The notes under the pieces: model-generated
Database searches by the model: none
Told to the model about the DNA's origin: nothing
What the model saw: only the letters and a program-made list of their open reading frames with translations
Made by a program: the position numbers and the translations under genes
Virus record (IMG/VR): IMGVR_UViG_2537561992_000019
Source of the DNA: a virus
Lineage: Duplodnaviria; Heunggongvirae; Uroviricota; Caudoviricetes
Length of the DNA stretch: 17,225 bases
Direction: 5' to 3' (one strand)
Part shown: one piece after another, positions 1-17,225 of the stretch
Layout of the letters: each line of letters opens with the position of its first letter
Position numbering within the stretch: position 1 is the stretch's first letter

Positions 1-63
1 CTGGCCGACACAGCCGTACTGCCCTTTGCTCAGGTCTGCCTTCGGATGATTCAGCGTACTCAT
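1..63 (-). CDS. hypothetical protein, N-terminal fragment only (ATG at 63..61; gene runs off the window start)
   Basis: ATG preceded by AGGAT; the 21 codons (MSTLNHPKADLSKGQYGCVGQ) are open to the window edge. Too short to identify. Confidence 0.3.
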   Translation of the reverse strand, partial: MSTLNHPKADLSKGQYGCVGQ

Positions 64-134
64 ATCCTGCACATCATGCAGGCAGTGGTCGGCCGGAATA
101 ATATCGTTATATCTGCAGGCAGCCCCACCCGGCG

Positions 135-446
135 TCACTGTACTGCGGCGCGCCAGCTGTTTAATGCGCGGATCCGGAGCATCGTATGAATCCGGCAGCG
201 GAAGCCCTTCACCGTAAGCCATGGCATGGACTGCCCGGCCAGTACGATGACGTAGTACCACTCCGGCTCAGTTGCACCACTGACCACCACATCACCTTCT
301 GCTGTAATCGCCTGCATCAGGGTATAAGGGGTTATGGCCACCGGACTCCCAAACGGCTGCCAGCCCTCTTTCAGTTTGTGTGTCAGCTTTTCCGCAAGGT
401 CTGACGGCGACGCCGCCCTGACAACATCATAATGTTTAAATGTCAT
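135..446 (-). CDS. small late-region phage protein, 103 aa (possibly YdfR-like)
   Basis: ATG at 446..444 preceded by GGGAGGAA. Family assignment is by position (late operon) and size only. Confidence 0.6.
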   Translation of the reverse strand: MTFKHYDVVRAASPSDLAEKLTHKLKEGWQPFGSPVAITPYTLMQAITAEGDVVVSGATEPEWYYVIVLAGQSMPWLTVKGFRCRIHTMLRIRALNSWRAAVQ

Positions 447-489
447 TATTCCTCCCGGCCGGGATAGTGTATTAAATCAGATATGGAGT

Positions 490-534
490 GGGCTGTAGTC
501 CGGAAGCCTGAATGACACACGGGGACTACAGCCC
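490..534. repeat. 12-bp perfect inverted repeat GGGCTGTAGTCC / GGACTACAGCCC separated by 21 nt
   Basis: Read directly: 490..501 is the exact reverse complement of 523..534. Lies 44-88 nt upstream of the 135..446 gene. Confidence 0.7.
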
Positions 535-630
535 AAGAAATGAAAAAAGGCCACGCAGTTGCGCAGCCTGATAAACCCTGGTTAAAATCCACACGATAAC
601 AACACAACAATATCAGTATCTCATGCTATT

Positions 631-655
631 GCCCGAACCCATTCGGGCATTTTTT
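631..655 (+). terminator. rho-independent terminator-like hairpin (GCCCGAA-CCCA-TTCGGGC followed by T6)
   Basis: GC-rich stem with T-run on the plus strand; forms a back-to-back pair with the minus-strand hairpin at 661..684. Confidence 0.45.
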
Positions 656-660
656 ACCCA

Positions 661-684
661 TAAAAAGCCCCTCCGGAGAGGGGC
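661..684 (-). terminator. rho-independent terminator-like hairpin (GCCCCTC-TCCG-GAGGGGC followed by U5 on the minus strand)
   Basis: A-run 662..666 on plus gives the U-tract on minus; sits downstream of the TerB-like/membrane gene pair. Confidence 0.5.
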
Positions 685-808
685 ATGTTTGCATGCACAT
701 TCTTTTTCTTGTATGGTGCCGGGTGCCTCCCGGTGAATTCAGTATCAGCACCTAAATCCGCGATTATCCCATATACCTGGTTGCTGATCGCCCTCCGCAC
801 AGGGGGAT

Positions 809-1018
809 TCACCATGCAGAAGTGTTTTTAATAAACAGCAAACAAAAAAACCAAGCATTATGCAGGCTGTTTCTTTTTATCACCGGCCACAGCAATACCA
901 CAATGCCGCAGACCAGCACCCCATCCGCCAGCACCGACATGATTCTGCTGGTGAAATCCACCATCACCACCAGAAACAGCAGGAGTGCAGCCACAGCCAG
1001 GCGCAGTTTTACCGTCAC
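809..1018 (-). CDS. small predicted membrane protein, 69 aa, two hydrophobic helices
   Basis: GTG at 1018..1016 overlaps the TerB-like stop (GTGA). Hydrophobic stretches LRLAVAALLLFLVVMV and GVLVCGIVVLLWPVI. Alternative ATG start at 964. Could be a non-coding tail. Confidence 0.35.
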   Translation of the reverse strand: MTVKLRLAVAALLLFLVVMVDFTSRIMSVLADGVLVCGIVVLLWPVIKRNSLHNAWFFCLLFIKNTSAW

Positions 1019-1446
1019 AGGTGATTCTCCAGACGAAGACCCAGAACACCGGCAATCTCTTCCAGCACCTTGCGCTCTTCCGGCTCAATTTCGCCGTCTG
1101 CCTCCGCAATGGCCACCGCCACATCCAGCACATCTTCCGCTTCACGCGCATCGTGTTTCACATCCTCAATCTCGCGTAACGCGGCACGACGACCAATTTT
1201 AAAATTGGTATCCAGCTGACCGATAATAGTTGCGCTAATCGCATTAATTTCCGAGGTAAACGCAGACAACGCAGGCTGATTACGTAAGACCTGTTCGATC
1301 TTCGCTTTCTCGGATGCCTCGCATTCACCATCTGCATAGGCCACCAGGTATGCAGCGTTAATCACCGCCTGTGCCAGATCGCGTTTCTCAAACTTTTTAA
1401 TTTCCGCTGCCGCTCTGCGGGTTTTCTTTTTGAAGATTCCAAACAT
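1015..1446 (-). CDS. TerB-like (tellurite-resistance TerB family) protein, 143 aa
   Basis: True start is ATG at 1446..1444 (MFGIFKKK) with AAGGAA Shine-Dalgarno; the track ORF begins further upstream. Two ADG-x3-E style motifs (AYADGECEASEKAK, AEADGEIEPEERK) typical of TerB domains. Confidence 0.65.
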   Translation of the reverse strand: MFGIFKKKTRRAAAEIKKFEKRDLAQAVINAAYLVAYADGECEASEKAKIEQVLRNQPALSAFTSEINAISATIIGQLDTNFKIGRRAALREIEDVKHDAREAEDVLDVAVAIAEADGEIEPEERKVLEEIAGVLGLRLENHL

Positions 1447-1575
1447 CGTGACGTTCCTTTGGGTGGGTGAGCCAACGCCCGGGAGCGATCTGCCCACAGA
1501 GAAAGTCACACTGACCACTCCGTAAGCTCACCCCCGAAAGGCTCTGTGGTTGATATGCGCCGGGCGTGGCGCAGA

Positions 1576-1602
1576 TACAAAAAAGGCCCGCCGAAGCGAG
1601 CC
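1576..1602 (-). terminator. rho-independent terminator after the tRNA pair
   Basis: Minus-strand RNA GGCUCGC-UUCG-GCGGGCC (7-bp stem with one G-U pair, UUCG tetraloop) followed by U6. Confidence 0.6.
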
Positions 1603-1615
1603 TGGAAAATAAGTG

Positions 1616-1692
1616 TGGCGCGTTGTAGTGGAGTCGAACCACTGACCGATTGCTTAGAAGGCAATTGCTCTGTCCGGCTGAGCTAACAACGC
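1616..1692 (-). tRNA. tRNA-Arg (anticodon UCU), 77 nt, phage-encoded
   Basis: Hand-folded cloverleaf: 7-bp acceptor stem GCGTTGT/ACAACGC, anticodon loop CTTCTAA, T-arm GTGG-TTCGACT-CCAC, encoded CCA end. Confidence 0.9.
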
Positions 1693-1792
1693 AGAATACC
1701 GATAATGGACCGCCATCGGGGACCCGCCCCCGCACCAACAACCCTGTTATGGTGTCGTCTGCTCTTCCTGATAAGCTAATGGCGGTTTGTGA

Positions 1793-1868
1793 TGGTGGCC
1801 CTTGCTGGATTTGAACCAGCGACCTGGCGATTATGAGTCGCTCGCTCTCACCACTGAGCTAAAGGGCC
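1793..1868 (-). tRNA. tRNA with CAU anticodon, 76 nt (Ile2/lysidine type by recalled similarity to E. coli ileX; Met not excluded)
   Basis: Acceptor stem GGCCCTT/AAGGGCC, anticodon loop CTCATAA, T-arm GCTGG-TTCAAAT-CCAGC, encoded CCA end. Confidence 0.85.
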
Positions 1869-1917
1869 GGGAGCAGAATAATAATGGTGCGTAATTAATT
1901 CTGCAATCTCATCCGTT

Positions 1918-2967
1918 TCAAACGATTAAATCCTGAACTTCCCTGACTGTCTGTTCAAAGCGTCCGGTCTCCAGCTCAACACCAATCGCACAACGCCCCA
2001 GTGCCATCGCCGCTTTTACCGTTGAACCTGAACCCATAAAAAAATCTGCAACCAGGTCTCCCGGACGACTGCTCGCGTTGATTATCTGCTGCAGCATTTC
2101 TGCCGGTTTTTCGCACGGATGTTTCCCTGGATAGTACTGCACCGGTTTATGCGTCCAGACATCGGTGTACGGAACCTGCGCCGTCACACCGAAATACCGC
2201 CGCAAATTTTTATATTCACTCAGCAGTTCCGTATACTGCCGGTTCAGCTCACTGTATGTGCTGACCAGCTGGTGGTGTGGCTTTTCCAGTTCCCCGCGCT
2301 GATGTTTTTCTGCCGCAACACGCGCAAACAACGCCTGCAATTTGTTGTAATCACCCTCGTTCGGTAACTGCCACTGACTGATACCAAACCAGTGCGAAGC
2401 CATGTTTTTCTTTCCGGTGGCTTCCGCTATCTGTTTTGACGTTATTCCCAGTGATTTACGCGCATCACGAAAGTAAGAAATCAGCGGGGCCATGACGTGC
2501 TGTTTTAGCTCGCGCCCCTGCTCCACATAGCCATCATCTTTCGGGCGATACGGTCCCTGATAATGTTCTGCAAACAGAATGCGCTCTGTTGCCGGAAAAT
2601 ACGCCCGCAGACTTTCCTTATTGCACCCGTTCCAGCGTCCGGACGGCTTCGCCCAGATAATGTGGTTCAGCACATTAAAGCGCTCACGCATCATGATTTC
2701 GGTGTCAGATGCCAGGCGATGACCACAGAACAGGTAAAGACTTCCGGCAGGCTTCAGTACCCGCCAGAACTGCGCCAGACACTGGTCCAGCCATTTCAGG
2801 TAATCATCGTCGCCCTCCCACTGGTTATCCCAGCCCTCGGGCTTCACTTTAAAGTATGGCGGGTCTGTGACTATCAGATCGACAGAGTTTTCCGGTAAGG
2901 TCTGGATAAATTCCAGGCAATCAGCGTTGATTAACTCACAACTGGATATTTTTACAGTATTAATCAT
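1918..2967 (-). CDS. orphan DNA methyltransferase, beta-class (N6-adenine or N4-cytosine), 349 aa
   Basis: DPPY catalytic motif near the N-terminus (LIVTDPPYF) and AdoMet-binding motif FFMGSGST near the C-terminus. No restriction endonuclease gene adjacent. Confidence 0.85.
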   Translation of the reverse strand: MINTVKISSCELINADCLEFIQTLPENSVDLIVTDPPYFKVKPEGWDNQWEGDDDYLKWLDQCLAQFWRVLKPAGSLYLFCGHRLASDTEIMMRERFNVLNHIIWAKPSGRWNGCNKESLRAYFPATERILFAEHYQGPYRPKDDGYVEQGRELKQHVMAPLISYFRDARKSLGITSKQIAEATGKKNMASHWFGISQWQLPNEGDYNKLQALFARVAAEKHQRGELEKPHHQLVSTYSELNRQYTELLSEYKNLRRYFGVTAQVPYTDVWTHKPVQYYPGKHPCEKPAEMLQQIINASSRPGDLVADFFMGSGSTVKAAMALGRCAIGVELETGRFEQTVREVQDLIV

Positions 2968-3117
2968 AGATCAATAAGCACTTCTCTGATAGGCTCATGC
3001 CGCTTTTGCGCAAAGCAGATGGGCCTGAGGTTTGCTTGTGACCCCAACGCATGAGCAGATGGCTGGCAGGTGCCGCTAACACCCACCAGCCGCCCATTAC
3101 CACAAATTAAAAAGCCT

Positions 3118-3315
3118 TCACTGCGGAAGGCGTCTGTAACAACCGAACTGATAATCTGCCAGACCCGCCATAACAAGCTGAGTCAGTATTAACTGGCAGC
3201 GTTCGCGTGAAAGGTAAGTATTCTGCGCAATTTCCCCGACGGTCGCCGGTTCGGTGACGCTTAATTCATTAAACACCACTCTGGCGGTTTCGGTCATATC
3301 CTGCTGTTTTAGCAT
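3118..3315 (-). CDS. small putative helix-turn-helix DNA-binding protein, 65 aa
   Basis: ATG at 3315..3313 (MLKQQDMTE); HTH-like stretch ATVGEIAQNTYLSRERCQLILTQL. The track ORF starts upstream but runs through the terminator hairpin. Confidence 0.4.
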   Translation of the reverse strand: MLKQQDMTETARVVFNELSVTEPATVGEIAQNTYLSRERCQLILTQLVMAGLADYQFGCYRRLPQ

Positions 3316-3435
3316 GCCTTTTTCCCTTTTCTGGTTAACGTGACATACCAATACCTCTTGTCGAAAAAGCCAGCAAGCTGAAAGACCAGTATTCACAACT
3401 ACCAGCGCGTTTAATGTTCTGTGCCGTTTTTCAGG

Positions 3436-3462
3436 CATAAAAAAACCCGCATAAAGCGGGTT
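3436..3462 (-). terminator. tR'-like rho-independent terminator downstream of the putative Q gene
   Basis: Minus-strand hairpin AACCCGC-UUUAU-GCGGGUU followed by U7; about 190 nt downstream of the Q stop. Confidence 0.6.
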
Positions 3463-3627
3463 CTTTCAGGTGTCCATGTCTGCTATTCGCCTCGCGGTAC
3501 AGCTTTGCGAAGCGTAGCTGGATTGAAACAGTTTATGGCTAAAAATACAAGCTTTTTTTCTAAAACTGCACAAACCTTACTACCAGCCAAAAATCCTCTT
3601 CGTGCAACAACAAACGCCCTCCAGATT

Positions 3628-4182
3628 CTAAGCGTCAGTAAAAGAAAATGCATCTCGCATCAGTGGATACAGAATAAACTCAGCTATTCTCAGCCACATA
3701 TCTATACGATTGCGGCATGTTGCATAGCACCACTCAGGGTGAACCTCATTCAACAATTCAGCCATTTTGCGTTTACTCATCCCCCGCCCTTCGTATCTTT
3801 GCCGCAGGATATCAATCAATCCAGGATAACGTGCAAGCGCTTTACTTATCACCCCATCAATGCGTAACGCCTCTGCATCAGTACAGTGAGACAACCAGCT
3901 CTTCTGTCTGCCAGCGATCATCTCTCGCAAGAATGCTTCCAGCTCTGGTTTATCAATCCCTGACTCCCTGATTCTACGCAGGGCTTCATTGATTGCGGTT
4001 TTTGTCAGTTTTTTGGATGCCAGCAACTGATTGAACATATTTCCTGTTTTGCTACCACCTATATACGACCAACGCCCCCACATCCGTAATTTCCCCTGGA
4101 TCCAGACGGCTTCCAGCGTTTTTAGACGTAAATGCTCGCCGCTTTTGCCTGTAATTTCCGGGTATATCATATTTACGATCAC
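3628..4182 (-). CDS. putative late-gene antiterminator Q, 184 aa (GTG 4182) or 180 aa (ATG 4170)
   Basis: Assigned by position only: directly after rusA and directly before a strong terminator and the late-region island. No motif confirmed. Confidence 0.45.
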   Translation of the reverse strand: MIVNMIYPEITGKSGEHLRLKTLEAVWIQGKLRMWGRWSYIGGSKTGNMFNQLLASKKLTKTAINEALRRIRESGIDKPELEAFLREMIAGRQKSWLSHCTDAEALRIDGVISKALARYPGLIDILRQRYEGRGMSKRKMAELLNEVHPEWCYATCRNRIDMWLRIAEFILYPLMRDAFSFTDA

Positions 4183-4544
4183 TCACTCTCAATTTTGTAA
4201 ATCTTCACGCCCAGCCGCCCACCAGGAACGAGCTGACCGCGCACAATATTGATTTCATCAAACTGCTCGTCGTCTATGAGAAGTCCGGCATGCGTCAACG
4301 CATCCAGTGGTGCTTTCAGGATATTGTCCAGGTCACGGCGGCGCTTATCCGGTGGTTCTGCAATAATTTTTATTGCCAACCTTCCGGACAGGCTTAATTT
4401 CAGCCGCTGCTGGCGAACAATAAGCGCCACTGCCCGGCGATAACGCTCCCCGGCTTTTGATACAAAATATGTGCTGCCACGACGACGCCAGTAAGTGTTC
4501 ACCGTTGGCGGGTAAGGCAAAACAAATTCTATGCGTTCAGTCAT
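4179..4544 (-). CDS. rusA: Holliday-junction resolvase RusA, 121 aa
   Basis: N-terminal FVLPYPPTVNTYWRRRG matches the RusA family signature (recalled); stop overlaps the Q start. Confidence 0.85.
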   Translation of the reverse strand: MTERIEFVLPYPPTVNTYWRRRGSTYFVSKAGERYRRAVALIVRQQRLKLSLSGRLAIKIIAEPPDKRRRDLDNILKAPLDALTHAGLLIDDEQFDEINIVRGQLVPGGRLGVKIYKIESE

Positions 4545-5600
4545 TTATGCTTTCCACTTCAGAACACCCGAATTTCTCGCGTGCATTAAAAAACGAATCA
4601 GCAACAACAGCTGGCTGCCGTGTTTTTCTTCAAAATCTTTTACCCCGGCGTGTAGTTCGCTATGGCATTTACGGCACAGCGGAATAACAAACAAATCATC
4701 AGCCTTTGTTCCCATCCCTCCCAGTCCATGACCAATGATGTGATGCGGATCATCTGCCTGATTACCGCACGTCATGCATTTCTGCGTTTTTACCCAGCGC
4801 GTGTATACAGGCATCTCTTCCCGTTGTGATTTCTGGCGCTGGAGATACTGAGCCGGTGACTCGGGATCAACGGCAATGCTGACCACCGTCTTTTCCTGTG
4901 GCGGGTTTTGCTGGTGGGCGTGAGGCAGCGGCGCAAGATTTTTTGTGCGCTGCTTCAGTATGATGGTGGCGGTCTGCTCTCCCGGTACGATGTCGCTTTC
5001 ACGGTACATTGAGCGGATTTTTTCCGCACGCAACCCCAGCGAACGACGTAATACCGCTTCCGGTAGCGCGTCCGCCACCTGATTGCGGACCGCCCACCAG
5101 GATAATTCAGCCAGCGATAATTCCCGTTCCTGCGAGCCATTCATTGCATGGCGTATGACGTCAATCATCCATGCAGACAGGTTTTGGTGAGCAAGTTGCC
5201 CGAGTGATTCGGAGGTCTGGTCGCGCAGCTGGTTGTCGCAGTGCCAGCACAACACCATTGCGCCGGTACCATAACGGTGAATGACGGTTTCACTGTGGTG
5301 ATAATCACCGTGTGGCCACTGGCAGGATTTAACATGGCGCAGTAACCAGTCAGACAATGCGCCAGCGCCACCAGCAGCACGAATCACTCGTTCGTCGCTG
5401 AAAAATGGCAGTAATGATTTATCCTCCGCCAGCGGCTGGCGAACGGCAGGAACGACCCCGGACGGCAGATTACGCATGCTTTTCGGTTCCGGCTCCACCA
5501 GTACCCGGGTATTGTGGAATACCGGCATGGATTCACGGCCCGGCTTAACGATCACCAGCCCGAGTTCCGGTACCAGAACAGGTCGAAGTAATACCCGCAC
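4545..5600 (-). CDS. ydfU: DUF968-family protein (YdfU-like) with C-terminal HNH/zinc-finger-like motif, about 351 aa
   Basis: C-terminus CMTCGN...HHIIGHG...CRKCH is HNH-like. Size and position match YdfU of Qin (recalled). Start uncertain: GTG 5600 or ATG 5525. Confidence 0.65.
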   Translation of the reverse strand: MRVLLRPVLVPELGLVIVKPGRESMPVFHNTRVLVEPEPKSMRNLPSGVVPAVRQPLAEDKSLLPFFSDERVIRAAGGAGALSDWLLRHVKSCQWPHGDYHHSETVIHRYGTGAMVLCWHCDNQLRDQTSESLGQLAHQNLSAWMIDVIRHAMNGSQERELSLAELSWWAVRNQVADALPEAVLRRSLGLRAEKIRSMYRESDIVPGEQTATIILKQRTKNLAPLPHAHQQNPPQEKTVVSIAVDPESPAQYLQRQKSQREEMPVYTRWVKTQKCMTCGNQADDPHHIIGHGLGGMGTKADDLFVIPLCRKCHSELHAGVKDFEEKHGSQLLLLIRFLMHARNSGVLKWKA

Positions 5601-5601
5601 G

Positions 5602-5880
5602 TTACCTCCAGATGCGTTGCTGGAATGTGCGGGACGGACGCGGTGGTCGTTCGGAGTAAGGAAGCCTGACGGAGATTATCCAGTGACGATAATCGAGGCT
5701 GAGGGCTTTCTTAATCTCGTATCCGTGTCTGCGGTAGCACTGAATTAGCCACTCGGCCTGTTCTTCAGTGCATGGGGGATGCTGGAACCAGTCAGATTTG
5801 AAAGTGCGGGAACGCCGCCCGTGCCTGCTGGCAGGGGCGGCAGAGTTATCCGAATTGTAAAATTTGGTATCGTGCGCCAT
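5602..5880 (-). CDS. rem: Rem-like small protein, 92 aa
   Basis: ATG at 5880..5878 (MAHDTKFYNSDNS); sits between the DUF968 gene and hok as rem does in Qin (recalled). Confidence 0.5.
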   Translation of the reverse strand: MAHDTKFYNSDNSAAPASRHGRRSRTFKSDWFQHPPCTEEQAEWLIQCYRRHGYEIKKALSLDYRHWIISVRLPYSERPPRPSRTFQQRIWR

Positions 5881-5950
5881 CTGTTTTCTCTGCTGGCGCA
5901 GCAGGTGCCAGTTGTTCAGGCTGACGGATGGATTGTAAACCAGAACGACC

Positions 5951-5979
5951 AGAAAAAACAAAACCCGCCGAAGCGGGTT
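5951..5979 (-). terminator. rho-independent terminator at the 3' end of the hok transcript
   Basis: Minus-strand hairpin AACCCGC-UUCG-GCGGGUU followed by UUUGUUUUUUCU. Confidence 0.55.
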
Positions 5980-6047
5980 AAGTGCGGGTGCGTTGAGGAT
6001 GCCTGACACATCAGCGGTGGCGAGGGATTTCTCCCCCGCCTGGTCTC

Positions 6048-6203
6048 TTACTCCTCAGGTTCGTAAGCTGTGAAGACAGCGACCTCCGTCTGGCCGGTTC
6101 GGATTCGTACCTCGCAGAGGTCTTTCCTCGTTACCAGTGCCGTCACTATGACGGTTAAACAGATGACGATCAGGGCGATTAACATCGCCTTTTGCTGCTT
6201 CAT
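6048..6203 (-). CDS. hokD: Hok-family type I toxin, 51 aa
   Basis: MKQQKAMLIALIVICLTVIVTALVTRKDLCEVRIRTGQTEVAVFTAYEPEE matches HokD/RelF as I recall it; ATG at 6203..6201 with AGGAGA Shine-Dalgarno. Confidence 0.9.
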   Translation of the reverse strand: MKQQKAMLIALIVICLTVIVTALVTRKDLCEVRIRTGQTEVAVFTAYEPEE

Positions 6204-6375
6204 AACCTGCTTCTCCTTGCCTTTCGGCGCGTAAGAGGCTAACCTACGTTTGTGAAGCATAGATTGGGCCTCAGATTAATGTTAAGCGTCTTGCAGGACG
6301 CGTAATGTTAACTGGGGCTTTTCTCTGTCTGCCTTACGGTGGCATGCCCGAGGCAGACAGCCTCAAGCACCCGCA
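6204..6375 (-). promoter_or_regulatory. hok mRNA 5' leader, including a mok-like in-frame start at 6260
   Basis: 5' end sequence UGCGGGUGCUUGAGGCUGUCUGCCUC resembles the 5' end of plasmid R1 hok mRNA (recalled) and is complementary to the 3' end at 5983..5998. Confidence 0.5.
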
Positions 6376-6378
6376 GCA

Positions 6379-6406
6379 ATTCTACTTAACTCTCGCTTTA
6401 CAGCAA
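6379..6406 (-). promoter_or_regulatory. candidate sigma-70 promoter of hok mRNA (-35 TTGCTG, 16-nt spacer, -10 TAGAAT)
   Basis: Hexamers read on the minus strand, correctly placed 5-7 nt upstream of the inferred 5' end. Confidence 0.4.
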
Positions 6407-6446
6407 ACCGTTTTGCCCGATATGGGAATTCCCATACGGAATGAAT

Positions 6447-6551
6447 TCAGTTCCCCAGGCGCTCCATCAAAAACACAACCAGGCAGTAAACACCCACAAC
6501 AGCAATAACAGCCAGAGCGCCTTCCATTACCAGTGAAATATCATCCGACAT
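6447..6551 (-). CDS. 34-aa hydrophobic peptide (MSDDISLVMEGALAVIAVVGVYCLVVFLMERLGN)
   Basis: ATG at 6551..6549 preceded by GGGAGGG at ideal spacing; single predicted transmembrane helix. Below the ORF-track size cutoff. Confidence 0.4.
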   Translation of the reverse strand: MSDDISLVMEGALAVIAVVGVYCLVVFLMERLGN

Positions 6552-6660
6552 ATTCCCTCCCTTGGTGTGAATCCCGGCGAACGTTTTTACCCCCACCGAC
6601 AAATAACATATACTAGAAAAGCAATAGCTATAGCAACGCCTGCAAATGCATCTGGCCGGC

Positions 6661-7224
6661 TCATTGGTTCTCCCCCTGTGTCGCTTCTACTGCGATCTGA
6701 CTGGCGTATTCGTTAATGGTAACGATAAGTTCTTGCTCGGCCTCATCCAGACAACTACCGATACCTCGCCTGTCCACTTCAGAAGCATCGAAATCTGCAC
6801 GAAGCCTGGCGACCTTCAGGATTGCGGACAACACCTCATCAGGGATTGCCGGAGAGTTGGTTGACGTTTCCGAGATTATCCGAAAATTATTGGTTGACGA
6901 ACCCTTATTTTCCCGAAAGTTTCCAGCCTGAAGCATGGCGGCGCGGTGACACCAGATAATCCAGCCAAGCGCCATATCCCATGCCATGTATTCTCTATCG
7001 CCATTTTTTGCTCTGCGGCGATCTACAGATTCCCCGAAACGCTTCTCCATAAATAATTCATAGGCTGCCCGTTCATCCGATACTGATGCCAGTGATGCCA
7101 GTGCAATTTTTAATGCGGTAAGCATGTTGTTTTGATCTTCATCGAGTCCGAACGGTATTTCATCCCGTGATGACTCAATTCCGGTAATCGTGTACTGTAG
7201 CCATTCTTTGGTTAATTCAGTCAT
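6661..7224 (-). CDS. hypothetical protein, 187 aa, acidic, predicted helical
   Basis: ATG at 7224..7222; GC hairpin ACCGCCC-TTTC-GGGCGGT at 7234..7251 just upstream. No recognisable motif. Confidence 0.6.
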   Translation of the reverse strand: MTELTKEWLQYTITGIESSRDEIPFGLDEDQNNMLTALKIALASLASVSDERAAYELFMEKRFGESVDRRRAKNGDREYMAWDMALGWIIWCHRAAMLQAGNFRENKGSSTNNFRIISETSTNSPAIPDEVLSAILKVARLRADFDASEVDRRGIGSCLDEAEQELIVTINEYASQIAVEATQGENQ

Positions 7225-7350
7225 TTTTCACTACCGCCCTTTCGGGCGGTCTCCTGATGTTCTGAGGGTGCAGGAATCCCTCCGGTTAAGGATTTAATAA
7301 AAATCATTTCTGATTTAAATTTTCAGTGTTTAGTTGTTGGTTTATAGCCT

Positions 7351-7662
7351 TTATGCTTCGGCCTTATTTCTCAGCCATACACAAACAGGACCATCTTCGG
7401 TGTCATGTATCGAACCGATAAACCATCCCTCACCTTCTGGTCGCTCAGGTTCCCATGCTGAAATATCAGGGCCATCTGCGTCCAGATTAAAATCATCTTC
7501 ATCCATACTACGGATAGCCCACTGAAGATTATTTTTCTCCATCCAGGCGTTAAACTCTTCCGTTGAAATATATTCCCGACCATCACAGAATTTTTCATAT
7601 TCAGGATGCGTCCAGCAGCCATATTCATTACGTTCCACTGGCATTTCTTTAATTGCGCTCAT
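7351..7662 (-). CDS. hypothetical acidic protein, 103 aa
   Basis: ATG at 7662..7660 preceded by AAGGGGGG; ATGA overlap with the upstream gene stop. Confidence 0.6.
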   Translation of the reverse strand: MSAIKEMPVERNEYGCWTHPEYEKFCDGREYISTEEFNAWMEKNNLQWAIRSMDEDDFNLDADGPDISAWEPERPEGEGWFIGSIHDTEDGPVCVWLRNKAEA

Positions 7663-7847
7663 TTACCCCCCTTATTTAATTTTCTACGACACTTTTTACA
7701 ATCATCTGGACTTTCGAATGTATCCGGCTCACGCTCATTGCCAAAATACATCCACCCACCGCAAGTACTTGTTATTTCACCTTCAGCAAAATAATGATGC
7801 TTTTTCGCCATAAGTGGCCTTGCCCAGCCCGGATTCGTTTTACTCAC
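7659..7847 (-). CDS. hypothetical small Cys/His-containing protein, 62 aa (GTG 7847) or 50 aa (ATG 7811)
   Basis: CGG...CKKC plus HH residues suggest possible metal binding; overlaps both neighbours. Confidence 0.5.
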   Translation of the reverse strand: MSKTNPGWARPLMAKKHHYFAEGEITSTCGGWMYFGNEREPDTFESPDDCKKCRRKLNKGGK

Positions 7848-8200
7848 TTGTTGCCTCCTTTGCGAAGCTCTGCGACTAACTCGTCACATATGTGCGTCAA
7901 AGAGCAAAGTTTGATTGCTGGATGTTCGCGCACCATCTCCACACCCTGCGCCCGCAATTCTGCCAGAAAAGCGTAGGGGTCAGTTTTTTCACTGTGGTAC
8001 ATGGCATCATAGATAATCATTGCAGCGACACCTGCCTGTCCTGCATCTGTGACGGATATATGCTCAAGGGCTACGGCCATTGCGTGTTTCAACCTCTCAT
8101 TTTCCACCTCAAGCACCACACGATTAGCCTCCAGCTCTTCTATGCGTTTTTTTGCTGCTCCCAGCTCAACACGCAGCTCCTGATAGTTAATCTCGCTCAT
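7844..8200 (-). CDS. hypothetical protein, 118 aa, N-terminal coiled-coil-like segment
   Basis: ATG at 8200..8198 preceded by GGGAGGAAGGAGA; heptad-like LRVELGAAKKRIEELEANRVVLEVENERLK. Confidence 0.6.
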   Translation of the reverse strand: MSEINYQELRVELGAAKKRIEELEANRVVLEVENERLKHAMAVALEHISVTDAGQAGVAAMIIYDAMYHSEKTDPYAFLAELRAQGVEMVREHPAIKLCSLTHICDELVAELRKGGNK

Positions 8201-8421
8201 TCTCCTTCCTCCCGCACTGCTGTTTTATATGCCCGAAGCACATGCGATGTTTTTCCTGACACAGTGCTTCTCAGAAAGAAAATTCCACTGGTGTTTATTA
8301 CCAGATACGGGTCAGCAAGACGCAGCATATCCAGTATGTGATTATGTTTTCTTGTTTCCAGCACCGTACTGGAAATAAGCATATGTGACACGGGGCCGAA
8401 ATCATGATATCTGATTTTCAT
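8197..8421 (-). CDS. hypothetical protein, 74 aa
   Basis: ATG at 8421..8419; stop overlaps the downstream start (ATGA). No motif recognised. Confidence 0.5.
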   Translation of the reverse strand: MKIRYHDFGPVSHMLISSTVLETRKHNHILDMLRLADPYLVINTSGIFFLRSTVSGKTSHVLRAYKTAVREEGE

Positions 8422-8442
8422 ATCATCACCCTGCTGTAAAAA

Positions 8443-9141
8443 TTACCCGTTATCTCCTGTCGTTATTTTCTGTATGACATCACGATGCTTATTAATTTCC
8501 CGCAGCGCGGCGCATAAGCGCTCCCACTTCTGAACCTGACCTTTTGCCCGGCGCAGCTCGCGGTTAGCCACATGCAGCGATGGTAAAATCAGACCATCCG
8601 GATGCTTTCTGATGAACGACGACTGTGACTGCACTGTGACCGCCACACTTTCAGTTTTAATTTCTTCCTGTGTTTCCGCTTCCCGGACTGGTAACGCAAC
8701 ACCTGCCGGCTGAGGAAAGGCTTTACCATCGGTTTCCGTTACCGATGCAGCTTTCGGCTCTGCCGGTAAATTATCGCCCGGTATGCAGTAACGATATTGA
8801 CCGTCCTGATTTACGCGAATCAGACGACCTTTGCTGACAGCCATCGCCAGTGATGAATTCGCCCGGCGGGAGGTAATCCCGAACATTAACGCCAGTTCGT
8901 CAGCCGACTGAGGACCATGCTGTTCAATCGCGTTAATCAGCATCTCTGCAGTGGTTTTTGGGGCCGCTTCAGTTGCCTCACTCGTCAGCCACCACATCGA
9001 CCCCTTGTTATCAGCTTCGCCACGACGCTTCAGCTTCCAGAGTTCGGTAACAGCATCGTCACGGCTGATTTCAAGACGGGCTGCAATCTCGTGCGACGAG
9101 GCTTTTTTCAGTGCTTTCAGTGCGTCAAAAACGGTTTCCAT
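8443..9141 (-). CDS. hypothetical phage protein, 232 aa, with two winged-helix-like segments (possibly DUF1627-like)
   Basis: ATG at 9141..9139 preceded by GGGAGG; the track ORF starts 22 codons upstream without a Shine-Dalgarno. Confidence 0.6.
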
Positions 9142-9175
9142 TAAATTTTCCTCCCGGTAAAAATTACTTCTCAAC

Positions 9176-9838
9176 TCAGACAAAACCGGCCGCCTTCCGG
9201 CGCTCATATTCCTGTTTCAGCAATTCAATTGGCGTTGGCCCTGGCGGGCGTTTGGGTGCTGCCAGTTGTCGCCGGACTGGCGGAACACTGAGGCCATTAC
9301 CAACATGCTTTGCCCATTTCGTCAGCTGCCTTTCCACAAGCCGTTTTAACTCCCCTTCGGTCATCTGGCGCTCAATCCCCTTTGAACGCATCTCGAGGCA
9401 AATGTGGTACAGCACCGGCTGTGGCCACGGGTATTTATCACTCCCGTCGTACCGCCAGGATTCATTCCTCCAGCGACGGTATTCCTCCATCACGGCATCC
9501 ACCGTCAGGCCAAATGGATTTGCCCCGCTCTCCGAAATCAACGCCACAAACTCAGCCAGATCCGGAGGCCACGTTTCACCCGCCCGGCAGCGGTCCATGC
9601 ACCGACGGCAGATCTGCCGGATTTGCTGTTCAGTCATCGCGCCAATCTGAGCAATCCAGAGTTTCGACGGCGCAGCCCCGTTCTTCTGAGTCCAGCGGTT
9701 CGAATACACCTCCCCCATAAGCTCCCACAGCTTCCAGGCCGTTTCCGTTGCTGATAAATCCGTTTTCACGTTCCCACTGTTCGCGTGCAGCCCGGATTTC
9801 CTGAACTGCCCGTGATGCGGTGCCACCTGGTGCTGCAT
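9176..9838 (-). CDS. replication protein P-like (helicase loader), up to 220 aa
   Basis: C-terminal half resembles lambda P as I recall it ([17 protein letters not shown] vs ESYPWKSNAHYWLVTNLY). ATG 9838 has AGGGGG upstream; alternative starts at 9718 and 9637. Confidence 0.65.
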
Positions 9839-10667
9839 GGCTTACCCCCTTGCTGACTGGTTTTACCTGTGCCCTGACGTGCTGCACGTGGCGGGCAAAT
9901 TTCTGCTCCCACTGAACCTGCGTGAAAACCTTCCCCTCCGCCATCCAGTAATCCCGGAATGCGGCAAGCTCAGCAGGTGTAAACTCAGGCTCAGGCAGAG
10001 CCATACCCCACACTGCTGCCCGCTGTCGAAAATCCGGCGACGGTTGCCAGACTCCAGTCATCGGAAATTTCCCGATCGGTTCGCTCAGGCCGTCCAGGTA
10101 TTCAGGTTCGGCTGTCTGCAACGACGCGTCATTCAACTCACCGGTCGTAGCACTCTCGCGCATGCGCGCGTTATGTGTGGGGTTTAATTCTTTATCTGTA
10201 TCTGTATCTGTCGTGATTTGTCGTGACATATGCGTGACGCGTCGTGACTCATCGTGACAATCAGTGTTCTGCTTCCGCAGTCTTTCCCGCTCCCGCTGCG
10301 CTCTCTTGCGCTCTGCCGGGGATTTTGCGGTTTGCGAAACATTACCGTTATCCTCCTTCATCACCTGGCGTTTTTCCCATCCGGAAATAAGATCACCATC
10401 CAGAACTCGCCCCTGCATTGCATGCAAAATTGAATCAATCACGTCTTCCGTCACATCAAGCGCACTTGCTAAATCTTCCGTCGTGACATCAATGTGACCA
10501 CGTAGTGACACGCCGTGACATGTCGTGACATTTCGTGACGCACTCACCAGAAGGTGGATATACACCGCCATCACTGTTGCGATTGGCTGTCCTGAGACCC
10601 TGGCAATGGTTCGCCATTTGGGATCATTTGGCATGTCATGCCACAATCTGAGCCAGGCATTAGCCAT
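9630..10667 (-). CDS. replication initiator O-like protein, 345 aa, with origin iterons inside the coding sequence
   Basis: ATG at 10667..10665 preceded by GAGGTGA; two internal GTGAC iteron arrays; immediately upstream of the P-like gene. Confidence 0.7.
   Translation of the reverse strand: MANAWLRLWHDMPNDPKWRTIARVSGQPIATVMAVYIHLLVSASRNVTTCHGVSLRGHIDVTTEDLASALDVTEDVIDSILHAMQGRVLDGDLISGWEKRQVMKEDNGNVSQTAKSPAERKRAQRERERLRKQNTDCHDESRRVTHMSRQITTDTDTDKELNPTHNARMRESATTGELNDASLQTAEPEYLDGLSEPIGKFPMTGVWQPSPDFRQRAAVWGMALPEPEFTPAELAAFRDYWMAEGKVFTQVQWEQKFARHVQHVRAQVKPVSKGVSHAAPGGTASRAVQEIRAAREQWERENGFISNGNGLEAVGAYGGGVFEPLDSEERGCAVETLDCSDWRDD
10211..10258. repeat. iteron array A: five (T)CGTGA(C/T) repeats at 10-11 bp spacing, next to an (ATCTGT)x3 tract at 10194..10210
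   Basis: Repeat starts at 10211, 10221, 10232, 10242 and 10252, read directly. Confidence 0.6.
10483..10539. repeat. iteron array B: six GTGAC repeats at 10-11 bp spacing
   Basis: GTGAC at 10483, 10494, 10505, 10515, 10525 and 10535, read directly. Confidence 0.6.
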
Positions 10668-10735
10668 ACTCACCTCATCTGATACCGAACTTTACCCTCG
10701 AACATCCGGAATAAATCCGGCATGAATATTGTTGG

Positions 10736-11161
10736 TCAATGCACGACAACAGCATTACCAGGCTGACCACCACTGTTAGTCAGGGTGCCCCAGGCGATCG
10801 CCGCTGCGACAAAATCATCCACATCTTTCACCAGCCGATCCCTCCGTTCGACGATCTCACGGTAATATTCAGAGCTGTGACTGCGCATACGGGCCACCAG
10901 CAGAGGCGGCATTGCCTTTTCGATCGCCGGTAACAGAGCCTGAATTTTTTCAACAGCATCAGGGGTGTCTTTATCCAGCCAACGGAAAATTTTCTGGGTA
11001 TTACGAGCCAGGGCTTCCGGATGGCTGTCGTCGTACAGTTCCGGGAACGTCATCCCCAGCTCGAAATAAGTCCGGGCTATTTCAGCTGCAGGAACTTTCT
11101 CACCGTCCGGATAGGCCCAGGCATTGATCGCCATGCGGATGTGCTCATGTTTGATTTTCAT
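10736..11161 (-). CDS. YdaT-like protein at the cII position, 141 aa
   Basis: Starts MKIKHEHI...; its ATG overlaps the stop of the cro 3' fragment (ATGA). Family call is from recollection. Confidence 0.5.
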   Translation of the reverse strand: MKIKHEHIRMAINAWAYPDGEKVPAAEIARTYFELGMTFPELYDDSHPEALARNTQKIFRWLDKDTPDAVEKIQALLPAIEKAMPPLLVARMRSHSSEYYREIVERRDRLVKDVDDFVAAAIAWGTLTNSGGQPGNAVVVH

Positions 11162-11307
11162 GAATCCCCCTTTCCTTCGCCCTGAGTGGTATCCTTCTTT
11201 TTGTAAAGTTCTGGGTTCAAAGATAATTTCCCCTTGGAGTATGCAGCAGCTTCCGCAGCCCTCCCCTTCGGAACTATTTCACCAGGACGCTTACGCCACA
11301 TGTAAAT
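11161..11307 (-). pseudogene. cro: cro-like gene, 3' fragment (48 codons plus the duplicated ATT codon)
   Basis: Joins in frame with the 5' fragment at 13535..13615 once the IS and inverted segment are removed. Confidence 0.7.
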
Positions 11308-11350
11308 TGAGGTGTACTGGCAATAGCGGACACTACCATTTGTTCTTTTT

Positions 11351-12255
11351 TTAAGCAGCCATCTGATGATATTTTTCCCTGAAGGCTGCCGGGGAGATAT
11401 TCCCCAGACGAGAGTGACGACGCTGACGATTGTAGAAAATCTCAATGTATTCCCGTATTACTGAGATGGCTTCATCCCGGTTATTAAAACGATAGTGGCT
11501 CAGGCTCTCATTTTTCAGCGTTCCCCAGAAGCTTTCCATCGGAGCGTTGTCGTAACAGTTACCTTTACGCGACATTGATGTTTTCAGACCAAACTGCTCC
11601 TGTATGACCCGGTAATCGTATGCGCAGTACTGTGAACCTCGATCAGAGTGGTGGATTAGCCCGGCAGGTGGGCGCTGGCTCCTGAGCGCCATAAACAGAG
11701 CTTTACCTGTCAGCTCTTTTGTCATGCGCTCTCCCATGGCGTAGCCGACAATTTCGCACGTATAAACATCTTTGATGCCAGCGAGGTACAACCATCCCTC
11801 CTGTGTGGCAACATACGTCAGGTCCGCCACCCAGACCTGATTTGGTGCTGTAGGAGCGAACGTCTGGTTCAGCAGATTTGGCGCAACTGGCAGATTGTGG
11901 TTCGAGTTCGTAGTCGCTCTGAACTTGCGTTTCTGCTTACAGCGTAGCCTTAGCTCCTTACGAAGACGTGCCAGTCGGTCACGACCAACGATGATGCCAT
12001 TCTCTGCCAGCTCCGTCTGGAGCCGCCGGGTTCCATATGTTTCGCGAGTGCGGATATGTGCCACCTTAATCTCCAGTTTTAGCCGCTCATCACTTTGTTT
12101 CTGTCTGAGGGTTCATGCTGTACCCAGTTGTAATAACCGCTCCTGGATACACCAAATACCTGACACATCGCTTCAATGGGAAATTGTTGTCGCCATTGTT
12201 CGATTAACGCGTATTTTTCAGCGACTCCTGTGCAAAATACGCTGTTGCTTTTTTT
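11351..12255 (-). pseudogene. IS3-family transposase orfB, frameshifted by a 1-bp deletion
   Basis: TTT at 12098..12100 where copy 2 has AAAA at 14086..14089, truncating the OrfAB frame. Confidence 0.7.
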
Positions 12256-12506
12256 AATATATCTCGCTCAAGGCGAGCTTCATTTAACGCCTTACGCAGT
12301 TGCAGAATTTCAGATTCCAGTTCAGCCACCGTGCGGGAACCAGGAGTACCGAGCCCTTTTCTGGCGGCGGTAACCCATTGTCCTAAAGTGCCTTCAGGAA
12401 GAGATAATCGGGAAGCGCCTTCACTGATCGAAAGTTGATTTTCAAGAACCGTTCTGACAGCTTCGGCTTTGAACTCTTTAGAGTAACGTTGGGTTTTTCT
12501 GCTCAT
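12204..12506 (-). CDS. IS3-family transposase OrfA, 100 aa
   Basis: Protein identical to OrfA of copy 2; HTH-containing N-terminal transposase part. Confidence 0.85.
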   Translation of the reverse strand: MSRKTQRYSKEFKAEAVRTVLENQLSISEGASRLSLPEGTLGQWVTAARKGLGTPGSRTVAELESEILQLRKALNEARLERDILKKATAYFAQESLKNTR

Positions 12507-12698
12507 TATTAGCTCCTTCTGATGCCATTCTATTTCAGGAAGGAGTGTCCGTTAAACTCAGGCTACCTCACTGTTATACAAAGTGTTCCCGCCGTCATGT
12601 TCATACGCCTCGGGCTGGCTACTTAACCCCTGACCACTGCCGGGTAACTCGAGGTATTGCCCGACGTTCTGTGGGGCGAGGTAGGGTGGTATGTAATA

Positions 12699-12727
12699 AA
12701 TCTAAAAGTATTTAGTTTTTCAGTCAA
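12699..12727 (-). promoter_or_regulatory. candidate PL-like promoter (-35 TTGACT, 17-nt spacer, -10 TAGATT) with overlapping operator 12700..12717
   Basis: Hexamers read on the minus strand; operator ATCTAA-N6-TTAGTT overlaps the -10; palindrome AATCTAGATT at 12732..12741. Confidence 0.4.
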
Positions 12728-12746
12728 GATAAATCTAGATTAATTT

Positions 12747-12772
12747 AAAAAAAAGGTCGGCATTGCCGACCT
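12747..12772 (-). terminator. rho-independent terminator directly after the cI stop
   Basis: Hairpin GGTCGGC-ATT-GCCGACC followed by U8 on the minus strand. Confidence 0.6.
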
Positions 12773-12792
12773 CAAGTAAAGGACGTGGCGGG

Positions 12793-13440
12793 TTATAAGT
12801 TGAACTGTACACCTTTTGCTACGGCAACAATTTTACACTCTGGTGTAAGTAAGGATGACTGATAGCGTGGATTGAGAGGGCTTAAATACACAAGCTTCCC
12901 ATCAATAACTAATTTCTTTATAGTCATAGATGGTTCATTTTTAAGCGGATCCGGAACTATTACAGCGACGATGCTGCCATTTTTATAACTTTCTCCTGGC
13001 CTTAGGATCACAGTAGCACCAACTGGGATACTCGGTGATCCTGATGGGTTATGCATTGTGTCATCAGGCATTGAAACGGCAAAATCACCTTCCTCGACAT
13101 CAAAGAATGTGGTGATCCTATCGACATTTCCCATTGTTTTCTCTCCTTTTAAGATTAGGAAAGAAATCGCCTCACCCCACGAAAGGTAGGGGATCTTGGT
13201 GCCTGAGGTACTTTGTACAAAAGATAATTCAGGAGACGATACTCCATATAGGAGATAGGACTCAGTAGTTCCTAATGCCTGGGCTAACTTACTTAGAGCT
13301 TTGCTACCTGGTTCGTTTAGATCTTTCTCCCAGTACCCTATAGTAACCCCAGTCACGCCTGAAAGCTTACCCAGTTCTACTTGGGTCAGCCCCTTATCTT
13401 TTCTAAGTCTCTTAAGCCTGATGCCAAGGCTTTCCATCAT
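12793..13440 (-). CDS. cI: CI-like prophage repressor, 215 aa (N-terminal HTH, C-terminal LexA-like S24 peptidase)
   Basis: ATG at 13440..13438 preceded by AGGAGAAA. HTH LTQVELGKLSGVTGVTIGYWE; S24 region with Ser in AVSM and Lys in TIKKL, resembling lambda CI (recalled). Confidence 0.85.
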   Translation of the reverse strand: MMESLGIRLKRLRKDKGLTQVELGKLSGVTGVTIGYWEKDLNEPGSKALSKLAQALGTTESYLLYGVSSPELSFVQSTSGTKIPYLSWGEAISFLILKGEKTMGNVDRITTFFDVEEGDFAVSMPDDTMHNPSGSPSIPVGATVILRPGESYKNGSIVAVIVPDPLKNEPSMTIKKLVIDGKLVYLSPLNPRYQSSLLTPECKIVAVAKGVQFNL

Positions 13441-13479
13441 TTTCTCCTGCAAATTGAATATAAATTATTTTAGATTGCA

Positions 13480-13522
13480 TTGACCTAAAAAAAATTATCT
13501 TGTAATCTAAAAATACTTAGAT
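13480..13522 (+). promoter_or_regulatory. candidate PR-like promoter (-35 TTGACC, 17-nt spacer, -10 TAATCT) with perfect operator ATCTAA-N6-TTAGAT at 13505..13522
   Basis: Read directly; drives the cro fragment, which has AGGAGG Shine-Dalgarno and ATG at 13535. Confidence 0.45.
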
Positions 13523-13534
13523 TTAGGAGGTAAA

Positions 13535-13615
13535 ATGCGAGTTGATGAACTTGTCCAGTTTTTTGGTTCTGTTCAGAGGGTTGCCGATTTTTATGGGATA
13601 ACCCGCGAAGCTATT
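13535..13615 (+). pseudogene. cro: cro-like gene, 5' fragment (27 codons), truncated by the IS insertion
   Basis: MRVDELVQFFGSVQRVADFYGITREAI; the next codon is TGA supplied by the first bases of the IS. Confidence 0.7.
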
Positions 13616-13679
13616 TGAGGTAGCCTGAGTTTAACGGACACTCCTTCCTGAAATAGAATGGCATCAGAAGGAGCTAATA

Positions 13680-13982
13680 ATGAGCAGAAAAACCCAACGT
13701 TACTCTAAAGAGTTCAAAGCCGAAGCTGTCAGAACGGTTCTTGAAAATCAACTTTCGATCAGTGAAGGCGCTTCCCGATTATCTCTTCCTGAAGGCACTT
13801 TAGGACAATGGGTTACCGCCGCCAGAAAAGGGCTCGGTACTCCTGGTTCCCGCACGGTGGCTGAACTGGAATCTGAAATTCTGCAACTGCGTAAGGCGTT
13901 AAATGAAGCTCGCCTTGAGCGAGATATATTAAAAAAAGCAACAGCGTATTTTGCACAGGAGTCGCTGAAAAATACGCGTTAA
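13680..13982 (+). CDS. IS3-family transposase OrfA, 100 aa
   Basis: ATG at 13680 after GAAGGAG; contains the A7G run at 13931..13938 near its 3' end. Confidence 0.85.
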   Translation: MSRKTQRYSKEFKAEAVRTVLENQLSISEGASRLSLPEGTLGQWVTAARKGLGTPGSRTVAELESEILQLRKALNEARLERDILKKATAYFAQESLKNTR

Positions 13983-14836
13983 TCGAACAATGGCGACAAC
14001 AATTTCCCATTGAAGCGATGTGTCAGGTATTTGGTGTATCCAGGAGCGGTTATTACAACTGGGTACAGCATGAACCCTCAGACAGAAAACAAAGTGATGA
14101 GCGGCTAAAACTGGAGATTAAGGTGGCACATATCCGCACTCGCGAAACATATGGAACCCGGCGGCTCCAGACGGAGCTGGCAGAGAATGGCATCATCGTT
14201 GGTCGTGACCGACTGGCACGTCTTCGTAAGGAGCTAAGGCTACGCTGTAAGCAGAAACGCAAGTTCAGAGCGACTACGAACTCGAACCACAATCTGCCAG
14301 TTGCGCCAAATCTGCTGAACCAGACGTTCGCTCCTACAGCACCAAATCAGGTCTGGGTGGCGGACCTGACGTATGTTGCCACACAGGAGGGATGGTTGTA
14401 CCTCGCTGGCATCAAAGATGTTTATACGTGCGAAATTGTCGGCTACGCCATGGGAGAGCGCATGACAAAAGAGCTGACAGGTAAAGCTCTGTTTATGGCG
14501 CTCAGGAGCCAGCGCCCACCTGCCGGGCTAATCCACCACTCTGATCGAGGTTCACAGTACTGCGCATACGATTACCGGGTCATACAGGAGCAGTTTGGTC
14601 TGAAAACATCAATGTCGCGTAAAGGTAACTGTTACGACAACGCTCCGATGGAAAGCTTCTGGGGAACGCTGAAAAATGAGAGCCTGAGCCACTATCGTTT
14701 TAATAACCGGGATGAAGCCATCTCAGTAATACGGGAATACATTGAGATTTTCTACAATCGTCAGCGTCGTCACTCTCGTCTGGGGAATATCTCCCCGGCA
14801 GCCTTCAGGGAAAAATATCATCAGATGGCTGCTTAA
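13931..14836 (+). CDS. IS3-family transposase orfB segment, expressed as an OrfAB fusion by programmed -1 frameshift
   Basis: The -1 frame is open from the A7G run to the stop at 14836; first in-frame ATG is at 14018. C-terminal half has the IS3-family catalytic region (HSDRGSQY, MSRKGNCYDNAPMESFW). Confidence 0.8.
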   Translation, partial: KKSNSVFCTGVAEKYALIEQWRQQFPIEAMCQVFGVSRSGYYNWVQHEPSDRKQSDERLKLEIKVAHIRTRETYGTRRLQTELAENGIIVGRDRLARLRKELRLRCKQKRKFRATTNSNHNLPVAPNLLNQTFAPTAPNQVWVADLTYVATQEGWLYLAGIKDVYTCEIVGYAMGERMTKELTGKALFMALRSQRPPAGLIHHSDRGSQYCAYDYRVIQEQFGLKTSMSRKGNCYDNAPMESFWGTLKNESLSHYRFNNRDEAISVIREYIEIFYNRQRRHSRLGNISPAAFREKYHQMAA

Positions 14837-14934
14837 AAAAAGAACAAATGGTAGTGTCCGCTATTGCCAGTACACCTCACAGCGCAGCAGGTTTTTAGTT
14901 CCGCGACCCGGCGTTAAGGGTAAATGAGGTCAAC

Positions 14935-15087
14935 ATGGATATGCTCAATCTTGGCAACAATGAATCTCTGGTGTGCGGAGTATTCCCCAACCACGACGGC
15001 ACGTTTACCGCGATGACGTATACCAGAAGTAAAACGTTTAAAACCGAAGCTGGCGCGCATCGCTGGTTAGCAAGAAACGCTAACTGA
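14935..15087 (+). CDS. ydfA: small protein, 50 aa, YdfA/YdaF-like, first gene of the PL-type operon
   Basis: ATG at 14935 after GAGGT; position before dicF/dicB matches ydfA of Qin (recalled). Confidence 0.55.
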   Translation: MDMLNLGNNESLVCGVFPNHDGTFTAMTYTRSKTFKTEAGAHRWLARNAN

Positions 15088-15349
15088 TTAGCGCCAGTAA
15101 AAACAGGTTTCCACAGGTTAATTTACCCTGAAAAGTCAGGGCATAACACGAAAGCGCACGGCGAGATCCCTTTGCATATAAGTCTTGTCGTTAAATTTCT
15201 TCGACCGTGCGCTTCTGGTTGTGGCAATCCGCGAAATGGCGCGGCGGTAAGTATGGCGGGGTTATTCCTTCCCCCATTGAGGACACCGGGTTGTCAGGTT
15301 GACCATACGCTTAAGTGACAACCCCGCTGCAACGCCCTCTGTTATCAAT

Positions 15350-15407
15350 TTTCTGGTGACGTTTGGCGGTATCAGTTTTACTCCGTGACTGCTCTGCCGC
15401 CCTTTTT
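15350..15407 (+). ncRNA. dicF: DicF small RNA (53 nt, 15350..15402) plus its terminator U-tract
   Basis: TTTCTGGTGACGTTTGGCGGTATCAGTTTTACTCCGTGACTGCTCTGCCGCCC followed by TTTTT matches E. coli DicF as I recall it; lies just upstream of dicB. Confidence 0.8.
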
Positions 15408-15576
15408 AAAGTGAATTTTGTGATGCGGTGAATACGGCTAAGCGCACGCGGAACAGTTAAAACCAAAAACAGTGTTATGGGTGGATTCTCTGTATCCGGC
15501 GTTAATTGTTAACTGGTTAACGTCACCTGGAGGCACCAGGCACTGCATCACAAAATTCATTGTTGAGGACGCGATA

Positions 15577-15765
15577 ATGGAAACGTTATTACCAAACGTT
15601 AATACGTCTGAAGGTTGTTTTGAAATTGGTGTCACTATCAGTAACCCTGTATTTACTGAAGATGCCATTAACAAGAGAAAACACGAACGGGAGTTATTAA
15701 ATAAAATATGCATTCTTTCAATGCTGGCCCGTTTACGTCCGATACAAAAAGGATGCTGGCAATGA
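15577..15765 (+). CDS. dicB: cell-division inhibitor DicB, 62 aa
   Basis: METLLPNVNTSEGCFEIGVTISNPVFTEDAINKRK... matches DicB (recalled); GAGGA Shine-Dalgarno. Confidence 0.9.
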   Translation: METLLPNVNTSEGCFEIGVTISNPVFTEDAINKRKHERELLNKICILSMLARLRPIQKGCWQ

Positions 15766-15953
15766 ATACAGCATTTGCACTTGTTCTGACAGTTTTTCTT
15801 GTTTCCGGAGAGCCAGTTGATATTGCAGTCAGTGTTCACAGGACAATGCAGGAGTGTGTGACTGCAGCAACCGAACAGAAAATTCCCGGTAACTGTTACC
15901 CTGTCGATAAAGTTATTCACCAGGATAATAACGAAATCCCGGCAGGTCTTTAA
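15762..15953 (+). CDS. ydfD: YdfD-like small lysis-associated membrane protein, 63 aa
   Basis: MNTAFALVLTVFLVSGEPVDIAVSVHRTMQEC... matches YdfD (recalled); ATG overlaps the dicB stop (ATGA). Confidence 0.8.
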   Translation: MNTAFALVLTVFLVSGEPVDIAVSVHRTMQECVTAATEQKIPGNCYPVDKVIHQDNNEIPAGL

Positions 15954-16045
15954 AACAGTTCCGTAATAAACATCCGATTTCATTCTTATATGCCAGAAAT
16001 GGCAGGGATTTGTTCACCCTTAAATCTGTAATGAGGTAAAACAAA

Positions 16046-16942
16046 ATGAGTAAAGTCTTTATTTGCGCCGCCATTCCGGACGAACAGGCAATAAAGGAAG
16101 AAGGTGCAGTCGCTGTAGCCACTGCCATTGAAGCCGGTGATGAACGTCGCGCCCGCGCAAAATTTCACTGGCAATTCCTGGAACATTATCCGGCTGCTCA
16201 GGACTGCGCTTATAAATTTCTTGTTTGCGAGGATAAACCCGGTATACCCCGCCCTGCCCTCGATTCCTGGGATGCTGAATATATGCAGGAAAACCGCTGG
16301 GATGAGGAGTCTGCTTCCTTTGTCCCGGTTGAGACTGAATCAGATCCGATGAACGTCACTTTTGACAAGCTGGCCCCTGAAGTACAGAACGCTGTCATGG
16401 TTAAGTTCGACACATGTGAAAACATCACCGTTGATATGGTGATTAGCGCGCAGGAATTGTTGCAGGAAGACATGGCAACATTCGACGGACATATCGTTGA
16501 AGCGTTGATGAAAATGCCAGAAGTTAACGCCATGTATCCGGAGCTTAAGCTGCATGCCATCGGGTGGGTTAAGCATAAATGTAAGCCTGGTGCCAAATGG
16601 CCCGAAATTCAGGCAGAGATGCGCATCTGGAAAAAACGTCGCGAAGGTGAACGCAAGGAAACCGGAAAATACACGTCTGTTGTTGATCTCGCCCGCGCCA
16701 GAGCCAATCAACAGAACACTGAAAATTCAACAGGAAAAATCAGCCCGGTCATTGCTGCCACTCATCGCGAATACAAGCAGACATGGAAAACACTGGATGA
16801 CGAACTGGCCTACGCTCTCTGGCCTGGTGATGTGGATGCCGGAAACATTGACGGCAGCATCCATCGCTGGGCAAAAAAAGAAGTTATCGACAACGACCGC
16901 GAAGACTGGAAGCGCAGTCTCAGCAATGCGCAAACAGCCTGA
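16046..16942 (+). CDS. ydfE: YdfE-like hypothetical protein, 298 aa
   Basis: Long acidic ORF directly after ydfD, as in Qin; family call is from recollection. Confidence 0.6.
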   Translation: MSKVFICAAIPDEQAIKEEGAVAVATAIEAGDERRARAKFHWQFLEHYPAAQDCAYKFLVCEDKPGIPRPALDSWDAEYMQENRWDEESASFVPVETESDPMNVTFDKLAPEVQNAVMVKFDTCENITVDMVISAQELLQEDMATFDGHIVEALMKMPEVNAMYPELKLHAIGWVKHKCKPGAKWPEIQAEMRIWKKRREGERKETGKYTSVVDLARARANQQNTENSTGKISPVIAATHREYKQTWKTLDDELAYALWPGDVDAGNIDGSIHRWAKKEVIDNDREDWKRSLSNAQTA

Positions 16943-17225
16943 TGCCCTTCGCTACGACCGCCAGACTATTTTTGGCCTTGTCCGTGAACGTCCGATCGAC
17001 ATTCACAAAGACCCTGTGGCACTGAACAAATACATTACTGAATACCTGACTACAAAGGGCGTGTTTGAAGATGAAGGAAGAAATCAGAGCGCAACTGATA
17101 CTCTCTCGTCGCCAGTACCAGAAACTGATGCAGTGGAAACGGCAATTCCGGACAACGAAAAACCGAATAGCAAAGTGGAAGTCGAACCATCTGTAGAGCG
17201 TGAAGGGCCGTTCTACTTCCTCTTC
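16926..17225 (+). CDS. hypothetical protein, N-terminal 100 codons, runs off the window end
   Basis: ATG at 16926 overlapping the previous gene by 17 nt; 100 codons with no stop. A competing 40-codon frame from ATG 17071 is less likely. Confidence 0.35.
   Translation, partial: MRKQPDALRYDRQTIFGLVRERPIDIHKDPVALNKYITEYLTTKGVFEDEGRNQSATDTLSSPVPETDAVETAIPDNEKPNSKVEVEPSVEREGPFYFLF

Follow-up and report, generated by a model that had tools for sequence, protein, structure and literature searches.

A TerB-domain gene and an overlapping DUF3927 membrane-protein gene, very probably tciA and tciB, in the Q-to-lysis cargo slot of a phage of the Caudoviricetes

The closest described relative of the locus presented here is the tciA-tciB-tciC gene set of phage P1, which reportedly goes back to the work of Lobocka and co-workers in 2004. 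According to GenBank notes and later papers, the tci names were given because of homology with terB of plasmid R478, and in the GenBank record of P1 the three genes lie within the C1-controlled ban operon. All three were non-essential in a CRISPRi screen, and mass spectrometry of virion preparations revealed peptides of P1 TciA, which shows that this protein at least is made (PMC9024508). In the literature that we searched we found no experimental test of the function of either TciA or TciB, and their names reflect homology only.

Several other systems share part of this architecture. The TerB protein of the terZABCDE cluster (IncHI2 plasmid R478; Klebsiella, structure 2JXU) has the same domain as TciA, a similar size and the same twin A-D-G...E motifs, but the partner in that cluster is the polytopic membrane protein TerC, and not a DUF3927 protein of 50 aa as in the locus described here. 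In the N-terminal region of DjlA and in YebE (DUF533) a transmembrane anchor and a TerB-like domain are joined in a single chain; we infer that the same architecture is split here over two genes, with the anchor as a separate polypeptide and with a TerB protein that has no J domain. The defence systems Bunzi, Shango and Dionysus also have a TerB domain beside membrane proteins, a pairing that recurs in the published TerB-containing defence systems, but they are host-encoded, consist of multiple genes and include ATPase, helicase or pore-forming effectors. With respect to position, a close comparison is with stx, nmpC and other late-operon morons of lambdoid prophages, which are different cargo in the same place, after the Q/tRNA region and ahead of the esterase and lysis genes.

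The window analysed here is a stretch of 17,225 nucleotides from a virus of the Caudoviricetes (IMG/VR record IMGVR_UViG_2537561992_000019), and its relevant features are collected in Table 1. An earlier note, made from the letters of this DNA, had described a TerB-domain gene followed by a 69-aa ORF with an overlapping GTG start, and both are present on the minus strand at the coordinates that it gave. The order of elements on that strand is: the DUF1133/Phage_antitermQ gene, a small ORF, the DNA methyltransferase gene, the tRNA with the CAT anticodon, tRNA-Arg, tciAB, the STnc100/AgvB block and the start of a DUF1737/SASA esterase gene.

Table 1. Positions of the tciAB pair and of neighbouring features in the window
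Feature	Coordinates	Strand	Remarks
tciA, 143-aa TerB-domain gene	1015..1446	−	ATG 1446 to TGA 1015; RefSeq WP_000466957.1
tciB, 69-aa DUF3927 ORF	809..1018	−	GTG 1018 to TGA 809; RefSeq WP_001341379.1
Shine-Dalgarno AGGA of tciA	1455..1458	−	8 nt 5' of the ATG; read from the sequence
Overlap of tciA stop and tciB start, GTGA	1015..1018	−	read from the sequence
Shine-Dalgarno GGAG of tciB	1027..1030	−	within the 3' end of tciA, 8 nt 5' of the GTG
tciB codon 56, TGG here, TGA in the common 55-aa allele	851..853	−	DNA comparison with locus L004
STnc100 sRNA gene	656..846	−	Rfam RF02076; intrinsic terminator 684-667
AgvB anti-GcvB sRNA gene	594..655	+	Rfam RF02702; terminator 630-649
Terminator-like hairpin in the tRNA-Arg/tciA interval	1584..1603	−	terminator scan
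tRNA-Arg (TCT), upstream neighbour	1616..1692	−	ARAGORN
tRNA with CAT anticodon	1793..1868	−	ARAGORN; RefSeq label tRNA-Ile
DNA methyltransferase gene	2967..1918	−	on the Q side of the tRNAs
DUF1133 gene with Phage_antitermQ match	4182..3628	−	profile match

Judged by its sequence, the locus is almost certainly a copy of the known phage pair tciA/tciB that was first named in P1. A near-identical locus in E. coli E2865 is annotated in RefSeq as a "tellurite resistance TerB family protein" followed by a "DUF3927 family protein", the annotation of phage JLK-2012 calls the same pair tciA and tciB, and in PHROGs both proteins are classed as "moron, auxiliary metabolic gene and host takeover". The resemblance to P1 extends to the gene order (a TerB-domain gene whose stop overlaps the start of the DUF3927 gene behind it), to the presence of tRNA genes and a DNA methyltransferase nearby and to the nature of the genes as non-structural accessory cargo. 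The P1 proteins are nevertheless distant (41% identity for TciA, about 48% for TciB), the P1 junction reads TGATG (-1), and the P1 genes belong to the early C1-controlled ban operon whereas the pair in the window lies in a late slot that is probably Q-dependent. P1 also has the third small gene, tciC; in the window no further ORF follows tciB, and STnc100 takes the place of tciC. Since tciC (PHROG 23152) was seen in P1-like elements only, the wider tciAB family is probably not defined by its presence.

The assignment of the 143-aa protein to the TerB family, proposed in the earlier note, is borne out by matches to the Pfam family TerB (PF05099; 59.8 bits with a cutoff of 24.4, E=4e-16, residues 26-138), to PHROG 632 over the full length (1-143 of 143, E=5e-69) and to the Klebsiella TerB structure PDB 2JXU (E=4.5e-8, residues 14-137). 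The AlphaFold (AF2) model of TciA, made with 24 homologues, is all helical (pLDDT 86.6), and its best Foldseek match was the TerB-like structure 2H5N (probability 1.0, TM score 0.53-0.62, though with a Foldseek E-value no better than 0.03). By hydropathy the protein has no transmembrane segment and is predicted to be cytoplasmic; the charge is distributed unevenly, with a net +7 in the N-terminal 22 residues and a net -13 in the remainder. TciA also matched DUF533 (23.5 bits) and DjlA (E=1.4e-6), both below the cutoff, and on the strength of these sub-threshold matches it is a member of neither family.

The downstream protein, TciB, matched Pfam DUF3927 (PF13064) with 60.8 bits (cutoff 25, E=1e-16), which places the ORF far beyond a chance frame, and PHROG 1470 with E=8e-30. 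Its conserved core comprises residues 1-50 in alignments, and across 24 diverse members D21 was invariant and R6, L13, F22, S28, D32 and P45 nearly so. The earlier note had named a lack of conservation of the small ORF as something that would speak against its reading; we found the ORF kept from E. coli to Pseudomonas phages, with a pN/pS of 0.42 in frame as against 0.83 and 1.77 in the shifted frames. Its description as a two-helix protein fared less well: the hydropathy profile does have two maxima, at residues ~5-20 and ~26-47 with a DFTSR turn between them, but the AlphaFold monomer model consists of one long helix (residues 3-50) with no hairpin, so that hydropathy is the sole basis on which a hairpin may be proposed. 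Positive charges are present at both ends of the protein.

The DUF3927 family is small. An exhaustive phmmer search with the TciB core among 1.84 billion representatives yielded 60 clusters at 50% identity, nearly all with members of 45-65 aa, and none of these 60 clusters held a natural fusion of TerB and DUF3927. A few apparent fusions, comprising three long matches (P0130, P0161 and P0170) and two two-domain ones (P0179 and P0241), were frameshift or assembly chimeras.

The length of 69 aa is that of a stop-loss allele (TGA to TGG), as comparison of the sequences indicates. The common E. coli allele of TciB is 55 aa long and ends in ...KRNSLHNA with a TGA at codon 56, and both the window and E2865 have TGG at this codon and 14 further codons behind it. 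Exact copies of the 69-aa protein (e.g. BAI24785.1) were found on 238 contigs, and exact copies of the 55-aa form on 966. The extension has low confidence in the AlphaFold model. STnc100 starts 5 nt past the usual tciB stop, and the extended reading frame in the window therefore overlaps the 5' end of the sRNA gene.

The two genes are almost always neighbours. The earlier note had suggested translational coupling, and besides the GTGA overlap and the GGAG sequence ahead of tciB in the window, tight coupling is supported by the junctions of other loci, of which 221 out of 264 have the same -4 (GTGA) arrangement, 29 a -1 junction and 6 a junction of 0 or +1. When loci were selected from IMG/VR on TciA, using three different TciA queries, tciB was directly downstream in all of them (162 of 162), with stop and start overlapping or abutting. 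These 162 loci represent 9 TciA clusters at 90% identity in three deep clades, with 29-43% identity between clades, and hence amount to few independent observations. A scan from the other side, with a 3-sequence TciB alignment against one genome per GTDB species, gave 14 loci, mostly in Enterobacterales, with a full tciA directly upstream in 11 and a partial one in a 12th; the remaining two are deletion remnants, one (L173) without a start codon and the other (L178) reduced to residues 8-43 and fused to tRNA debris. A stand-alone tciB is plausible, though ambiguous, in phage 434 alone, where an intact-looking tciB with a TTG start follows the gene of an unrelated polytopic membrane protein and tciA is absent.

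The pair is widespread. At least 80% of it was found in 802 of 5426 complete E. coli genomes (15%), and E. coli genomes with any match have matches at a median of 4 places. E. coli matches labelled DUF3927 that covered no more than a short stretch of the query proved to represent a pseudogene fragment with IS elements around it. Outside the lambdoid prophages the pair was found in the phage-plasmids P1, P7, D6 and SJ46, in the lytic N4-like phages Pollock and TR2, in jumbo Machinavirus phages of Salmonella and Erwinia, and in Pantoea phage LIET2, Pseudomonas phage nickie and Salmonella prophages. Gene callers often miss tciB: the annotations of Klebsiella phage 5 LV-2017 and of one further contig (L279) lack it, and one gene caller missed it in Salmonella prophages.

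TciA-like TerB genes reach further than TciB, being present in 131 phage records as against the 34 where TciB was detected by tblastn. In the Pseudomonas phages AF, Zuri, Lana, Ebordelon and Holyagarpour the TerB gene is followed by that of a different small protein, which has one N-terminal transmembrane segment and a conserved C..YG.QTERET.YA.FVGCMV motif; in phage AF this partner gene is unannotated, and its start and the TerB stop share a GTGA. Vibrio phage MS02 has a gene for a TerC/Alx membrane protein directly upstream of the TerB gene. The statement of the earlier note that TerB domains often work with membrane partners agrees with the DUF3927, Pseudomonas and TerC neighbours and not with Vibrio phage K479 and Pseudomonas phage PMBT3, where an adjacent small membrane gene is absent beside TerB. 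These two distant phages are the only ones that show what the earlier note had named as refuting, a TerB-like gene alone in related phages; among the enterobacterial phages no such case was found. The combination of TerB with a membrane protein is therefore the usual one in phages, though not universal.

Downstream of tciB the earlier note had pointed to a bidirectional terminator pair. The hairpins are indeed present, back to back, and are the terminators of two convergent sRNA genes, STnc100 and AgvB. The first matched the full Rfam model (positions 1-206) with 125.7 bits (GA 47), and the second scored 96.5 bits (GA 56) and is identical to the consensus at 62 of 62 positions, the CACAACA motif included. 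AgvB is a prophage-encoded anti-sRNA that sequesters GcvB, for which it carries CACAACA as a mimic motif, and supports the growth of EHEC in mucus from the bovine rectum (PMC4104026). The STnc100 sRNA is encoded by prophages in multiple copies; its transcripts are abundant in uninduced EDL933 (EHEC) and have been confirmed by Northern blotting (PMC5331693), and a copy has been described 75 nt 3' of stx2B (PMC12370729). In a 2026 preprint, TerB is one of the genes listed as conserved near related prophage sRNAs. We found STnc100 also 3' of tciB in JLK-2012 and in one Enterobacter locus, and it was not present in the P1, N4-like and jumbo contexts of tciAB, which argues that it belongs to the lambdoid backbone and not to the tciAB module.

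The same sRNA block gives a direct view of the slot that the pair occupies. The earlier note had assigned the pair to a cargo slot between Q and the lysis genes that holds stx in related prophages, and this reading proved correct: in phage H-19B stx1AB lies directly upstream of the same STnc100/AgvB-like block, with stx1B ending 95 nt upstream of the part homologous to positions 450-832 of the window. In E. coli E2865 the pair is located between the Q-like gene and the holin gene, the esterase gene being followed by those for holin, lysozyme and a further lysis protein; the holin gene lies outside the window, and its position is taken from this near-identical locus. The record of phage Nil3 ends just after the tRNAs and gives no view of the slot.

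A terminator scan of positions 400-2000 gave 6 terminator-like sites where 1.6 were expected. On the minus strand (positions 1400-3700) we found no sigma-70 consensus promoter, neither ahead of tciA nor past the Q-like gene, in a crude consensus scan that can miss a promoter if it is weak or not of the sigma-70 type. It is established for lambda that polymerase modified by Q runs through terminators. Given the lack of a promoter consensus and the terminator-like hairpin 5' of tciA, the pair is probably transcribed mainly by Q-antiterminated late read-through, as is stx2. Some transcription of the tciAB region may occur in lysogens as well, as copies of STnc100 are abundant in uninduced EHEC.

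With somewhat better than even confidence, we consider the whole of these observations best explained by the identity of the locus as tciAB together with a coupled, membrane-tethered TerB module that serves lytic growth. Taken by itself, the functional part of this explanation, namely that such a module acts during lytic growth, is tentative and in our estimate falls a little short of an even chance. Translation of tciB would be coupled to that of tciA, so that both proteins are made in roughly fixed proportion. TciB would insert into the inner membrane with its N and C termini on the cytoplasmic side (N-in/C-in) and the DFTSR loop in the periplasm, a topology suggested by the positive charges at its two ends. 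TerB has been described as amphitropic, and TciB might hold TciA at the membrane or regulate its presence there. The pair would thus be a two-gene equivalent of the membrane-anchored TerB-like proteins and of the TerB-TerC pairing. A role in the infected cell during lytic growth seems the most likely one, since N4-like and jumbo phages that are strictly lytic carry the pair and P1 has it in its ban operon, an early lytic one. The module may then stabilise the inner membrane or protect it, for instance from pore-forming colicins, from superinfecting phage or from premature failure.

TciB could also act alone, as a superinfection-exclusion or lysis-timing peptide that is merely co-transcribed with tciA and forms no complex with TciA. 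We regard this as unlikely: both tciB-only loci of the GTDB scan are deletion remnants, the overlap of stop and start persists in three deep clades and the Pseudomonas phages exchange DUF3927 for another coupled membrane protein and do not drop the partner, although the phage 434 gene, the TerB-bearing phages without a small membrane neighbour and the absence of true TerB-DUF3927 fusions would all fit a TciB that works by itself.

The RefSeq name suggests a different role, that of a lysogenic-conversion set which confers tellurite or oxidative-stress resistance on the host. Tellurite resistance by the ter cluster requires several ter genes and not terB alone, and we found no terC, terD, terE or terZ beside tciA, the neighbours being the DNA methylase, the two tRNAs, DUF3927, the sRNAs and the esterase. 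The same pair is moreover carried by N4-like and jumbo phages that are obligately lytic and so form no lysogen that it could protect, and our crude consensus scan detected no promoter of its own. That the ter tellurite-resistance cluster is where the TerB domain was originally recognised, and that the module is multi-copy in STEC genomes, at the median number of places given above, speak for this role, but we consider it very improbable, and tellurite resistance of lysogens less likely than a function in lytic growth.

A small probability, comparable to that of the resistance role, is given to tciAB as a counter-defence, in which a phage TerB mimic at the membrane would blunt membrane-surveying TerB systems of the host (Bunzi, Shango, Dionysus) or other membrane-acting abortive-infection effectors. 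The argument is one of analogy: TerB domains are part of several validated defence systems, for which a role in membrane surveillance has been proposed, and the pair occurs in unrelated lytic and temperate phage types, but among the PADLOC defence models nothing matched significantly (the best match was of PDC-S48 to TciA, E=0.0038 and 14 bits; TciB had no match). Finally, that the small ORF is no gene but an open frame that arose by chance, as its frequent omission by gene callers (Klebsiella phage 5 LV-2017, L279) might suggest, is for practical purposes refuted by the Pfam and PHROG matches (E-values of 1e-16 to 1e-30), by residues conserved across genera and by a pN/pS that is lower in frame than in the shifted frames, and we give it next to no probability.

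Within the preferred reading of a membrane-tethered TerB module, a more general and distinctly unlikely version may be sketched, in which the pair is a phage "membrane guard". A TerB sensor would be tethered by TciB, Asp21 and Asp32 would form an oligomeric cation-binding or cation-conducting site, and the module would keep the membrane permissive or neutralise defences that act on or survey the membrane, those based on TerB included. If this were true, DUF3927, the Pseudomonas single-pass family and TerC would be alternative membrane modules for one TerB function, and temperate, lytic and jumbo phages alike would use tciAB during infection.

The tciAB pair has already been named and annotated and is very common, and the copy in this window adds nothing new in kind. 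What the analysis adds is the stop-loss allele and the two sRNA genes behind the "terminator pair", the exchange of small membrane partners by phage TerB genes and direct evidence that the slot is equivalent to that of stx. For the annotation of related phages this means that tciB is easily passed over, that stop loss varies the length of TciB and that "terminators" behind it are STnc100/AgvB genes. The module is present in 15% of the complete E. coli genomes, where several copies are frequent, is common to P1, N4-like, jumbo and lambdoid phages, and occupies the Shiga-toxin slot. As TerB domains have recently been found in validated anti-phage systems, the role of phage TerB proteins at the membrane bears on that field as well.

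The tciB gene, which encodes a small DUF3927 membrane protein and is joined to the TerB-domain gene tciA, carries a stop-loss allele in the window, and its 14 additional codons are read from the 5' part of the gene of the sRNA STnc100. The exact 69-aa protein is carried by 238 contigs, among them O26:H11 str. 11368. Around STnc100, homology of the window with the stx1 phage H-19B reaches up to approximately position 832, so that the two have no upstream promoter region of STnc100 in common. The sRNA may be transcribed from a promoter of its own or may arise from the 3' end of the cargo mRNA.

In the window STnc100 is convergent with the complete gene of the anti-GcvB sRNA AgvB, in which the GcvB-mimic motif CACAACA is present. 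By eye, TTGCGC-18-TAAAAT (559-588) was picked as a possible AgvB promoter, and a third terminator-like hairpin overlaps the putative -35 region. Compared to E. coli E2865, which has a near-identical locus, the window shows three single-base deletions (at ~228, ~663 and ~793), two of which lie in homopolymer runs. The first is a frameshift in the DUF1737/SASA (nanS-p-like) esterase gene, of which a 103-aa ORF remains (446..135), and the last shortens a stem arm of STnc100. These deletions may represent either sequencing errors or decay.

Coordinates of the features in the window and in the comparison loci (L-numbers)
Feature	Location	Strand	Remark
Third terminator-like hairpin	548-569	-	between AgvB and esterase start
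AgvB anti-GcvB sRNA gene, complete	594-655	+	62/62 identity to Rfam consensus
STnc100 sRNA gene, full-length	656-846	-	directly 3' of tciB
tciB stop-loss stretch	809-853	-	TGA→TGG; 69 aa vs 55
Phage 434 tciB region	L164 2112-3344		tciB start TTG
Small single-pass membrane protein gene, Pseudomonas phage AF	L266 1932-2153		unannotated
Small single-pass membrane protein, Zuri gp47	L267 1943-2146		
TerC/Alx-TerB region, Vibrio phage vB_VpaP-MS02	L270 78-1626		TerC/Alx family membrane protein gene directly 5' of phage TerB gene

In phage 434, the gene before tciB is not tciA but one for a polytopic membrane protein of 247 aa (PHROG 1521), and the gene after it encodes another small putative membrane protein; STnc100 was not found in this locus at the Rfam threshold. 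TerB genes of Pseudomonas phages are coupled to a second family of small single-pass membrane proteins, unrelated to the first. In phage AF the small membrane gene overlaps the TerB stop via GTGA, and relatives of the AF/Zuri-type protein are encoded by Lana, Ebordelon, Holyagarpour and Titan-X as well as by two Acinetobacter phages. The classical TerB-TerC pairing has a phage-borne counterpart in Vibrio phage vB_VpaP-MS02. Phage Pollock carries, a few hundred bases 3' of its tciAB pair, a group I intron (L162 3055-3407) that matches Rfam RF00028 at 101 bits.

Genes encoding tRNAs adjoin tciAB in the window (1616-1868) and in L002, L003, L264, L265, L272 and L273, an arrangement that spans very different phages (lambdoid, P1/D6, the jumbo Machinavirus and Pseudomonas nickie). 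Both P1 and the window additionally have a DNA methyltransferase near tciAB. The proximity of tciAB to tRNA and methyltransferase genes could be chance, the result of a common insertion hotspot, or a sign that they form one linked block of cargo.

Follow-up and report, generated by a model that had tools for sequence, protein, structure and literature searches.

A tRNA module of probable rare-codon function in a toxin-less lambdoid prophage of Escherichia coli

Background

The tRNA cluster ileZ-argN-argO of the Stx2 phage 933W was reportedly described by Plunkett et al. in 1999. That paper is cited in PMC6266700. A full-text literature search on ileZ/argN/argO gave no matches, and prior knowledge of these tRNAs is taken here from database annotations. 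The 933W record (NC_000924) annotates pR', qut, two terminators, pT, ileZ, argN, argO and a pre-stx terminator. The closest match to the locus described below is the Stx2e phage phiP27 (NC_003356; 91% identity over 1.9 kb), and a non-Stx prophage, PPyecE_EH1910 (LC567835), shares with it a methylase, TciA/TerB, a small ORF, nanS-p and a holin (94% over 1.6 kb). In lambdoid prophages of EHEC, Tree et al. (2014, PMC4104026) described a "moron insertion site" at PR', accompanied by convergent sRNAs. Finally, a preprint on Pas-sRNAs (bioRxiv 10.64898/2026.05.13.724894) relates STnc100 structurally to PasD, whose place is just upstream of nanS-p, and finds stx next to less than 3% of the chromosomal neighbourhoods of this kind.

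Here we analyse 17,225 nucleotides of viral DNA (IMGVR_UViG_2537561992_000019; this whole stretch is called the window), in which an earlier note had seen a Q/tR'/tRNA architecture like that of Stx phages, with no toxin gene. We consider it likely that positions 1578-1906 (minus strand) form a tRNA module in the late, Q-controlled region of a lambdoid E. coli prophage of the Qin/DicB type, and that this module supplies rare-codon decoding to the phage genome.

Results and discussion

Two tRNA genes in the middle of a prophage

In the whole window, ARAGORN calls two tRNA genes and no more, both on the minus strand, and Rfam, whose tRNA model has a gathering score of 29 bits, agrees:

1616-1692, minus strand: tRNA-Arg(tct), ARAGORN; Rfam tRNA 67.3 bits, E=5e-13
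1793-1868, minus strand: tRNA(cat), ARAGORN; Rfam tRNA 72.5 bits, E=2e-14

Each has a canonical cloverleaf and an encoded 3' CCA. The claim that a CAU tRNA and an Arg-UCU tRNA lie at 1616-1868 is thus borne out, these coordinates being the outer limits of the pair, and the tRNA-caller check that had been proposed, run with ARAGORN, accepts both genes with the anticodons cat and tct, as claimed. In RefSeq, the pair is labelled tRNA-Ile and tRNA-Arg in a prophage 99.9% identical to the window, which is found in about 100 complete genomes, mostly of O26-type strains.

The locus is transcribed from right to left (the strand was absent from the earlier note). Along the minus strand, hokD/sok, DUF968, RusA and a Q-like gene precede a hairpin with a T-run, a 65-aa ORF and an N6/N4 DNA methylase gene; then come tRNA(CAU), a 100-nt spacer, tRNA-Arg(UCU), a terminator, the TerB and DUF3927 genes and STnc100, followed by AgvB on the plus strand and by the start of nanS-p (446 downwards, minus strand). 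At the head of this series, a Hok/Gef toxin gene of the hokD type and its antisense RNA sok (6048-6372, minus strand; Rfam 114.9 bits) lie in a nin-like region, upstream of DUF968 and RusA. The tRNA block is therefore found between Q/tR' on one side and nanS-p and the lysis genes on the other, as in the late-region tRNA module of lambdoid and Stx phages.

Many prophages integrate into tRNA genes, and one might wonder whether the two genes mark an integration site, or are host DNA captured at the prophage boundary, and are not phage genes at all. The Pas-sRNA preprint (bioRxiv 10.64898/2026.05.13.724894) does read tRNA hits near PasA/PasC as insertion hot spots. Yet the pair has a central place in the prophage, with int/xis about 16 kb away on one side and holin, lysozyme, terminase and capsid genes on the other; the genomes that 933W and phiP27 package contain the same tRNA genes; and the module has its own annotated terminator and (putative) promoter. 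We think that an origin at the prophage boundary is extremely improbable on these grounds, and that tRNA hits in such prophage regions should not be taken as integration sites. In this neighbourhood (RusA, TerB, DUF1627, STnc100, sok, AgvB), the tRNA hits are the internal ileZ and argO of the phage, unlike the reading given in the preprint.

The CAU tRNA is of the ileZ type

The gene with the CAU anticodon is identical to the ileZ of phage Stx2a_1447 (76/76) and to that of 933W, and nearly so to the ileZ of phiP27 (75/76). Compared with ileX of the K-12 host (68/76), it differs at 8/76 positions but has the same anticodon, the same anticodon loop and an acceptor stem of the ileX type. It shares with ileX the pairs C4-G69 and C5-G68, which we take to be TilS determinants, where tRNA-Met has U4-A69 and A5-U68, and it is unlike metT/metU throughout the acceptor, anticodon and T stems. 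From these identities, shared pairs and differences, we assign it by sequence to the tRNA-Ile2 type (ileZ, ileX-like), as the first gene of the module. In E. coli, tRNA-Ile2 decodes AUA once it has been modified with lysidine, and the same reading, after the same modification, is expected for the phage tRNA.

The label tRNA-Met, which ARAGORN gives to this gene by its anticodon alone and which several phage records also carry, would mean that AUA is not read. We find a methionine identity very improbable, given the similarity to ileX, the differences from metT/metU and the two acceptor-stem pairs, and given that RefSeq and the records of 933W, phiP27 and Stx2a phages all use the label tRNA-Ile or ileZ. 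Callers that look only at the anticodon thus attach a wrong tRNA-Met label to ileZ.

The UCU tRNA is argO

The earlier note had likened the two tRNAs to ileZ and argN of Stx phages. The kinship with ileZ is confirmed, whereas that with argN has to be amended: argN is the UCG tRNA, and the UCU tRNA corresponds by sequence to argO, the last gene of the module. It is identical to the argO of Stx2a_1447 at 74/77 positions, two of the three differences being a compensatory C51G/G65C swap in the T stem. When the 12 distinct variants of this tRNA-Arg are compared, standard pairs occupy 100% of the pair cells and 10 pairs have changed on both sides. The gene carries A20, C35, U36 and G73, presumably the identity elements of ArgRS, and its product should read AGA and probably AGG. 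It is only about 69% identical to the host argU of K-12 (about 24/77 differences), with which it has in common the anticodon and the whole anticodon loop, CUUCUAA. Unlike the host genes ileX and argU, the tRNA genes of the window are phage-borne and multi-copy.

Control elements and upstream genes

The following elements bring the reader from the Q-like gene to the end of the module:

3628-4182, minus strand: Q-like late antiterminator gene, DUF1133 family, 180 aa from the RefSeq start (Pfam, PHROG)
3437-3467, minus strand: tR'-like intrinsic terminator, hairpin GAAAGAACCCGC-TTTAT-GCGGGTTTTTTT, -20.3 kcal/mol, z=-5.9
3118-3315, minus strand: small conserved ORF of 65 aa with a weak TrmB-like HTH (PHROG 331, E=1e-37)
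1918-2967, minus strand: N6/N4 DNA methyltransferase gene, 349 aa (Pfam N6_N4_Mtase, E=3e-44; PHROG DNA methyltransferase)
1878-1906, minus strand: putative tRNA promoter pT, -35 TTGCAG, 17-nt spacer, -10 TATTAT (homology to the 933W annotation)
1578-1603, minus strand: intrinsic terminator closing the tRNA module, 8-bp stem with 6 GC pairs followed by T6, -14.6 kcal/mol, z=-3.8

By its sequence, the Q-like protein belongs to a Q family. It scores 336 bits with Pfam DUF1133 and 265 bits with PHROG 753 ("anti-termination protein Q-like"), passes the Phage_antitermQ model (28.6 bits for a cut-off of 26), and gives a weak but collinear match with the solved Q21 (6P18/6JNX; E=0.007); NCBIfam has no named family for this protein or for the small ORFs. 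The gene comes after RusA, as in lambdoid phages. About 160 nt past its stop codon is the tR'-like hairpin, which resembles the terminator annotated after pR'/qut in 933W, and which a scan for consensus terminators misses because the stem runs into the T-run. The claim that the tRNAs follow Q and tR' holds for the order, since they lie 1.76 kb downstream of the Q-like gene, but they do not follow directly, the 65-aa ORF and the 349-aa methylase being in between. That ORF is annotated at the same position in phiP27, Stx2a_1447 and RM8426, and the two genes together occupy this place in phiP27 and in many Stx2a phages.

The consensus scan found no minus-strand promoter at its threshold for pR', pT or the TerB gene, and qut was likewise not identified. 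pT has 8/12 consensus positions, which falls under the threshold of the scanner, and it is accepted here only through its homology with the 933W feature "pT; putative tRNA promoter", with which it agrees in elements and position. Its -10 ends 9 nt ahead of the tRNA 5' end, and it is kept in 4/4 aligned phages.

At the other end, the terminator after argO was thought to replace stx, together with the TerB-like gene. In fact, 933W, phiP27 and Stx2a_1447 have it as well, just ahead of stx, and in the 933W record it is entered as a [quoted passage not shown]. It is therefore assigned, on this comparison, to the tRNA module, and not as a stand-in for stx; 49/74 related loci have it. The presence of TerB in the stx position, in contrast, stands.

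Comparison with Stx phages and other relatives

A mosaic block common to Stx phages starts within the tR'-like hairpin, at 3450, and runs to 1568, thus including tR', the small ORF, the methylase, the tRNAs and the terminator, with 91% identity to phiP27 and 88% to Stx2a phages. phiP27 shares with the window the small ORF, the methylase, ileZ, a hairpin-substituted argN relic (see below), argO and the terminator, and two tRNAs are annotated there too. It differs in having stx2eAB in the slot after the terminator, a gene for a GIY-YIG nuclease after Q, and a canonical T-loop in the relic.

The synteny comparison with phages of the 933W type that the earlier note had suggested gives a matching tRNA module, pT, terminator and gene order, with stx absent from the window. 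933W has the same ileZ and an argO with 4/77 differences, of which two make up the compensatory G51/C65 swap, one is in the T-loop and one is at position 37; its pT elements, its post-argO terminator and its gene order with respect to Q, nanS-p and the lysis genes are those of the window. On the other hand, the argN(UCG) of 933W is intact, its terminator is followed by stx2AB and its Q is of another family, and of the methylase it retains only the last 39 codons or so, a 3' stub between tR' and pT. Because this remnant was left upstream of pT, the comparison implies that the layout with methylase and tRNAs may be ancestral and 933W a deletion derivative. The remnant is located at 2962-3081 of the 933W locus (L128 in our set), directly upstream of the annotated pT, and encodes a product ending in ...VKAAMALGRRAIGVELESGRFEQTVREVQNVVSQNG and a stop codon.

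The prophage PPyecE_EH1910, in which the cargo gene is annotated as TciA/TerB-like, differs in having a pair of genes resembling a toxin-antitoxin system at the place of the tRNAs, and the tRNA position is therefore an exchangeable slot as well. The pair, annotated as "plasmid stabilization protein" and "transcriptional regulator", lies at 5655-6350 of that locus (L001), between the methylase and TciA/TerB.

The middle position holds an argN relic

We dropped the idea of a third tRNA gene in the 100-nt spacer, where neither Rfam (at E<=10) nor ARAGORN (with lowered thresholds) detects one. The spacer contains a recognisable element nevertheless, termed a relic and not a gene because of these blank searches:

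1706-1785, minus strand: relic of argN (tRNA-Arg UCG) with no anticodon loop and a damaged T-loop (alignment to argN, fold)

Its two ends align with the argN of 933W and Stx2a_1447 (the 5' acceptor and D arm; the T arm, 3' acceptor and CCA), and in place of the anticodon arm and variable loop of argN it has 27 nt of unrelated sequence. The cloverleaf fold is retained, but the place of the anticodon arm is taken by a hairpin of 9 bp with a 3-nt loop. An intact argN(UCG) as middle gene is thus absent from the window, which has the relic only. In a scan of species-representative genomes, the 27-nt replacement motif matched E. coli only. A 2026 paper noted "tRNA-pseudo-tRNA-Arg" variants adjoining stx2i.

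Our survey of argN covered 120 IMG/VR loci with ileZ and four references (the window, phiP27, Stx2a_1447 and RM8426). An intact argN(UCG) is present in 59 of the surveyed loci, and ARAGORN calls a tRNA in all of them (59/59); the hairpin variant is present in 28, none of which is called (0/28), and these make up 28/95 of the related loci having both flanking tRNAs. Changes are concentrated at this middle position of the block. Other forms seen there among the IMG/VR loci are a tRNA-Lys(UUU) in two, a second UCU anticodon in one and 80-nt deletion forms in several; some of the argO copies in these loci are truncated or lack the CCA.

The canonical T-loop, which is kept in the phiP27-like relics and lost in the subtype of the window, suggests a stepwise decay. 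Within the hairpin class, the mean pairwise difference is 0.026 for the relic and 0.029 for tRNA-Arg; the relic is therefore as diverse as its neighbour, and ongoing decay is not demonstrated by this sample. A variability no higher than that of the neighbouring tRNA-Arg, together with the preserved cloverleaf, also lies behind another idea, to which we attach a small probability, namely that the relic may be maintained as a tRNA-like RNA, processed by RNase P and provided with CCA but devoid of an anticodon, with a role of its own, for example as a decoy for factors that bind or cleave tRNAs or as the precursor of an sRNA.

A link between the state of argN and the type of cargo was considered and rejected, since stx, TerB and other cassettes are each found with either class of argN. 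The loci with an empty slot in our sample all have an intact argN or a deleted form.

A TerB cassette in the slot of stxAB

Downstream of the module terminator, the window has the following features:

837-1575, minus strand: cargo ("moron") insertion relative to empty-slot prophages, about 740 bp, TerB/TciA and DUF3927/TciB
1015-1446, minus strand: TerB-family (TciA-like) cargo gene, 143 aa (Pfam TerB, E=4e-16, 59.8 bits for a cut-off of 24.4)
809-1018, minus strand: gene for a small membrane protein, DUF3927, TciB-like (Pfam DUF3927, E=1e-16; PHROG 1470 "TciB-like")
656-846, minus strand: STnc100-family sRNA gene, right boundary of the slot (Rfam RF02076, 125.7 bits)
594-655, plus strand: AgvB (anti-GcvB) anti-sRNA gene (Rfam RF02702, 96.5 bits, consensus matched at 62/62 positions)
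1-446, minus strand: 5' part of nanS-p, SASA-family sialate O-acetylesterase (Pfam DUF1737 at the N-terminus)

The TerB-family protein falls in PHROG 632 ("tellurite resistance", moron category). AgvB and STnc100 are convergent, back to back, and the counterpart of nanS-p in RM8426 is annotated as a SASA esterase of 616 aa. A terminator-like hairpin, with 9 pairs and then a T-run, is found on the late-gene strand at 548-569 (minus), between AgvB and the nanS-p start codon.

The boundaries of the cassette can be read from two comparisons. In 13 of the 74 related loci the slot is empty, only about 490 nt separating argO from nanS-p, and homology with these loci covers 1615-1576 and then 836-1. 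With Stx2a_1447, homology ends at 1568 and resumes at 835, inside an STnc100-type sRNA downstream of stxB, where a segment homologous to the STnc100 of the window is found. By this alignment, the TerB/DUF3927 cassette fills the same slot as stxAB in Stx phages. The PR' moron site (PMC4104026) likewise consists of a cargo CDS downstream of Q/PR', a convergent sRNA pair and then a conserved phage ORF (here nanS-p); tRNA genes are not discussed in that paper, and the cargo in the window is TerB/DUF3927.

The earlier note was right that there is no toxin gene: with the A and B subunits of Stx2a and Stx2e as tblastn queries, the best similarity anywhere in the window has E=0.84. The toxin-less state is, however, the common one. 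Among the 74 related loci with enough downstream sequence, stx occupies the slot in 9, TerB with or without DUF3927 in 18, DUF3927 alone in 4, and neither is found in 43. The junction from tRNA-Arg to TerB occurs in 824/5,426 complete E. coli genomes, and the tRNA block itself in 3,061/5,426, with up to 13 copies per genome. A tRNA block without toxin is an ordinary, common and known arrangement, annotated in hundreds of genomes, and only the anatomy of the argN relic and the exact boundaries of the slot are mildly new here.

State of this prophage copy

The prophage of the window has been rearranged. Two inverted copies of IS600, at 11308-12570 and 13616-14880, enclose a segment (12571-13616, 1,047 bp) that is inverted relative to RM8426 and holds a gene for a LexA-family repressor and the 5' end of cro. 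This inversion splits cro and uncouples pR from the operon running from replication to Q, so that the Q of this copy may never be made. Among the complete E. coli genomes of the collection searched, none matches the double-IS600 arrangement at >=80% coverage, and the IS600 next to dicB in RM8426 is absent from the window. In the same early-left region, the DicF sRNA (15351-15402, plus strand; Rfam 76.7 bits) adjoins dicB, which makes this region Qin/Kim-like. In addition, nanS-p has, compared with RM8426, a deletion of 1 nt at window position 228, resulting in a frameshift after about 73 codons. Two more deletions of 1 nt, at 794 and 667, are inside the STnc100 gene; such deletions may reflect either true decay or sequencing errors in homopolymers.

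To judge from its sequence, this copy is probably defective, and expression of its tRNAs would then depend on pT or on the Q of a sibling prophage. One may go further and regard the two tRNA genes as silent passengers of a dead prophage, contributing nothing in this genome, a view that can appeal to the rearranged immunity region with its split cro, to the nanS-p frameshift and to the decay already undergone by the middle tRNA, argN. We consider this unlikely, because both flanking tRNAs are intact, with all stem pairs maintained and one compensatory change, because pT and the terminator are intact, so that transcription need not depend on the copy's own Q, and because Q from sibling prophages could act in trans. 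With several copies of the block per genome, what the tRNA copy in the window contributes is redundant.

Codon usage and the probable function of the pair

The idea that the two tRNAs correspond to codons seldom used by the host is well supported by codon counts on annotated genes. In 38 prophage genes, ATA, AGA and AGG occur 8.8, 6.0 and 4.8 times per 1000 codons, versus 3.5, 1.1 and 0.6 in a host sample limited to 40 genes of K-12 (Fisher p = 1e-6 to 1e-9). The three codons are thus 2.5-7.6 times commoner in the prophage than in the host. The excess is larger in the early genes upstream of the tRNAs (ATA 11.3, AGA 7.3 and AGG 5.9 per 1000) than in the genes downstream of Q (6.4, 4.7 and 3.6), and the Q gene itself has 10 ATA/AGA/AGG codons in 179.

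We also considered a fit between the tRNAs and the cargo. Such a fit is seen with stx, where ATA reaches 37-45 per 1000 (stx2e: ATA 44.6, AGA 24.8), and was rejected for the TerB cargo, which has no ATA and a single AGA. The codon data suggest that the tRNAs serve the regulatory and early genes of the phage at least as much as the cargo.

The model that we have in mind is as follows. The tRNAs would be transcribed at a basal level from the putative pT and, after induction, strongly, by a Q-modified RNA polymerase that starts at pR' and reads through tR'. The transcripts would then be processed by host RNases, TilS would turn C34 of the CAU tRNA into lysidine so that AUA is read as isoleucine, and the UCU tRNA would read AGA/AGG. 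The pair would in this way raise the decoding capacity for three host-rare codons, for the phage genome generally and not for one cargo. We infer the steps of expression, processing, modification and charging from the sequence.

Phage tRNAs can also counteract defences that cleave tRNAs, and colicin D cuts tRNA-Arg species in the anticodon loop. The pair could thus be imagined as a set of anti-defence spares that replace host tRNAs cut by anticodon nucleases or by tRNA-targeting colicins, and not as a codon supply, with the TciA/TciB-type neighbours, whose names refer to colicin resistance, belonging to the same theme. The tRNA-Arg of the window is indeed unlike host argU across the stems, and could for this reason escape a nuclease that recognises the host tRNA, and in PHROGs the labels of the cargo families refer to resistance to colicin or tellurite. 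Nevertheless, its anticodon loop, where colicin D cuts, is the same as that of argU; the tRNA block is seen with many cargos or with none, and hence without linkage to TerB; and the match with codon usage is significant by itself. tRNA-Ile2 is not known to have a nuclease partner. We think that the anti-defence hypothesis is improbable, and none of the alternatives discussed here (anti-defence, integration remnant, methionine identity, silent relic) is favoured over a supply of rare-codon decoding.

Conclusion

Lambdoid prophages of E. coli carry the tRNA block as a general fixture, over half of the complete genomes have it, and its versions with two tRNAs contain a recognisable relic of argN. 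The slot behind the block can be filled interchangeably by the toxin genes, by TerB/TciB or by other cassettes, or can be left empty, and what looked like the architecture of an Stx phage without its toxin is therefore neither a phage that has lost stx nor a new element.

Follow-up and report, generated by a model that had tools for sequence, protein, structure and literature searches.

The locus described here raises the question of what use a prophage would have for a DNA methyltransferase gene accompanied by a small gene for a helix-turn-helix (HTH) protein, and of how the expression of such a pair would be controlled. The answer developed below starts from the order of the genes and the identity of the enzyme, and ends on an RNA element that lies between the two genes.

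Organisation of the locus

The window, that is, the whole 17,225-nt stretch of viral DNA analysed here, shares 100% identity with a lambdoid prophage of E. coli O26 and other strains. Every feature of the locus, be it an ORF, terminator or tRNA call, is carried by the minus strand, which the original prediction had left unstated. Along this strand, from 5′ to 3′, a Q gene is followed by a 160-nt spacer ending in a terminator, the HTH gene (a winged-helix gene, hereafter wH), a 150-nt spacer, the methyltransferase (methylase) gene, tRNA-Ile2(CAT), tRNA-Arg(TCT) and a further terminator (Table 1). In the record of the identical prophage the Q gene bears the name "DUF1133 family protein", and past the tRNAs the gene order of the prophage leads on to the lysis genes. 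The genes and the terminator that had been predicted were borne out, including the placement of a 65-aa HTH gene right behind a tR′-like terminator, but the original prediction overlooked that a conserved structured leader separates the two genes. It had also described the methylase as an orphan without a restriction partner, and indeed no restriction endonuclease is annotated in 30 kb of the identical prophage in E. coli E2865.

Table 1. Features of the methylase locus in the window, listed 5′ to 3′ along the minus strand
Feature	Coordinates	Strand	Evidence or remark
Q-type late antiterminator gene	3628..4182 (RefSeq start 4170)	-	Pfam DUF1133 E 4.7e-101; Phage_antitermQ E 1.5e-06
Region expected to contain pR′ and the short pR′-tR′ transcript	3468..3550	-	One weak promoter-like site
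Strong intrinsic terminator, candidate tR′	3441..3467	-	Hairpin + U7
65-aa winged-helix (wH) gene, PHROG 331	3118..3315	-	Coding signal; AF2 model
Weak terminator-like hairpin over the wH stop codon	3114..3131	-	Terminator scan; -9.2 kcal/mol, z -1.2
Conserved structured non-coding methylase leader	2968..3098	-	Conservation, pairing
Leader helix P1	3096-3092/3024-3020	-
Leader helix P2, with apical stem	3091-3086/3066-3061	-
Leader helix P3	3059-3054/3036-3031	-
Leader helix P4	3018-3012/3006-3000	-
Translation-initiation region	2980-2968	-
M.EcoGII-family beta-class N6-adenine DNA methyltransferase, 349 aa	1918..2967	-	Pfam N6_N4_Mtase; M.EcoGII identity
tRNA-Ile2, anticodon CAT, ileZ-like, cassette member	1793..1868	-	ARAGORN; RefSeq/phiP27 name: tRNA-Ile / ileZ
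tRNA-Arg (TCT), argO-like, final gene of the common cassette	1616..1692	-	ARAGORN; phiP27 annotation
Terminator after tRNA-Arg	1584..1603	-	Terminator scan

Positions 1568-3450 of the window, which include wH, the methylase and the two tRNAs, form a cassette that is 80-91% identical in phiP27, 1720a-02 and many Stx2a/c/d phages; phage 1720a-02 matches it at 88% DNA identity and in the same gene order. Homology with Stx phages of other Q types begins inside the terminator, at 3450, and ends at 1568. In phiP27 the cassette reads L23-L24-ileZ-argO and lies directly upstream of stx2e, whereas in the prophage of the window the place of stx after the tRNAs is taken by a TerB-family gene and a DUF3927 gene. 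The Q gene of the window also belongs to a different family from that of phiP27.

A methyltransferase of the M.EcoGII family

The 349-aa ORF contains both motifs that had been attributed to it, DPPY at aa 35-38 (nt 2865-2854) and an FxGxG motif, FMGSG, at aa 310-314 (nt 2040-2026), and the Pfam N6_N4_Mtase match covers aa 29-340 of its product with an E-value of 2.6e-44. That is, the catalytic motif comes first and the SAM motif last, which is the order of the beta class. Both motifs are intact in the window.

Alignment with M.EcoGII over the full length gave 316 identical residues out of 350 (~90%, E 0.0), the comparison sequence being that of supplementary file 5 of the SUPREM paper (PMC11551740), which was machine-read from the PDF and contains a few reading errors. 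Many of the ~33 substitutions lie in the central region. Judged by its sequence, the methylase is a member of the M.EcoGI/M.EcoGII family, that is, of an already characterised kind and not a new orphan. Like M.EcoGII, which comes from a prophage of E. coli O104:H4 C227-11 (Murray et al. 2018, PMC5778455), it is a prophage-borne orphan of 349 aa with the motif order of the beta class, and phage 1720a-02 was named in the same study as the carrier of a very similar enzyme. M.EcoGII methylates adenine in any context, reaching up to 99% of the adenines in a linearised plasmid, and many restriction enzymes are blocked by this methylation; the gene is unexpressed in the lysogen, and clones that express it constitutively are slow-growing and unstable (PMC5778455). 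By homology, N6-adenine methylation in essentially any context would also be the activity of the window enzyme. The original prediction had counted the lack of a methylation motif attributable to the gene as a refutation. Here the argument has to be inverted: because the methylase is ~90% identical to a non-specific adenine methyltransferase, a motif-less result is what a positive outcome would be expected to look like.

Regulatory roles are known for many phage orphan methylases, and one may ask whether the enzyme is instead a sequence-specific orphan that serves packaging, replication or gene expression of the phage, in the manner of P1 Dmt or CcrM. A few substitutions in the recognition domain can alter the specificity of a methylase, and the solved structures nearest by sequence are those of site-specific enzymes such as RsrI, CcrM and MboIIA; no solved structure of M.EcoGII itself was found, the nearest matches being to other beta-class enzymes at ~25 bits per domain. 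Set against this, however, is the 90% identity, over the full length, to an enzyme shown to be non-specific. Moreover, ancestors reconstructed deep in the M.EcoGII clade stay non-specific, and M.PflMI, the nearest site-specific relative, falls outside the non-specific clade. SMRT studies likewise assigned no defined motif to homologues of this family; those of STEC O111, at ~93% similarity, are catalogued as "nonspecific", and matching methylation was undetected in those strains. A sequence-specific regulatory methylase is, in our judgement, scarcely credible, and the non-specific reading is retained below. A Stx-phage "rRNA methyltransferase" with a second subunit (Gong et al., PMC10810198) was also considered and set aside, as it is an unrelated DPPW, MT-A70 enzyme encoded by gene gp5, elsewhere in the phage.

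Placement behind a Q gene and a strong terminator

The terminator between Q and wH (GAACCCGCUUUAUGCGGGUUUUUUU on the minus strand) has a predicted stability of -20.3 kcal/mol (z -6.6), which was equalled by 0 of 200 shuffles, and its 3′ end lies 187 nt downstream of the Q stop codon. A Q-like gene is present at most 3 kb upstream, on the same strand, in 40 of the 44 loci with a close methylase homologue, these loci coming from species-representative genomes and the Q queries representing three or more Pfam Q families. This conserved placement behind Q and a terminator supports the late expression of the methylase under the control of Q, which we infer for the window.

A convincing sigma-70 pR′ was not found between Q and the terminator, where promoter scans gave no site with 9/12 matches; the best candidate, a weak one, is TTGTAT-17-(TG)TTCAAT at 3550-3522. 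Over the pR′-tR′ region, Rfam returned similarity to isrK and AgrB that was far below the gathering scores and covered mostly terminator sequence. An independent promoter could reside in the conserved block at ~3330-3390, ahead of the wH start codon. The claim that the two genes are expressed only with the late genes fits the setting, with a Q gene and a strong terminator upstream, and it is from that setting that Q-dependence would follow.

The further claim, that a late methylase protects progeny DNA from restriction, was right in outline, and the idea had already been published for the M.EcoGII family (Murray 2018; EcoSal review). In the literature cited here on the family, an in vivo anti-restriction role is assumed rather than demonstrated. 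Late expression combined with broad anti-restriction is the best reading of the locus, and the one that the literature already proposes.

The winged-helix gene

The wH ORF behaves as a coding sequence, with an identity of 0.81 at codon positions 1+2 and of 0.51 at position 3 among 27 homologues. In the AF2 model (pLDDT 90.9) the protein adopts a winged helix of the arrangement H1-b-H2-H3-wing, and a Foldseek search with this model returned generic winged-helix domains only (best E 2.6e-3), namely from IclR and MarR regulators, O-methyltransferase dimerisation domains and SelB. By sequence the protein matches phrog_331 (E 1.4e-37), which is annotated "unknown function". In Pfam, TrmB scored 18 bits (E 0.0026), below the 25.6-bit cut-off, and Xre/HTH_3 gave no match; in NCBIfam nothing scored above the cut-offs.

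The search for homologues gave 334 close relatives of wH at E<=0.001, and among the 120 listed, those with a name belong without exception to Enterobacterales. Klebsiella, Salmonella and Buttiauxella have the gene ~150 nt ahead of the methylase, and in Rosenbergiella a wH that is only 37-39% identical is still found upstream of a methylase at 72% identity. In 17 of the 44 genome loci and 40 of 113 viral contigs (~35-40%), wH is missing upstream of the methylase, and in the loci without it a terminator hairpin stands directly ahead of the leader. That is, wH is a frequent and long-standing but dispensable partner of the methylase, and the long-term linkage of the two genes suggests some functional tie between them.

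According to the original prediction this tie may be that of a controller. In its strict sense this would make wH a controller (C) protein of the restriction-modification type, which binds an operator and thereby times or limits transcription of the methylase. The likeness to C.PvuII and C.AhdI is that a gene for a small DNA-binding-type protein lies directly upstream of a restriction-modification component, here immediately upstream and on the same strand. The conserved non-coding block upstream of the wH start codon and the pairing with the methylase, which has survived the long divergence seen in Rosenbergiella, would also suit such a role. C proteins, however, are Xre-type HTH proteins of ~80 aa that regulate a restriction gene through C-boxes, whereas wH is a generic winged helix with a sub-threshold TrmB score and no Xre/HTH_3 match. 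Furthermore, there is no restriction gene for wH to control, a hairpin and 150 nt separate it from the methylase gene, and the many loci and contigs that are devoid of wH keep both the methylase and the leader. A C-type controller is thus very unlikely, and in this respect the original prediction, as worded, found no support.

A conserved structured leader upstream of the methylase

The spacer between wH and the methylase is conserved above the level of both flanking genes. For the leader core, pairwise identity averages 0.83, compared with 0.47 at codon position 3 and 0.84 at positions 1+2 of the adjacent gene. A homologue of the leader is found ahead of the methylase in 42 of the 44 loci, whether or not wH is present. 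Moreover, in 118 of 120 viral contigs bearing a 21-nt leader motif, the methylase start follows at a distance that is constant to within a few nt, and exactly 73 nt in 112 contigs; the remaining two contigs are one with a truncated leader and one chance match. A scan of viral contigs with a protein alignment recovered only relatives that are at least 90% identical, and so added no diversity. The possibility that the leader is coding was rejected, as its length ranges from 126 to 134 nt and every frame is interrupted in at least some of the sequences. In the window itself, ORFs of 47 aa (2960-3103) and 70 aa (2964-3176) overlap the leader, and a 7-codon upstream ORF (MGGWWVL) occurs in about half of the sequences only.

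In a fold of the leader drawn by hand, hairpins P2 and P3 form a three-way junction that is closed by P1, and hairpin P4 follows (Table 1). In a MAFFT alignment that had not been fitted to any structure, 94.6% of the cells of this junction fold are paired, compared with 27-44% when the partners are slid, and one pair is seen as C-G, U-A and A-U with zero mismatches. A covariance model derived from this alignment found very divergent leaders before methylases of 56-58% identity, in Pseudocitrobacter (46 bits) and on a Vibrio plasmid (44 bits). With divergent leaders included, double-sided changes occur at 24 of 33 pairs, in an alignment that was fitted to the covariance model; 0 of 500 shuffles reached the score, and 95.5% of the cells are paired. 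As the leader sequences are closely related, few of their positions vary, and it is on these few that the covariation is based.

RNAalifold favours an alternative fold, in which the 3′ half of P3 is paired with the 13 nt preceding the AUG. Its pairability is 93.7%, and its energy lies 1-8 kcal/mol below that of the junction in 7 of 8 sequences tested, the window included; its covariation is weak, 19 of 500 shuffles being equally high. A two-state leader, which would hide the initiation region in one fold and expose it in the other, is plausible. A pseudoknot between the P3 apical loop and the initiation region was rejected, as it scored no better than shuffles (mean z -1.1).

The helices pair alike on both strands (95.5% versus 95.4%), and the wobble counts, 44 G-U against 42 A-C, are uninformative on which strand folds. 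The spacer could accordingly be read as a site acting at the DNA level, or as encoding an antisense RNA by which the toxic methylase is repressed, in the way of a type I toxin-antitoxin system. A toxic enzyme would suit antisense control, and the helix sequences are strongly conserved in themselves. Yet the plus strand of 2968-3117 yielded no promoter- or terminator-like signals, and the leader keeps a fixed distance and orientation relative to the methylase start codon. In addition, the compensatory changes keep the hairpins and not a linear motif, even in the very divergent copies of loci L057 and L066. We regard a DNA site or an antisense template as quite unlikely, and continue with a leader that acts in the methylase mRNA.

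Rfam 15 gave no match to the leader, over positions 2968-3117, at E<=1. The leader may be new, and it is the sole part of the locus of which this may be said. Tentatively, and at somewhat less than even odds, we propose that it represents an undescribed class of cis-regulatory RNA for M.EcoGII-type methylases, i.e. a two-state element that would gate translation of an enzyme whose premature synthesis is lethal, and that may be operated by wH, in the role of a non-homologous Com, or by a ligand such as SAM or SAH.

Comparison with com-mom of phage Mu

More distant relatives of the methylase, at 38-57% identity, were found in Shewanella, Acinetobacter, an unclassified gammaproteobacterium and two Vibrio loci. 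In all five loci a small zinc-ribbon ORF lies directly upstream of the methylase, and in 4 of the 5 it overlaps the methylase start. Three of these ORFs (loci L060, L063 and L070) passed Zn_ribbon_Com (PF10122) at 33.8-48.0 bits, the cut-off being 22.9; the two that stayed below it (L059 and L066) are those of Vibrio. No Com zinc ribbon (PF10122) was detected by Pfam in the window. In Mu, Com is the translational activator of mom, the toxic late anti-restriction modification gene of that phage, and in Mu-like prophages alpha-class non-specific methylases replace mom behind com (PMC3299994). Mom and M.EcoGII have also been paired with each other as functions that are toxic and silent in the lysogen (EcoSal review).

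These parallels suggest a translational control of the methylase resembling that of com-mom. In both cases a small gene and a structured RNA near the start site precede a toxic late DNA-modification function of broad spectrum. The small protein of the window is, however, a winged helix and not a zinc ribbon, and the enzyme is a SAM methyltransferase and not Mom. Transcription of Mu mom depends on the C protein and Dam. In the window, transcription would need antitermination by Q, and not the Mu C protein or Dam. The alpha-class enzymes Hia5, Hin1523 and Nma1821 (Drozdz et al. 2012, PMC3299994) are comparable in another way: they too are phage-borne, nearly non-specific m6A methylases that are silent in the lysogen, and their genes occupy the position expected of an anti-restriction modification gene. 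They differ in belonging to the alpha class, with the reverse motif order, in being unrelated in sequence, and in residing in Mu-like and not lambdoid prophages. Considering the Com-like ORFs of the distant relatives, the alpha-class replacements of mom and the pairing made in the review, the methylase family may have come repeatedly to occupy a "mom slot" under dedicated post-transcriptional control, for which the leader, with or without wH, would be the Enterobacterales candidate.

A more specific form of this comparison would make wH a non-homologous analogue of Com, which binds the leader, shifts it from the fold with the hidden initiation region to the three-way junction and so turns on late translation. 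The architecture matches that of com-mom, in that a gene for a small nucleic-acid-binding protein and a structured RNA accompany a toxic DNA-modification gene; Com-like ORFs take the slot of wH in the distant relatives; and the leader has two alternative folds for such a protein to choose between. Some winged-helix domains bind RNA hairpins, moreover, and SelB is among the structural matches of wH. Against this, the leader is kept without a nearby wH in more than one-third of the loci, and only four leader columns separate the loci with wH from those without it (p<0.01), in a comparison that is confounded by phylogeny. In Vibrio sinus, furthermore, the leader is located upstream of the Com-like ORF and not between this ORF and the methylase. 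A direct Com-like action of wH on the leader is therefore rather unlikely, whereas the broader comparison, i.e. translational control exerted through the leader, is the one that we carry forward.

Proposed model and implications

We propose, with a probability of about 0.7, that the locus encodes a non-specific methylase of the M.EcoGII type as the second gene of a Q-dependent late operon, that this enzyme has an anti-restriction function, and that it is likely to be controlled through its leader as well. In the lysogen, transcripts from pR′ would end at the terminator at 3441-3467 unless RNA polymerase has been modified by Q, and the methylase would thus be off where it is harmful. After induction, it would hypermethylate the replicating phage DNA, so that, in the next host, the packaged genomes would be protected against many restriction systems that are sensitive to adenine methylation. 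By analogy with Mu, a second layer of control, based on the leader, is likely: the choice between the three-way junction and the pairing with the 13 nt before the AUG probably decides whether the methylase is translated, much as the inhibitory structure does in com-mom.

M.EcoGII is a widely used reagent, and the way in which a phage controls such an enzyme, so that it is harmless in lysogeny and deployed in lytic growth, is not described in the papers cited here; neither the native leader nor the winged-helix gene figures in the M.EcoGII publications. The locus displays the native arrangement of the gene, which follows Q and tR′ and adjoins rare-codon tRNAs; in Stx phages the toxin genes lie directly downstream of it. 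The leader RNA and the small winged-helix protein are candidate control parts of this arrangement. If the leader is indeed a switch, it would provide a small, naturally occurring means of turning off a toxic methylase, and the problem for which Mu uses Com would have been solved independently a second time.

Leader and immediate neighbours of the methylase

The conserved structured non-coding RNA that precedes the M.EcoGII-family methylase gene (the leader, with helices P1–P4) has the conserved motif TGATC(T/C)ATG at its junction with that gene; in nearly all leaders a single base separates the GATC of a Dam site from the methylase ATG. An ordinary Shine-Dalgarno sequence is absent. The UGAUC of the motif and the 3′ end of 16S rRNA are complementary. 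About half of the leaders have a short upstream ORF, with Trp codons in tandem, that overlaps P1 and P2 on their 5′ strands; the window's own version extends to 47 aa.

Among beta-class relatives of M.EcoGII outside Enterobacterales, the five loci listed below have immediately 5′ of the methylase an ORF for a zinc-ribbon protein resembling Com, the Mu translational activator of mom. At L066 a leader homologue comes first and the Com-like ORF follows. Decayed copies were also found. The L005 remnant consists of the leader and methylase codons 1–45 and adjoins an intact gene for the winged-helix (wH) protein, while the L221 leader stops after P4, with no methylase downstream. At three loci the wH protein is a variant (~53–55% identity) that differs in its middle part and C-terminus; its N-terminus and GRCQLILTQLVMAGLA helix are conserved.

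Features of the window and of the compared loci (L-numbers)
Feature	Location	Strand	Remarks
AgvB (anti-GcvB) small RNA	window 594-655	+	Rfam 96.5 bits, above gathering score
STnc100 small RNA	window 656-846	-	Rfam 125.7 bits, above gathering score
TerB-family and DUF3927 genes	window 1015-1518 and downstream	-
GATC (Dam site)	window 2972-2969	-	part of TGATC(T/C)ATG
7-codon upstream ORF	window 3096-3073 and homologous loci	-	ATG GGC GGC TGG TGG GTG TTG TAG; MGGWWVL
Conserved non-coding block	window ~3330-3390	-	CTTGCTGG...GACAAGAG.TAT.GGTATGTCA; 5′ of wH start codon
Weak Rfam similarity	window 3437-3542	-	3′ end is the tR′-like terminator
Com-like ORFs	L059 2865-3026; L060 ~2858-3004; L063 2865-3050; L070 2820-3008; L066 2835-2945
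wH variant	L020 ~2646-2849; L029 ~2649-2849; L046 2651-2851
Decayed copies	L005 5198-5478; L221 ~1300-1450

Flanking prophage regions

At the position of stx in Stx phages, the prophage in the window has TerB-family and DUF3927 genes. A SASA/NanS-p-type esterase and the lysis genes come next, and the prophage small RNAs AgvB and STnc100 also lie downstream of the TerB-family and DUF3927 genes.

On the other side, the non-coding block preceding the wH gene is common to genomes from E. coli through Klebsiella and Buttiauxella, and may serve as promoter, operator or 5′-UTR element. The stretch ending in the tR′-like terminator gave sub-threshold Rfam matches to isrK (21.6 bits, over the full model length) and AgrB (27.1 bits), and may correspond to a short constitutive transcript running from the late promoter pR′ to tR′.

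Follow-up and report, generated by a model that had tools for sequence, protein, structure and literature searches.

Introduction

Toxin–antitoxin modules of the hok/sok family are numerous in enterobacteria: their chromosomes carry many hok/sok loci (PMC1635323), O157 Sakai has 14 Hok/Gef genes (PMC2887945), and hok is enriched in prophages (bioRxiv 10.1101/2025.08.07.668861). A close and experimentally characterised relative of the locus described here is hokW-sokW of the Stx2 phages Sp5/VT2-Sakai and 933W of O157:H7. HokW is toxic and is neutralised by sokW expressed from its own promoter, mutation of which showed it to be required for antitoxin activity; both RNAs are seen on Northern blots, the sokW RNA is lost in a RecA-dependent manner after mitomycin C, and deletion of hokW-sokW leads to a two-fold lower release of Sp5 phage (PMC8621323). 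The mechanistic archetype is the hok/sok (parB) locus of plasmid R1/IncFII, where a rearrangement to tac/ucb and Shine-Dalgarno (SD)/dcb pairing makes the truncated hok mRNA translatable and accessible to Sok (PMC9841398). A further relative is hokD (relF) of the Qin prophage of E. coli K-12, whose product is toxic when overexpressed (bioRxiv 10.1101/2025.08.07.668861).

Here we analyse a copy of this family in a 17,225-nt stretch of viral DNA (IMG/VR record IMGVR_UViG_2537561992_000019; hereafter the window). The region is very probably a complete type I toxin–antitoxin module of the hok/sok family, hokD/hokW type, within a DicF-type lambdoid prophage of E. coli O157:H7. The original prediction, made from the nucleotide sequence alone, had proposed a complete hok/sok-type locus, and all the elements that it named were recovered at or beside the places assigned to them. 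The module is an ordinary copy of a well-described RNA-controlled family and already known.

Genomic context

The region 5900..6450 is 100 % identical to the chromosome of O157:H7 strain PV15-279 and of other STEC strains, and STEC chromosomes match the whole window with 99.9 % identity over 87 % of its length. In the matching DNA the genes, all on the minus strand, run from replication protein P through several hypothetical proteins to hokD, and from there through a 92-aa hypothetical protein and DUF968 to RusA; RusA is followed, again on the minus strand, by the Q antiterminator in one matching record and by a DUF1133 protein in the other. Further along, the matching O157/STEC records have a Cro/CI switch and dicB, and Rfam searches of the window additionally recovered DicF, AgvB, STnc100 and two tRNAs. 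This gene order, together with DicF and the other associated elements, places the locus in the nin-like region (replication-to-Q) of a Qin/DicF-type prophage.

The upstream neighbours are hypothetical proteins of 34 and 187 aa, and relBE is absent from both the list of open reading frames (ORFs) and the annotation of the identical DNA, bearing out the expectation that the locus would have no relBE neighbours. Two tiny hydrophobic ORFs upstream of hok had no match in Pfam or PHROG searches. At present the RefSeq annotation marks the hok coding sequence alone, leaving mok, Sok and the mRNA unmarked.

The toxin and the mok reading frame

The comparative analysis drew on 53 loci of representative genomes and 80 of viral contigs, which were reduced to 58 non-redundant transcripts and compared together with that of the window (59 in all). 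This set spans Escherichia, Kluyvera, Photorhabdus, Pantoea, Erwinia, Citrobacter and others.

The hok ORF called in the original prediction (6203..6048, minus strand; 51 aa), preceded by an SD sequence GGAG at 6216..6213, matches the Pfam Hok/Gef family PF01848 with 82.9 bits (cut-off 22) and PHROG 251, 'MokW-like host killing', with E = 2.8e-33. Its product is the same protein as K-12 HokD, listed as WP_000813254.1 in O157 and K-12 records alike. HokW, likewise of 51 aa, shares 47 of its 51 residues with it (92 %; four differ), whereas R1 Hok is 42 % identical.

An in-frame mok ORF of 70 aa (6048..6260, minus strand), which contains hok, is present in the ORF list and corresponds to the annotated mokW of VT2-Sakai; as here, an in-frame mok ATG lies 57 nt upstream of the hok ATG in 42 of the 59 homologues. 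The mok SD sequence GAGG (6269..6272, minus strand) is located 8 nt upstream of the mok ATG, and its alignment columns G101, A102, G103 and G104 are invariant across all 59. The predicted mok frame, with an SD of its own, overlaps hok, and from work on R1 and hokW we infer that hok would be translated by coupling to mok.

Promoter, leader and transcript ends

The candidate promoter of the original prediction (6379..6406, minus strand) combines a -35 hexamer TTGCTG (6406..6401), a 16-nt spacer and a -10 hexamer TAGAAT (6384..6379). Its -10 placement is conserved: 58 of the 59 homologues have a TAnnnT hexamer that precedes the conserved GGG start by exactly 6 nt, and hokW has the very same TAGAAT. 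The -35, matching consensus at 3 of 6 positions, is weak. A generic sigma-70 scan (threshold 9/12) flagged neither this promoter nor that of Sok because both score below its threshold, and by consensus both look weak (3/6 for the hok -35, 7/12 for the Sok promoter). They are supported instead by positional conservation, in the case of the hok -10, and by hexamer identity to sokW.

The hok leader model RF01794 matches 6372..6198 (minus strand) with 114.9 bits against a gathering cut-off of 59, over model positions 1-157, i.e. from GGGUGCUUGAGG to the hok AUG. Model position 1 falls on 6372, the first base of the 5' end GGGUGCUUGAGG. Among the controls, hokW scored 113.5 bits and the R1-type locus 87.2 bits, both in the same orientation, and K-12 hokD, the negative control, gave no match. 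That an Rfam model named 'sok' should match the sense strand of hok might be read as contradicting an antisense gene; we rejected this reading, since the model represents the leader strand and the controls behave alike. The resemblance of the 5' end to that of R1 hok mRNA was likewise upheld: GGGUGCUUGAGG aligns with GGCGCUUGAGG, the start of an IncFII R1-type hok locus, both being of the form GG(G/C)(U)GCUUGAGG.

With the 5' end placed by Rfam and by alignment to the R1-type and hokW loci, and the 3' end by the terminator, the predicted full-length hok mRNA extends over 5955..6372 (minus strand), i.e. ~418 nt (6372..~5955), in good agreement with the ~420 nt first proposed. The intrinsic terminator had been correctly located at 5951..5979: the terminator scan finds a stem at 5979..5962 followed by a T-run to 5951 on the minus strand, and this is the sole terminator predicted on that strand within 5700..6700.

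Predicted long-range pairing of the mRNA ends

The first 12 nt of the mRNA, GGGUGCUUGAGG (6361..6372, minus strand), constitute the predicted translational activator element (tac), as seen in the full-length and trimmed folds and by RNAalifold. Its partner is the fold-back inhibition element (fbi), CCUCAACGCACCC (5986..5998, minus strand), which forms a duplex with tac and is conserved with compensatory changes. The predicted helix, 6372..6361 with 5998..5986, comprises 12 bp and one bulge at -21.5 kcal/mol, and it is present in the minimum-free-energy fold of the full transcript. The original prediction had the 5' end at 6361..6375 complementary to 5983..5998. The pairing itself stands, with the boundaries given here, and 6373..6375, which precede the probable transcription start, would fall outside the RNA. 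With the 3' UTR replaced by dinucleotide shuffles the duplex averaged -14.3 ± 2.2 kcal/mol, 13 of 2000 reaching the observed -21.5, and when all 13-mers of the transcript were paired against fbi the 5'-terminal one was the best, the next non-overlapping 13-mer yielding -10.2 kcal/mol.

The duplex is kept in 56 of the 59 loci, the three exceptions being visibly rearranged or decayed. Compensatory changes are seen at position 4 (U-A in most lineages, C-G in Photorhabdus and Pantoea), at position 12 (G-C, or A-U in Kluyvera and Photorhabdus) and at position 11 (A-U in a Citrobacter locus). In the MAFFT whole-transcript alignment the fbi of lineages lacking the bulge (e.g. Photorhabdus) lies one column out of register, as a result of which RNAalifold kept just two tac/fbi pairs and favoured the 5' metastable hairpin. 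Given this misregister, tac/fbi was judged sequence by sequence, through duplex folding and a test of cognate against permuted pairs: over 26 distinct variants, and uncorrected for shared ancestry, the cognate pairs exceed every one of 20000 random re-pairings in stability.

The predicted folding switch and other conserved helices

The full-length hok mRNA has a predicted fold of -174.9 kcal/mol (z = -6.6), in which nt 1-12 pair with 5998..5986 and the mok SD is sequestered by the upstream complementary box (ucb, anti-SD). The latter is the AAGCCCCAG region at mRNA nt ~52-61 (6312..6321, minus strand), which emerges from both folds; in the full-length one the GAGG of the mok SD (6272..6269) is paired with the GCCCC box at ~6319..6313. 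When the last 45 nt are removed (6372..6000), tac is instead predicted to pair with AAGCCCC of ucb. In this trimmed fold alone, the GAGGC of the mok SD pairs with GCCUC (6240..6236), a nearly invariant block on the minus strand that would constitute the downstream complementary box (dcb; 6236..6240). Together the two modelled folds reproduce the switch of plasmid R1, with the processing site assumed from that analogy.

Across the 59 loci the RNAalifold consensus contains 64 pairs, and double changes occur in 19, a count uncorrected for shared ancestry. Alignment columns 3-13 pair with columns 20-30, position 4 of this helix being U-A in 44 sequences and C-G in 13. Here the partner of tac is the segment 6344..6354 (minus strand), and the hairpin made by tac and the next ~11 nt would correspond to the metastable structure of the nascent R1 hok mRNA, the role being taken from R1 (PMC9841398). 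In the 3' UTR, a stem-loop GGCGGGGGAGAAAUCCCUCGCC (6019..6040, minus strand; GGCGGGG...CCCCGCC) appears in both full-length and trimmed folds and has compensatory pairs, e.g. A-U in 33 sequences and G-C in 21. By comparison with R1 (PMC9841398), it likely marks the 3' end of the processed, translatable mRNA.

The predicted antisense Sok gene

On the plus strand the Sok promoter (6217..6245) comprises a -35 TTGCCT (6217..6222), a 17-nt spacer and a -10 TAACCT (6240..6245), the hexamers being just those originally picked out and the same as in sokW, which has been validated by experiment. The TTGCC of the -35, and A2 and T6 of the -10, fall on columns invariant in 59 of 59 loci. Taking the coordinates from the annotated 71-nt sokW misc_RNA of VT2-Sakai, the predicted Sok antisense RNA extends over 6252..6322 (plus strand), i.e. 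~71 nt, and the earlier figure of ~65 nt has to be revised upwards. Its greater length relative to the ~64-nt Sok of R1 is due to a 16-nt insertion in the hairpin, seen in the Rfam alignment as an insertion relative to the consensus. The predicted RNA folds into a long hairpin followed by a UUUUCUCU U-tail (fold z = -4.3), and it is complementary to nt 51-121 of the hok mRNA, which include the mok SD and start codon. The promoter, the hairpin and the overlap with the mok start are thus all in place as those of a predicted antisense gene. At the level of sequence, every test for a complete hok/sok unit gave a positive result for this locus.

Comparison with the hokW, R1 and K-12 loci

Between the promoter and fbi, hokW-sokW and the present locus show 88.5 % identity, and they do not differ at all in tac, in the -10 of hok, in the two Sok hexamers (-35 and -10) or in fbi. 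In each, mok has 70 aa and is in frame with hok, Sok measures 71 nt and forms the same long hairpin, and the surrounding element is a lambdoid prophage of O157. They differ in the terminator and the downstream flank, and also in position: in the Stx2 phage genome hokW is situated towards the right end, the present copy between the replication genes and Q of its prophage. The published experiments concern hokW rather than the copy in the window.

R1 was represented in the comparison by a locus of an IncFII plasmid whose toxin is the R1 Hok protein. The architecture is the same, with a spacing from transcript start to hok ATG of 168 nt in R1 against 169 nt here, and a 5'/3' fold-back is present in the minimum-free-energy fold of each. 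Shared elements include the GAGGC at the mok SD, the AGCCUCUUAC...GCAAGGAGAAG block with the Sok promoter and the Hok/Gef toxin, despite an identity of ~55 % at the nucleotide level. The differences lie in the replicon, a plasmid as opposed to a prophage, in the insertion in the Sok hairpin noted above, and in the tac/fbi helix, which unlike that of R1 has a one-base bulge.

K-12 hokD, by contrast, encodes the identical toxin but matches the window over 5954..6217 only, with 98 % DNA identity. The common stretch covers the hok SD, the ORF, the 3' hairpin, fbi and the terminator: in pairwise alignment, identity begins at AGGAGAAGCAGG (the hok SD, ~6217) and stops in the T-run of the terminator. 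Upstream of this breakpoint the K-12 sequence is unrelated to the window and is the end of relE. The K-12 locus therefore has the relBE operon in place of the promoter, tac, ucb, mok SD and start, dcb and Sok promoter, and Rfam found no hok leader in its hokD region. That K-12 hokD sits beside relBE and lacks these elements, as the original prediction had it, is upheld by alignment, annotation and Rfam alike. The relE-hokD arrangement does not occur in the window, where the full leader is present and relBE absent. Both copies lie upstream of DUF968 and Q genes of a DicF-type prophage. Judged by sequence, the window copy occupies the same place in the prophage, beside the 92-aa ORF and the DUF968 gene, and is the intact form of what in K-12 is the truncated relBE-hokD.

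Mechanistic interpretation and biological role

Our analysis covers the sequence anatomy, predicted folds, conservation and covariation, and the K-12 breakpoint; 3' processing, translational coupling, decay by RNase III, membrane killing and the biological role we infer from work on R1 and hokW. On the plasmid R1 model, the weak promoter would give rise to a stable ~418-nt hok mRNA, in which tac would pair with fbi in the 3' UTR while ucb holds the mok ribosome-binding site in a closed form; the full-length RNA is therefore proposed to be neither translated nor bound by Sok. Slow trimming from the 3' end would take away fbi, whereupon tac would pair with ucb and the mok SD would be displayed in a new hairpin with dcb. 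The trimmed RNA could then either be translated, with mok coupled to hok, or be caught by the short-lived ~71-nt Sok, which would cover the mok SD and start codon, the resulting duplex being degraded. Were Sok synthesis to stop, Hok would be made, insert in the inner membrane and kill or lyse the cell. For the prophage, the most likely role, by analogy with hokW-sokW, would be help with lysis upon induction or prophage stabilisation.

That the locus is a decayed remnant, only superficially like a complete hok/sok unit, can be regarded as exceedingly improbable. Many chromosomal hok loci are inactivated, and both the truncated K-12 hokD and a homologue with a mutated tac (L005) illustrate such decay; against this, the unit here is free of frameshifts, stops and IS elements, has every element present with a full-length Rfam match (model positions 1-157), and its DNA is 100 % identical in several O157 genomes. 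A decayed remnant or a chance ORF was accordingly rejected, the unit being intact with all its elements. An intact sequence is, however, no guarantee of a plasmid-type phenotype: as far as the summary in bioRxiv 10.1101/2025.08.07.668861 goes, the native chromosomal hokA, hokB and hokC show neither post-segregational killing nor activation by rifampicin. The locus could thus be intact yet physiologically silent like other single-copy chromosomal loci, a prophage hitch-hiker whose RNAs are made but never yield enough Hok. The presence of up to 10 related copies per genome, whose Sok RNAs could cross-repress it, and the existence of decayed copies such as L005 and the K-12 relE fusion point the same way. 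Nonetheless, all regulatory elements have been kept with compensatory changes, which argues for ongoing selection, and the 88.5 %-identical hokW-sokW does have a phenotype, its deletion halving Sp5 release (PMC8621323); we consider silence a possible but unlikely state of the locus.

Two further readings grant the locus activity and differ over its use. The early-right (P–nin–Q) transcription path includes the copy, which has the orientation of that operon, and prophage induction could for this reason control it directly. Antiterminated read-through from pR would meet the Sok promoter head-on, silencing Sok and titrating it with sense RNA; Hok would serve as a lysis timer and the hok terminator as a nin-region terminator making Q N-dependent. 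This we put forward as a speculation with the balance well against it; if true, it could explain the RecA-dependent loss of sokW RNA after mitomycin C. Somewhat more doubtful still is that the locus chiefly defends the lysogen by abortive infection when lytic phages superinfect it, rather than serving lysis or maintenance of the prophage, with transcription shut-off depleting Sok and freeing Hok. Defence genes are frequent in prophages, where hok too is enriched, and R1 hok/sok lowers the plating efficiency and plaque size of T4, as far as the citation in PMC8621323 goes; but that effect came from a high-copy plasmid, hok is not enriched beside defence systems (bioRxiv 10.1101/2025.08.07.668861), and the sole tested prophage copy aided its own phage rather than blocking others (PMC8621323).

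Distribution and significance

Intact loci of the hokD/hokW type are common in lambdoid prophages and have been annotated and studied before, and the interest assigned to this one in the original prediction was too high. Its significance is mostly one of annotation, and no new principle emerges from it; since there are several near-identical copies per O157 genome, Sok cross-talk and a role in induction or lysis are reasonable questions to follow up. A 551-nt query comprising the locus matches 4739 of 5426 complete E. coli genomes, with a median of 2 places and up to 10 per matching genome, and in 3216 of the 5426 there is a copy covering at least 80 % of the query, i.e. approximately the whole unit. 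Matches extend to 79 phage records and 611 plasmid records, and the functional temperate phages mEp460 and Evi encode the identical protein, annotated as MokW/HokD.

The Rfam model RF01794 and the decay of related loci

The Rfam family RF01794 bears the name 'sok antitoxin (CssrC)', but its match in the window lies on the sense strand of the hok mRNA (6372..6198, minus strand). It is again the hok sense strand that is matched in the two control loci, namely the R1-type locus (L136, 232..403) and the hokW locus (L138, 282..456). In the family consensus, GGGUGCUUGAGG forms the start and the hok AUG marks the end. RF01794 as built is a model of the hok leader and not of the antisense Sok RNA; hence, strand calls derived from it can mislead annotation.

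Relatives of the locus illustrate different routes of decay. The K-12-type junction, wherein the end of relE is fused directly to the hok Shine-Dalgarno sequence, is also found in a contig of Kluyvera sp. CHPC 1.2972 (L027), where the hok beside the junction is 70 % identical. L027 is grouped here with L006, L043 and L091. A separate copy from E. coli ECMA0423 (L005) illustrates another such route: it keeps the layout of the locus, while its 5' element is mutated, with GACTGCATGTGGC instead of GGGTGCTTGAGGC.

Several HokD-like sequences are recorded under unrelated genera: Hok proteins 96-100 % identical to HokD are encoded on tiny contigs attributed to Acinetobacter idrijaensis (L017, 275 bp) and Xanthomonas pisi (L022, 431 bp), in a Candidatus Scatousia metagenome-assembled genome (L055) and in the Actinobacillus-attributed phage vB_Apl-pPE4 (PP818812.1). 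These probably reflect contamination with E. coli DNA or wrong host assignment rather than a real distribution.

A candidate site of mRNA editing in hok

TadA-mediated A-to-I editing is reported to recode a conserved tyrosine to cysteine in the hokB, hokC, hokD and hokE mRNAs (bioRxiv 10.1101/2025.08.07.668861). In the window, this tyrosine is specified by codon 47 of hok (6065..6062, minus strand), UAC with G as the next base, and the UACG falls within the 9-nt loop of a hairpin, closed by a stem of 3 bp, that is predicted in the fold of the hok mRNA. The surrounding TTACGAA is unchanged in the alignment of 59 homologues, which includes the window's own transcript. The edited base in the window copy is predicted to be A6064.

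Genomic setting of the locus in the prophage

The hok terminator (5951..5979, minus strand) is situated between the replication genes and the gene for the Q antiterminator (about 3628..4182, minus strand), all on the same strand. The predicted terminator may serve as a nin-type terminator, which early-operon transcripts would need to read through. Directly upstream of the hok promoter are two very small hydrophobic ORFs on the minus strand, one of 34 aa (6551..6447; MSDDISLVMEGALAVIAVVGVYCLVVFLMERLGN), annotated as the hypothetical protein WP_001278460.1, and the other of 25 aa (6664..6587; MSRPDAFAGVAIAIAFLVYVICRWG); neither had any match in Pfam or PHROG searches.

Further Rfam matches in the window are the prophage small RNAs AgvB (anti-GcvB), STnc100 and DicF and two tRNA genes, which jointly account for 594..655 (+), 846..656 (-), 1619..1692 (-), 1796..1868 (-) and 15351..15402 (+). 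The tRNAs are those for Arg and Ile in the annotation of the matching record, and the whole set is typical cargo of EHEC lambdoid prophages.

Two IS600 copies, inverted relative to each other (11307..12572 and 13616..14883), flank a 1046-bp segment (12571..13616) that carries the region of a LexA-family (cI-like) repressor. This segment is inverted with respect to both NZ_CP074924, whose prophage is otherwise 99.9 % identical, and NZ_AP018488; it appears that the immunity region underwent an inversion mediated by the IS copies.

Follow-up and report, generated by a model that had tools for sequence, protein, structure and literature searches.

orfB, a translated small-protein gene of Escherichia coli lambdoid prophages, encodes a predicted membrane peptide and is almost always found with hok/sok

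The small inner-membrane regulatory proteins of E. coli, among them MgrB, MgtS, AcrZ, PmrR and CydX, are about 30-50 aa long and consist of one helix, have strong Shine-Dalgarno (SD) sequences, were detected by ribosome profiling after having been missed or left as 'hypothetical', and are presumed to work through helix-helix contact with a larger protein of the membrane. The gene studied here, orfB, falls within this size range and shares the one (predicted) transmembrane helix, the strong SD, the Ribo-seq detection and the 'hypothetical' label, but differs in being prophage-borne, confined to Escherichia, paired with a second small ORF (orfA) and free of homology to the small-protein families of NCBIfam and Pfam. 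Lambdoid 'morons', such as bor and lom of lambda, are accessory genes expressed in the lysogen from variable slots; orfB is likewise present or absent among similar prophages, has differing flanks and gives RNA levels well above those of neighbouring early genes, whereas a consensus scan located neither a promoter nor a terminator belonging to it. The Hok/Gef toxins also have a single small hydrophobic helix with a Cys, and one of them, HokD, is encoded on the same strand about 245 nt downstream of orfB, in a common prophage cargo slot, and is almost always co-inherited with it. Unlike the Hok/Gef proteins, to which it is unrelated in sequence, orfB has neither a periplasmic C-terminal domain nor an overlapping Mok-like leader, is freely translated in growing cells, and gave no sign of a Sok-like antisense RNA or a fold-back mRNA. 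The Qin prophage of K-12 has the same downstream order, with hokD (relF) followed by a rem-like gene, ydfU/DUF968 and Q, but carries relB-relE directly upstream of hokD, in the place of orfA and orfB, both of which are absent. orfB is best filed among the prophage small membrane proteins, in no described family.

The window, by which we mean the whole 17,225-nucleotide stretch of tailed-phage DNA analysed (IMG/VR record IMGVR_UViG_2537561992_000019), contains a region found at 100% identity in many chromosomes of O157:H7 and other STEC and corresponding, again at 100% identity, to the lambda-like prophage Sp14 of strain Sakai (O157:H7). The region lies between replication genes (O/P-type) and RusA/antiterminator Q, with all genes on the same strand; orfA and orfB occupy a variable cargo slot there, flanked by the replication genes and Q, directly upstream of a hokD-type hok/sok locus. 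The 34-codon orfB reading frame (6447..6551, minus strand) runs from ATG to TGA and encodes the 34-aa peptide MSDDISLVMEGALAVIAVVGVYCLVVFLMERLGN. Its SD, GGGAGGG (6555..6561, minus strand), lies 3 nt 5' of the ATG, and the form AAAGGAGGGAAT/AAGGGAGGGAAT was retained in all type-1 alleles (allelic types are defined below), including a divergent gut-metagenome allele, L089. The ORF, its ribosome-binding site and its position just upstream of hok had been pointed out in an initial annotation and were all recovered as described there, the gene being on the same strand as mok/hok with its stop some 75 nt short of the point where the hok transcript starts. That annotation had also called the gene unannotated, which is wrong because RefSeq and GenBank already carry it as a hypothetical protein (WP_001278460.1, ECs_2755, NP_310782.1). 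The exact protein was present on at least 1000 contigs, always named "hypothetical" or "uncharacterized". A literature search by locus tag or accessions found no paper, and the orfB motifs were unmatched in a UPEC small-protein preprint. The existence of the gene is nonetheless already known, as locus tag ECs2755 with Ribo-seq support in a supplementary table.

By itself a 34-codon ORF is not above chance in this neighbourhood, where the same 3.5 kb is overlapped by 66 ORFs of 20 aa or more; orfB stands above chance because it is conserved with purifying selection and has a published ribosome-profiling signal. Conservation in related prophages and translation in ribosome-profiling data had both been proposed as checks by the initial annotation, and both were found. 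A 241-bp segment spanning orfA and orfB (6430..6670) was present in 674 of 5,426 complete E. coli genomes (about 1 in 8) as well as in 238 or more viral contigs of IMG/VR, and orfB is carried by most O157:H7 strains. Across 19 distinct haplotypes the changes in orfB were mostly synonymous, the few replacements were conservative (V8A, I16V and E30D), and a swap between TGA and TAA stop codons in some alleles preserved the protein length. When the window was compared with L089 by the Nei-Gojobori method, the orfB frame gave dN 0.151 and dS 0.705 (omega 0.21), against omega values of 0.73-0.82 for the two other sense frames, both of which contained stops; the comparison with a closer allele (L002) gave dN 0.027 and dS 0.171 (omega 0.16).

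Beyond the type found in the window (type 1), two further allelic types were recognised, the three being only 47-52% identical to one another and all keeping the ORF, the SD and the position. Type 2 encodes 29 aa, MLVLKCALAITAVMAIYCLAIVLMDRLSD, from a GTG start located 5 nt after AGGAGG, and type 3 encodes MLAALKGFVAILAVVAIYCLVVVLMDRLSD; in both types AGGAGG or GGAG was found 5-6 nt ahead of the GTG start. Differences among type-2 alleles were mainly synonymous, for example GCA/GCG/GCT. All types share a stripe of small residues and the motif (V/I)YCL..(V/F)LM(D/E)RL(G/S)(N/D).

Published ribosome-profiling tables for Sakai (Huecker et al. 2017, PMC5597208) class ECs2755 as "real" by machine learning and as "inner membrane, 1 TMH"; they place its SD 3 bp upstream, at a dG of -6.4, and record no terminator. 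In LB the gene had an RNA RPKM of 132.6, a Ribo-seq RPKM of 885.0, a ribosome-coverage value of 6.79 and a coverage of 0.95 (PMC5597208, S2 Table). The corresponding values were 167.7, 116.7, 0.76 and 0.99 in BHI, and 164.6, 3.8, 0.02 and 0.65 under BHI stress (PMC5597208). These RNA and Ribo-seq figures are the published table values, from a table that covers short genes only, and among such genes orfB is one of the most efficiently translated in exponentially growing Sakai. Some read cross-mapping is possible because Sakai holds three copies of the module that are about 90-100% identical. Taken with its conservation, the ribosome-profiling signal identifies orfB as a genuine, conserved and translated protein-coding gene of E. 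coli lambdoid prophages.

The 34-residue product of orfB is predicted to cross the inner membrane once. The transmembrane helix proposed by the initial annotation was supported by the best 19-residue window, G11-M29, with a Kyte-Doolittle hydropathy of 2.72, and by an AlphaFold2 model consisting of a single uninterrupted helix over residues 2-33 (pLDDT 90). The peptide is acidic, with a net charge of -3. In type 1 the N-terminal part has a charge of -3, whereas it is +1 in the other two types, and the flanks thus give conflicting indications for topology prediction. Searches of Pfam, PHROGs, NCBIfam, PADLOC and PDB sequences with orfB, orfA or a fused 74-aa form (see below) returned nothing above noise, and no orfB match was obtained in Pfam at E ≤ 1, HOK_GEF (PF01848) included. 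The homologue searches for orfB, run with a 51-aa extended ORF and with alignments, included a full HMMER profile scan of 1.84 billion representatives, which returned 14 close relatives at E ≤ 1e-3 and no distant family; all genomic contexts recovered from these matches were from Escherichia, and when one genome for each GTDB species was scanned, orfB was detected only in E. ruysiae. The small-protein HMM search suggested by the initial annotation thus yielded close relatives but no known family in Pfam, NCBIfam or PHROGs. As judged from these sequence searches, the orfB family is an orphan confined to Escherichia lambdoid prophages. We also considered whether orfB could be a degenerate Hok paralogue, and this was ruled out by an hhalign probability of 2.9% against an alignment of HokD and other Hok sequences.

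A second small hydrophobic ORF, orfA (6587..6664, minus strand), which the initial annotation had missed, precedes orfB. It encodes 25 aa in the window, MSRPDAFAGVAIAIAFLVYVICRWG, and 25-27 aa across alleles, is conserved (intact in 89 of 94 type-1 loci) and is almost never annotated, with no RefSeq annotation here; its exact 25-aa sequence was absent from a 15-billion-protein collection. An in-frame 6-nt indel (MNWPEAFAITGVAMAIAFLVYVICRWG) distinguishes orfA alleles, and the L089 allele, MTLPDAFAIVGITIAIAIIVYSICRWL, carries many substitutions (dN 0.217 relative to the window, dS saturated). The orfA ATG shares an ATGA with the stop of the 187-aa gene upstream (ECs_2756; 6661..7224, minus strand), with an SD (GGAGG or GGGGGAG) 8-10 nt upstream and always accompanied by the ATGA overlap, an arrangement that couples the translation of orfA to that of the preceding nin-region gene. 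In other prophages the position of ECs_2756 is taken by DUF551-type genes or IS elements. The orfA-orfB linker, 35 nt long in the window (6552..6586, minus strand), contains the orfB SD and, by allele comparison, measures 35, 34 (L004) or 33 nt (L089) depending on the allele; the frame relation between orfA and orfB is therefore not conserved. No orfA was found at loci with types 2 and 3 of orfB.

The coupling of orfA to the preceding gene suggests that the pair belongs to an operon rather than forming an autonomous unit. A promoter that had been placed in 6552..6660 was not borne out: most of this interval is orfA, and a consensus scan found no minus-strand promoter-like site within 6552..7400. 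The same scan showed no plus-strand promoter-like site reading into orfB and no terminator ahead of a hairpin at 5962..5979, downstream of hok. Sequence fragments of the region were unmatched in the EDL933 transcription-start-site supplement (PMC10469882), which is not sequence-searchable. In uninduced cultures the RNA RPKM of ECs2755 was 133-168, about 15-fold above the values of 7.4 and 9.3 given for the same-strand upstream short genes ECs2758 and ECs2760, respectively (PMC5597208). This step suggests a transcript start somewhere between those two genes and orfB, and moron-like expression of orfB in the lysogen. The predicted fold of the orfA-orfB RNA was no better than that of shuffled sequences (z = +1.29), and the orfB SD was unpaired in the centroid structure.

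Downstream of orfB, the hok/sok regulatory RNA region (Rfam RF01794; 6198..6372, minus strand) was recognised with 114.9 bits and E = 4.9e-27; it was the only match of the Rfam E-value scan, which gave nothing over 6447..6664. The mok ORF occupies 6048..6260, and the type I toxin gene hokD (6048..6203) is nested inside it, both on the minus strand. Among type-1 orfB loci with enough downstream DNA, a hok locus was found in 84 of 84, its ATG at a fixed distance of 348-351 nt from that of orfB; an IS sat at the hok SD in two of these loci, and one had a variant hok start. The hok 5' region was also next in line at 80 of 80 type-2 loci, with hok intact in 70 and cut by a contig end, IS-disrupted or provided with a variant start in the others, and type 3 showed the same arrangement, giving an overall linkage at about 165 of about 168 sampled loci. 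The surroundings varied, with the 187-aa gene, DUF551 genes, IS5, ORF6N or a divergent 449-aa gene upstream, and rem/DUF968, a doc-type and RelE/ParE-type toxin-antitoxin gene or FkbM methyltransferases downstream of hok. In a lineage comprising 11 of the 5,426 complete genomes and three metagenomic contigs, orfA and orfB were intact and hok was replaced, the order after orfB being the palindrome described below, a remnant of the hok promoter and then convergent ibrB-like and PAPS-reductase genes. An intact orfB was also seen beside an IS-disrupted hok. Conversely, the orfB module was carried by 674 of the 1,977 genomes matching a query that included the hok leader, and an orfB homologue by no more than 3 of the 48 phage records with hok. 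The gap of about 75 nt between orfB and hok is small enough for inherited physical linkage to explain the association, and we infer that the association mainly reflects such linkage and not an obligate functional dependence.

The constancy of the arrangement could also mean that orfB is a dedicated partner of hok/sok, a further component at the protein level, which would tune Hok in the membrane as an immunity or anti-pore factor or as a co-toxin, or would insulate the hok 5' end from read-through by being translated. The fixed distance to hok in all sampled hok-type loci and for all three orfB types, the persistence of the linkage where orfB alleles are about 50% identical and hok is nearly identical, the lack of a terminator and the presence of a conserved palindrome in the interval, and the conserved Cys in the orfB helix, as in Hok, are all compatible with such a role. 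We regard it nevertheless as rather unlikely, since the pair is intact where hok has been replaced or IS-inactivated, most hok loci (including hokD of K-12) do without orfB, the Hok transmembrane segment is essentially invariant whereas the orfB helix varies widely, and a 75-nt gap makes passive linkage enough. A bolder version, which we hold to be unlikely, would make orfA and orfB a two-peptide membrane module, sometimes fused by slippage between runs of five and six G (G5/G6), that serves as a functional third component of prophage hok/sok by gating or neutralising Hok pores or by timing Hok killing in induction or phage attack. The resemblance to a type I toxin noted in the initial annotation holds for its size, for its single hydrophobic helix and for its place beside a bona fide type I toxin locus, but not beyond these: the peptide is acidic and not cationic, is translated at a high level in exponential growth with no apparent cost (ribosome-coverage value 6.79), has an open and unstructured SD, sits in an operon-like setting behind the coupled orfA, and has no Hok homology by Pfam or hhalign. 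The search for an antisense RNA that the initial annotation had recommended detected none over 6447..6551, either as an Rfam match or as an antisense promoter-like site. Because of the heavy translation, the acidic sequence, the open SD and the lack of a detected antisense element, a toxin restrained by antisense RNA is the least probable of the readings considered. The other suggestion of the initial annotation, a small membrane regulator, may still apply. It is also very improbable that orfB is a translated but functionless proto-gene, a hitch-hiker beside the strongly constrained hok RNA locus. Its very narrow spread (the 14 HMMER matches in 1.84 billion, with Escherichia contexts), its shortness and its lack of a known family or structure would suit such an origin; an omega of about 0.2 at well diverged synonymous sites, the retention of ORF, SD and motif in alleles that are far more diverged at the DNA level than the hok region, the persistence of orfB after hok loss and the length-preserving exchange of stop codons argue against it.

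The remaining alternative holds that orfA and orfB form one 74-aa protein with two helices, produced from a G6 allele or by -1 slippage on GGGGG, with the 34-aa product being secondary. In the window a G5 run (6590..6594, minus strand; identified by allele comparison) stands right before the orfA stop (GGGGG-TAA), and its G6 version fuses the two ORFs into one of 74 aa. Such fused ORFs were seen in L178, L179 and L180, that is, in three samples and two different allele backgrounds, and also among database proteins; in the window, slippage by -1 on G GGG GTA would yield exactly the fused sequence, the linker is free of stops in the orfB frame with two of three linker polymorphisms synonymous there, and the fused form was predicted as a helix-loop-helix, though with low confidence (pLDDT 68, pTM 0.37). 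Against this, the split G5 form was found in 87 of 87 loci of the haplotype set and in every complete genome checked, including the nearest complete-genome relatives of the two fused alleles, which differ from each other. G6 had no match in 2.9 million viral contigs (IMG/VR) and is known only from short-read metagenome or Logan contigs. Moreover, the frame relation varies (L004 has a 34-nt linker, and L089 one of 33 nt that lacks a G run and contains an in-frame TAA), types 2 and 3 are devoid of orfA, and orfB has its own strong SD everywhere. We therefore judge a single two-helix protein to be improbable. Programmed -1 frameshifting from orfA into orfB at GGGGG-TAA looked attractive in the window but was rejected because the G run, the linker length and the frame relation are not conserved and types 2 and 3 have no orfA. 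We regard the fusions as rare variants and as a hint of the Rosetta-stone type that both helices work together.

We consider it probable that orfB specifies a real accessory peptide of the lysogen's inner membrane, an orphan whose association with hok is that of a co-inherited neighbour. As the downstream member of a tandem pair of small hydrophobic ORFs, and served by a strong SD of its own, orfB would be made in the lysogen in the manner of a moron, and its product would insert in the inner membrane as one helix. The peptide may act by helix-helix contacts through the small-residue stripe and the (V/I)YCL...LM(D/E)RL motif, probably working with the orfA helix and modulating a membrane process; candidate targets include superinfection exclusion, defence or a host membrane protein, and the peptide would not be a self-poisoning toxin. 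The new elements reported here are a conserved pair of small hydrophobic ORFs, the upstream one essentially never annotated, and three divergent allelic types of the downstream one, a poor toxin candidate, at a fixed distance before hokD-type loci. In the literature searched we found no earlier report of the orfA partner, of the allelic series or of the near-constant linkage to hok. If the linkage is functional, the view of a classic toxin-antitoxin system would change, and on the three-component reading above the textbook two-part hok/sok system would become a three-part one in many E. coli prophages; if it is not, orfB adds one more prophage small membrane protein, carried by about 1 in 8 complete E. 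coli genomes.

The short interval between orfB and hok has features of its own. The hok promoter, as read from the sequence, consists of TTGCTG and TAGAAT separated by 16 nt (6379..6406, minus strand), and the homologous site of the L007 locus, TTGGCG-17-TAGAAT, was flagged by the promoter scan. Between this promoter and the orfB stop lies a perfect 16-bp palindrome, TATGGGAATTCCCATA (6421..6436), which measures 22-26 bp in other alleles and is kept, in imperfect form, in the lineage without hok.

A second small hydrophobic ORF of 25-27 aa, orfA, is conserved upstream of the 34-aa membrane-protein gene orfB, lying at 6587..6664 on the minus strand and overlapping the stop codon of the upstream 187-aa gene (ECs_2756) in an ATGA arrangement. 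It has no entry in the RefSeq annotation, and its exact sequence in the window had no match in a collection of 15 billion proteins. Among the novel ORFs tabulated in the Ribo-seq study of strain Sakai by Huecker et al. (2017; PMC5597208), the shortest measure 93 nt, a length that orfA does not reach.

Directly 5' of the orfA stop codon, a run of guanines (6590..6594 in the window; site at 1075..1082 in both L178 and L179) is polymorphic in length, being G5 or G6. The longer run joins orfA and orfB into a single ORF of 74 aa and was found in two allele backgrounds and three samples, while the sister alleles of these variants in complete genomes carry G5. The G6 form may represent real slippage-prone variation or else an assembly artefact. 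On the opposite (plus) strand, the promoter-like site TTTACC-17-TATACT (6586..6614) agrees with the consensus at 9 of 12 positions and falls within 40 nt that do not vary among the type-1 orfB alleles, the type found in the window; the number of sites of this quality is within chance expectation. This candidate promoter would yield an RNA antisense to the 5' end of orfA.

Between the orfB stop codon and the -35 element of hok lies a perfect palindrome, TATGGGAATTCCCATA (6421..6436), which extends to 26 bp in locus L093, is retained in a hok-less lineage and is not present at loci carrying the divergent type-2 or type-3 orfB alleles. It might serve as an operator or form a 3' hairpin that lacks a U-tract. 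The hok gene itself was hit by recurrent mobile-element insertions at two distinct positions, the Shine-Dalgarno (SD) sequence and the start codon, with one insertion point shared by L010, L060, L130, L149 and L152 and a second, different one found in L101 and L140. These insertions inactivate hok at type-1 and type-2 loci alike, with orfB intact there.

The cargo directly 3' of hok differs between prophages (L003, 526..1710; L005, 1087..1993; L177, 2572..3473), comprising RelE/ParE- and doc-type toxin-antitoxin genes or FkbM or TRM5-like methyltransferases, a variability that points to a hotspot for accessory or defence genes between the nin genes and DUF968/Q. Just 3' of hok in the window, the region's only terminator-like hairpin (5962..5979) is overlapped by a weak, sub-threshold Rfam match to isrK, a Salmonella prophage sRNA (5958..6039, minus strand; 27.2 bits, E = 0.0018). 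A further, GC-rich hairpin, ACCGCCC-GAAA-GGGCGGT (7232..7255, minus strand), separates a GGAG motif from the ATG of ECs_2756 and might bring a distant SD near the start codon or regulate translation.

Follow-up and report, generated by a model that had tools for sequence, protein, structure and literature searches.

Five small genes in a Rac/Qin-like prophage

The window, the whole stretch of 17,225 nucleotides analysed here (Caudoviricetes virus record IMGVR_UViG_2537561992_000019), carries on its minus strand a block of five ORFs at 6661-8421, which we named by the length of their products in amino acids (g74, g118, g62, g103 and g187; Table 1). An O-like gene, P and a gene encoding a DUF1627 protein lie upstream of the block, and hok (hokD in the RefSeq annotation) and sok lie downstream of it, in agreement with an earlier reading made from the sequence alone (the sequence-only reading), which had placed the block between replication genes and hok. 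The DUF1627 gene, the stop codon of which is separated by 21 nt from the start of g74, is the last backbone gene ahead of the cargo and is often found upstream of g103 in viral contigs. According to the coordinates and the sequence, consecutive genes share 4-base overlaps: ATGA between g74 and g118, GTGA between g118 and g62, and again ATGA between g62 and g103. The ORFs, the stop-start overlaps, the hairpin-containing gap and the acidic 187-residue protein that the sequence-only reading had described are all present on the minus strand. It had also counted five tightly coupled genes and a sixth one; however, the overlaps chain four genes only (g74, g118, g62 and g103), and no further ORF exists within the block, the nearest ones being the DUF1627 gene and a short membrane ORF. 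The product of g187 is acidic as described (pI 4.6, net charge -12), and that of g103 is more so (pI 4.2, net charge -16).

Table 1. Positions of the block genes, the junction and the flanking features in the window
Feature	Position	Strand	Description
DUF1627 (YdaW-like) flank	8443..9207	(-)	PF07789 at 3e-78; wHTH-like segments
g74	8197..8421	(-)	74 aa, basic, pI 9.6, phrog_1001
g118	7844..8200	(-)	118 aa, N-terminal coiled-coil-like segment and small C-terminal module
g62	7659..7847	(-)	62 aa, basic, GTG start, phrog_2358
g103	7351..7662	(-)	103 aa, very acidic alpha/beta protein
Intercistronic junction element	7225..7350	(-)	126-nt gap between g103 and g187; 50-nt core 7234-7283
g187	6661..7224	(-)	187 aa, acidic, modular
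34-aa membrane ORF	6447-6551		Nearest ORF on the downstream side of the block
hok/mok toxin gene and sok antisense RNA flank	6048..6372	(-)	HOK_GEF Pfam 3e-23; sok RF01794, 114.9 bits (Rfam)

All five ORFs are intact, have good Shine-Dalgarno (SD) sequences and are annotated in RefSeq, and all five products match PHROG families of unknown function (E-values from 9e-24 to 2e-55). On the basis of the PHROG E-values, the RefSeq annotation and the dN/dS of g103 (see below), we regard the five ORFs as real genes. The sequence-only reading recognised none of the products. Searches of the five proteins against NCBIfam and the PDB sequences likewise returned nothing usable, the sole Pfam support was below threshold, and the defence HMMs of PADLOC-DB v2, a check that it had suggested, matched none of the five at E-values up to 0.1. 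No characterised close homologue was found for any of them, and a literature search by RefSeq accession and PHROG number retrieved no paper on the five genes.

The potC-adjacent prophage of Escherichia coli O26:H11 11368 contains the region at 100% identity, in the order Cro/CI-like, YdaT, O-like, P, DUF1627, five 'hypothetical proteins', hokD, DUF968, RusA and DUF1133. The element that carries the block is thus a lambdoid prophage of the Rac/Qin type, at home in E. coli O26:H11. In the strain of the window an IS-flanked inversion splits cro, which is intact in O26:H11 11368, and cuts the early-right genes off from their promoter region, hence this strain may have lost expression from the early-right promoter.

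The cargo carried between DUF1627/YdaW and hok is variable, just as the sequence-only reading had supposed for this position: the 80 viral contigs compared here hold many combinations of genes, and the cargo of phage Rac-SA53 differs. This phage shares the backbone and the position (dicC/cro, ydaT, ydaU, ydaV and ydaW upstream, mok/hok downstream), whereas four of the five cargo genes are different, the cargo being lygF, rac19, an Ead_Ea22 protein (ead), rac21 and rac22, the last of which is a homologue of g103 (80% identity). The ydaW-hok cargo interval of Rac-type phages corresponds to the nin region of lambda, none of the nin genes of which (ninB-ninH) occurs within the block. The Pas small RNAs were considered as a lead and dismissed: PasA and PasC share the DUF1627/RusA/TerB neighbourhood, yet they adjoin holin/lysozyme genes, outside the region (bioRxiv 10.64898/2026.05.13.724894).

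Relatives of g118 and g187

The coiled-coil segment noticed in the sequence-only reading corresponds to residues 4-45 of g118, approximately six heptads in which 83% of the a/d positions are hydrophobic versus 37% of the others, a bias reached by 5% of shuffled sequences. Residues 12-82 align to positions 75-138 of the Pfam profile Ead_Ea22 (PF13935) with 18.1 bits (E-value 0.0041), below the cut-off of 27 bits, and g74, g62, g103 and g187 gave no match to this profile. g118 matches phrog_492 (6.8e-24) and phrog_368 (4e-19). An annotated ead/Ea22-like protein of phage ev099 shares, at its C-terminus, 65% identity with residues 54-118; orf91 of D6 shares 57% with residues 37-118, and orf92 of D6, itself a match to PF13935 (5.8e-11), shares 38% with residues 4-88. 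g118 is homologous to proteins that pass the profile and has the same architecture of a coiled coil and a variable C-terminal module; as far as these comparisons tell, it is a short, putatively coiled-coil relative of the Ead/Ea22 family.

Ead/Ea22 proteins, such as lambda Ea22 and P22 Ead, are early, non-essential and mosaic; a short N-terminal segment and a coiled coil are followed by a swappable small C-terminal domain that is often acidic (PMC10834534). Lambda Ea22 is a tetrameric early protein that consists of an N-terminal segment, a coiled coil and a variable C-terminal domain, and the C-terminal domains of Ea22 proteins are mosaic, DUF551 being among them (PMC10834534, PMC7093339). While g118 resembles Ea22/Ead in its heptad segment, its weak PF13935 match and its 38-65% identity to pieces of annotated Ead/Ea22-like proteins, it is much shorter than lambda Ea22 (118 versus 182 aa), and a PDB sequence search (E-values up to 1) revealed no similarity of the solved C-terminal domain of lambda Ea22 to g118 or to the other four proteins. 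Unlike Ead/Ea22 genes, which are located in the exo-xis region, the block genes follow the replication genes in the rightward operon. Lambda Ea22 favours lysogeny (PMC7093339).

g187 is composed of an N-terminal module (residues 1-47), module B (48-100, SDERAAYELF...AAMLQAGN), a low-complexity linker and module C (125-181); phrog_14306, phrog_660, phrog_3323 and phrog_5117 each match a separate segment of it. The relatives of g187 fall into 4319 clusters, which are mostly annotated as 'DUF551 domain-containing' or carry PF04448, and the identity to P0126, P0128, P0131 and others amounts to 72-94% over residues 1-135 or 1-181. P0131 and P0128 contain every module of g187 plus DUF551. The DUF551 domain (PF04448; W..C..RMP ... 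HWMPLPEPP) is absent from g187, with no Pfam match and with the alignment ending before the domain, and no DUF551-coding remnant was found downstream of the gene. The ending of g187 (...TQGENQ) recurs with other N-termini in P0211 and P0122, which implies that this terminus is in use as the end of a module and did not arise by random truncation. EaA/DUF551 proteins (for example, YfdS of CPS-53, Ea22 variant V2 and gp05 of JLK-2012) have the N-terminal module, module B and the linker in common with g187, however, they carry DUF551 C-terminally, whereas g187 stops after module C. Judged by these alignments, g187 is an EaA/DUF551 family architecture minus the DUF551 domain. Its AF2 model (pLDDT 53.6) shows helices only and was too poor for a fold search; the protein is probably all-helical. 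With respect to DUF551 proteins, the literature gives only the phenotypes of yfdS and of the yfdQRST cluster (PMC10834534, PMC4776307).

g74, g62, the g103 domain and the junction

The PHROG profile search matched g74 to phrog_1001 at 8.9e-24. Homologues of g74 were detected by tblastn in 102 phage records, including Stx1/2 phages, Fels-1 and Klebsiella prophages, and adjoin xis in the early-left operon; the protein homologue search returned three near-identical proteins only. RKHN, SGK and LRAxKT are the conserved motifs of the alignment. The gene is present in 349 of 5426 E. coli genomes.

g62 (phrog_2358, 4.4e-31) has homologues in 29 phage records, which comprise virulent Wifcevirus-type, Sf11/swi2, Mu-like, Klebsiella and Pantoea phages, and in phage Bas99 the domain forms the N-terminus of a 149-aa protein. 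It is present in 356 of the 5426 E. coli genomes. The 'small Cys/His protein' of the sequence-only reading is g62, with three Cys and two His residues, of which H18, C29, C50 and C53 (C50/C53 being a CxxC knuckle) are invariant across six homologues from unrelated phages. This H-C-C-C set suggests zinc binding by a putative zinc ribbon; the Pfam search of g62 yielded only a chance-level Kunitz match. In RefSeq the gene starts with the ATG at 7811 (50 aa), however, the GTG at 7847 is better supported, since the SD sequence AAGGAGG precedes it by 6 nt and since G7, W8 and P11, which are invariant, are encoded before 7811. A fusion of g62 and g103 elsewhere, hinted at by the lengths of the PHROG profiles (146 and 194), was rejected, as the long relatives of g103 (P0020, P0063, P0081 and others) are without g62.

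Residues G15, H19, F37, W70, G77, W80, F81, G83, I85, H86 and W96 of g103 are invariant, including the motif GWFIGSIHDTEDGP, and the dN/dS of 0.05-0.13 indicates that the gene is under strong purifying selection. The domain forms 956 clusters at 50% identity. Its homologues are carried by temperate as well as virulent phages of Enterobacterales, Pseudomonas, Burkholderia, Vibrio and Acinetobacter, no cellular relative was found, and among the E. coli genomes it occupies 1219 places in 793 of 5426, with up to four copies per genome. The predicted structure is confident (pLDDT 88), and its fold has no relative among the solved PDB structures. In P0246 the g103 domain follows an N-terminus of phrog_492, the family of g118, and in P0300 it is combined with module C of g187; in P0248, P0254 and P0362 it lies at the end of the protein, after long N-terminal regions that open, by eye, with heptad-like charged segments. 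As in Ead/Ea22 proteins, the domain is the C-terminal domain of a protein with an N-terminus of the g118 PHROG family, as well as of other long proteins. The fusion partners are mostly unknown or Ead/Ea22-like; among the 73 multi-domain relatives, three contain a Lar restriction-alleviation domain and one a Tad2-like domain, and these Pfam domains (Lar_restr_allev and Tad2-like) were not found in g103 or g62 themselves. g103 is a widespread portable phage domain, the predicted fold of which is confident and without a solved match. The sequence combinations indicate that the domains of the block are modules drawn from one mosaic pool and recombine among themselves.

The gap between g103 and g187 contains an element with two hairpins, one of which, CCGCCC-GAAA-GGGCGG at 7234-7249 (7 bp if 7233/7250 is counted), ends 8 nt before the ATG of g187. 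The SD sequence GGAG (7251-7254) is directly 5' of this GNRA-loop hairpin (7233-7250). The RNA fold has a z-score of -2.9, and no Rfam match was obtained at E-values up to 1. In 66 of 80 g103 loci the element is 89-100% identical. The conservation stops at the hairpin, and an ATG 5-9 nt on, present in all 16 downstream gene classes, opens several unrelated ORF families. The core occurs in at least 120 viral contigs, flanked by about ten upstream and at least six downstream gene families: the junction joins many unrelated cassettes. Structured ribosome-binding sites with a hairpin between the SD sequence and the AUG are found in genes 38 and 25 of phage T4. The junction is like these sites in that GGAG directly precedes a 6-7 bp GNRA-loop hairpin, with the AUG 5-9 nt beyond, and unlike the T4 sites as described, it also behaves as a recombination junction between cassettes. 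We propose that g187 would be initiated separately at this structured ribosome-binding site, the stable hairpin bringing the distant GGAG near the AUG. Two other candidate roles were discarded. As to an intrinsic terminator, the hairpin is not listed by the consensus scan and the minus-strand sequence after the stem is UAGUGAAAAAUG. The likeness of the GNRA hairpin to lambda boxB was set aside by reasoning alone: boxA is absent at the right spacing, and the element is situated between cargo genes and not after an early promoter.

Co-occurrence of the genes and interpretation of the block

The whole block is found in 344 of the 5426 E. coli genomes, in which g62 and g74 occupy 363 and 349 places, respectively, compared to the 1219 of g103; the near-identity of the block in the 344 genomes is uninformative on selection for the combination. 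Among the 80 viral contigs with g103, the complete block is confined to the 15-16 in which g103 is at least 99% identical. In the 64 diverged loci, where g103 is 83-91% identical, g62 is present in two, g74-like genes in six and full-length g187 in practically none. In eight phage contexts no block gene is accompanied by others, with two exceptions: g103 with a partial g187 in mEp460_4F5, and a g118-like and a g103-like gene 1.6 kb apart in D6. Homologues of g74, of the N-terminus of g187 and of g103 are near int/xis, in the early-left region of Fels-1, CharmingMan, JLK-2012 and mEp460. Outside the near-identical lineage each gene occurs alone, usually in the early-left ea region beside int/xis, and co-occurrence and synteny across diverged relatives do not reveal a conserved multi-gene unit. 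The operon or system of the sequence-only reading is not sustained, as the five genes co-occur only in that one prophage lineage. From its interpretation, the absence of an assigned function and the variable cargo region stand, and the coherent system is left unsupported. By and large the products are ordinary nin/ead-region proteins, an outcome that it had named as speaking against its own proposal: g118 is related to Ead/Ea22, modules of g187 occur in thousands of EaA/DUF551 proteins, and the g103 domain is fused to scaffolds of the g118 family and to module C.

We propose that the block is probably not one system but a series of early accessory cassettes of the Ead/Ea22/EaA type, each of them independent and non-essential. 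Genes of this type are usually located between exo and xis in lambda, P22 and Stx phages, whereas the block occupies the nin-equivalent slot that extends from the replication genes to hok. The genes would be delayed-early and share the rightward early transcript with O and P, and ribosomes would pass from gene to gene along the overlap chain. A tight coupling of four genes could in principle reflect the stoichiometric co-production of partners, which would speak against independent cassettes. Each product would work on its own, binding host proteins as a small adaptor or inhibitor; as the five genes are without a characterised close homologue, we infer this binding from size, charge, the oligomerisation motif and family precedent. 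g118 may oligomerise via its coiled coil and present its small C-terminal module as Ea22 does, g62 may use a zinc-stabilised fold, and g103 may act via a rigid acidic domain with conserved His, Trp and Arg residues. The action of the products would shift host physiology or the lysis-lysogeny decision, or block a host defence.

It is very unlikely that the four coupled genes, with or without g187, constitute one new multi-component defence or anti-defence system the parts of which work together. Co-occurrence collapses beyond the near-identical lineage, host range and genomic position differ gene by gene in other phages, PADLOC gave no match and no enzymatic or NTPase component, which is typical of most defence systems, was detected; all this stands against the overlaps with their strong SD sequences, the location in a variable cargo space, the lack of a known function for any of the five proteins and the adjacency of g62 and g103 that is kept in the diverged loci L023 and L028. 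Start/stop overlaps are the norm throughout lambdoid early operons, so the coupling argues only weakly for a system. Least probable of all, the genes could be decaying remnants, with g187 a truncated DUF551 protein and the block the neutral baggage of a defective prophage. The absence of the domain that most relatives of g187 carry, the inversion through cro and the poor AF2 model would be consistent with such decay, however, it is contradicted by the five intact ORFs with good SD sequences, the reuse of the ...TQGENQ ending, the lack of a DUF551 remnant downstream, the low dN/dS of g103 and the homologues in the plaque-forming or inducible phages mEp460, D6 and Rac-SA53.

Rather unlikely, albeit deserving more weight, is that at least one of the genes, with g103 as the foremost candidate and g62 as a possible one, encodes a stand-alone counter-defence protein, which would inhibit or sequester a component or signal of host immunity as do Ocr, a small acidic phage protein, and the sponges Tad1, Tad2 and Acb2. 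g103 is small and strongly acidic, is subject to strong purifying selection in temperate and virulent phages of several host groups and is without a cellular or solved structural relative, and its two His and several Trp and Arg residues are nearly invariant, consistent with a binding pocket; in addition, Lar and Tad2-like domains occur in its multi-domain relatives, and g62 is found in virulent phages among replication and methyltransferase genes. The anti-defence fusions, however, are few (4 of 73), some of them are possibly gene-calling artefacts, and the majority of the g103 partners are unknown or Ead/Ea22-like. Only as a tentative and doubtful proposal do we put forward g103 as a structurally unprecedented, phage-specific portable domain of about 100 residues that contains two invariant His and a GWF.GSIH.TEDG hairpin and would serve in counter-defence or host takeover as a module binding a ligand or a protein, alone or on oligomerising scaffolds of the Ead/Ea22 type, the adjacent conserved SD-hairpin junction being a cassette-exchange point. 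If this were true, lambdoid prophages would swap such modules through the junction.

We consider the block to be ordinary mosaic cargo without an assigned function, in which the g103 domain and the junction are two modest leads. A candidate 'hidden system' can be struck off. Its tight coupling is usual for lambdoid operons, and the Ead/Ea22/EaA mosaic pool to which the genes belong is well known, though obscure in function. The two leads leave current thinking unchanged unless a function is found. g103, being abundant, constrained and confidently modelled with no solved relative, lends itself well to structural and binding studies on the early phage-host interaction, and the SD-hairpin junction of about 50 nt provides a concrete example of cassette joining, perhaps exchange, in lambdoid prophages of pathogenic E. 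coli.

Gene order, coupling and authenticity of the block genes

The five ORFs of the block, named by the length of their products in amino acids (g74, g118, g62, g103 and g187), lie, like all genes of interest, on the minus strand, in an interval (6600-8450) that is 100% identical to the potC-adjacent prophage of Escherichia coli O26:H11 strain 11368; of 5426 complete E. coli genomes, 344 contain the entire stretch with a coverage of at least 80%. In RefSeq, genes for a Cro/CI-like protein, YdaT, an O-like DnaT-domain protein, P and a DUF1627 protein are followed by five "hypothetical proteins", a 34-aa ORF, hokD, DUF968, RusA, DUF1133, a DNA methyltransferase and tRNAs, an order that identifies the element as a Rac/Qin-type lambdoid prophage. 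The block interval is the counterpart of the lambda nin region. RusA, TerB and DUF1627 together form the reported neighbourhood of the PasA/PasC sRNAs, which are expected near the lysis genes (bioRxiv 10.64898/2026.05.13.724894); four prophage small RNAs of the window match Rfam.

ORFs of the block and its surroundings, and Rfam small RNAs of the window
Feature	Position	Strand	Basis or remark
g74	8197-8421	minus	ORF
g118	7844-8200	minus	ORF
g62	7659-7847	minus	ORF
g103	7351-7662	minus	ORF
g187	6661-7224	minus	ORF
34-aa ORF	6447-6551	minus	between g187 and hok; in RefSeq
135-aa ORF	5602-6009	minus	downstream of hok; RefSeq form 92 aa (5602-5880)
AgvB small RNA	594-655	plus	Rfam
STnc100 small RNA	656-846	minus	Rfam
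sok small RNA	6198-6372	minus	Rfam
DicF small RNA	15351-15402	plus	Rfam

All five ORFs are authentic: each has a PHROG family match (E 9e-24 to 2e-55) and homologues in independent phage genomes, and g103 shows a dN/dS of 0.05-0.13 at a dS of 0.55-1.3. Each starts behind a good Shine-Dalgarno sequence (GGAAGGAGA ahead of g118, AAGGGGGG for g103, and AAGGAGG, 6 nt before GTG at 7847, for g62). RefSeq/PGAP starts g62 at ATG 7811 (50 aa), which is probably too short, because the invariant residues G7, W8 and P11 and the AAGGAGG motif lie upstream; GTG 7847 looks like the true start. The sequence-only reading was essentially correct about the ORFs, their stop-start overlaps (ATGA, GTGA and ATGA, evident from coordinates and sequence) and the gap before g187, which is 126 nt long and contains a GC-rich GNRA hairpin. 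It had counted five coupled genes; four (g74, g118, g62 and g103) are indeed chained, but g187 stands apart behind the gap, and the sixth gene that it had added has no ORF within 6661-8421.

The hydrophobic 34-aa ORF (MSDDISLVMEGALAVIAVVGVYCLVVFLMERLGN), for which no family match was found, goes along with the block lineage, and versions at 47-53% identity occur in a few other loci. The 135-aa ORF matches phrog_1212 over its last 66 residues. Because this longer form encloses a terminator-like hairpin (5979-5962) with a T-run behind it, the 92-aa form is more likely.

Compared to strain 11368, two inverted IS3-family copies (11308-12570 and 13617-14878), encoding OrfA (100 aa) and OrfB (272 aa), flank an inverted 1047-bp segment that carries cI together with the 5' portion of cro. 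The junctions show overlaps of 4 bp, and cro is split. The inversion separates the early-right genes, including the block, from the promoter region, therefore this prophage copy is probably defective.

Distribution of the genes among phages and prophages

Each gene is found without the others in eight other phage contexts. In their early-left operon, Fels-1, CharmingMan and Stx phages carry a g74 homologue adjoining xis. In JLK-2012, a DUF551 protein encoded beside xis begins with a stretch 93% identical to the first 100 residues of g187. Klebsiella, Mu-like, Sf11-like and virulent Wifcevirus-type phages have g62 homologues amid their replication and methylase genes; homologues of g103 occur in mEp460, D6, PY54 and Rac-SA53, as well as in Erwinia, Pseudomonas, Burkholderia, Vibrio and Acinetobacter phages. 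In the Mu-like phage vB_EcoM-689R2 (1489-2680), a protein annotated as TIR-like domain-containing is encoded two genes upstream of the g62 homologue, which is directly followed by a nuclease gene. Rac-SA53 shares the backbone of our prophage (dicC, ydaT, ydaU, ydaV, ydaW ... mok/hok), whereas its cargo consists of lygF, rac19, an Ead_Ea22 protein and rac21, with only rac22, the g103 homologue, common to both. The interpretation of this position as a place where cargo sits was right.

Co-occurrence was scored on 80 viral contigs that carry a close relative of g103. Only those with g103 at least 99% identical, 15-16 contigs, have the block in full; among the 64 contigs with 83-91% g103 identity, g62 was found in 2, a g74-like gene (39-42% identity) in 6, g118-like pieces in about 12, and full g187 essentially never. 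Among complete E. coli genomes, 793 contain g103, at 1219 places in total and in up to 4 copies each, while g62 (363 places) and g74 (349) are essentially confined to the block lineage. Per genome, the median number of places with a g103-like gene is 2 (maximum 4), spread over different prophages of one strain, and 18 places are on plasmids; the plasmid prophage D6 also carries such a gene, adjoining one for a metallophosphoesterase. The parts of a multi-component system should stay together across divergence, and those of the block do not; the new system suspected here is therefore not supported, as its parts dissociate outside the lineage with g103 at least 99% identical.

Protein modules and the junction element

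The g118 protein, with about six heptads in residues 4-45, belongs, judged by its sequence, to the Ead/Ea22 mosaic group as a short member: over residues 4-88 it shares 38% identity with D6 orf92, a true member of PF13935, and over its last 65 residues 65% identity with the end of a protein annotated as ead/Ea22-like. In Ea22 proteins an N-terminal segment is followed by a coiled coil and by an exchangeable C-terminal domain that is often acidic, DUF551 being one such domain, and Ea22 was reported to be tetrameric and to favour lysogeny (PMC10834534, PMC7093339); g118 follows the same plan of heptads and a C-terminal module. The alignment of g187 relatives (4319 clusters, mostly labelled DUF551) reveals cassettes joined at recurring linkers (...ALASLA..., ...AAMLQ.GN... 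and ...PVTPDGW...). The g187 protein itself comprises an N-terminal module, module B, a low-complexity linker and module C, and ends before DUF551, no remnant of which was found downstream; its AF2 model is poor (pLDDT 53.6) and helical throughout. In g62, H18, C29, C50 and C53 are invariant among six homologues from unrelated phages, which fits a small zinc-binding fold, and its domain forms the N-terminus of a 149-aa protein in Bas99. The g74 protein is basic, with conserved RKHN, SGK and LRAxKT motifs.

Of the five genes, g103 is the most informative. Its model, obtained from a 34-sequence alignment, is confident (pLDDT 88, pTM 0.79) and consists of two helices, a single strand and, at the C-terminus, a beta-hairpin with GWFIGSIHDTEDGP. 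A profile search of 1.84 billion representatives yielded 956 g103 clusters at E ≤1e-3; many of the best-scoring 150 relatives are two to five domain lengths long, with the domain at either end. Pfam partners in 73 long relatives were Lar restriction-alleviation (3), Rv2179c-like exoribonuclease (2), and Tad2-like, KTSC and DHHA1 (1 each), most partners being unknown. In one multi-domain relative, P0246, PHROG scans and inspection placed the partner in the g118 family; another, P0300, also carries g187 module C and aligns to both g103 and g187 of the window; in several others the N-terminal regions start, by eye, with heptad-like, charged segments. The three proteins g103, g118 and g187 thus share a common pool of exchangeable modules.

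The 126 nt after g103 (7225-7350) are 89-100% identical in 66 of the 80 loci, in which g103 itself is 82-88% identical at the nucleotide level with near-saturated synonymous sites; the junction element is more conserved than these sites. Conservation stops at the hairpin, and an ATG 5-9 nt past the 7-bp stem then opens unrelated ORFs. The 50-nt core (7234-7283) was found in at least 120 viral contigs of IMG/VR. Upstream of it lie about 10 families, with g103 making up only about one quarter; the families downstream number at least 6 (DUF7167, a DUF4014 membrane protein, EaA-like proteins including g187, a Q-type antiterminator and others). Stem variants are C-to-U changes with G.U pairs kept, or loop changes, with a mismatch in only one variant. 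GGAG lies directly 5' of the stem, and the distance from Shine-Dalgarno to AUG would be about 26 nt unfolded versus about 8 nt folded. The element could be a structured ribosome-binding site, a recombination patch or a processing site; we infer that it is a structured ribosome-binding site, for which phage T4 gene 38 is a precedent, and also a homology patch where cassettes exchange. As a terminator the hairpin was rejected, not being terminator-like, and the element matched no Rfam family.

Possible functions of the block

The absence of a recognised function was borne out: the PHROG families are all labelled "unknown function", searches of PADLOC, NCBIfam and PDB sequences with all five proteins found nothing, a defence signature included, and the sole Pfam match was a sub-threshold one of g118 to Ead_Ea22 (18.1 bits vs a cut-off of 27). 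Gene order, coupling, the independence of the genes and their common module pool are established. In the likely mode of action, the rightward transcript would carry them as delayed-early genes, ribosomes would pass along the chain, and translation of g187 would start anew at the structured site. Every product may work by itself, as a small protein that binds a host protein or ligand, and would affect host defence, the choice between lysis and lysogeny, or host physiology. A counter-defence role of g103 is the most attractive specific idea, albeit a thin one, to which its charge, its breadth across phages, its constraint (dN/dS) and the fusions of its domain to Lar and Tad2-like domains point. 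The block is ordinary mosaic cargo of the Ead/Ea22/EaA type, of unknown function, in which the g103 domain and the junction element are two modest leads.

Follow-up and report, generated by a model that had tools for sequence, protein, structure and literature searches.

The question raised by this locus is whether two neighbouring replication genes truly share some 200 nt of DNA in two reading frames and, if so, where the second gene starts. The window (the whole 17,225-nucleotide stretch of viral DNA that was analysed, IMG/VR record IMGVR_UViG_2537561992_000019) carries a replication-initiator frame, referred to here as O, followed by a frame resembling lambda P, and in the ORF listing all genes in this part of the window lie on the minus strand. 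An earlier note, made from the letters alone, had described O as open to 9630 and P as running from ATG 9838, and both coordinates proved exact on the minus strand. The AGGGGG site that it had placed before this ATG was found at 9850-9845, 6 nt ahead, and the two alternative P starts that it had named, 9718 and 9637, are both in-frame ATGs. The features are listed below.

9630 to 10667, minus strand: putative initiator or replisome organizer gene, ydaU-like; the upstream ORF (O) runs from GTG 10673 (347 aa) or ATG 10667 (345 aa) to TGA 9632-9630.
9176 to 9838, minus strand: downstream P ORF, 220 aa, predicted lambda-P-family helicase-loader gene (PF06992, PHROG 109, AF2 fold).
9845 to 9850, minus strand: Shine-Dalgarno (SD) sequence AGGGGG for P, within the O coding sequence, 6 nt before ATG 9838.
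9838, minus strand: first in-frame ATG of P (M1).
9716 to 9718, minus strand: alternative in-frame ATG of P (M41), used in many 180-aa database annotations, with a moderate SD.
9635 to 9637, minus strand: in-frame ATG of P (M68), the RefSeq/PGAP start, giving 153 aa and an 8-nt ATGACTGA overlap with O.
9630 to 9838, minus strand: dual-coding O/P overlap, 209 nt, O residues ~279-347 and P residues 1-70.
9759 to 9838, minus strand: 5' part of the overlap, O-dominated, with the O linker and conserved helix (9818-9759) and the P leader, residues 1-~27.
9633 to 9758, minus strand: 3' part of the overlap, P-dominated, with P A34-A67 and the O acidic tail, residues 306-347.

O codons begin 1 nt ahead of P codons, and the codon positions are named accordingly (P1=O2, P2=O3, P3=O1). 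The acidic tail of O includes EPLDSEER at 9701-9678 (minus strand). An open P frame is not improbable in a single sequence, and the significance of the overlap therefore rests on comparative data and not on ORF geometry. The P frame over the 3' end of O stays open in 91% of O synonymous recodings in the window, and over the O-constrained 5' part it is open in ~66% of recodings on average across loci; this resampling being uninformative, the open P frame over the 5' overlap was dropped as evidence.

The downstream gene follows immediately after the replication-initiator gene in a lambdoid early operon, and its profile matches and predicted fold identify it as a lambda-P-family helicase loader. 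The P ORF scored 59.6 bits against Pfam PF06992 (cut-off 26), with a match beginning at residue 55, and P residues 20-219 matched PHROG 109, "P-like helicase loader" (E=4.9e-62). An AF2 model made from homologue alignment A2 was of moderate confidence (mean pLDDT 70); the top three Foldseek matches in the PDB were the lambda P chains of 9oa1 (E=1.3e-5, 212 columns), and lambda P domain III (8v9s) followed more weakly at rank 6 (E=0.054, 74 columns, rmsd 1.2 Å). BLASTP of the 220-aa ORF against lambda P aligned residues 85-192 only and so failed to place the P N-terminus, a task left to family profiles and alignments of homologues. The family profile matched PDB lambda P from ~residue 68. The earlier suggestion that similarity begins upstream of 9637 is thus borne out by PF06992, whose match starts 13 aa before M68, and by PHROG 109, and is not borne out by either direct comparison with lambda P.

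Alignment of 28 P sequences, with identity down to 46%, revealed eight invariant positions (W38, R48, W49, K52, N53, G54, P57 and W61). Within the N-terminal half, conservation is strongest over residues 34-67, and an AW-x-x-W motif upstream of Met41 is also conserved. Residues 1-33 are poorly conserved, and pLDDT values below 50 over residues 1-30 predict disorder, which fits the disordered domain I, the N-terminal "lasso", of lambda P (PMC12661323).

The upstream protein is, judged by its domain content, a DnaT-domain replisome organizer and not a lambda-O homologue. Residues 203-269 of the initiator match the Pfam DnaT DNA-binding domain PF17948 (63.6 bits), the only domain found in the Pfam search, in which PF04492 (Phage_rep_O) gave no match to the window initiator. 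Matches to PHROG 1408/3729 (replication initiation protein) were also obtained, and the DnaT equivalog NF002770 scored 93.1 bits against a cut-off of 201, with residues 194-271 alone matching. The label "O" in the earlier note is therefore sound as a functional analogy and unsound as a statement of homology. The initiator is probably 345 aa long, beginning at the RefSeq start ATG 10667, which is preceded by GAGGTGA (anti-SD pairing -6.9 kcal/mol); GTG 10673, the longest-ORF start, lacks an SD (-3.0 kcal/mol). Iteron-like direct repeats occur inside the initiator gene at window positions 10210-10259 and 10480-10540, as 10-nt GTCGTGACAT units and 19-nt GTCGTGAnnnnnTCGTGACA dyads, in five copies, three of them at 10-nt spacing. 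The lambda origin, ori-lambda, sits inside O, and by analogy these repeats are probably the prophage replication origin within the initiator gene.

The stretch is 100% identical in every complete E. coli genome among the matches listed (330 records at >=99%), one of the identical copies lying in a prophage of strain O26:H11 11368. When one genome per species was scanned, 39 loci encoding relatives emerged. In 32 of these, from ~18 Enterobacterales genera, a long upstream ORF overlaps P, always in the same relative frame, over 149-227 nt, and the upstream ORF stops 35-83 nt past the P RWxxKNG motif (68-83 nt in nearly all loci). Both frames are intact in all 33 loci (the window plus these 32), which are phylogenetically non-independent. 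Four further loci have lambda-type P genes with 4-17-nt overlaps. In two (L031 and L038) P borders on unrelated host genes, has no overlapping gene ahead of it and retains the AWxLW..RWxxKNG region; they serve as controls for the persistence of the P N-terminus without O and are not intact O-P modules lacking the overlap. Both are prophage remnants adjoining PP-loop and PTS genes. A scan of viral contigs returned close relatives only (92-100% identity) and no new distant controls; its results served the polymorphism analysis given below.

In the one remaining locus (L036, Leclercia adecarboxylata NCTC13032, LR590464.1, ~2938-3189) the frame is disrupted, and P runs into the initiator C-terminal frame (...AWHLWQVMGGNILEPVDAEEWGRTFGALDSPDRFDD). 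This sequence indicates an indel within the overlap, and either the module is a pseudogene or a homopolymer was misread in long-read sequencing.

The domains of the upstream initiators differ between loci, with Phage_rep_O (PF04492) in L020, which has the same tail and overlap as the window, HTH_36/DnaD_N in L021, DUF1376 in L022 and L024, and DnaT in the window; the upstream ORFs of L023, L035 and L039 have no Pfam match. The C-terminal helix (ES.A..Q-I/V-R..RE.W.RE), the tail and the overlap are common to all these initiator types, and differing initiator N-termini before the common helix and tail were seen in L020-L025, L029, L035 and L039. Comparison of the loci places the mosaic breakpoint inside the initiator gene, upstream of the P ribosome-binding site. 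The initiator tail and P may form a cassette that moves behind initiator DNA-binding domains of at least four unrelated kinds (Phage_rep_O, HTH_36/DnaD_N, DUF1376 and DnaT-type).

How the two frames divide the shared DNA was examined by nucleotide diversity per codon position between genera. Where the DNA codes for O alone (the DnaT domain), diversity peaks at O3 (0.51-0.64, compared to 0.11-0.40 for O1 and O2). Over the 5' part of the overlap (9838-9759), O3 is again the highest (0.55-0.66) and O2 the lowest, and O residues 286-305 (9818-9759) carry this O signature. For the remainder of O, starting with residue 306, the highest value shifts to O1 (=P3; 0.43-0.54) and the lowest to O3 (=P2; 0.19-0.30), which is a P signature. 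Across P residues 36-67 the diversity at P1/P2/P3 is 0.34/0.28/0.51, and across P-only residues 74-110 it is 0.32/0.26/0.63. Polymorphisms among 54 closely related haplotypes were sorted into those synonymous in O and nonsynonymous in P and those synonymous in P and nonsynonymous in O, with the following counts.

First 81 nt of the overlap: 11 synonymous in O and nonsynonymous in P, 2 synonymous in P and nonsynonymous in O.
Last 128 nt of the overlap: 6 and 17, respectively.
Flanking O-only DNA: 25 and 6, respectively.
Flanking P-only DNA: 7 and 31, respectively.

The two halves of the overlap differ significantly (11:2 versus 6:17, Fisher exact p=0.0014). Evolution is O-like over the first ~80 nt and P-like over the last ~130 nt. 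The conserved O C-terminal helix sits where P is unconstrained, and its conservation is therefore not a by-product of P. Each half of the overlap displays clear selection for one frame and indirect signs of the second, namely stop avoidance and a Glu-codon bias for the O tail, and a conserved start alone for the P leader.

These indirect signs bear on the most probable of the alternatives, in which the overlap is real and the last ~40 O residues are a functionless read-through tail that ends at the first stop P allows. We regard it as rather unlikely, though it deserves to be taken seriously. The O1 (=P3) positions are the most variable in this part, and 17 of 29 close-relative changes there are nonsynonymous in O only. 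Most of the seemingly conserved O tail residues are forced by P invariant codons: the O tail motif is the +2 reading of P SNRWTQKNG, its conservation being largely imposed by P, and R/W variation in the tail reflects the synonymous AAC/AAT choice at P Asn53. At four-fold degenerate P sites, the O first-codon positions are nearly saturated, so constraint at the amino-acid level on the last ~40 O residues is weak. Against a passive tail, the O stop keeps its position to within ~15 nt in almost every locus. When P is recoded synonymously, the O frame reaches its native stop in only ~24% of trials per locus, and no earlier O-frame stop was observed in the P-constrained part of the 33 loci against 42.6 expected (~1.2 per locus), a deficit that is partly built into the definition of an ORF end as the first stop; the same frame in P-only DNA has about the expected number (251 observed, 273 expected). 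Furthermore, P codons that precede AA, AG or GA have their third base strongly biased to G, giving Glu in O, and the K52 codon is AAG in 30 of 33 loci compared to 35% AAG elsewhere. This bias is absent where O does not overlap, with AAA at K52 in both L031 and L038 and O-frame stops in L038. Together, the sequences suggest that constraint on the O tail is weak and acts mostly on length and acidity.

The start of P is best placed at ATG 9838 by the comparative evidence. Calculated anti-SD pairing is -11.8 kcal/mol at 9838, -6.5 at 9718 and -3.1 at 9637, with a background mean of -3.5. An ATG equivalent to 9838 is present in every one of the 33 loci and of the 55 close haplotypes; its apparent loss from four haplotypes was rejected as an alignment-gap artefact. 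With few exceptions among the 33 loci, GGAGG, GAGGT or AGGGG lies 5-9 nt before the P ATG, and O mostly reads it as Gly-Gly. The O codon that supplies the "AT" of this ATG is CAT in 16 loci, AAT in 14, TAT in two and GAT in one, and never NAC, whereas elsewhere in these genes His, Asn and Tyr are encoded with a final C in 53-59% of cases; the O codon after NAT begins with G in all 33 loci. Given that the codon is always NAT and the next one G-initial, the O residue (H, N, Y or D) is free to vary while the ATG stays fixed. From these conserved signals we infer that ATG 9838 is actually used. Translation of P residues 1-33 is likewise inferred from the conserved ATG and SD, together with the need for a start before W35, and not from protein conservation. 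The earlier note had argued for a real out-of-frame overlap of at least 88 nt, and the homologues favour the longest option, 209 nt from ATG 9838.

NCBI holds three P starts for identical DNA, giving 153-aa, 180-aa (9718) and 220-aa (9838) products. A start at ATG 9718 (Met41), with a functional overlap of 89 nt and an upstream frame open by chance, appears improbable to us. It is used in many GenBank and PGAP records from other genera, Met41 is kept in at least 90% of homologues, and the ATG is preceded by an SD-like GGGAG, whose pairing energy exceeds the background. The poor conservation and predicted disorder of P 1-33, as well as the proportion of recodings (~66%) in which the P frame over the O-constrained part is open by chance, would also agree with it. 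This GGGAG is, however, just 3 nt from the ATG, and Met41 is replaced by Leu in L022 and L025 and by Ala in P0103. Conserved W35 and invariant W38, the tryptophans of AW-x-x-W, both precede Met41, and the PHROG 109 alignment already begins at residue 20. The upstream ATG with its SD in 33 of 33 loci and the NAT-never-NAC signature would otherwise be unexplained.

The RefSeq model, in which P starts at ATG 9637 and is coupled to O through the 8-nt overlap, is very unlikely. This is the PGAP annotation, and the 153-aa P of this exact sequence, found in at least 1000 contigs, is the commonest form in NCBI; the lambda O/P overlap is likewise short (4-nt ATGA), and ATG 9637 is kept within the Escherichia-Klebsiella-Enterobacter subgroup and by all 55 close haplotypes. 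However, Met68 is Leu, Cys or Phe in many homologues, and the site lacks an SD, its pairing energy being at background level. The P-frame codon-position signature extends into the DNA upstream, and the late start would remove the most conserved N-terminal residues, the eight invariant positions included. In lambda, deletion of P residues 9-86 abolished function (PMC3640518). The homologue alignment that the earlier note had called for to place the P N-terminus supports ATG 9838 and disagrees with the RefSeq start, and its alternative that P starts at 9637 in homologues fails on the variable Met68 and on residues 34-67 upstream. The other alternative raised, an indel introduced in 9630-9840 by sequencing or assembly that falsely extends O or P, has a negligible probability even though L036 demonstrates that indels can occur here, given the identical sequence in the listed independent complete genomes, the same two-frame layout in 32 diverged loci and the separate selective signature of each frame.

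The geometry of the ORFs and its conservation, the signals at the start site and the change of selective signature were read directly from the data. The reading that we prefer, and hold to be highly probable, is that of a genuine, maintained same-strand overlap in a Rac-like lambdoid prophage replication module with P starting at ATG 9838. The initiator would be translated through to TGA 9630, and P would be translated independently, at a frame offset of +1, from its own strong site (AGGGGG-N6-ATG 9838), placed in a variable Gly-rich linker of the initiator. The first ~80 nt would be held mainly by the conserved C-terminal helix of the initiator, with P reading a disordered, poorly conserved leader comparable in position to lambda P domain I, and the last ~130 nt mainly by the conserved N-terminal helices of P, with the initiator reading a weakly constrained acidic tail. 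The overlap segment would be inherited as a unit behind at least four types of initiator N-terminal domain.

It has been suggested that the C-terminal region of lambda O holds a P-binding domain, and the N-terminal portion of lambda P is assumed to hold the O-binding domain (PMC6022878). By analogy, the overlap would encode both partner surfaces, the O C-terminus and the P N-terminus, on one DNA segment. It may be, and we offer this tentatively, that the overlap serves as a linkage device, in which the docking surfaces of initiator and loader lie on the same ~200 nt and matched surfaces are thereby inseparable by recombination. A further possibility concerns expression: since the ribosome-binding site of P lies 209 nt deep within the frame translated as O, the ratio of O to P might be set by translation of O, and the Escherichia-Klebsiella clade might in addition make a 153-aa short form of P, initiated at the coupled ATG 9637.

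The gene neighbourhood, with a ydaT-like gene (10736-11161), the initiator, P and a DUF1627/ydaW-like gene, is that of a Rac-type prophage. The Rac ydaU-ydaV module of phage Rac-SA53 and the PPompW prophages has the gene order ydaT-ydaU-ydaV-ydaW as in the window and 87-89% DNA identity over the P gene and the initiator 3' part. Unlike here, P in those records is annotated either with 153 aa, overlapping the initiator by 8 nt, or with 140 aa and no overlap, which is why the long overlap is absent from them. In E. coli K-12, Rac ydaV encodes a DnaC/IstB-like ATPase and is not known to be P-like. Just upstream of the ydaT-like gene, a 237-aa ORF (11351-12064, minus strand) resembles by eye an IS3-family transposase (orfB/integrase core), and E. 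coli O26:H11 11368 has Cro/CI-type regulator genes at its position; the source strain of the window may therefore carry an IS insertion in the prophage immunity region.

The closest known system is the lambda O-P junction, where an initiator is likewise followed on the same strand by a P-family loader and the ends overlap. The lambda overlap is 4 nt (ATGA) compared to 209 nt here, the window initiator is a DnaT-domain organizer without a PF04492 match, and the P ribosome-binding site lies deep in the initiator ORF and not at its stop codon. A longer lambda O product (O') that terminates within the P N-terminal coding region is mentioned in older work as cited in PMC3640518. As far as that citation describes it, O' resembles the present case in an initiator frame continuing out of frame into P and differs in needing stop-codon read-through, where here an ordinary reading frame suffices.

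Phages are well known for long overlaps on one strand, so the feature is not new in kind. Classical overprinted phage genes include phiX174 A/B and D/E, lambda Rz/Rz1 and MS2 L. The present overlap shares with these cases one DNA stretch read in two same-strand frames under asymmetric constraint, with one frame locally dominant. Unlike them, it is a terminal overlap of two old, conserved and linked neighbours and not a young gene embedded in an older one, and the dominant frame switches mid-overlap. Our literature search found no published description of this O/P overlap, which is implicit in some GenBank records (the 220-aa form) and contradicted by RefSeq. What is new is this overlap as a well-supported case, together with the annotation correction; same-strand overlap itself is known.

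Database entries in which the two proteins are joined were also encountered. PHROG 15931 (482 positions, function unknown) matches the initiator at profile positions 1-347 and P at 279-482, and seems, from these matches, to have been built from O-P fusion or mis-joined proteins. Look-up of the 180-aa and 153-aa forms of P led to a cluster at 90% identity in which 345-aa initiators are present as well. The idea of an O-P fusion by programmed frameshift found no support among the fused database proteins inspected, of which P0098 is a deletion fusion and P0010, P0044 and P0058 are otherwise rearranged or truncated.

On the preferred reading, the RefSeq annotation starts P 67 codons late, with the loss of 67 N-terminal residues. 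Prophage replication modules of this kind are present in EHEC O26 as well as in further pathogenic E. coli, and a mis-started P affects their structural, functional and pangenome analysis. The locus would also be a clear natural case of two replication proteins, presumed by lambda analogy to interact, whose genes overlap at length at their ends, and one in which single-base changes could silence either gene while leaving the other protein unchanged. If the linkage reading is true, it would help to explain the positions of mosaic boundaries in lambdoid replication modules.

Follow-up and report, generated by a model that had tools for sequence, protein, structure and literature searches.

The replication initiator gene of a lambdoid prophage carries two arrays of the same short direct repeat, one (array A) beside a candidate melting site and the other (array B) in the DNA encoding the N-terminal domain of the protein, in a window of 17,225 nucleotides, which is the whole stretch of DNA analysed here. 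Codon usage and comparison among related loci show that selection acts on both arrays at the level of the DNA and that they co-vary; across a large family of phage initiators the two-array layout is conserved as the norm, and it appears not to have been described before. We give about even chances to the reading that array A is the core of the prophage origin and array B a looping helper, the two forming one bipartite initiation complex.

The initiator gene, its repeats and the candidate origin core

The gene that holds the arrays lies on the minus strand (9630..10667) and encodes 345 amino acids counted from ATG, the frame being open from a GTG at 10673 in the list of open reading frames. In its predicted product an N-terminal origin-binding-type domain (N-domain) is followed by a charged linker and a DnaT-like C-terminal domain, the latter being the sole Pfam match in the protein (PF17948, aa 203–269, E=1.4e-17; its score of 63.6 bits exceeds the cut-off of 25). 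The NCBIfam DnaT equivalog scored 93 bits, below its cut-off of 201, and therefore the initiator has a DnaT domain only and is not DnaT itself. The protein falls in PHROG 1408/3729 ('replication initiation protein') and carries the RefSeq name 'DnaT-like ssDNA-binding domain-containing protein' in E. coli E2865, and NCBI names its close relatives 'phage replisome organizer'. PHROG replisome-organizer and DnaD-like families were also matched (phrog_4880 at 5.7e-05, phrog_5968 at 9e-04 and phrog_10469 at 2.3e-08), matches which we count as weak. In an AF2 model of the initiator the mean pLDDT was 75.8; a Foldseek search of the N-domain against the PDB returned insignificant winged-helix regulators only (best E=0.41), and a PDB sequence search gave no solved relative.

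A sequence-only reading of this DNA had called the gene O-like, which is apt for its position and its partner but not for homology. The partner, directly downstream as in lambda-type modules, is a lambda-P-like helicase loader gene (9176..9637, minus strand) whose start overlaps the initiator stop by 8 nt, and which matches Pfam PF06992 Phage_lambda_P (E=4e-16) and PHROG 109 ('P-like helicase loader') and is named 'replication protein P' in RefSeq. Homology to lambda O was rejected, as the initiator did not match Phage_rep_O in the Pfam search and its N-terminal 111 aa had no Pfam match even at E<=10. The O genes of phi80, 82 and Stx phages, which had been put forward for comparison, are therefore the wrong comparators. 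That the initiator is instead a functional analogue of lambda O is part of our best explanation, which we consider about evenly balanced.

In both arrays the repeat reads (T)CGTGAC on the plus strand with a period of 10–11 bp, in the same orientation. Array A (10211..10258, minus strand) has five direct repeats with coding-strand spacings of 10, 10, 11 and 10, and encodes part of the interdomain linker (CHDESRRVTHMSRQIT), a low-confidence stretch in the AF2 model. On the plus strand its CGTGA begins at 10212, 10222, 10233, 10243 and 10253 (spacings 10, 11, 10 and 10), unit 1 ending in T (TCGTGAT) and unit 3 starting with G (GCGTGAC). Array B (10481..10539, minus strand) has six direct repeats of GTCACG(A) on the coding strand, spaced by 10, 10, 10, 11 and 11, and encodes an N-domain loop (aa 45–64, SRNVTTCHGVSLRGHIDVTT); on the plus strand GTGAC begins at 10483, 10494, 10505, 10515, 10525 and 10535, units 2 (ATGTGAC) and 3 (TAGTGAC) being degenerate. 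Its flanks are 45–55% GC and lack an AT-rich stretch. Sequence reading and k-mer scans agree with the sequence-only reading that there are two separate arrays about 270 bp apart (272 bp from start to start), and the six repeats of array B and its place in the N-terminal coding part are likewise borne out, its start alone moving from 10483 to about 10481.

Of 16 exact CGTGAC matches in the 17.2 kb, with about 7.2 expected by chance across the full window, eight sit in the two array stretches of roughly 50 bp. When phased chains of any 5-mer were sought (at least four copies, 9–12 bp spacing), arrays A and B were the only ones in the window, and no further array turned up in the window or the 20-kb E2865 locus, nor, apart from its own pair, in the full 46-kb genome of the related phage Tritos.

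Array A is probably the core iteron block of the origin, because it adjoins both the lowest-GC tract of the gene and a 12-bp GC-rich palindrome. The tract (10170..10211, minus strand), a candidate DNA-unwinding element, is purine-rich on the coding strand, where (ACAGAT)x3 is followed by AAAGAATTAAA, and it encodes TDTDTDKELN; GC content falls to 32.5% in 40-bp windows at 10170–10219. The perfect palindrome, CGCGCATGCGCG, lies just past the tract (10157..10168). On the plus strand the hexamers, (ATCTGT)x3 at 10194–10211, adjoin array A, and their minus-strand translation, TDTDTD, is the Thr-Asp repeat described earlier from the letters; the view that the array beside these hexamers is the origin proper also stands, as the best candidate. 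Nearly all homologous loci have an equivalent of array A at about nt 340–500 of the gene, and in most of them the 30-mer of lowest GC among the first 650 nt is the tract just 3' of it (median position 424). This tract is 17–30% GC in most loci and about 80% purine, and in 32 loci from hosts of 58–70% GC it averages 30% GC. Hairpin-capable inverted repeats are enriched at the palindrome position across the family, with a perfect stem of at least 7 in 30% of loci against 6% of controls (Mann-Whitney p=3.6e-8).

Conservation of the layout and selection on the repeats

Among 64 loci of different species, 44 carry the same 5-mer core phased at both about nt 130–175 and about nt 340–500 of the gene, and the core density is 23/kb in array B and 16.5/kb in array A against 1.1–1.2/kb elsewhere in the loci. 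The dual arrangement was present in all 82 close relatives examined (80 IMG/VR contigs and two genome loci). The oddity therefore belongs to the family and not to the window, since the arrangement is standard among homologues. The sequence-only reading would have counted as refuted had the arrangement been standard in well-studied homologues, and half of this applies: standard it is, but none of the dual-array homologues found is a studied phage, and neither the arrangement nor the repeats of this family were found described in the literature searched. Eight loci keep array A and lack array B, and array B is therefore not essential to the family. A tally of array A copies gives a mean of 5.1 in the loci without array B (n=8) against 4.1 in those with it (n=44), a weak hint concerning site number.

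The repeat variant differs by clade and is the same in both arrays: GTCACG, GAACGC, GTAACG(C) or GTGACGC. Within one subclade of about 75–80% amino-acid identity, locus L104 has GTCACG in six copies in each array, whereas L102 has GTAACG in four copies in array B and three in array A, and L105 has GTAACG in three and four copies, respectively. This concerted change could partly reflect gene conversion between the arrays. The copy number of array B ranges from three to six across loci, and the six-copy form seen here differs from the four-copy form of most relatives by an insertion of 21 bp, which adds two repeats and seven codons (TCHGVSL). The coding context appears permissive, as array B encodes a low-confidence surface loop in the AF2 model (pLDDT about 62, between helices 31–47 and 65–72) in which this seven-residue insertion was tolerated.

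Codon usage inside array B was compared with that of the remaining N-domain coding region in 21 species-level loci of the GTCACG clade. Serine was encoded by TCA in 20 of 24 cases inside the array and in 14 of 141 elsewhere, valine by GTC in 48 of 56 against 25 of 155, and threonine by ACG in 45 of 58 against 16 of 77; for glycine (GGT) and histidine (CAC) all 21 codons of each inside the array took the form given by the repeat, against 25 of 120 and 24 of 48, respectively, elsewhere. Moreover, the repeat is translated in all three frames (S-R, V-T, C-H-G, V-S-L and G-H), which argues that it acts at the DNA level. A repeat at the peptide level was rejected on these two grounds, the three-frame reading and the synonymous sites set by the repeat. 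As synonymous codons are fixed by the repeat and the variant switches jointly with array A, we regard array B as a selected DNA element, and most likely as a second, accessory binding array for the initiator.

The helix-turn-helix-like region of the N-domain (aa 65–95) is nearly identical across repeat classes, and comparison of these classes revealed no class-specific residues in the recognition-helix region. Within the N-domain such residues are confined to the loop encoded by array B and the linker encoded by array A, and the repeat variants may therefore not represent distinct specificities. A Rayleigh test of helical phasing on the gaps between the arrays (158–247 bp) gave p=0.0008 at a period of 10.0 and p=0.05 at 10.5; both values are confounded, because the loci share ancestry and end repeats have been gained or lost.

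Possible roles of the second array

In the mechanism that we propose, the N-domain of the initiator would bind the 10–11-bp direct repeats of array A head-to-tail, all on one face of the helix, and this binding would distort the adjoining AT-rich, purine-skewed hexamer tract so that it melts. The DnaT-like C-terminal domain and the P-like loader would then recruit host DnaB, the core thus comprising array A, the AT tract and the palindrome. Array B, which repeats these sites about 230 bp farther upstream within the DNA coding for the N-domain loop, would most likely bind the same protein and pair with array A through looping of the DNA between them, the resulting bipartite complex strengthening or tuning firing. 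Here we infer the identity of the binder, the looping and the sign of the effect of array B. Against looping, the AT-rich tract lies outside the interval between the arrays, and a loop between A and B would therefore not enclose the melting site.

The elements of the proposed core stand in the order of ori-lambda (iterons, AT-rich tract, palindrome), all three in linker-coding DNA. As there, the candidate origin lies within the initiator gene, in the DNA coding for the link between the origin-binding and loader-binding halves, the next gene is a P-type loader, and an inter-phage recombination junction falls at the origin. Iterons followed by an AT-rich tract are also shared (PMC3349717, PMC7466680), array A standing beside its 32.5%-GC tract. 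Unlike in lambda, the initiator is outside Phage_rep_O, and the repeats are abutting 10–11-bp direct repeats rather than spaced 18-bp units. Lambda has one block of four iterons (PMC3349717), as the sequence-only reading had stated, and the Stx phages 933W and P27 have six contiguous iterons in one block (PMC7466680), in contrast to the second block found here about 230 bp upstream in N-domain coding DNA. Two iteron sets with an AT-rich candidate melting site are known from PICI/SaPI origins (PMC6092414), but there the sets flank the AT-rich region outside rep, whereas in the present gene both sets are coding and the tract is found on the far side of array A rather than between them. The G38P protein of SPP1 binds both an origin within the gene that encodes it and another site elsewhere (PMC3485210). 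The 'phage replisome organizer' naming of relatives and the weak PHROG matches recall this protein; homology to G38P found no support in Pfam, where the N-terminal 111 aa had no match at E<=10, whether to Phage_rep_org_N or to any other family. Moreover, the host of SPP1 is Gram-positive, unlike the host here, and its two sites are 12 kb apart with one of them in the gene, whereas here both arrays are in the gene.

Two clusters of the same repeat around or near rep, both bound by Rep, are found in iteron plasmids (P1 incC/incA, F incB/incC, RK2 oriV), where one cluster is the origin and the other an accessory control locus, and second iteron sets act by handcuffing. Array B resembles such a second cluster in having the same core, orientation and period apart from the origin cluster. 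Plasmid iterons are, however, 17–22 bp long, lie in non-coding DNA and serve copy-number control of a stably kept plasmid, whereas the repeats here are 10–11 bp and coding, and the plasmid Rep proteins are assumed to be unrelated to the initiator. Satellite phage P4 likewise has two clusters of one repeat, ori and crr, both bound by the alpha protein and both needed in cis. These lie kilobases apart and the alpha protein is a primase-helicase, whereas the present arrays are close together and the initiator is unrelated to alpha.

Array B could instead be a negative-control element, which we consider possible but doubtful. It might titrate the initiator from array A, handcuff by pairing with array A on the same or a sister molecule, or block RNA polymerase about 130 nt into the gene, limiting the expression of rep and P as well as origin transcription. 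This would agree with array B having at least as many sites as array A (six versus five here), with its lack of an AT-rich flank, with its dispensability in eight loci, with a copy number (three to six) as variable as expected of a tuning element, and with its position early in the transcript, where it must be crossed to make Rep. Restraint of copy number would, however, be of little benefit to a lytic phage, the higher array A copy number in loci without array B is more readily explained by a required total of sites than by repression, and no promoter-like site lies near array B: in 9100–11400 the sole promoter-like match is at 9174–9145, a count that does not exceed the shuffle expectation. 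We consider it unlikely that array B is a replication-fork barrier, at which bound initiator would halt the fork heading toward the immunity region and bring about unidirectional replication or a switch from theta to rolling-circle replication, as proposed for G38P at oriR in SPP1. The SPP1 replisome organizer does bind oriL in its own gene as well as oriR, where the complex is proposed to stall the fork and set off sigma replication (PMC3485210), and all repeats of A and B share one orientation, so that a polar array stands to one side of the putative melting site. However, the SPP1 role is only a model in the cited paper (PMC3485210), its sites are 12 kb apart compared with 230 bp here, and the full Tritos genome has no second distant array.

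It is quite improbable that the repeats are bound by a factor other than the initiator, such as the upstream YdaT/CII-like product, the downstream DUF1627 protein or a host protein. In E. coli phages the N-domain half of the gene and the YdaT-like gene are inherited together, and the matches of 606R7, 640R1, 813R8, 204576 and Tritos span window positions 10189 to about 11170–11200; but distant loci keep both arrays despite unrelated genes upstream and downstream, and a host factor sits poorly with repeat variants that differ among phages of one host group. Least credible is an array B without DNA-level function, one that arose through conservation of a peptide (ASRNVTRGH..VT) or remains from a duplication of array A, a reading that we regard as very unlikely. 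The peptide is indeed conserved, R58 and G59 being invariant even in repeat-less homologues, and the class-specific residues coincide with the array. The synonymous positions set by the repeat, its reading in three frames, the joint change of variant with array A and a 21-bp insertion that adds exactly two repeats nevertheless all point to DNA.

Array B may serve as a binding site and at the same time encode the portion of the protein by which that site is read. This rests on the confinement of class-specific residues to the B-coded loop and the A-coded linker, and we hold it to be a long shot. If the B-coded loop contacts DNA, a repeat change would alter site and reader in one step, and such an arrangement, if true, would let origin specificity jump between phages and explain the concerted switches. 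In a more modest version, initiation in this family would always require both arrays to be joined in a looped complex, in contrast to the single O-some of lambda.

Modular exchange and reach of the family

A mosaic junction (10190..10210) falls just past array A: by megablast, the DNA to its right (the N-domain and both arrays) and to its left (the C-terminal domain, P and the DUF1627 gene) match different sets of phages. Window positions 9100–10209 are 89% identical to Rac-SA53 ydaU/ydaV, the C-terminal half of the gene being 89% identical in DNA to ydaU, and positions 10189–11200 share about 82% identity with Tritos, 606R7 and others. Many matches in E. coli genomes end at query position 594–608, corresponding to window 10193–10207. 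Since the junction lies just past array A, and the Rep C-terminal domains and flanking genes vary between loci, the N-domain is the sole constant partner of the arrays. The DUF1376-type partner, Rac-SA53 ydaU, has no dual array, merely an inverted-repeat cluster by its linker, and the dual layout is therefore tied to the N-domain and not to the genomic slot.

In this copy of the prophage an IS-flanked inversion cuts the operon off from the stretch which, in the uninverted form found in E2865, separates cro from the repressor gene. The early promoter of the operon would be expected in that stretch, and the origin may thus be silent in this copy.

At 50% identity the N-domain family comprises 1546 clusters (E<=0.001), or 836 when E<=1e-10 is required, from Gamma-, Beta- and Alphaproteobacteria and Acidobacteria. 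It is carried by prophages of E. coli O157:H7 and other EHEC, and a near-full-length match was present in 658 of 5426 complete E. coli genomes; no Pfam family, solved structure or experimental study of it was found. Current prophage typing schemes, such as the Eru types (PMC8044961), leave out the replication module of this family, and the repeat variant could mark the module type in EHEC prophage typing. The conserved layout of accessory array, core array, AT tract and palindrome could also guide the cloning of minimal prophage origins, and lets one ask whether phage origins use a second iteron set as iteron plasmids do. Finally, the gene offers a case of overlapping codes, as the repeats dictate the codons of the loop and linker, and the AT-rich Asp-Lys and Asp-Thr codons are retained even in hosts of 60–70% GC.

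Two phased arrays in the initiator gene

Array A (10211-10258) and array B (10481-10539) lie within the initiator gene (9630-10667, minus strand, 345 codons, with a frame open from a GTG at 10673), and reading of the sequence together with k-mer scans found both of them, as well as the (ATCTGT)x3 tract at 10194-10211, in the places described by the sequence-only reading. On the plus strand the CGTGA of the five array A units lies at 10212, 10222, 10233, 10243 and 10253 (first base), and the GTGAC of the six array B units at 10483, 10494, 10505, 10515, 10525 and 10535. CGTGAC has 16 matches in the 17.2 kb, eight of them within the two arrays. Neither the window nor the whole 46-kb genome of a related phage, Tritos, has a further phased chain of at least four copies of any 5-mer. 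The unit is translated in all three frames (giving S-R, V-T, C-H-G, V-S-L and G-H), which rules out a peptide-level repeat and identifies a repeat of DNA. Between the arrays, at 10284-10313 (gene nt 360-386), the coding strand has GAGCG three times as a weaker third phased chain, in a stretch coding for the basic RKRAQRERER; this chain is also present in the homologous locus L095 and may be mere repetition of Arg/Glu codons. Initiator codons 10-15, encoding WHDMP, contain a 15-bp near-palindrome, TGGCATGTCATGCCA (10629-10643), which is 80% identical to the repeat unit and is kept in Tritos.

The neighbouring genes, all on the minus strand, are a YdaT/CII-like gene upstream (10736-11161), a lambda-P-like loader gene downstream (9176-9637), the first 8 nt of which overlap the end of the initiator gene, and a DUF1627 gene beyond the loader (8443-9207). 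The interval 9600-10700 occurs at 100% identity in a prophage beside potC/potD of E. coli E2865 and at 99.2% in a prophage of O157:H7 TW14359, and has near-full-length matches in 658 of 5426 complete E. coli genomes. The sole Pfam match of the initiator is the DnaT DNA-binding domain (aa 203-269), its N-terminal 111 aa matching no Pfam family even at E<=10, and the earlier description of the gene as O-like therefore holds by role and not by descent. In PHROGs the protein falls under replication initiation proteins and is weakly linked to the replisome-organizer and DnaD-like families, and NCBI names its close relatives 'phage replisome organizer'. No related solved structure was found, and a Foldseek search with the initiator model returned winged-helix regulators only, all insignificant. 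In the AF2 model (mean pLDDT 75.8) the N-terminal domain (N-domain) has helices at residues 5-16, 18-27, 31-47, 65-72 and 76-86, together with short strands. The family of this domain is large, with 1546 clusters (50% identity, E<=0.001), and is represented in only 26 deposited phage records, none of them from a model phage.

Array A and the adjoining AT-rich tract

Directly 3' of array A, in the direction of transcription, lies the lowest GC content of the gene (32.5%, 40-bp windows, 10170-10219), and the AT tract is followed by a 12-bp perfect GC-rich palindrome, CGCGCATGCGCG, at 10157-10168. The order of array A, AT tract and inverted repeat recurs over 64 homologous loci from different species, in agreement with the earlier proposal that array A is the origin proper; by its surroundings, array A has the look of an origin core. 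Within the first 650 nt, the 30-mer lowest in GC is in most of the 64 loci a hexamer tract immediately 3' of array A, with units GATAAA, GATACA or GAGAAG; this tract has 17-30% GC in most loci, and its coding strand is about 80% purine. Immediately beyond the tract, inverted repeats able to form hairpins are over-represented (perfect stem of at least 7 in 30% of loci vs 6% of control windows, p=3.6e-8). The tract stays low in GC in hosts of 58-70% GC (mean 30%, 32 loci).

Among homologous loci L083-L146, several of the inverted repeats at the palindrome position are translated into a peptide that recurs, for example TSLRSVGE (L086, L095, L100 and L133). The Asp-Lys/Asp-Thr linker of these loci (gene nt ~380-520) is made up of nearly all AT-rich codons (GAT, AAA, ACA), which are retained in hosts of 60-70% GC, for example in L101, L103, L133 and L142; here the composition of the DNA clearly dictates a protein linker.

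The putative origin resembles that of lambda, which also has a palindrome, in placement, polarity and partner, but membership tests put the initiator outside the O family, and the iterons differ in form and number. In the lambda origin, which lies midway in O, four 18-bp iterons adjoin an AT-rich tract of 38 bp (PMC3349717), and Stx phages have six contiguous iterons (PMC7466680).

Array B across the initiator family

Comparison of the homologous loci indicates that array B is under selection as DNA and is the norm of this initiator family. Both arrays, phased, equally oriented and with a common 5-mer core, were present in 44 of the 64 loci (B at gene nt ~130-175, A at ~340-500); eight loci had array A without array B, and 12 fell outside this strict definition, some of them, such as L102 and L105, with irregular arrays. 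Per kb, the core occurred 23 times in B, 16.5 times in A and 1.1-1.2 times elsewhere in each locus, with a small selection bias because, of the overlapping top k-mers in A, the one commonest in B was kept. The unit is clade-specific (GTCACG, GAACGC, GTAACG(C) or GTGACGC) and always changes in both arrays: within one subclade of ~75-80% amino-acid identity, L104 has six copies of GTCACG in each array, and for GTAACG the counts in B and A are four and three in L102, and three and four in L105.

Synonymous codons within B are set by the repeat, as assessed in 21 species-level loci with the rest of the N-domain as control. Ser was encoded by TCA in 20/24 cases inside B vs 14/141 in the control, Val by GTC in 48/56 vs 25/155, Thr by ACG in 45/58 vs 16/77, Gly by GGT in 21/21 vs 25/120 and His by CAC in 21/21 vs 24/48. 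Array B codes for the loop between helices 31-47 and 65-72 (pLDDT ~62 in the AF2 model), and compared with the common form of four copies, the six-copy array of the window has an insertion of 21 bp, or two repeats, that adds seven residues (TCHGVSL). Six B copies were found in 81 of 82 close relatives (80 IMG/VR contigs and two genome loci), which have five or six A copies.

A few distant relatives have arrays at other places. In a beta-proteobacterial MAG these lie ~500 bp upstream of the gene (-540..-505; AACGC/CGAAC x4 in L130 and x3 in L140), and in the Serratia and Pantoea loci (L134, L143) an array of CTACGTA type at the linker (331-357) is joined by another ~300 bp further downstream (656-703).

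Putative binding partner and possible roles of array B

The only constant companion of the arrays over the loci is the N-domain, as the flanking genes and the C-terminal regions of the initiator vary widely, the latter being DnaT-like in some loci and unrelated in others; the N-domain is therefore the putative binder of the arrays. A helix-turn-helix-like stretch (aa 65-95) is, however, near-identical across all repeat classes, and class-specific residues are confined to the stretches translated from the arrays themselves. Either the repeat variants would share a recognised core, as all contain ACG, or the loop coded by array B would help to read the DNA.

Megablast split the initiator gene at ~10190-10210, a mosaic junction located at the putative origin: the C-terminal half, with the P and DUF1627 genes, matched Rac-SA53 ydaU/ydaV at 89%, and the N-terminal half, with both arrays and the YdaT-like gene, matched Tritos, 606R7 and others at ~82%. 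Many E. coli genome matches end at ~10190-10210 likewise, and the N-domain and both arrays therefore move as one unit. Rac-SA53 ydaU has a DUF1376-type N-domain, unlike the initiator of the window; its repeats near the linker are of another kind, and it lacks a second array. In Tritos an unannotated 140-aa gene (33216-33638) follows the N-domain and both arrays in place of the P-like loader, so the initiator module has varying downstream partners.

Two rival, less favoured roles of array B would be negative control, by handcuffing as in plasmids or by acting as a transcription roadblock, and a barrier to the replication fork, which is the function suggested for SPP1 G38P at oriR (PMC3485210). 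We favour a bipartite origin, on indirect support: array B has no AT-rich flank, has been lost in some lineages and varies in copy number, and array A has slightly more copies in loci without B (5.1 vs 4.1 by our tally). In such an origin, array A and the AT tract would form the melting core, and array B would be an accessory block of A-type sites ~230 bp away, cooperating by looping; within the GTCACG clade most gaps between the arrays measure 219-247 bp.

Second initiator-binding clusters are already known from plasmids P1, F and RK2 and from P4 (ori/crr). Such a cluster is also found in SPP1 (oriL/oriR; PMC3485210), and in PICIs two iteron sets flank an AT-rich region (PMC6092414). In the literature searched we found no description of a second array that lies in the N-domain codons of the initiator itself and is conserved, with co-variation, over a large family; the Eru scheme, which types the replication modules of EHEC phages, leaves this module out and makes no mention of repeats (PMC8044961).

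Comparison with the E2865 prophage revealed two inverted IS3-family copies of ~1263 bp each in the window (~11308-12570 and ~13617-14878), with 4-bp overlaps at both junctions, as target duplications would give. The 1047-bp segment between them (12571-13616) is inverted relative to E2865 and contains a LexA-family repressor gene, the 5' end of cro, which is split, and the intergenic region between cro and the repressor gene, the expected place of the early promoters. The cII-like/rep/P operon is therefore probably cut off from its early promoter in this copy. Arrays A and B are both intact.

Follow-up and report, generated by a model that had tools for sequence, protein, structure and literature searches.

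The window, an entire draft contig of 17,225 bp (ADUN01000023.1 of GCA_000188755.2), contains the early region of a lambdoid prophage of the type that adjoins potC in E. coli O26:H11 str. 11368. Within this region, cro lies in two pieces on opposite strands, 2.2 kb apart. The 5′ fragment (13535-13618, plus strand) comprises 27 codons closing in an ATT target site (13613-13615), followed by a TGA stop codon (13616-13618) made of the first bases of an IS600 element, and translation of 13535-13615 gives MRVDELVQFFGSVQRVADFYGITREAI. The 3′ fragment (11158-11307, minus strand) consists of a duplicate ATT (11305-11307), codons 28-75 and a TGA stop codon (11158-11160); it matches the 3′ part of intact cro at 100% and is translated, up to the stop, as I-YMWRKRPGEIVPKGRAAEAAAYSKGKLSLNPELYKKKDTTQGEGKGDS. 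This TGA overlaps, as ATGA, the start codon of a ydaT-like gene (10736-11161, minus strand), a cII analogue with which the intact part of the right early operon begins. The 141-aa product of this gene scores 42.8 bits against the Pfam YdaT_toxin profile (cut-off 21) and is identical to WP_000693816.1 of O26:H11 11368.

Two IS600 copies separate the pieces of the prophage. Copy A (11308-12570, minus strand; 1,263 nt) has inverted-repeat arms at 100% and is annotated as IS600 in the matching genomes. Copy B (13616-14879, plus strand; 1,264 nt) is identical over 1264/1264 nt to elements annotated "IS3-like element IS600 family transposase", which places it in the IS600 family. It also carries orfA (13680-13982) and orfB (14018-14836) in consecutive frames, with a 100-aa ORF matching HTH_Tnp_1 and a 272-aa ORF matching rve in Pfam, and it scores 334.7 bits against NCBIfam transpos_IS3 (cut-off 160). 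The two copies stand in inverted orientation and are 100% complementary save for one A absent from an A-run in copy A, at IS position 471, which cuts its orfB to 237 aa. IS3-family elements typically generate a 3-bp target duplication. As assembled, non-matching triplets flank each copy, and the duplications ATT/ATT and CAG/CAG pair only after the segment between the two elements is flipped back.

This middle segment is an immunity cassette of 1,045 bp (12571-13615), which begins with CTG (a copy of the CAG duplication), ends with ATT, is inverted with respect to its flanks and, in alignment with the reference, runs opposite to both of them. It holds OL/PL, the cI terminator, cI, OR/PRM/PR and the first 27 codons of cro. 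A putative PL (TTGACT-17-TAGATT; 12699-12727, minus strand) was found by promoter scan and overlaps a palindromic operator-like site, OL (12699-12718), and a terminator-like hairpin with a T-run (12753-12773, minus strand) lies directly downstream of cI. The cI repressor gene (12793-13437, minus strand) is intact; its 214-aa product contains the Pfam domains HTH_3 and Peptidase_S24 and is identical to the LexA-family protein WP_000444615.1 of O26:H11 11368. Two further palindromic operator-like sites (13457-13476 and 13504-13523) make up the OR region (13457-13523) between cI and cro. The operator pattern search returned three hits, all inside the cassette, compared with 0.56 expected by chance. 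Beyond copy B, the left operon starts (14880-15087, plus strand) with a copy of the CAG duplication (14880-14882), the rest of the PL leader and its first gene, DUF1391 (14935-15087; Pfam). The DicF sRNA of this operon (15351-15402, plus strand; Rfam RF00039, 76.7 bits) now lies downstream of PR and IS600 copy B.

When the two cro fragments are fused with one ATT removed, they form in frame a 228-nt gene for a 75-aa product, which agrees with the original prediction in coordinates and translations, as do the end of the 5′ fragment exactly at the IS boundary and the ATGA overlap. The rejoined gene is identical, end to end (228/228 nt), to an uninterrupted gene annotated as "Cro/CI family" (WP_001261752.1). 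Matches with at least 80% coverage occur in 474 of the 5,426 complete E. coli genomes, 346 of them at an identity of at least 99%. The PL-side junction, rebuilt likewise over 448 nt, is uninterrupted and 100% identical in other genomes. In the reconstruction, cro heads the rightward early operon, divergent from cI across the operator region, and it is followed by the cII-type gene and the replication genes, as in the intact references.

The rebuilt protein had been described as Cro/YdaS-like, and of this label the Cro part stood. It matches Pfam P22_Cro (PF14549) at 38.3 bits (cut-off 30.2; E 1.2e-9) over profile positions 4-59 of 60, and its nearest solved relative is the Cro protein of phage N15 (PDB 2HIN). 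The YdaS family (PF15943, YdaS_toxin) was rejected, since its profile scores the protein at 16.2 bits where 30 are required. N15 Cro is modestly similar (E 2.6e-4), its residues 1-42 aligning with residues 1-43 of the rebuilt protein, including a G-[IV]-T-x-x-A-[IV]-Y-x-W stretch. By these profile and alignment scores, the protein is a P22/N15-type Cro, not a member of the YdaS family. As we read the alignments with Pfam and N15 Cro, the break falls in what we take to be the recognition helix. By analogy with the YdaS protein of CP-933P (PMC8630535), the rebuilt Cro might bind the OR operators and repress PRM. As judged from the sequence, cro here is a pseudogene predicted to encode only a 27-residue stub, because its frame ends after codon 27 at the IS600 TGA and the other 48 codons, on the opposite strand, have no start signal of their own, leaving this genome without an intact expressible cro ORF.

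Deleting both IS copies together with one copy each of ATT and CAG, and flipping the middle segment, gave a reconstruction that aligns in a single piece to the O26:H11 lambdoid prophage (14,692 nt at 99.88%), so that the scheme of IS removal, ATT removal and inversion that had been put forward holds across the early region. The three blocks individually match this one reference prophage at 99.6-99.9%, the middle block being reversed. The arrangement thus displays inverted IS copies, exchanged target duplications and colinearity with an uninverted relative after flipping, by which an IS-mediated inversion is recognized. Given the 228-nt, 448-nt and 14.7-kb matches, the pattern of the split gene is, at the level of sequence, far beyond chance. 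We propose that two IS600 elements transposed into the prophage early region and landed in inverted orientation: one would have entered cro between codons 27 and 28, duplicating ATT, and the other would have hit the PL leader at a point some 55 nt upstream of the DUF1391 gene, with duplication of CAG. Homologous recombination between the two copies would then have flipped the 1,045-bp cassette. This joint account of two insertions, a cut cro and a cassette flipped by recombination is very likely, in our estimation. The same insertions were found in none of the 5,426 complete E. coli genomes (megablast with the 3.9-kb region and with each IS junction), in which the IS half or the phage half alone was matched; likewise, an exact search of the GTDB species-representative genomes returned no cro5′/IS600 junction.

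The quality of the assembly bears on how far this account can be taken. Differences between the contig and the reference are mostly 1-nt homopolymer indels, together with a garbled patch at 16915-16923, and these look like sequencing error. Such evident base-level errors in a draft assembly might suggest that reads from IS600 produced a chimeric misassembly and that the split is absent from the real genome, where cro would be intact. However, complete IS ends abut the phage sequence with clean 3-bp duplications of ATT and CAG, whereas a chimera would not duplicate target bases, and tblastn found no intact cro and no second cro-like sequence within the window; a chimera is accordingly highly improbable. 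Even less probable is an origin of the fragments from two prophages with related cro genes that were joined by IS-IS recombination, in which case they would not be halves of one gene. STEC genomes are indeed rich in lambdoid prophages and in IS600, with up to 52 IS-containing places per genome, but ATT is duplicated exactly at both breakpoints, one single allele matches the rejoined gene at 100%, and the three blocks, all of which match the same prophage, fit together seamlessly.

A more serious, though still unlikely, alternative accepts both IS600 insertions as real and questions the inversion, which may be absent or may represent one of two coexisting orientations, the allele in the cell being cro 5′ - IS600 - cro 3′. 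The assembler had to orient a segment of about 1 kb between identical 1.26-kb inverted repeats, and the source is a whole draft contig whose homopolymer indels are typical of error-prone reads. In addition, the four junctions (cro3′/IRR, IRL/PL leader, cro5′/IRL and IRR/DUF1391 side) are the same whether the cassette is flipped or unflipped, and therefore reads shorter than 1.26 kb cannot fix its orientation. On the other hand, the two IS copies differ by one base, whereas a collapsed repeat pasted twice would be identical, which hints at separate assembly, and RecA could, in terms of mechanism, readily bring about an inversion between inverted repeats 1.26 kb long. In either orientation of the cassette, cro is disrupted.

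With the cassette flipped, as in our preferred reading, cI and all three operator-like sites remain together and intact, and 1.26 kb of IS600 stands between every early gene and its promoter. PR now faces, through IS600 copy B, the DUF1391-dicF-dicB-exonuclease genes, while PL faces, through copy A, the 3′ piece of cro and then ydaT, O and P. As no terminator-like site was found on the sense strand of IS600, transcripts from PR and PL may to some extent run on into the swapped operons. We expect that immunity based on cI would persist, that a Cro-dependent lytic state would be neither set up nor held, and that early lytic transcription would be polar or miswired, so that the prophage would effectively be locked in. 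The original prediction had considered it probably locked or cryptic, and from the gene arrangement this is a reasonable inference. Losing Cro is probably no more harmful than having both early operons cut off from PR and PL by the IS copies. The reference prophage, in which cro is intact, already has a portal gene annotated as frameshifted, and the element may have been defective even before cro was hit.

The closest known systems are the lambdoid prophages of O26:H11 str. 11368, O157:H7 and other STEC that encode WP_001261752.1, whose 75 aa are identical to the reconstruction and whose neighbours are as here: a divergent LexA-like cI, with ydaT, a DnaT-like O protein gene and P downstream. 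They differ from the present element in that its cro is cut after codon 27 by IS600, at a junction that none of the complete E. coli genomes searched contains. The cryptic prophages CP-933P and Rac share the same layout of a repressor, a divergent small HTH gene and ydaT, and in CP-933P YdaS is Cro-like and YdaT CII-like in action (PMC8630535; PMC9986795). However, the present element has a LexA-like S24 repressor in place of PaaR2 or RacR, and the small HTH protein falls under the YdaS_toxin cut-off. Consistent with the expected lytic defect, the ydaST-on (lytic-like) state of the related CP-933P immunity region is lost when ydaS, the analogue of Cro, carries stop codons (PMC8630535). Inactivation of a gene by simple insertion of IS600 has been described for lacZ of STEC O121:H19, where the element is also described as excisable by IEE with restoration of the gene (PMC9397093). 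Unlike in the lacZ case, the two copies of each duplication here flank different IS copies after the inversion, and therefore simple precise excision of one IS should be unable to restore cro.

There is a very slim chance that the IS600-bracketed 1-kb cassette is a reversible, RecA-driven flip-flop that swaps which early operon PR and PL face. If so, cell-to-cell heterogeneity in prophage gene expression would follow, and IEE-type precise excision of IS600 could restore cro in the unflipped state only.

The IS600 split of cro in this lambda-like E. coli prophage is genuine, yet it is ordinary prophage decay; the finding matters little beyond annotation. Both pieces of cro should be listed in the annotation as a single disrupted gene, and the case is a reminder that, where a draft assembly places a short segment between inverted copies of an IS, the orientation of that segment is to be regarded as unverified. 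For the strain itself, its copy of a common STEC lambdoid prophage carries a cro pseudogene and two early operons interrupted by IS600, and therefore the prophage should be scored as defective, not as inducible.

The two cro fragments were re-translated from the window, at 13535-13615 (plus strand) and 11158-11307 (minus strand), and both the coordinates and the translations of the original prediction proved correct. The 5′ fragment reads MRVDELVQFFGSVQRVADFYGITREAI and is directly followed by a TGA consisting of the first three bases of IS600 B, so that the truncated frame stops exactly at the predicted IS boundary. The 3′ fragment reads I-YMWRKRPGEIVPKGRAAEAAAYSKGKLSLNPELYKKKDTTQGEGKGDS-stop, and its TGA overlaps, also as foreseen, the ATG of a 141-aa YdaT_toxin-family ORF (10736-11161, minus strand). 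Joining the fragments and dropping one ATT restored the anticipated reading frame as a 228-nt ORF, all 228 nt of which are 100% identical to an uninterrupted gene annotated as “Cro/CI family transcriptional regulator” (WP_001261752.1); this identity indicates that the two fragments are halves of one gene. Matches to the rebuilt gene at coverage of at least 80% were found in 474 of 5,426 complete E. coli genomes (346 at an identity of at least 99%), and among the matches listed the gene 3′ of intact cro is “toxin YdaT family protein”. In O157:H7 PV15-279 and O26:H11 11368, intact cro has a divergent LexA-family repressor on one side and ydaT, DnaT-like O and P on the other.

Of the proposed “Cro/YdaS-like” nature of the rebuilt protein, the Cro part stands and the YdaS part does not: it passes the Pfam P22_Cro threshold (38.3 bits against 30.2), with phage N15 Cro as its nearest solved relative (2HIN; E 2.6e-4, residues 1-43), and fails that of YdaS_toxin (16.2 bits against 30). 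A weak resemblance to DicC was also observed. The IS break lies between I27 and Y28, within a conserved GIT-REAIYMW stretch that aligns with GVT-PGAVYQW of N15 Cro and that probably corresponds to the turn plus recognition helix. A tblastn search over the window found no further cro-like sequence, and hence no intact second cro.

The two IS600 copies, IS600 A (11308-12570, minus, 1,263 nt) and IS600 B (13616-14879, plus, 1,264 nt), are inverted and complementary at 100% except for one A, which IS600 A lacks in an A-run at its position 471 (window 12098-12100 or so). Because of this missing base, the orfB ORF of IS600 A is reduced to 237 aa, compared with 272 aa in IS600 B, which points either to a dead transposase copy or to a homopolymer read error. 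IS600 B is identical (1264/1264) to elements annotated “IS3-like element IS600 family transposase”, carries ORFs of 100 aa with HTH_Tnp_1 and 272 aa with rve/DDE (Pfam), and scores 334.7 bits as an NCBIfam IS3-family transposase. In addition, a putative 95-aa ORF (11158-11445, minus) starts at a TTG within the 3′ end of IS600 A and continues in the same frame across the element end into the cro 3′ fragment.

The window represents the entire contig ADUN01000023.1 (17,225 bp) of a draft assembly (GCA_000188755.2), and departs from the O26 reference mainly through 1-nt homopolymer indels, together with a garbled patch at 16915-16923. Because of this patch (net −2 nt), the RecE-like exonuclease (16046-16942) meets a stop at 16942 after 298 aa, compared with 823 aa in O26:H11 11368; more 1-nt indels lie in this region at 17162 and 17169, and the disruption more probably reflects faulty sequencing than a true pseudogene. 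A SASA-family carbohydrate esterase (135-446) is left with 103 aa by a 1-nt deletion at 227 relative to the reference, and single-base homopolymer deletions also occur at 666, 793 and 12747. The one-base difference between the IS600 copies is of the same kind as the homopolymer indels, and all of these, like the garbled patch, look like read errors.

A 3-bp target duplication is expected of an IS3-family element. As assembled, the flanking triplets read AAT-IS600 A-CTG and ATT-IS600 B-CAG, with no direct target duplication around either copy; after flipping the 1,045-bp cassette between them (12571-13615), they read AAT-IS-AAT and CAG-IS-CAG. Alignment with reference prophages gave three blocks, the middle one opposite in orientation to its flanks, with a 4-nt overlap at each junction that includes the 3-bp duplication. 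When both IS copies and a single copy of each duplication were taken out and the middle block was flipped, the remaining 14,692 nt matched the O26:H11 11368 prophage in one alignment at 99.88%; other genomes contain the second rebuilt junction (cI terminator, PL, leader, DUF1391) without interruption and at 100% identity. The reconstruction and the rebuilt junctions indicate two independent IS600 insertions, one in cro and the other in the PL leader ~55 nt upstream of DUF1391, after which the two copies probably recombined. All four IS junction sequences are common to the flipped and the unflipped cassette, so reads shorter than the IS cannot fix its orientation; the inversion could thus have been introduced in the assembly or coexist with the other orientation in a mixed population, which we regard as possible, if rather unlikely. 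The IS600 insertion in cro is independent of this question.

In the inverted arrangement favored here, the cassette contains the cro stub, a terminator-like hairpin after cI, a PL-like promoter (12727-12699) and a 214-aa cI (HTH_3 and Peptidase_S24) identical to that of the intact prophage. The palindrome AATCTAA-N6-TTAGATT has three matches in the window (12699, 13457 and 13504; chance expectation 0.56), all in the cassette. As cI, the hairpin, PL and all three palindromes lie inside it, the repressor and operators remain together and intact, and the targets that they normally control are now across an IS600. Downstream of PR, IS600 B is followed by DUF1391, DicF (Rfam), dicB, DUF1482 and the exonuclease; downstream of PL, IS600 A is followed by the cro 3′ piece, ydaT, O and P. 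The two early operons are thus physically uncoupled from their native promoters. PR and PL each enter their IS600 copy in the sense direction, and no sense-strand terminator-like site was found in either copy, so some read-through is conceivable.

Other prophage cargo was also recognized. The DicF sRNA (15351-15402), upstream of dicB, and a sok antisense RNA adjoining a hokD-type toxin locus (6198-6372) belong to typical Qin/Rac-like cargo, intact here. In a late-region intergenic stretch, the AgvB anti-GcvB sRNA (594-655, plus) directly adjoins STnc100 (656-846, minus; both Rfam). Two tRNA genes on the minus strand (1616-1692 and 1793-1868) comprise an Arg (tct) tRNA and a CAT-anticodon tRNA, the latter called Met by ARAGORN and Ile in the O26 record.

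Gene, IS and prophage type are all well known, as are the mechanisms, insertional inactivation and inversion through recombination of inverted IS copies. Neither the 5,426 complete E. coli genomes nor the GTDB species-representative genomes contain this IS600-split cro allele, which is therefore strain-specific and not new in kind. The reference prophage, whose cro is intact, is otherwise near-complete and lambdoid, with genes that range from int and xis to those for lysis, terminase, head and tail; as its portal gene (33431-36015 of our locus L002, NC_013361.1) is annotated as frameshifted, this lineage may have been defective already. IEE-assisted excision of IS600 can restore a gene, as shown for lacZ in O121:H19 (PMC9397093), whereas here a single excision would not rebuild cro, because the flip has left the two members of each matching duplication next to different IS copies. 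Stop codons in ydaS, the Cro analogue of the related CP-933P immunity region, abolish the ydaST-on population (PMC8630535). Judged from its sequence, cro is a pseudogene here, and the original prediction had proposed a broken lytic switch in a probably locked or cryptic prophage. We infer that cI immunity persists and that the Cro-dependent lytic state could be neither established nor held by this prophage.

Follow-up and report, generated by a model that had tools for sequence, protein, structure and literature searches.

How did the immunity region of a prophage come to lie between two inverted copies of an insertion sequence, in the opposite orientation to the genes on both sides? The question was raised by the window, the whole 17,225-bp stretch of DNA analysed here, which is one entire contig (ADUN01000023.1) of the draft genome of E. 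coli EPECa14 (GCA_000188755.2), a fragmented assembly from circa 2010. The element carrying it is a lambda-like defective prophage of this strain, Rac/Qin-like and stx-less. The original prediction held that two IS copies had been inserted, each with its own 3-bp target duplication, and that recombination between them had inverted the intervening segment.

A repeat search of the window yielded two inverted arms, both 100% complementary (11308-12100/14087-14879, 793 nt, and 12098-12570/13616-14088, 473 nt), which represent a single 1263/1264-bp repeat broken by one 1-nt indel, A3 versus A4 at IS position 471. This search and the reading of the flanks located the two copies at exactly the predicted bases, inverted and separated by 1,045 nt: copy 1 occupies 11308-12570 on the minus strand (1263 bp; IRR at 11308, IRL at 12570), and copy 2 occupies 13616-14879 on the plus strand (1264 bp; IRL at 13616, IRR at 14879). 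Copy 2 is canonical, showing 100% identity over positions 1-1264 to elements annotated as 'IS3-like element IS600 family transposase', and the RefSeq annotation of the identical element reads 'programmed frameshift'. The features of IS600 were all found, namely a length of approximately 1264 bp, imperfect terminal inverted repeats starting TG...CA with the ends TGAGGTAGCCTGAG... and TGAGGTGTACTGGC..., and an orfA (HTH) joined to an orfB (DDE/rve) by programmed -1 frameshifting on an A-rich slippery sequence. In copy 2, orfA spans 13680-13982 (+), orfB spans 14018-14836 (+), and an A7G slippery site lies near 13935; in Pfam searches, orfA matched HTH_Tnp_1 and orfB matched rve, rve_3, and rve_2. 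The orfA of copy 1 spans 12204-12506 (-), and a 1-nt deletion (A4 to A3) near 12100 puts the orfB of this copy out of frame. Deletions of 1 nt in homopolymers are the error type of pyrosequencing. The contig differs from the prophage of E. coli O26:H11 11368 mostly by such 454-like deletions, the sole difference between the two IS600 copies is another, and the deletion in orfB of copy 1 may be a sequencing error. Both copies point their IRL inward, so that the inner junctions are segment|IRL and the outer junctions are flank|IRR.

The borders, read directly, are ...GTAAAT|TGAGGTGTACTGG...CTACCTCA|CTGTTATAC... for copy 1 and ...GAAGCTATT|TGAGGTAGCC...ACACCTCA|CAGCGCAGC for copy 2, giving the overall pattern AAT|IS|CTG...ATT|IS|CAG. 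The AAT at 11305-11307 is the outer half of the target duplication at the cro site (codon 27 of cro), and the ATT at 13613-13615 is its inner half as the reverse complement; likewise, the CAG at 14880-14882 is the outer half of the duplication of the second insertion, and the CTG at 12571-12573 is its reverse-complemented inner half. The reciprocity of the flanking triplets, AAT/CTG and ATT/CAG, on which the original prediction was built, was thus read directly, and it was backed by alignment to the IS-free reference sequence (L003; the prophage of 11368, 99.9% identical). Each target occurs once in the reference (AAT at L003 13744-13746, CTG at L003 12701-12703) and twice in the window, as is typical of the 3-bp target-site duplication of IS600. 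In the alignment, the left flank (window 1-11307) corresponds to L003 25053-13744 (minus), the middle segment (12571-13616) to L003 12701-13747 (plus), and the right flank (14879-17225) to L003 12704-10356 (minus), with the strand switching at 11307/12571 and 13615/14880 in the contig as deposited. Because this alignment gives the IS boundaries independently of the IS ends, and the identity to IS600 places them at the same bases, a misreading of the boundaries does not account for the pattern. The chance that two triplets are reciprocal is (1/64)^2, or approximately 2.4e-4, which is irrelevant here because of the reference alignment. As controls, four simple insertions of IS600 from other genomes were read, and every one had a direct 3-bp duplication (AAG, AAT, GGG, and CCC); unlike in these, a direct 3-bp duplication was absent at both IS600 copies of the window. 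The contig as deposited therefore shows both marks of an IS-mediated inversion: a segment that, judged against relatives lacking the repeats, runs opposite to its flanks, and reciprocal triplets.

The inverted segment (12571-13615, 1,045 bp) is the immunity module, and it contains everything that had been assigned to it: cI, its terminator, both operator sets, and the 5' end of cro. The cI-type repressor gene (12793-13437, -) is intact and encodes 214 aa from the RefSeq start, with alternative starts at 13440 and 13452; its product matched Pfam HTH_3 (E=2e-12) and Peptidase_S24 (E=5e-11). At this position 11368 has a 645-nt CDS annotated as 'LexA family protein' (WP_000444615.1), and the gene is free of substitutions. 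A predicted intrinsic terminator with a 9-bp stem (six GC pairs) and a T-run lies downstream of cI at 12753-12773 (-). The motif search indicated an OL-like region at 12699-12747 (-) with two sites (12699-12714 and 12732-12747), which overlap a PL-like promoter detected by the promoter scan, TTGACT-17-TAGATT (12727 to 12699, -); this promoter now faces IS600 copy 1 from the IRL side and is co-directional with its orfA. An OR-like region was located between cI and cro at 13457-13524 by the motif and inverted-repeat searches, with an operator-motif site at 13461-13476 and a palindromic one at 13504-13523. A PR-like promoter on the plus strand, TTGACC (13480-13485)-17-TAATCT (13503-13508), was read by eye and was not reported by the promoter scan. 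The operator motif AATCTANNNNTANTTA had five matches at four sites, all within 12699-13523, compared with 0.17 expected in the window. Predicted operator sites are thus repeated at the two putative promoters flanking the repressor gene.

The cro gene is split. Its 5' part (13535-13618, +) retains 27 codons, and IS600 copy 2 begins with TGA, which serves as the stop codon; the start, originally placed at 13536, was corrected to 13535, with the cut after codon 27. The 3' part (11158-11304, -), comprising codons 28-75 and the stop, is cut off from both the 5' part and the promoter. We re-inverted 12571-13615 in silico, removing the IS copies and one of each triplet, and obtained a sequence that matched intact O26:H11 prophages in one piece with 99.9% identity. 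The re-inversion also joined 13535-13615 in frame to 11158-11304, restoring a continuous 75-aa Cro that matched Pfam P22_Cro and corresponds to the 228-nt cro CDS (WP_001261752.1) at the same position in 11368. The arrangement is that of a lambdoid immunity module, with an HTH_3 and Peptidase_S24 repressor divergent from cro. Directly downstream of cro in the ancestral arrangement is ydaT (10736-11161, -; 141 aa; Pfam YdaT_toxin, E=7e-11), which occupies the cII position, is the first intact gene of the early-right operon, and is annotated in 11368 as 'toxin YdaT family protein'. On the other side, the early-left operon starts at 14935-15402 (+), with a DUF1391 gene (14935-15087; Pfam DUF1391, E=1e-28) and the DicF sRNA (15351-15402; Rfam, 76.7 bits); as assembled, it faces PR, not PL, across IS copy 2.

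The un-inverted reconstruction lacking the IS copies was then searched for among relatives. At least 80% of it was held in one place by 469 genomes, and dozens of O26 genomes matched it in one piece with 99.9% identity. The window arrangement was found in no related genome, including none of those 469, and so no relative carried cI in this orientation without an IS. Neither single IS600 insertion, nor both in the un-inverted state, occurred among 5,426 complete E. coli genomes, and neither insertion at these sites occurred in phage records or public contig collections; both sites are private to EPECa14 among the genomes searched. At least four further independent IS600 sites, with a 100% identical element and 3-bp duplications, were identified in the same early region of this prophage in other O26 strains. 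In a related prophage of strain 6883 (complete genome), an inverted IS600 pair is located 2.4 kb apart at other sites, with direct duplications and no inversion. IS600 has been amplified in STEC lineages including O26 (PMC9397093).

We consider it slightly better than an even chance that two IS600 elements were inserted in opposite orientations and that homologous, RecA-type recombination then flipped the 1,045-bp block. One IS600 would have been inserted after codon 27 of cro, duplicating the target ATT on the cro strand, and another, in the opposite orientation, approximately 125 bp downstream of the PL-like promoter, duplicating the target CAG. Recombination between the 1.26-kb inverted copies would then leave each IS with one triplet of each original pair, that is, AAT|IS|CTG...ATT|IS|CAG. 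The first part of this course agrees with the behavior of the IS3 family, for which two reports describe copy-out-paste-in via a circle, leading to simple insertions (PMC7780238; bioRxiv 10.1101/2023.06.07.543989). The un-inverted pair of strain 6883 is of the type of intermediate that the two-step model needs. Against it stands the fact that no intermediate was found: neither a single insertion nor the un-inverted pair was present in the genomes searched. Hence, we infer the order and the recombination route, and the prediction of two insertions plus inversion is supported for the orientation as deposited, with recombination as the likeliest route but not the sole one.

Another route, which we regard as rather unlikely, would need only one ordinary insertion: the second copy and the inversion would arise together, within one molecule, when either the IR-IR junction of a tandem IS dimer or an intermediate of replicative strand transfer reacted with a target at a distance of 1 kb and inverted the DNA between. 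The IS would be duplicated, and the old and new target duplications would both be split. Deriving this on paper gave exactly AAT|IS|CTG...ATT|IS|CAG, whichever site came first; on that derivation the swapped triplets would be produced equally by transposition-coupled inversion and by two insertions followed by recombination. Precedents are known, as IS26 is reported to generate inverted copies with reverse-complement target repeats by intramolecular replicative transposition 'in trans' (PMC12502706), and copy-out-paste-in elements can invert DNA via IS-dimer junctions, with IS2 and IS3 listed among the elements that have demonstrated dimers (PMC9333248). A single step would also account for two strain-private copies that are 1 kb apart, inverted, and flipped, with no intermediate found. 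However, simple insertions with direct duplications are the norm of the IS3 family, as in all four controls, and dimer-mediated inversions are minor products observed mainly in plasmid assays. Moreover, IS600 independently strikes this region in many strains and nearby inverted pairs occur without inversion; the proximity of the two copies therefore needs no special mechanism.

It is less probable still, we judge, that no inversion took place in the cell and that two plain insertions (AAT|IS|AAT...CAG|IS|CAG) were deposited with the 1-kb piece set by the assembler or finisher, wrongly and arbitrarily oriented, between two collapsed repeat copies, or that one state of a mixed culture was reported. 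The window is an entire contig of a draft genome, and its homopolymer deletions include the sole difference between the IS copies. Because the IRL of each copy points inward, every subsequence of up to 1,265 nt is common to both orientations; given identical IS copies, the same holds for k-mers up to k=1265. In a draft built from reads shorter than the IS, only mate pairs would tell the orientations apart; the two insertions can be verified from the contig, whereas the inversion as deposited depends on mate-pair evidence that we have not seen. The flipped model, in addition, has perfect direct target duplications. On the other hand, the contig crosses two copies of a multi-copy IS that were called separately, differing by 1 nt, which suggests that long-range information, for instance from mate pairs or PCR, went into the assembly; such information would settle the orientation as well. 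A reference-guided join would yield the un-inverted order. The contigs, at approximately 40 genes each (locus tag _0859 on contig 23), also seem somewhat more contiguous than if every IS had broken the assembly, and even an arbitrary placement leaves either state about equally likely. Finally, a composite transposon IS600-cI-IS600 inserted whole, as the inverted copies with the same end (IRR) outward might suggest by analogy with Tn5/Tn10, can be rejected, since the 1,045 bp between the copies belongs to this very locus, being contiguous with both flanks in IS-free relatives (99.9%), and the outer triplets, AAT and CAG, do not form a direct repeat.

With two insertions followed by recombination as the preferred explanation, the consequences for the prophage can be considered. 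Immunity should persist, because cI, the PRM/OR region, OL/PL, and the terminator are intact, and Cro would be cut to 27 residues. A whole IS would stand between either of the promoters PR and PL and the nearest phage operon, and the flip would leave both facing the wrong one: PL the IS and then the cro remnant, ydaT, and the replication genes, and PR the IS and then DUF1391, DicF, dicB, exo, xis, and int. Transcription from either promoter would enter an IS600 at its IRL end, in sense to orfA. Most probably, the prophage is locked and cannot be induced, and the block should keep flipping at a low frequency wherever RecA is active. A more elaborate reading, that this is a recombination flip-flop with states coexisting in the population, combined with SOS-coupled IS600 activity, seems very improbable to us. 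If it were true, PR would point toward the replication and late genes in one state and toward DicF, dicB, exo, xis, and int in the other; in either state, loss of the repressor (SOS) would let PL and PR transcribe into the transposase genes of both IS600 copies, which would tie the activity of IS600 to derepression of the prophage. The cI cassette might further become mobile as a unit bounded by IS600 and bring immunity to other replicons.

Inversions mediated by IS elements are textbook knowledge. The arrangement in EPECa14 is accordingly an ordinary IS-mediated rearrangement, of which the instance itself is new. It resembles the homologous inversions between inverted IS copies (IS1 and IS150 in lab-evolved E. 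coli, and those of IS-rich Shigella/EHEC) in having IS at the breakpoints, a reversed segment, and exchanged duplications. In E. coli evolution experiments such inversions are reported as routine, the median size in that study being 84 kb and the smallest 2.2 kb (PMC12065110); that of EPECa14, in contrast, is only 1,045 bp, comprises exactly a phage immunity module, and swaps PL and PR between the early operons. The duplicative inversions of IS26/IS1 and the dimer inversion of IS30 lead to the same final structure (PMC12502706; PMC9333248), although IS600 belongs to the IS3 family, with copy-out-paste-in via a circle, leading to simple insertions, as its main pathway, and duplicates 3 bp, not 8 bp. 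Prophages of O26:H11 and other STEC also carry insertions of IS600, and in many O26 strains the same element, with 3-bp duplications, lies in the same early region, but these are single insertions or deletions, whereas in EPECa14 two copies bracket and flip the module.

The switches fimS, Hin, and Gin/Cin (Mu, P1) likewise have a promoter-bearing segment of approximately 1 kb, inverted repeats, and two possible orientations that determine which genes the promoters face. These systems use short recombinase sites, whereas in EPECa14 each repeat is an entire IS element of 1.26 kb, and the arrangement is conserved in no other genome searched. A switch driven by an invertase was rejected: the ORFs and Pfam matches of the segment and the DNA next to it include no site-specific invertase. 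The sole intact ORFs there are cI, which is the one gene left whole within the segment, and those for the transposase of IS600. The lambda-type immunity region (cI-PRM/OR/PR-cro, with OL/PL beyond cI), exemplified by racR-ydaS-ydaT of Rac and dicA-dicC of Qin, shares with EPECa14 the divergent repressor and cro, the self-cleaving S24 repressor, repeated operators (predicted in EPECa14) at both promoters, and ydaT beside cro; what sets EPECa14 apart is a split cro and a reversed module that is insulated from both operons by IS600.

A repeat search of the window identified a 1.26-kb element in two inverted copies, at 11308–12570 (copy 1) and 13616–14879 (copy 2), with 1,045 bp between them. Copy 2 was 100% identical over its full length to the RefSeq 'IS3-like element IS600 family transposase' with a programmed frameshift, and its ORFs carried the Pfam domains HTH_Tnp_1 and rve. 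The sole difference between the copies was AAA in copy 1 and AAAA in copy 2 at IS position 471. Copy 1 has its right terminal inverted repeat (IRR) on the left and its left one (IRL) toward the segment, and copy 2 has IRL toward the segment and IRR on the right. Direct reading of the flanking bases gave AAT and CTG around copy 1 and ATT and CAG around copy 2, exactly as claimed in the original prediction. No convincing -10 element for a hybrid outward promoter was seen by eye in either flank at the IRR junctions. A 95-aa IS/cro chimera ORF spanning a junction was absent from protein records, and a 237-aa truncated OrfB is a frequent gene-caller product of intact IS600 and hence uninformative.

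The window was compared with the IS-free prophage of the O26:H11 strain 11368. Window positions 1–11307 aligned with 25053–13744 of this reference locus (L003) on the minus strand, 12571–13616 with 12701–13747 on the plus strand, and 14879–17225 with 12704–10356 on the minus strand. Since the middle block is opposite in strand to both flanks, it is reversed in the contig. The breakpoints coincided exactly with the IS ends, and the target triplets (13744–13746 and 12701–12703 of L003) were present once in the reference and twice in the window. We then built an ancestor model by deleting the two IS elements, together with one of the two occurrences of each triplet, and reverse-complementing 12574–13612. 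Against 5,426 complete E. coli genomes, the model gave a single uninterrupted match of 99.9% in dozens of O26:H11 genomes and in EPEC E110019. Re-inversion joined the first 27 codons of cro (13535–13615) in frame to 11304–11158, yielding a 75-residue protein that matches Pfam P22_Cro at residues 5–64 and has its counterpart in the 228-nt cro CDS of 11368. The repeat structure, IS boundaries, flanks and strand switch of the original prediction were thus borne out, and the re-inversion proposed with it restored both a one-piece match and cro. The prophage is otherwise 99.9% identical to that of 11368; paired close substitutions at 4764/4767 and 15434/15440 have no obvious significance.

The segment was predicted to contain cI, its terminator, both operator sets and the 5' end of cro, and domain, promoter and motif searches found all of them. 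The cI-type repressor gene (12793–13437, minus strand; Pfam HTH_3 and Peptidase_S24) is intact and is followed by a predicted terminator at 12773–12753 (minus; sequence scan) and a PL-like promoter, TTGACT-17-TAGATT, at 12727–12699 (minus; promoter scan). The operator-like motif AATCTANNNNTANTTA had five matches at four sites in the window, all inside the segment, with 0.17 expected by chance; two of these sites are next to PL, and the other two lie in the interval between cI and cro.

The prophage is lambdoid, lacks stx and has a Rac/Qin-like early region. One side of this region carries ydaT and the DnaT-like and P replication genes, and the other carries DUF1391, DicF, dicB, exonuclease, xis and int. 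DicF and dicB are cell-division inhibitors. The DicF sRNA (15351–15402, plus; 76.7 bits, Rfam) lies upstream of dicB. The two come immediately after IS600 copy 2, and as assembled they face PR, not PL. In the late region, the anti-GcvB sRNA AgvB (594–655, plus; 96.5 bits, Rfam) and the sRNA STnc100 (656–846, minus; 125.7 bits, Rfam) are located between the TerB/DUF3927 genes and nanS-p, the slot that holds stx in Stx phages. A hok/sok type I toxin-antitoxin locus was found at 6048–6372 (minus; sok, 114.9 bits), and 11368 has an annotated hokD at the corresponding position. Two phage-borne tRNAs were also detected on the minus strand: tRNA-Arg(TCT) at 1616–1692, despite a G/A difference from 11368 at 1677, and a CAT-anticodon tRNA at 1793–1868, assigned to Met by ARAGORN and to Ile by RefSeq.

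How the segment came to be reversed was then considered. Two separate IS600 insertions could have come first, with homologous recombination between the resulting inverted repeats then flipping the segment. This route is compatible with all the data and is the most likely one; that a real inversion arose in this way is, in our estimate, moderately probable. We prefer it because IS3-family elements usually yield simple insertions, both in our controls, where all four simple IS600 insertions elsewhere in other genomes had direct 3-bp duplications (AAG, AAT, GGG and CCC), and in the literature, where two sources describe copy-out-paste-in transposition normally giving simple insertions (PMC7780238; bioRxiv 10.1101/2023.06.07.543989).

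The distribution of IS600 in other strains also argues for two insertions followed by recombination. In the same prophage of other O26 genomes, IS600 occupies at least four other, independent sites of the early region (L001, 3652–4915; L012, 301–1564; L013; L014), so two insertions 1 kb apart are unsurprising. These sites include the DUF1391–dicB interval, a small gene past the DUF1627 block, the inside of the exonuclease gene and a junction in RM10386 that deletes approximately 6 kb up to TerB. This suggests that the early region is IS600-prone or IS-tolerant. Furthermore, the complete genome of E. coli 6883 (CP074998.1), whose prophage is Qin-like (dicC/dicB), has inverted IS600 copies at 4409–5672 and 8064–9327 of the extracted locus (L017), 2.39 kb apart, which split DUF1482 and recE. 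Their duplications are direct (AAG/AAG and AAT/AAT) and the segment between them is not inverted. The pair is thus a natural un-flipped counterpart of the window structure, an intermediate of the postulated type at other sites. At the sites of the window, neither its arrangement nor IS600 was found among the 5,426 complete E. coli genomes, including by outer-junction searches; three of the genomes had one IS600 inside the reconstructed stretch at a different site, between DUF1391 and dicB. Phage records gave only IS600 matches and no junction, and an exact junction scan of species-representative genomes, viral contigs and metagenome contigs gave zero matches. As no single insertion or un-inverted pair at these sites was present in any collection searched, the order of events is one that we infer.

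The swapped triplets are not specific to recombination. Intramolecular transposition with inversion is documented for IS26 and gives the same product (PMC12502706), and copy-out-paste-in elements can generate inversions via IS-dimer junctions, dimers being reported also for IS2 and IS3 (PMC9333248). Deriving such an event on paper, we obtained AAT-IS-CTG and ATT-IS-CAG from either starting site. A real inversion coupled to transposition is rather unlikely, given the simple insertions that are the IS3-family norm and the direct duplications in all four controls.

A still less probable explanation is that the orientation reflects an assembly choice or a mixed population. Two truncated proteins specific to the lineage, one of them the exonuclease product described below, show that the window is the entire contig ADUN01000023.1 (17,225 bp) of a circa-2010 draft of E. 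coli EPECa14 (GCA_000188755.2). Both inner junctions join the segment to IRL and both outer junctions join a flank to IRR. Owing to this symmetry, the assembled and flipped-back states share all subsequences of up to 1,265 nt if the IS copies are identical, and differ solely in linkage across the IS. Flipped back, the sequence reads as two standard insertions, each with a perfect direct duplication (AAT and AAT, CAG and CAG). The two insertions are therefore directly supported by the junction sequences, and the inversion depends on linkage from mate pairs or PCR; in a draft of the short-read era, swapped duplications at inverted IS copies do not on their own prove inversion. However, long-range linkage was probably used in the assembly, since two copies of a multi-copy IS lie within the contig and were called separately. 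A reference-guided join would yield the opposite orientation. The batch of genomes to which EPECa14 belongs is, we presume, 454 paired-end data. We consider it likely that the segment is really inverted in the sequenced clone. Inversion by recombination between the IS copies, as originally predicted, is supported, but another route would leave the same structure, and the orientation rests on linkage that the draft does not show.

The differences of the window from 11368 were mostly 1-base deletions in homopolymer runs (226, 661, 790, 12746 and ~17163), and the only difference between the IS copies, A3/A4 at 12100 in copy 1, is of the same type. Pyrosequencing errors have this profile, and the deletions are probably errors in the draft rather than true pseudogenes; with the deletion at 226, the ORF of the nanS-p/SASA esterase is cut to 103 aa (135–446, minus). 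The YjcC C-terminus is altered by single- and several-nucleotide deletions in a published strain set including EPECa14, and those in EPECa14 may have the same cause. A substitution cluster with a 2-bp deletion at 16915–16923 in the recE-like exonuclease gene is unlike homopolymer error: the ORF ends at 16942, giving 298 aa versus about 823, and this product was found only in EPECa14 within the protein collection searched.

As for regulation, Cro would have been destroyed by the IS600 insertion itself. Each early promoter should read directly into the IRL end of IS600, sense to orfA, and in the assembled orientation would face the operon formerly served by the other. A sequence search found no terminator-like site on the sense strand within IS600, so some read-through from the early promoters across it is conceivable. 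The repressor and its control region remain intact, and the phenotype is most likely that of an immune, non-inducible prophage. With cro lost, both early promoters insulated and the repressor retained, this is a small, clean case of IS expansion in EPEC/EHEC disabling and scrambling a prophage regulatory circuit. It offers a plausible route to a locked prophage that keeps superinfection immunity while toxic early genes such as dicB are silenced.

Among known systems, an invertase-driven switch was rejected, as cI and the IS600 transposase genes are the only intact ORFs in or next to the segment and there is no invertase among them, and so was a composite transposon, the segment being native to the locus by alignment to 11368. 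The inversion in EPECa14 appears to be unreported: the strain is named in a single searchable paper, which deals with an unrelated gene, and no searchable paper cites the contig accession. The structure belongs to a textbook class of rearrangement, IS-mediated inversion, which occurs frequently in evolution experiments (PMC12065110) as well as in E. coli and Shigella with many IS elements. IS600 is amplified in STEC lineages including O26 (PMC9397093) and is known to disrupt prophage regulation. With both IS-mediated inversions and IS600 in O26 prophages well documented, the case opens no new question, and it differs from other IS-mediated inversions only in its very small size and its coincidence with the immunity module.

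Follow-up and report, generated by a model that had tools for sequence, protein, structure and literature searches.

The cI region and its setting

The window (the whole stretch of DNA analysed, 17,225 nucleotides) carries a cI-like repressor gene on the minus strand and, divergent from it, the 5′ part of a cro gene on the plus strand, with a control region of about 100 bp between the two. This arrangement of the two divergent genes is intact in relatives. The region is enclosed by two IS600 copies, and beyond these lie the remainder of cro and early genes:

11158-11307, minus strand: 3′ remainder of cro, including an AAT target duplication (11305-11307) and followed on the minus strand by ydaT-like and O-like genes
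11308-12570, minus strand: IS600 copy of 1263 bp in which a 1-nt deletion frameshifts orfB; its IRL adjoins the PL leader
12572-12692, minus strand: conserved PL leader, directly downstream of PL, with the IS600 insertion just after it
12753-12773, minus strand: intrinsic terminator of the cI transcript, a 9-bp stem followed by a T-run (terminator scan)
12793-13437, minus strand: cI-like repressor gene, 214 aa (translation), with HTH_3 and Peptidase_S24-like domains (Pfam)
13535-13618, plus strand: truncated cro, 27 codons and then a TGA from the IS600 end (read from the sequence)
13616-14879, plus strand: IS600 copy of 1264 bp, apparently intact, recognised by its inverted repeat and orfA/orfB domains; its IRL adjoins cro′
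14880-15765, plus strand: former PL operon, now downstream of PR and IS600, with a CAG duplication, a ydfA-like gene (14935-15087), DicF (15351-15402) and dicB (15577-15765)

The repressor protein scores 1.9e-12 for HTH_3 and 5.3e-11 for Peptidase_S24 in Pfam and shows 31% full-length identity to P22 C2. Its best relatives among solved structures are those of the P22 C2 N-terminal domain, and its C-terminal domain matches that of lambda CI in solved structures. In the recognition-helix region it has TGVTIGYWEKD where C2 has SNVAISQWERS. Cro is a 75-aa protein in relatives with an intact gene; the reconstructed protein of this module belongs to P22's Cro family (Pfam P22_Cro), and the Cro proteins of Xenorhabdus, Arsenophonus and Phlomobacter relatives are homologous, with 48–53% identity. 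In the present prophage Cro cannot be made.

Operator-like dyads on both sides of cI

Five 18-bp dyads with the consensus A-T/A-C-T-A-A-R-N4-Y-T-T-A-G-A/T-T are found in the two intergenic regions adjoining cI, three of them (OR) between cI and cro and two (OL) beyond the cI terminator. They are given here with their matrix scores and together with the promoter elements:

12699-12727, minus strand: PL promoter, -35 TTGACT (12727-12722), 17 bp, -10 TAGATT (12704-12699) (promoter scan)
12700-12717: OL1, ATCTAA-AAGTAT-TTAGTT, one mismatch, contains the PL -10; 20.1 bits
12733-12750: OL2 (tentative), ATCTAG-ATTAAT-TTAAAA, three mismatches; 10.5 bits, fifth of about 17,200 positions
13457-13462, minus strand: putative PRM -10, TATATT within OR3, without a good -35 (read from the sequence)
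13458-13475: OR3, ATATAA-ATTATT-TTAGAT, one mismatch; 23.7 bits, invariant in relatives
13480-13508, plus strand: PR promoter, -35 TTGACC (13480-13485), 17 bp, -10 TAATCT (13503-13508) (read from the sequence)
13483-13500: OR2, ACCTAA-AAAAAA-TTATCT, three mismatches, overlaps the PR -35; 16.8 bits, fourth in the window
13505-13522: OR1, ATCTAA-AAATAC-TTAGAT, perfect, covers the PR -10 and the start region; 23.9 bits, highest in the window

A sequence-only reading of this DNA had proposed a perfect site over the PR -10 and a one-mismatch site over the PL -10. Both are borne out, the former read directly from the sequence and the latter from the sequence together with the promoter scan. The same reading correctly placed motifs on both sides of cI, but the inventory comes to five sites rather than two plus half-sites. 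The TTAGAT at 13470-13475, taken for a half-site, is present as the right half of the full OR3 dyad. The palindrome AATCTAGATT at 12732-12741 is likewise present in the window but not conserved as a palindrome; relatives read AATCTAAATT, and we rejected it as a special site in favour of the conserved 18-bp unit at 12733-12750. This unit, OL2, is 33 bp away from OL1 on the upstream side of the PL -35, where it shares bases with the T-run of the terminator of cI; in the matrix scan of the window its rank drops to sixth under an AT-rich background. We also considered and rejected a third OL site, for which there is no room between OL2 and the terminator.

A pattern search of the 17,225 bases returned exactly three matches with at most two mismatches (at 12700, 13458 and 13505), where whole-window shuffles predict 0.49. 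Allowing three mismatches gave six matches, five of which fall in the two intergenic regions, the additional two next to cI being 13483-13500 and 12733-12750; the sixth, at 1282, has a background-level score. One could suppose that the motifs arose by chance as AT-rich palindromes, or are simply parts of promoters, and are not protein-binding sites, given that the regions are 67–78% A+T and that the half-site doubles as a -10 hexamer (TTAGAT followed by T also reads as the -10-like TAGATT) at PL and at the putative PRM. AT-richness was controlled for by dinucleotide shuffles confined to the two regions. With at most one mismatch, three sites are observed there against 0.004 expected, a number reached in 0 of 20,000 of these composition-matched shuffles; with at most three mismatches, five are observed against 0.43 expected (1 of 20,000 shuffles). 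Furthermore, the matrix scan found no comparable site elsewhere in the 17 kb window, and across genera the dyad symmetry, the fixed 18-bp frame, the site number and the spacing are all retained along with the DNA-binding domain of the repressor. We consider a chance or promoter-only origin of the motifs hardly credible.

PL is the sole promoter called at the scanner threshold, and its hexamers are retained in 39 distinct OL sequences of relatives. PR matches at 8 of 12 positions and has a poor -10 (TAATCT), which leaves it under the threshold, and it is conserved in relatives. An alternative PR with TAGATT at 13518-13523 as the -10 was rejected, because its transcript start would fall inside the cro ribosome-binding site. 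In Arsenophonus a PRM-type arrangement like that proposed here is found, with TAGATT at the OR3 end.

The three-site OR layout is conserved in five other lineages. In the Xenorhabdus, Arsenophonus and Phlomobacter relatives, whose CI proteins are 45–51% identical overall with an almost unchanged N-terminal DNA-binding domain, three sites 24–25 bp apart lie upstream of CI. Downstream of CI, Xenorhabdus and Arsenophonus have two OL sites 33–35 bp apart, and in Phlomobacter one OL site only was found there; E. coli variants also have a second OL site 33–35 bp from OL1, where it is a better match. OL1 is invariant in a 92%-identical relative, and a middle site corresponding to OR2 occurs at the same place in all lineages, with only its TAA...TTAGGT part conserved. 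The 30 distinct OR and 39 distinct OL sequences collected from relatives vary mostly between the sites, and within the sites variation is confined to the tolerated half-site variants TTAGAT, TTATAT and TTAGTT. The same dyads accompany the repressors of mEp460 and of the Klebsiella phage vB_VIPKPNMC05, which are 54–58% identical in the N-terminal domain and have the GYWEKD helix in common with the repressor studied here; both have CTAA-N6-TTAG dyads upstream of the repressor gene, mEp460 has them on the downstream side too, and the two phages differ from this prophage in proteins and spacers. A matrix built solely from 19 sites of the Xenorhabdus, Arsenophonus and Phlomobacter relatives ranks the five sites of the window first to fifth, a test that is not fully independent because the training sites were picked using the consensus derived from the window.

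Inversion between two IS600 copies

The copy at 13616-14879 is 100% identical to annotated IS600, and the insertions show the features of this IS3-family element, namely orfA and orfB, an A7 slippery site (A-run at IS position 316) and 3-bp target duplications. The two copies are inverted with respect to each other and identical except for one base. The segment between them (12571-13615, 1,045 bp), which carries OL, cI, OR and the 5′ end of cro, is flipped: the target duplications AAT/ATT and CTG/CAG pair up only after flipping 12571-13615, and when the window is aligned to an intact O157:H7 prophage the flanks match the minus strand and the cassette matches the plus strand at 100%. The inversion assumed in the sequence-only reading is in this way real in the sequence. 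As the end points lie outside OL and inside cro, it follows that cI, PRM, PR, PL and the five sites moved as one block. The assignment of the former PL operon rests on DUF1391 (Pfam), the DicF match, the gene order in the intact relative and the strand of the match, and that of the cro remainder with its neighbours on Pfam matches of the reconstructed Cro and of the adjoining genes and on the minus-strand match to the intact prophage.

We suggest that one IS600 inserted in cro and another just past the PL leader, and that recombination between the copies then flipped the segment. PL would now read through one IS600 copy toward ′cro-ydaT-O-P, and PR through the other toward ydfA-dicF-dicB; a search of the IS600 sense strand gave no intrinsic terminator. 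The cro′::IS600 junction is absent from the complete E. coli genomes and viral loci examined; the IS600 load hints at a Shigella origin, which is no more than a guess. A literature search on IS600 inversions turned up IS-bounded inversions in Shigella dysenteriae 1 only in general terms.

Among Shigella dysenteriae 1 genomes, IS-bounded inversions from about 700 bp upward are reported to vary (PMC7819885). The inverted order seen here could have been created in assembly, or be found in only part of a mixed population, with a native arrangement in which each promoter faces its own operon across IS600. The arms differ by a single base, and short reads cannot orient the segment, because 1 kb sits between 1.26-kb perfect inverted repeats. 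On the other hand, the IS copies, differing by 1 nt, have been resolved individually, and the two are contained in a single unbroken sequence of 17 kb, which would point to a finished or long-read assembly. We regard an artefact or a mixed population as unlikely, and the operators and cI stay linked either way, so that the main conclusion is unaffected.

The predicted switch and its relation to known systems

Lambda has the same order of elements, namely PL with OL, cI, OR with PRM and PR, and cro. The span from OR1 to OR3 is 47 bp, as in lambda; lambda OR3 is the weakest site for CI, which differs from the OR3 described here, for which the matrix scores predict a strength equal to that of OR1. 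In sequence the operators show no relation to those of lambda, with sites of 18 bp and not 17 bp, and the cI mRNA has a Shine-Dalgarno sequence, unlike that of lambda. We recognised no N gene or nut sites, and PL is followed by a different conserved leader.

Matches to this leader are present in 3440 of the 5426 E. coli genomes. It occurs at the same position in Rac, Qin-like phages and phage pPE4, and the repressors that it follows in Rac, in Qin-like phages and in an Actinobacillus phage are unrelated. The position would fit an antitermination RNA of the HK022 put type, a candidate that we rejected: neither similarity to putL nor a covarying two-stem structure was found. HK022 gave no BLAST match and, on reading of its sequence, no convincing match, and Rfam gave none. 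The single-sequence fold is no better than that of shuffles (z = +0.87), consensus folds of 16 and 48 sequences reach −5.2 and −4.2 kcal/mol, compensatory pairs being nearly absent, and no significant fold or covariation appeared even with 79 distinct leaders from a viral-contig scan.

The resemblance to P22 immC extends to the operators, which in P22 are likewise 18-bp dyads in the same frame, centred between base pairs 9 and 10 (PMC4267663), as are the sites in the window. Three sites lie between a divergent repressor and cro in both systems, and the P22 maintenance promoter overlaps OR3, as the putative PRM does here. P22 sites are ATTTAAG-N4-CTTAAAT-like (BK000583), whereas the operator in this prophage is ATCTAAR-N4-YTTAGAT. 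Position 3 is thus C here and T in P22, and position 7, a G in P22, is only a purine here; the T3/G7 combination of the P22 half-sites is not found. Half-sites of the other genera have C at position 3 in 27 of 38, A in 11 of 38 and never T, and A or G at position 7 in 29 of 38. On a 3C operator, wild-type P22 repressor shows non-specific binding only, weaker by a factor of at least 16 (PMC4267663), so that the immunity specificity should differ from that of P22. The OL region differs as well, with two recognisable sites 33 bp apart instead of the three (OL1-3) of P22. With Qin/Kim, the intact relatives have in common a PL operon of the order ydfA-(ydfB/C)-dicF-dicB-ydfD. The control differs from that of the dicB operon by DicA-DicC: the repressor, at 214 aa, is of the CI/C2 type and includes an S24-like domain, unlike the short DicA type, and its N-terminal domain is only 45% matched by phage records that carry the annotation 'dicA'.

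Taken together, we favor the reading that the five dyads are the operators of a lambda/P22-type prophage repressor that shuts off both early promoters flanking cI, and we put the probability of this explanation at about 0.85. The module would then be an ordinary genetic switch in a cassette that was cut from its operons and flipped through two IS600 insertions. The OR/OL logic proposed in the sequence-only reading is in this sense supported by position, statistics and conservation. CI dimers, carrying a P22 C2-like N-terminal helix-turn-helix, would bind OR1 and OR2, possibly cooperatively, and occlude the PR -10 and -35, and dimers at OL1 and OL2 would bracket and occlude PL. As the PRM -10 lies within OR3, occupancy of that site would give negative autoregulation of cI. 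OR2 adjoins the poor PRM -35, and repressor bound there may activate cI transcription, a positive autoregulation of the kind known from lambda and P22. Where relatives have an intact cro, its product would be a competitor for these sites. Since cI and all operators lie inside a segment that flipped as a whole, repression in cis would be intact, and control of both promoters by the CI-like repressor is what should be expected after the inversion.

Alternatively, the sites could be genuine operators that have become relics, with PL and PR uncontrolled because production of the repressor has ceased or the protein has lost its function. The prophage is defective, with cro disrupted and both early operons parted from their promoters by IS600, and the peptidase region of the repressor is non-canonical. 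Aligned to P22 C2, the protein lacks the sequence hallmarks of RecA-stimulated self-cleavage (an Ala-Gly/Cys-Gly site and a Ser/Lys dyad): it reads 'SW---GEA' against 'SWVSAGQW', so that the Ala-Gly cleavage site is deleted, and 'DDTM' against 'GDSM', with Thr replacing the catalytic Ser and the Lys kept. However, these changes are common to intact relatives and spare the DNA-binding domain, and the cI frame, its ribosome-binding site, the putative PRM and all five sites are undamaged. The 1,044-bp cassette is also 100% identical to that of the intact-looking O157:H7 prophage, and 345 E. coli records are at least 99% identical in their best match, though only 474 of 5,426 complete E. coli genomes cover most of it; the carriers include an O157:H7 prophage inserted beside tRNA-Ser and mtfA. 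We therefore judge decay of the switch to be improbable and retain the view that the repressor would control both promoters.

A bolder joint reading, which we offer as a long shot, is that the IS600-bracketed cassette is a recombinational flip-flop that exchanges the operon behind each CI-controlled promoter (dicF/dicB division inhibition against ydaT-O-P replication), and that the pairing of the CTAA-N6-TTAG operator with the 'GYWEKD' repressor defines one cross-genus, cross-repressing immunity group spanning Escherichia/Shigella, Klebsiella, Xenorhabdus and Arsenophonus. If the flip-flop were true, sense transcription of the IS600 transposase would be under CI control in either orientation, and loss of repression would fire IS600 read-through together with the re-wired toxic gene set.

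Searches of the literature and of phage genomes, using the motif and the O157 prophage names, returned no characterised phage of this immunity type and no published operator for it. These findings do not overturn known principles. They provide an operator consensus for an immunity type carried by several hundred complete E. coli genomes, which helps to predict homoimmunity and cross-repression among co-resident prophages. The operator differs from that of P22 mainly at position 3, a known specificity determinant of the P22 repressor, and the two could serve as a natural pair for studying shifts in specificity. Finally, the IS600 inversion is a tidy example of a repressor cassette that stays intact while its operons are re-wired.

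Operator sites and promoters on either side of cI

The sequence-only reading placed ATCTAA-N6-TTAGAT operators on both sides of the repressor gene, each over a promoter -10, and this observation is confirmed. We distinguish three sites between cI and cro (OR1-OR3) and two beyond the cI terminator (OL1, OL2), beside the early promoters PR (rightward) and PL (leftward).

Features beside cI (bits, weight-matrix score from the start of the site)
12793-13437, minus strand: cI-like repressor gene, 214 aa, HTH_3 and Peptidase_S24-like domains
12773-12753: intrinsic terminator of the cI side, between cI and PL
12727-12699, minus strand: PL, TTGACT-17-TAGATT, from the promoter scan
13480-85 and 13503-08: TTGACC and TAATCT, 17 bp apart, likely PR, read from the sequence
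12572-12692, minus strand: PL leader, about 115 nt directly after PL, 5' part C-rich
13505-13522: OR1, ATCTAA-AAATAC-TTAGAT, perfect match to the motif, 23.9 bits
13483-13500: OR2, ACCTAA-AAAAAA-TTATCT, 16.8 bits
13458-13475: OR3, ATATAA-ATTATT-TTAGAT, 23.7 bits
12700-12717: OL1, ATCTAA-AAGTAT-TTAGTT, 20.1 bits
12733-12750: OL2, ATCTAG-ATTAAT-TTAAAA, 10.5 bits

At up to two mismatches the motif has three matches in the 17,225-base window (12700, 13458 and 13505), against 0.49 expected by shuffles, and with three mismatches allowed there are six, five of them, now with OR2 and OL2 included, within the two intergenic regions beside cI and the sixth, at 1282, with a background score. As both regions are 67–78% A+T, a further control was confined to them, with dinucleotides preserved in 20,000 shuffles. 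Three sites at up to one mismatch were observed where 0.004 were expected, a number reached in none of the 20,000 shuffles, and five at up to three mismatches where 0.43 were expected (reached in 1 of 20,000). The search across the prophage that had been proposed as a check thus gives an excess over both whole-window and regional shuffles. The sites have the invariant core TAA-N6-TTA and the fuller consensus A-(T/A)-C-T-A-A-R-N4-Y-T-T-A-G-(A/T)-T, and their centers are 22 and 25 bp apart in OR and 33 bp apart in OL.

Both overlaps with a -10 are borne out. PL is the sole promoter called at the scanner threshold; its -10 lies within OL1, and OL2 is immediately upstream of its -35. The hexamers of the likely PR fit 8 of 12 positions, which is under the scanner cut-off; OR1 spans its -10 and start region and OR2 overlaps its -35. 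The proposed half-site at 13470-75 is present, but it lies inside the third match, 13458-13475, and is therefore part of a full site, OR3. A half-site had also been seen in the palindrome 12732..12741, which OL2 (12733-12750) overlaps, but the palindrome itself is changed (AATCTAGATT to AATCTAAATT) in the 92% identical phage vB_EcoS-689R5, with the left half of OL2 improved. TATATT (13462-13457, minus strand), inside OR3 and 20 bp from the cI start codon, would be the -10 of the repressor maintenance promoter PRM, which has no good -35, as expected of an activated promoter. The cro gene starts at 13535 and is preceded by AGGAGG.

A cassette inverted between two IS600 copies

All five sites, cI, PRM, PR and PL lie in a segment (12571-13615, the cassette) flanked by two IS600 copies as inverted repeats.

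IS600 copies and BLAST matches to the intact prophage of E. coli O157:H7 strain 493/89
11308-12570, minus strand: left IS600, one base different from the right copy
13616-14879, plus strand: right IS600, 100% identical to annotated IS600
4305-11307, minus strand: BLAST match, 96.8%
12571-13616, plus strand: BLAST match, 100%
14879-15671, minus strand: BLAST match, 90%

Strain 493/89 has an intact version of this region, in which int, exonuclease, ydfD, dicB and ydfA read leftward and, past cI, cro, ydaT, O and P read rightward. In the window, cro is broken off after codon 27 at 13615, its TGA coming from the IS end, and its reading frame is taken up again on the minus strand, from 11304 to 11158, where ydaT-like and O-like genes come next. 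The 3-bp flanks (AAT and CTG at the left copy, ATT and CAG at the right) become target duplications, AAT…AAT and CAG…CAG, solely with the middle segment reversed. Because of these duplications, the split cro frame and the BLAST strands, we read the arrangement as two IS600 insertions that arose independently, in cro and immediately past the PL leader, followed by recombination between the copies that inverted the cassette. Short-read assembly can misorient a 1-kb segment flanked by 1.26-kb inverted repeats, or both orientations may be present in culture, but the one-base difference between the copies suggests that they were resolved separately.

The left inverted repeat (IRL) of an IS600 copy adjoins each end of the cassette, and therefore transcripts from PL and PR would enter IS600 in its sense orientation, in which we found no intrinsic terminator. 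PL would continue into 'cro-ydaT-O-P and PR into ydfA-DicF-dicB. One nucleotide is missing from an A-run of the left IS600 (12098-12100; GAAAACAAAG to GAAACAAAG; right-copy equivalent 14085-14088), a deletion that frameshifts orfB, so an intact OrfAB transposase is encodable by the right copy only.

The identities to strain 493/89 are mosaic (cassette 100%, PR-operon side 96.8%, dicB/exonuclease side, 14879-17224, 88–90%), which points to recombination between related prophages. Rfam matches to AgvB, an anti-GcvB sRNA (594-655, plus), STnc100 (656-846, minus), two tRNAs (1619-1692 and 1796-1868, minus), sok antitoxin RNA (6198-6372, minus, with a hok-type locus) and DicF (15351-15402, plus) are typical EHEC/Shigella lambdoid prophage cargo.

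Conservation and specificity of the operators

The 1,044-bp cassette has 100% identity with its counterpart in strain 493/89 and is matched with at least 80% coverage in 474 of 5,426 complete E. coli genomes. In vB_EcoS-689R5 the operator sites are the same and the sequence between them is variable, a pattern repeated in 30 distinct OR and 39 distinct OL sequences from 51 viral-contig loci, where half-site variants are confined to TTAGAT, TTATAT and TTAGTT. The A/T run of the OR2 spacer (equivalent to 13488-13495 of the window) is 7, 8 or 9 bases long in four near-identical loci (L013, L017, L022, L046), which would alter half-site spacing unless it reflects homopolymer sequencing error.

CI homologs in Xenorhabdus, Arsenophonus and Phlomobacter are 45–51% identical with a nearly unaltered N-terminal domain (…TQVxLGKxxGVTGVTxGYWEKDLNEP…YLLYG), and their Cro proteins are also homologous (48–53%). 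Each has three dyads upstream of CI, spaced 24–25 bp. Downstream, Xenorhabdus and Arsenophonus have two OL dyads 33–35 bp apart that enclose a -35, and TAGATT falls within the distal half of OL1; in Phlomobacter just one OL site was found. A weight matrix trained solely on 19 sites from other genera, picked with the window-derived consensus, ranks the five window sites first, the next-best score being 9.7 bits at 13453, overlapping OR3. The OR/OL reading is supported by position, by the shuffle excess and by this conservation.

The same CTAA-N6-TTAG dyads occur in mEp460_4F5 (L189) and Klebsiella phage vB_VIPKPNMC05 (L190), whose repressors have N-terminal domains 54–58% identical and share the GYWEKD helix with the window CI; cross-immunity between these phages is possible.

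Over its full length the window repressor shares 31% identity with P22 C2, and its best solved relatives are P22 C2 N-terminal domain structures. Compared with the P22 operators of the annotated genome (ATTTAAG-N4-CTT(T/A)AAT-like 18-mers), its sites agree in frame and at positions 1, 2, 4, 5 and 6, but have C at position 3 and, at position 7, only a purine. Binding of wild-type P22 repressor to a 3C operator is non-specific and at least 16-fold weaker (PMC4267663), and the immunity specificity is therefore distinct from that of P22. The DNA-binding domain occurs at above 60% identity in just 2 of 50,697 deposited phage genomes, both recently induced E. coli prophages, and our literature search found no published description of the window operator. 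The operator set is ordinary yet previously undescribed, with IS600-mediated re-wiring around it.

The PL leader and the proposed switch

Of 5,426 complete E. coli genomes, 3,440 have a conserved copy of the PL leader, whose invariant core is GTAGCCAGCCYGAGGCRTAYGAACATGA. It follows unrelated repressors, among them RacR and others of DicA type and CI type, and hosts of such an arrangement include Rac, Qin-like phages, an Actinobacillus phage and Arsenophonus; in mEp460 the core is present in diverged form, GTAGCCGACGGTGGCGTATGAATGACCGG. Its position is that of HK022 putL or lambda nutL; it showed neither sequence similarity to putL nor an Rfam match, and neither a significant fold nor covariation. 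Arsenophonus-type loci carry the core twice on the same strand, about 1.85 kb apart (L004, 1123-1157 and 2959-2993; L145, 176-200 and 2033-2057), one copy after PL and the other on the cro side, reading against PR.

We suggest that a lambda/P22-type switch is most likely. CI dimers on OR1 and OR2 would block PR and those on OL1 and OL2 would block PL, while OR3 would limit PRM and OR2 may activate it; intact Cro would compete for the same sites. That CI binds these sites, does so cooperatively and activates PRM, and that transcription reads through IS600, is our inference. The break in Cro falls within its HTH, which leaves the lytic arm dead in the window, and the repressor arm looks intact. 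Both promoters are expected to be permanently repressed, which would silence read-through into IS600, the division inhibitor and the replication genes, and would give immunity to homoimmune phages. The window CI has no Ala-Gly cleavage site, a 3-residue deletion leaving Trp-Gly ('SW---GEA' against 'SWVSAGQW' in P22 C2, CI residues ~85–130), and Thr replaces the catalytic Ser ('DDTM' against 'GDSM'), with the Lys retained. Both changes are common to the E. coli and Arsenophonus versions; the Xenorhabdus homologs lack Ala-Gly and retain Ser. RecA-mediated self-cleavage is therefore doubtful, and the changes suggest that this repressor escapes inactivation by that route.
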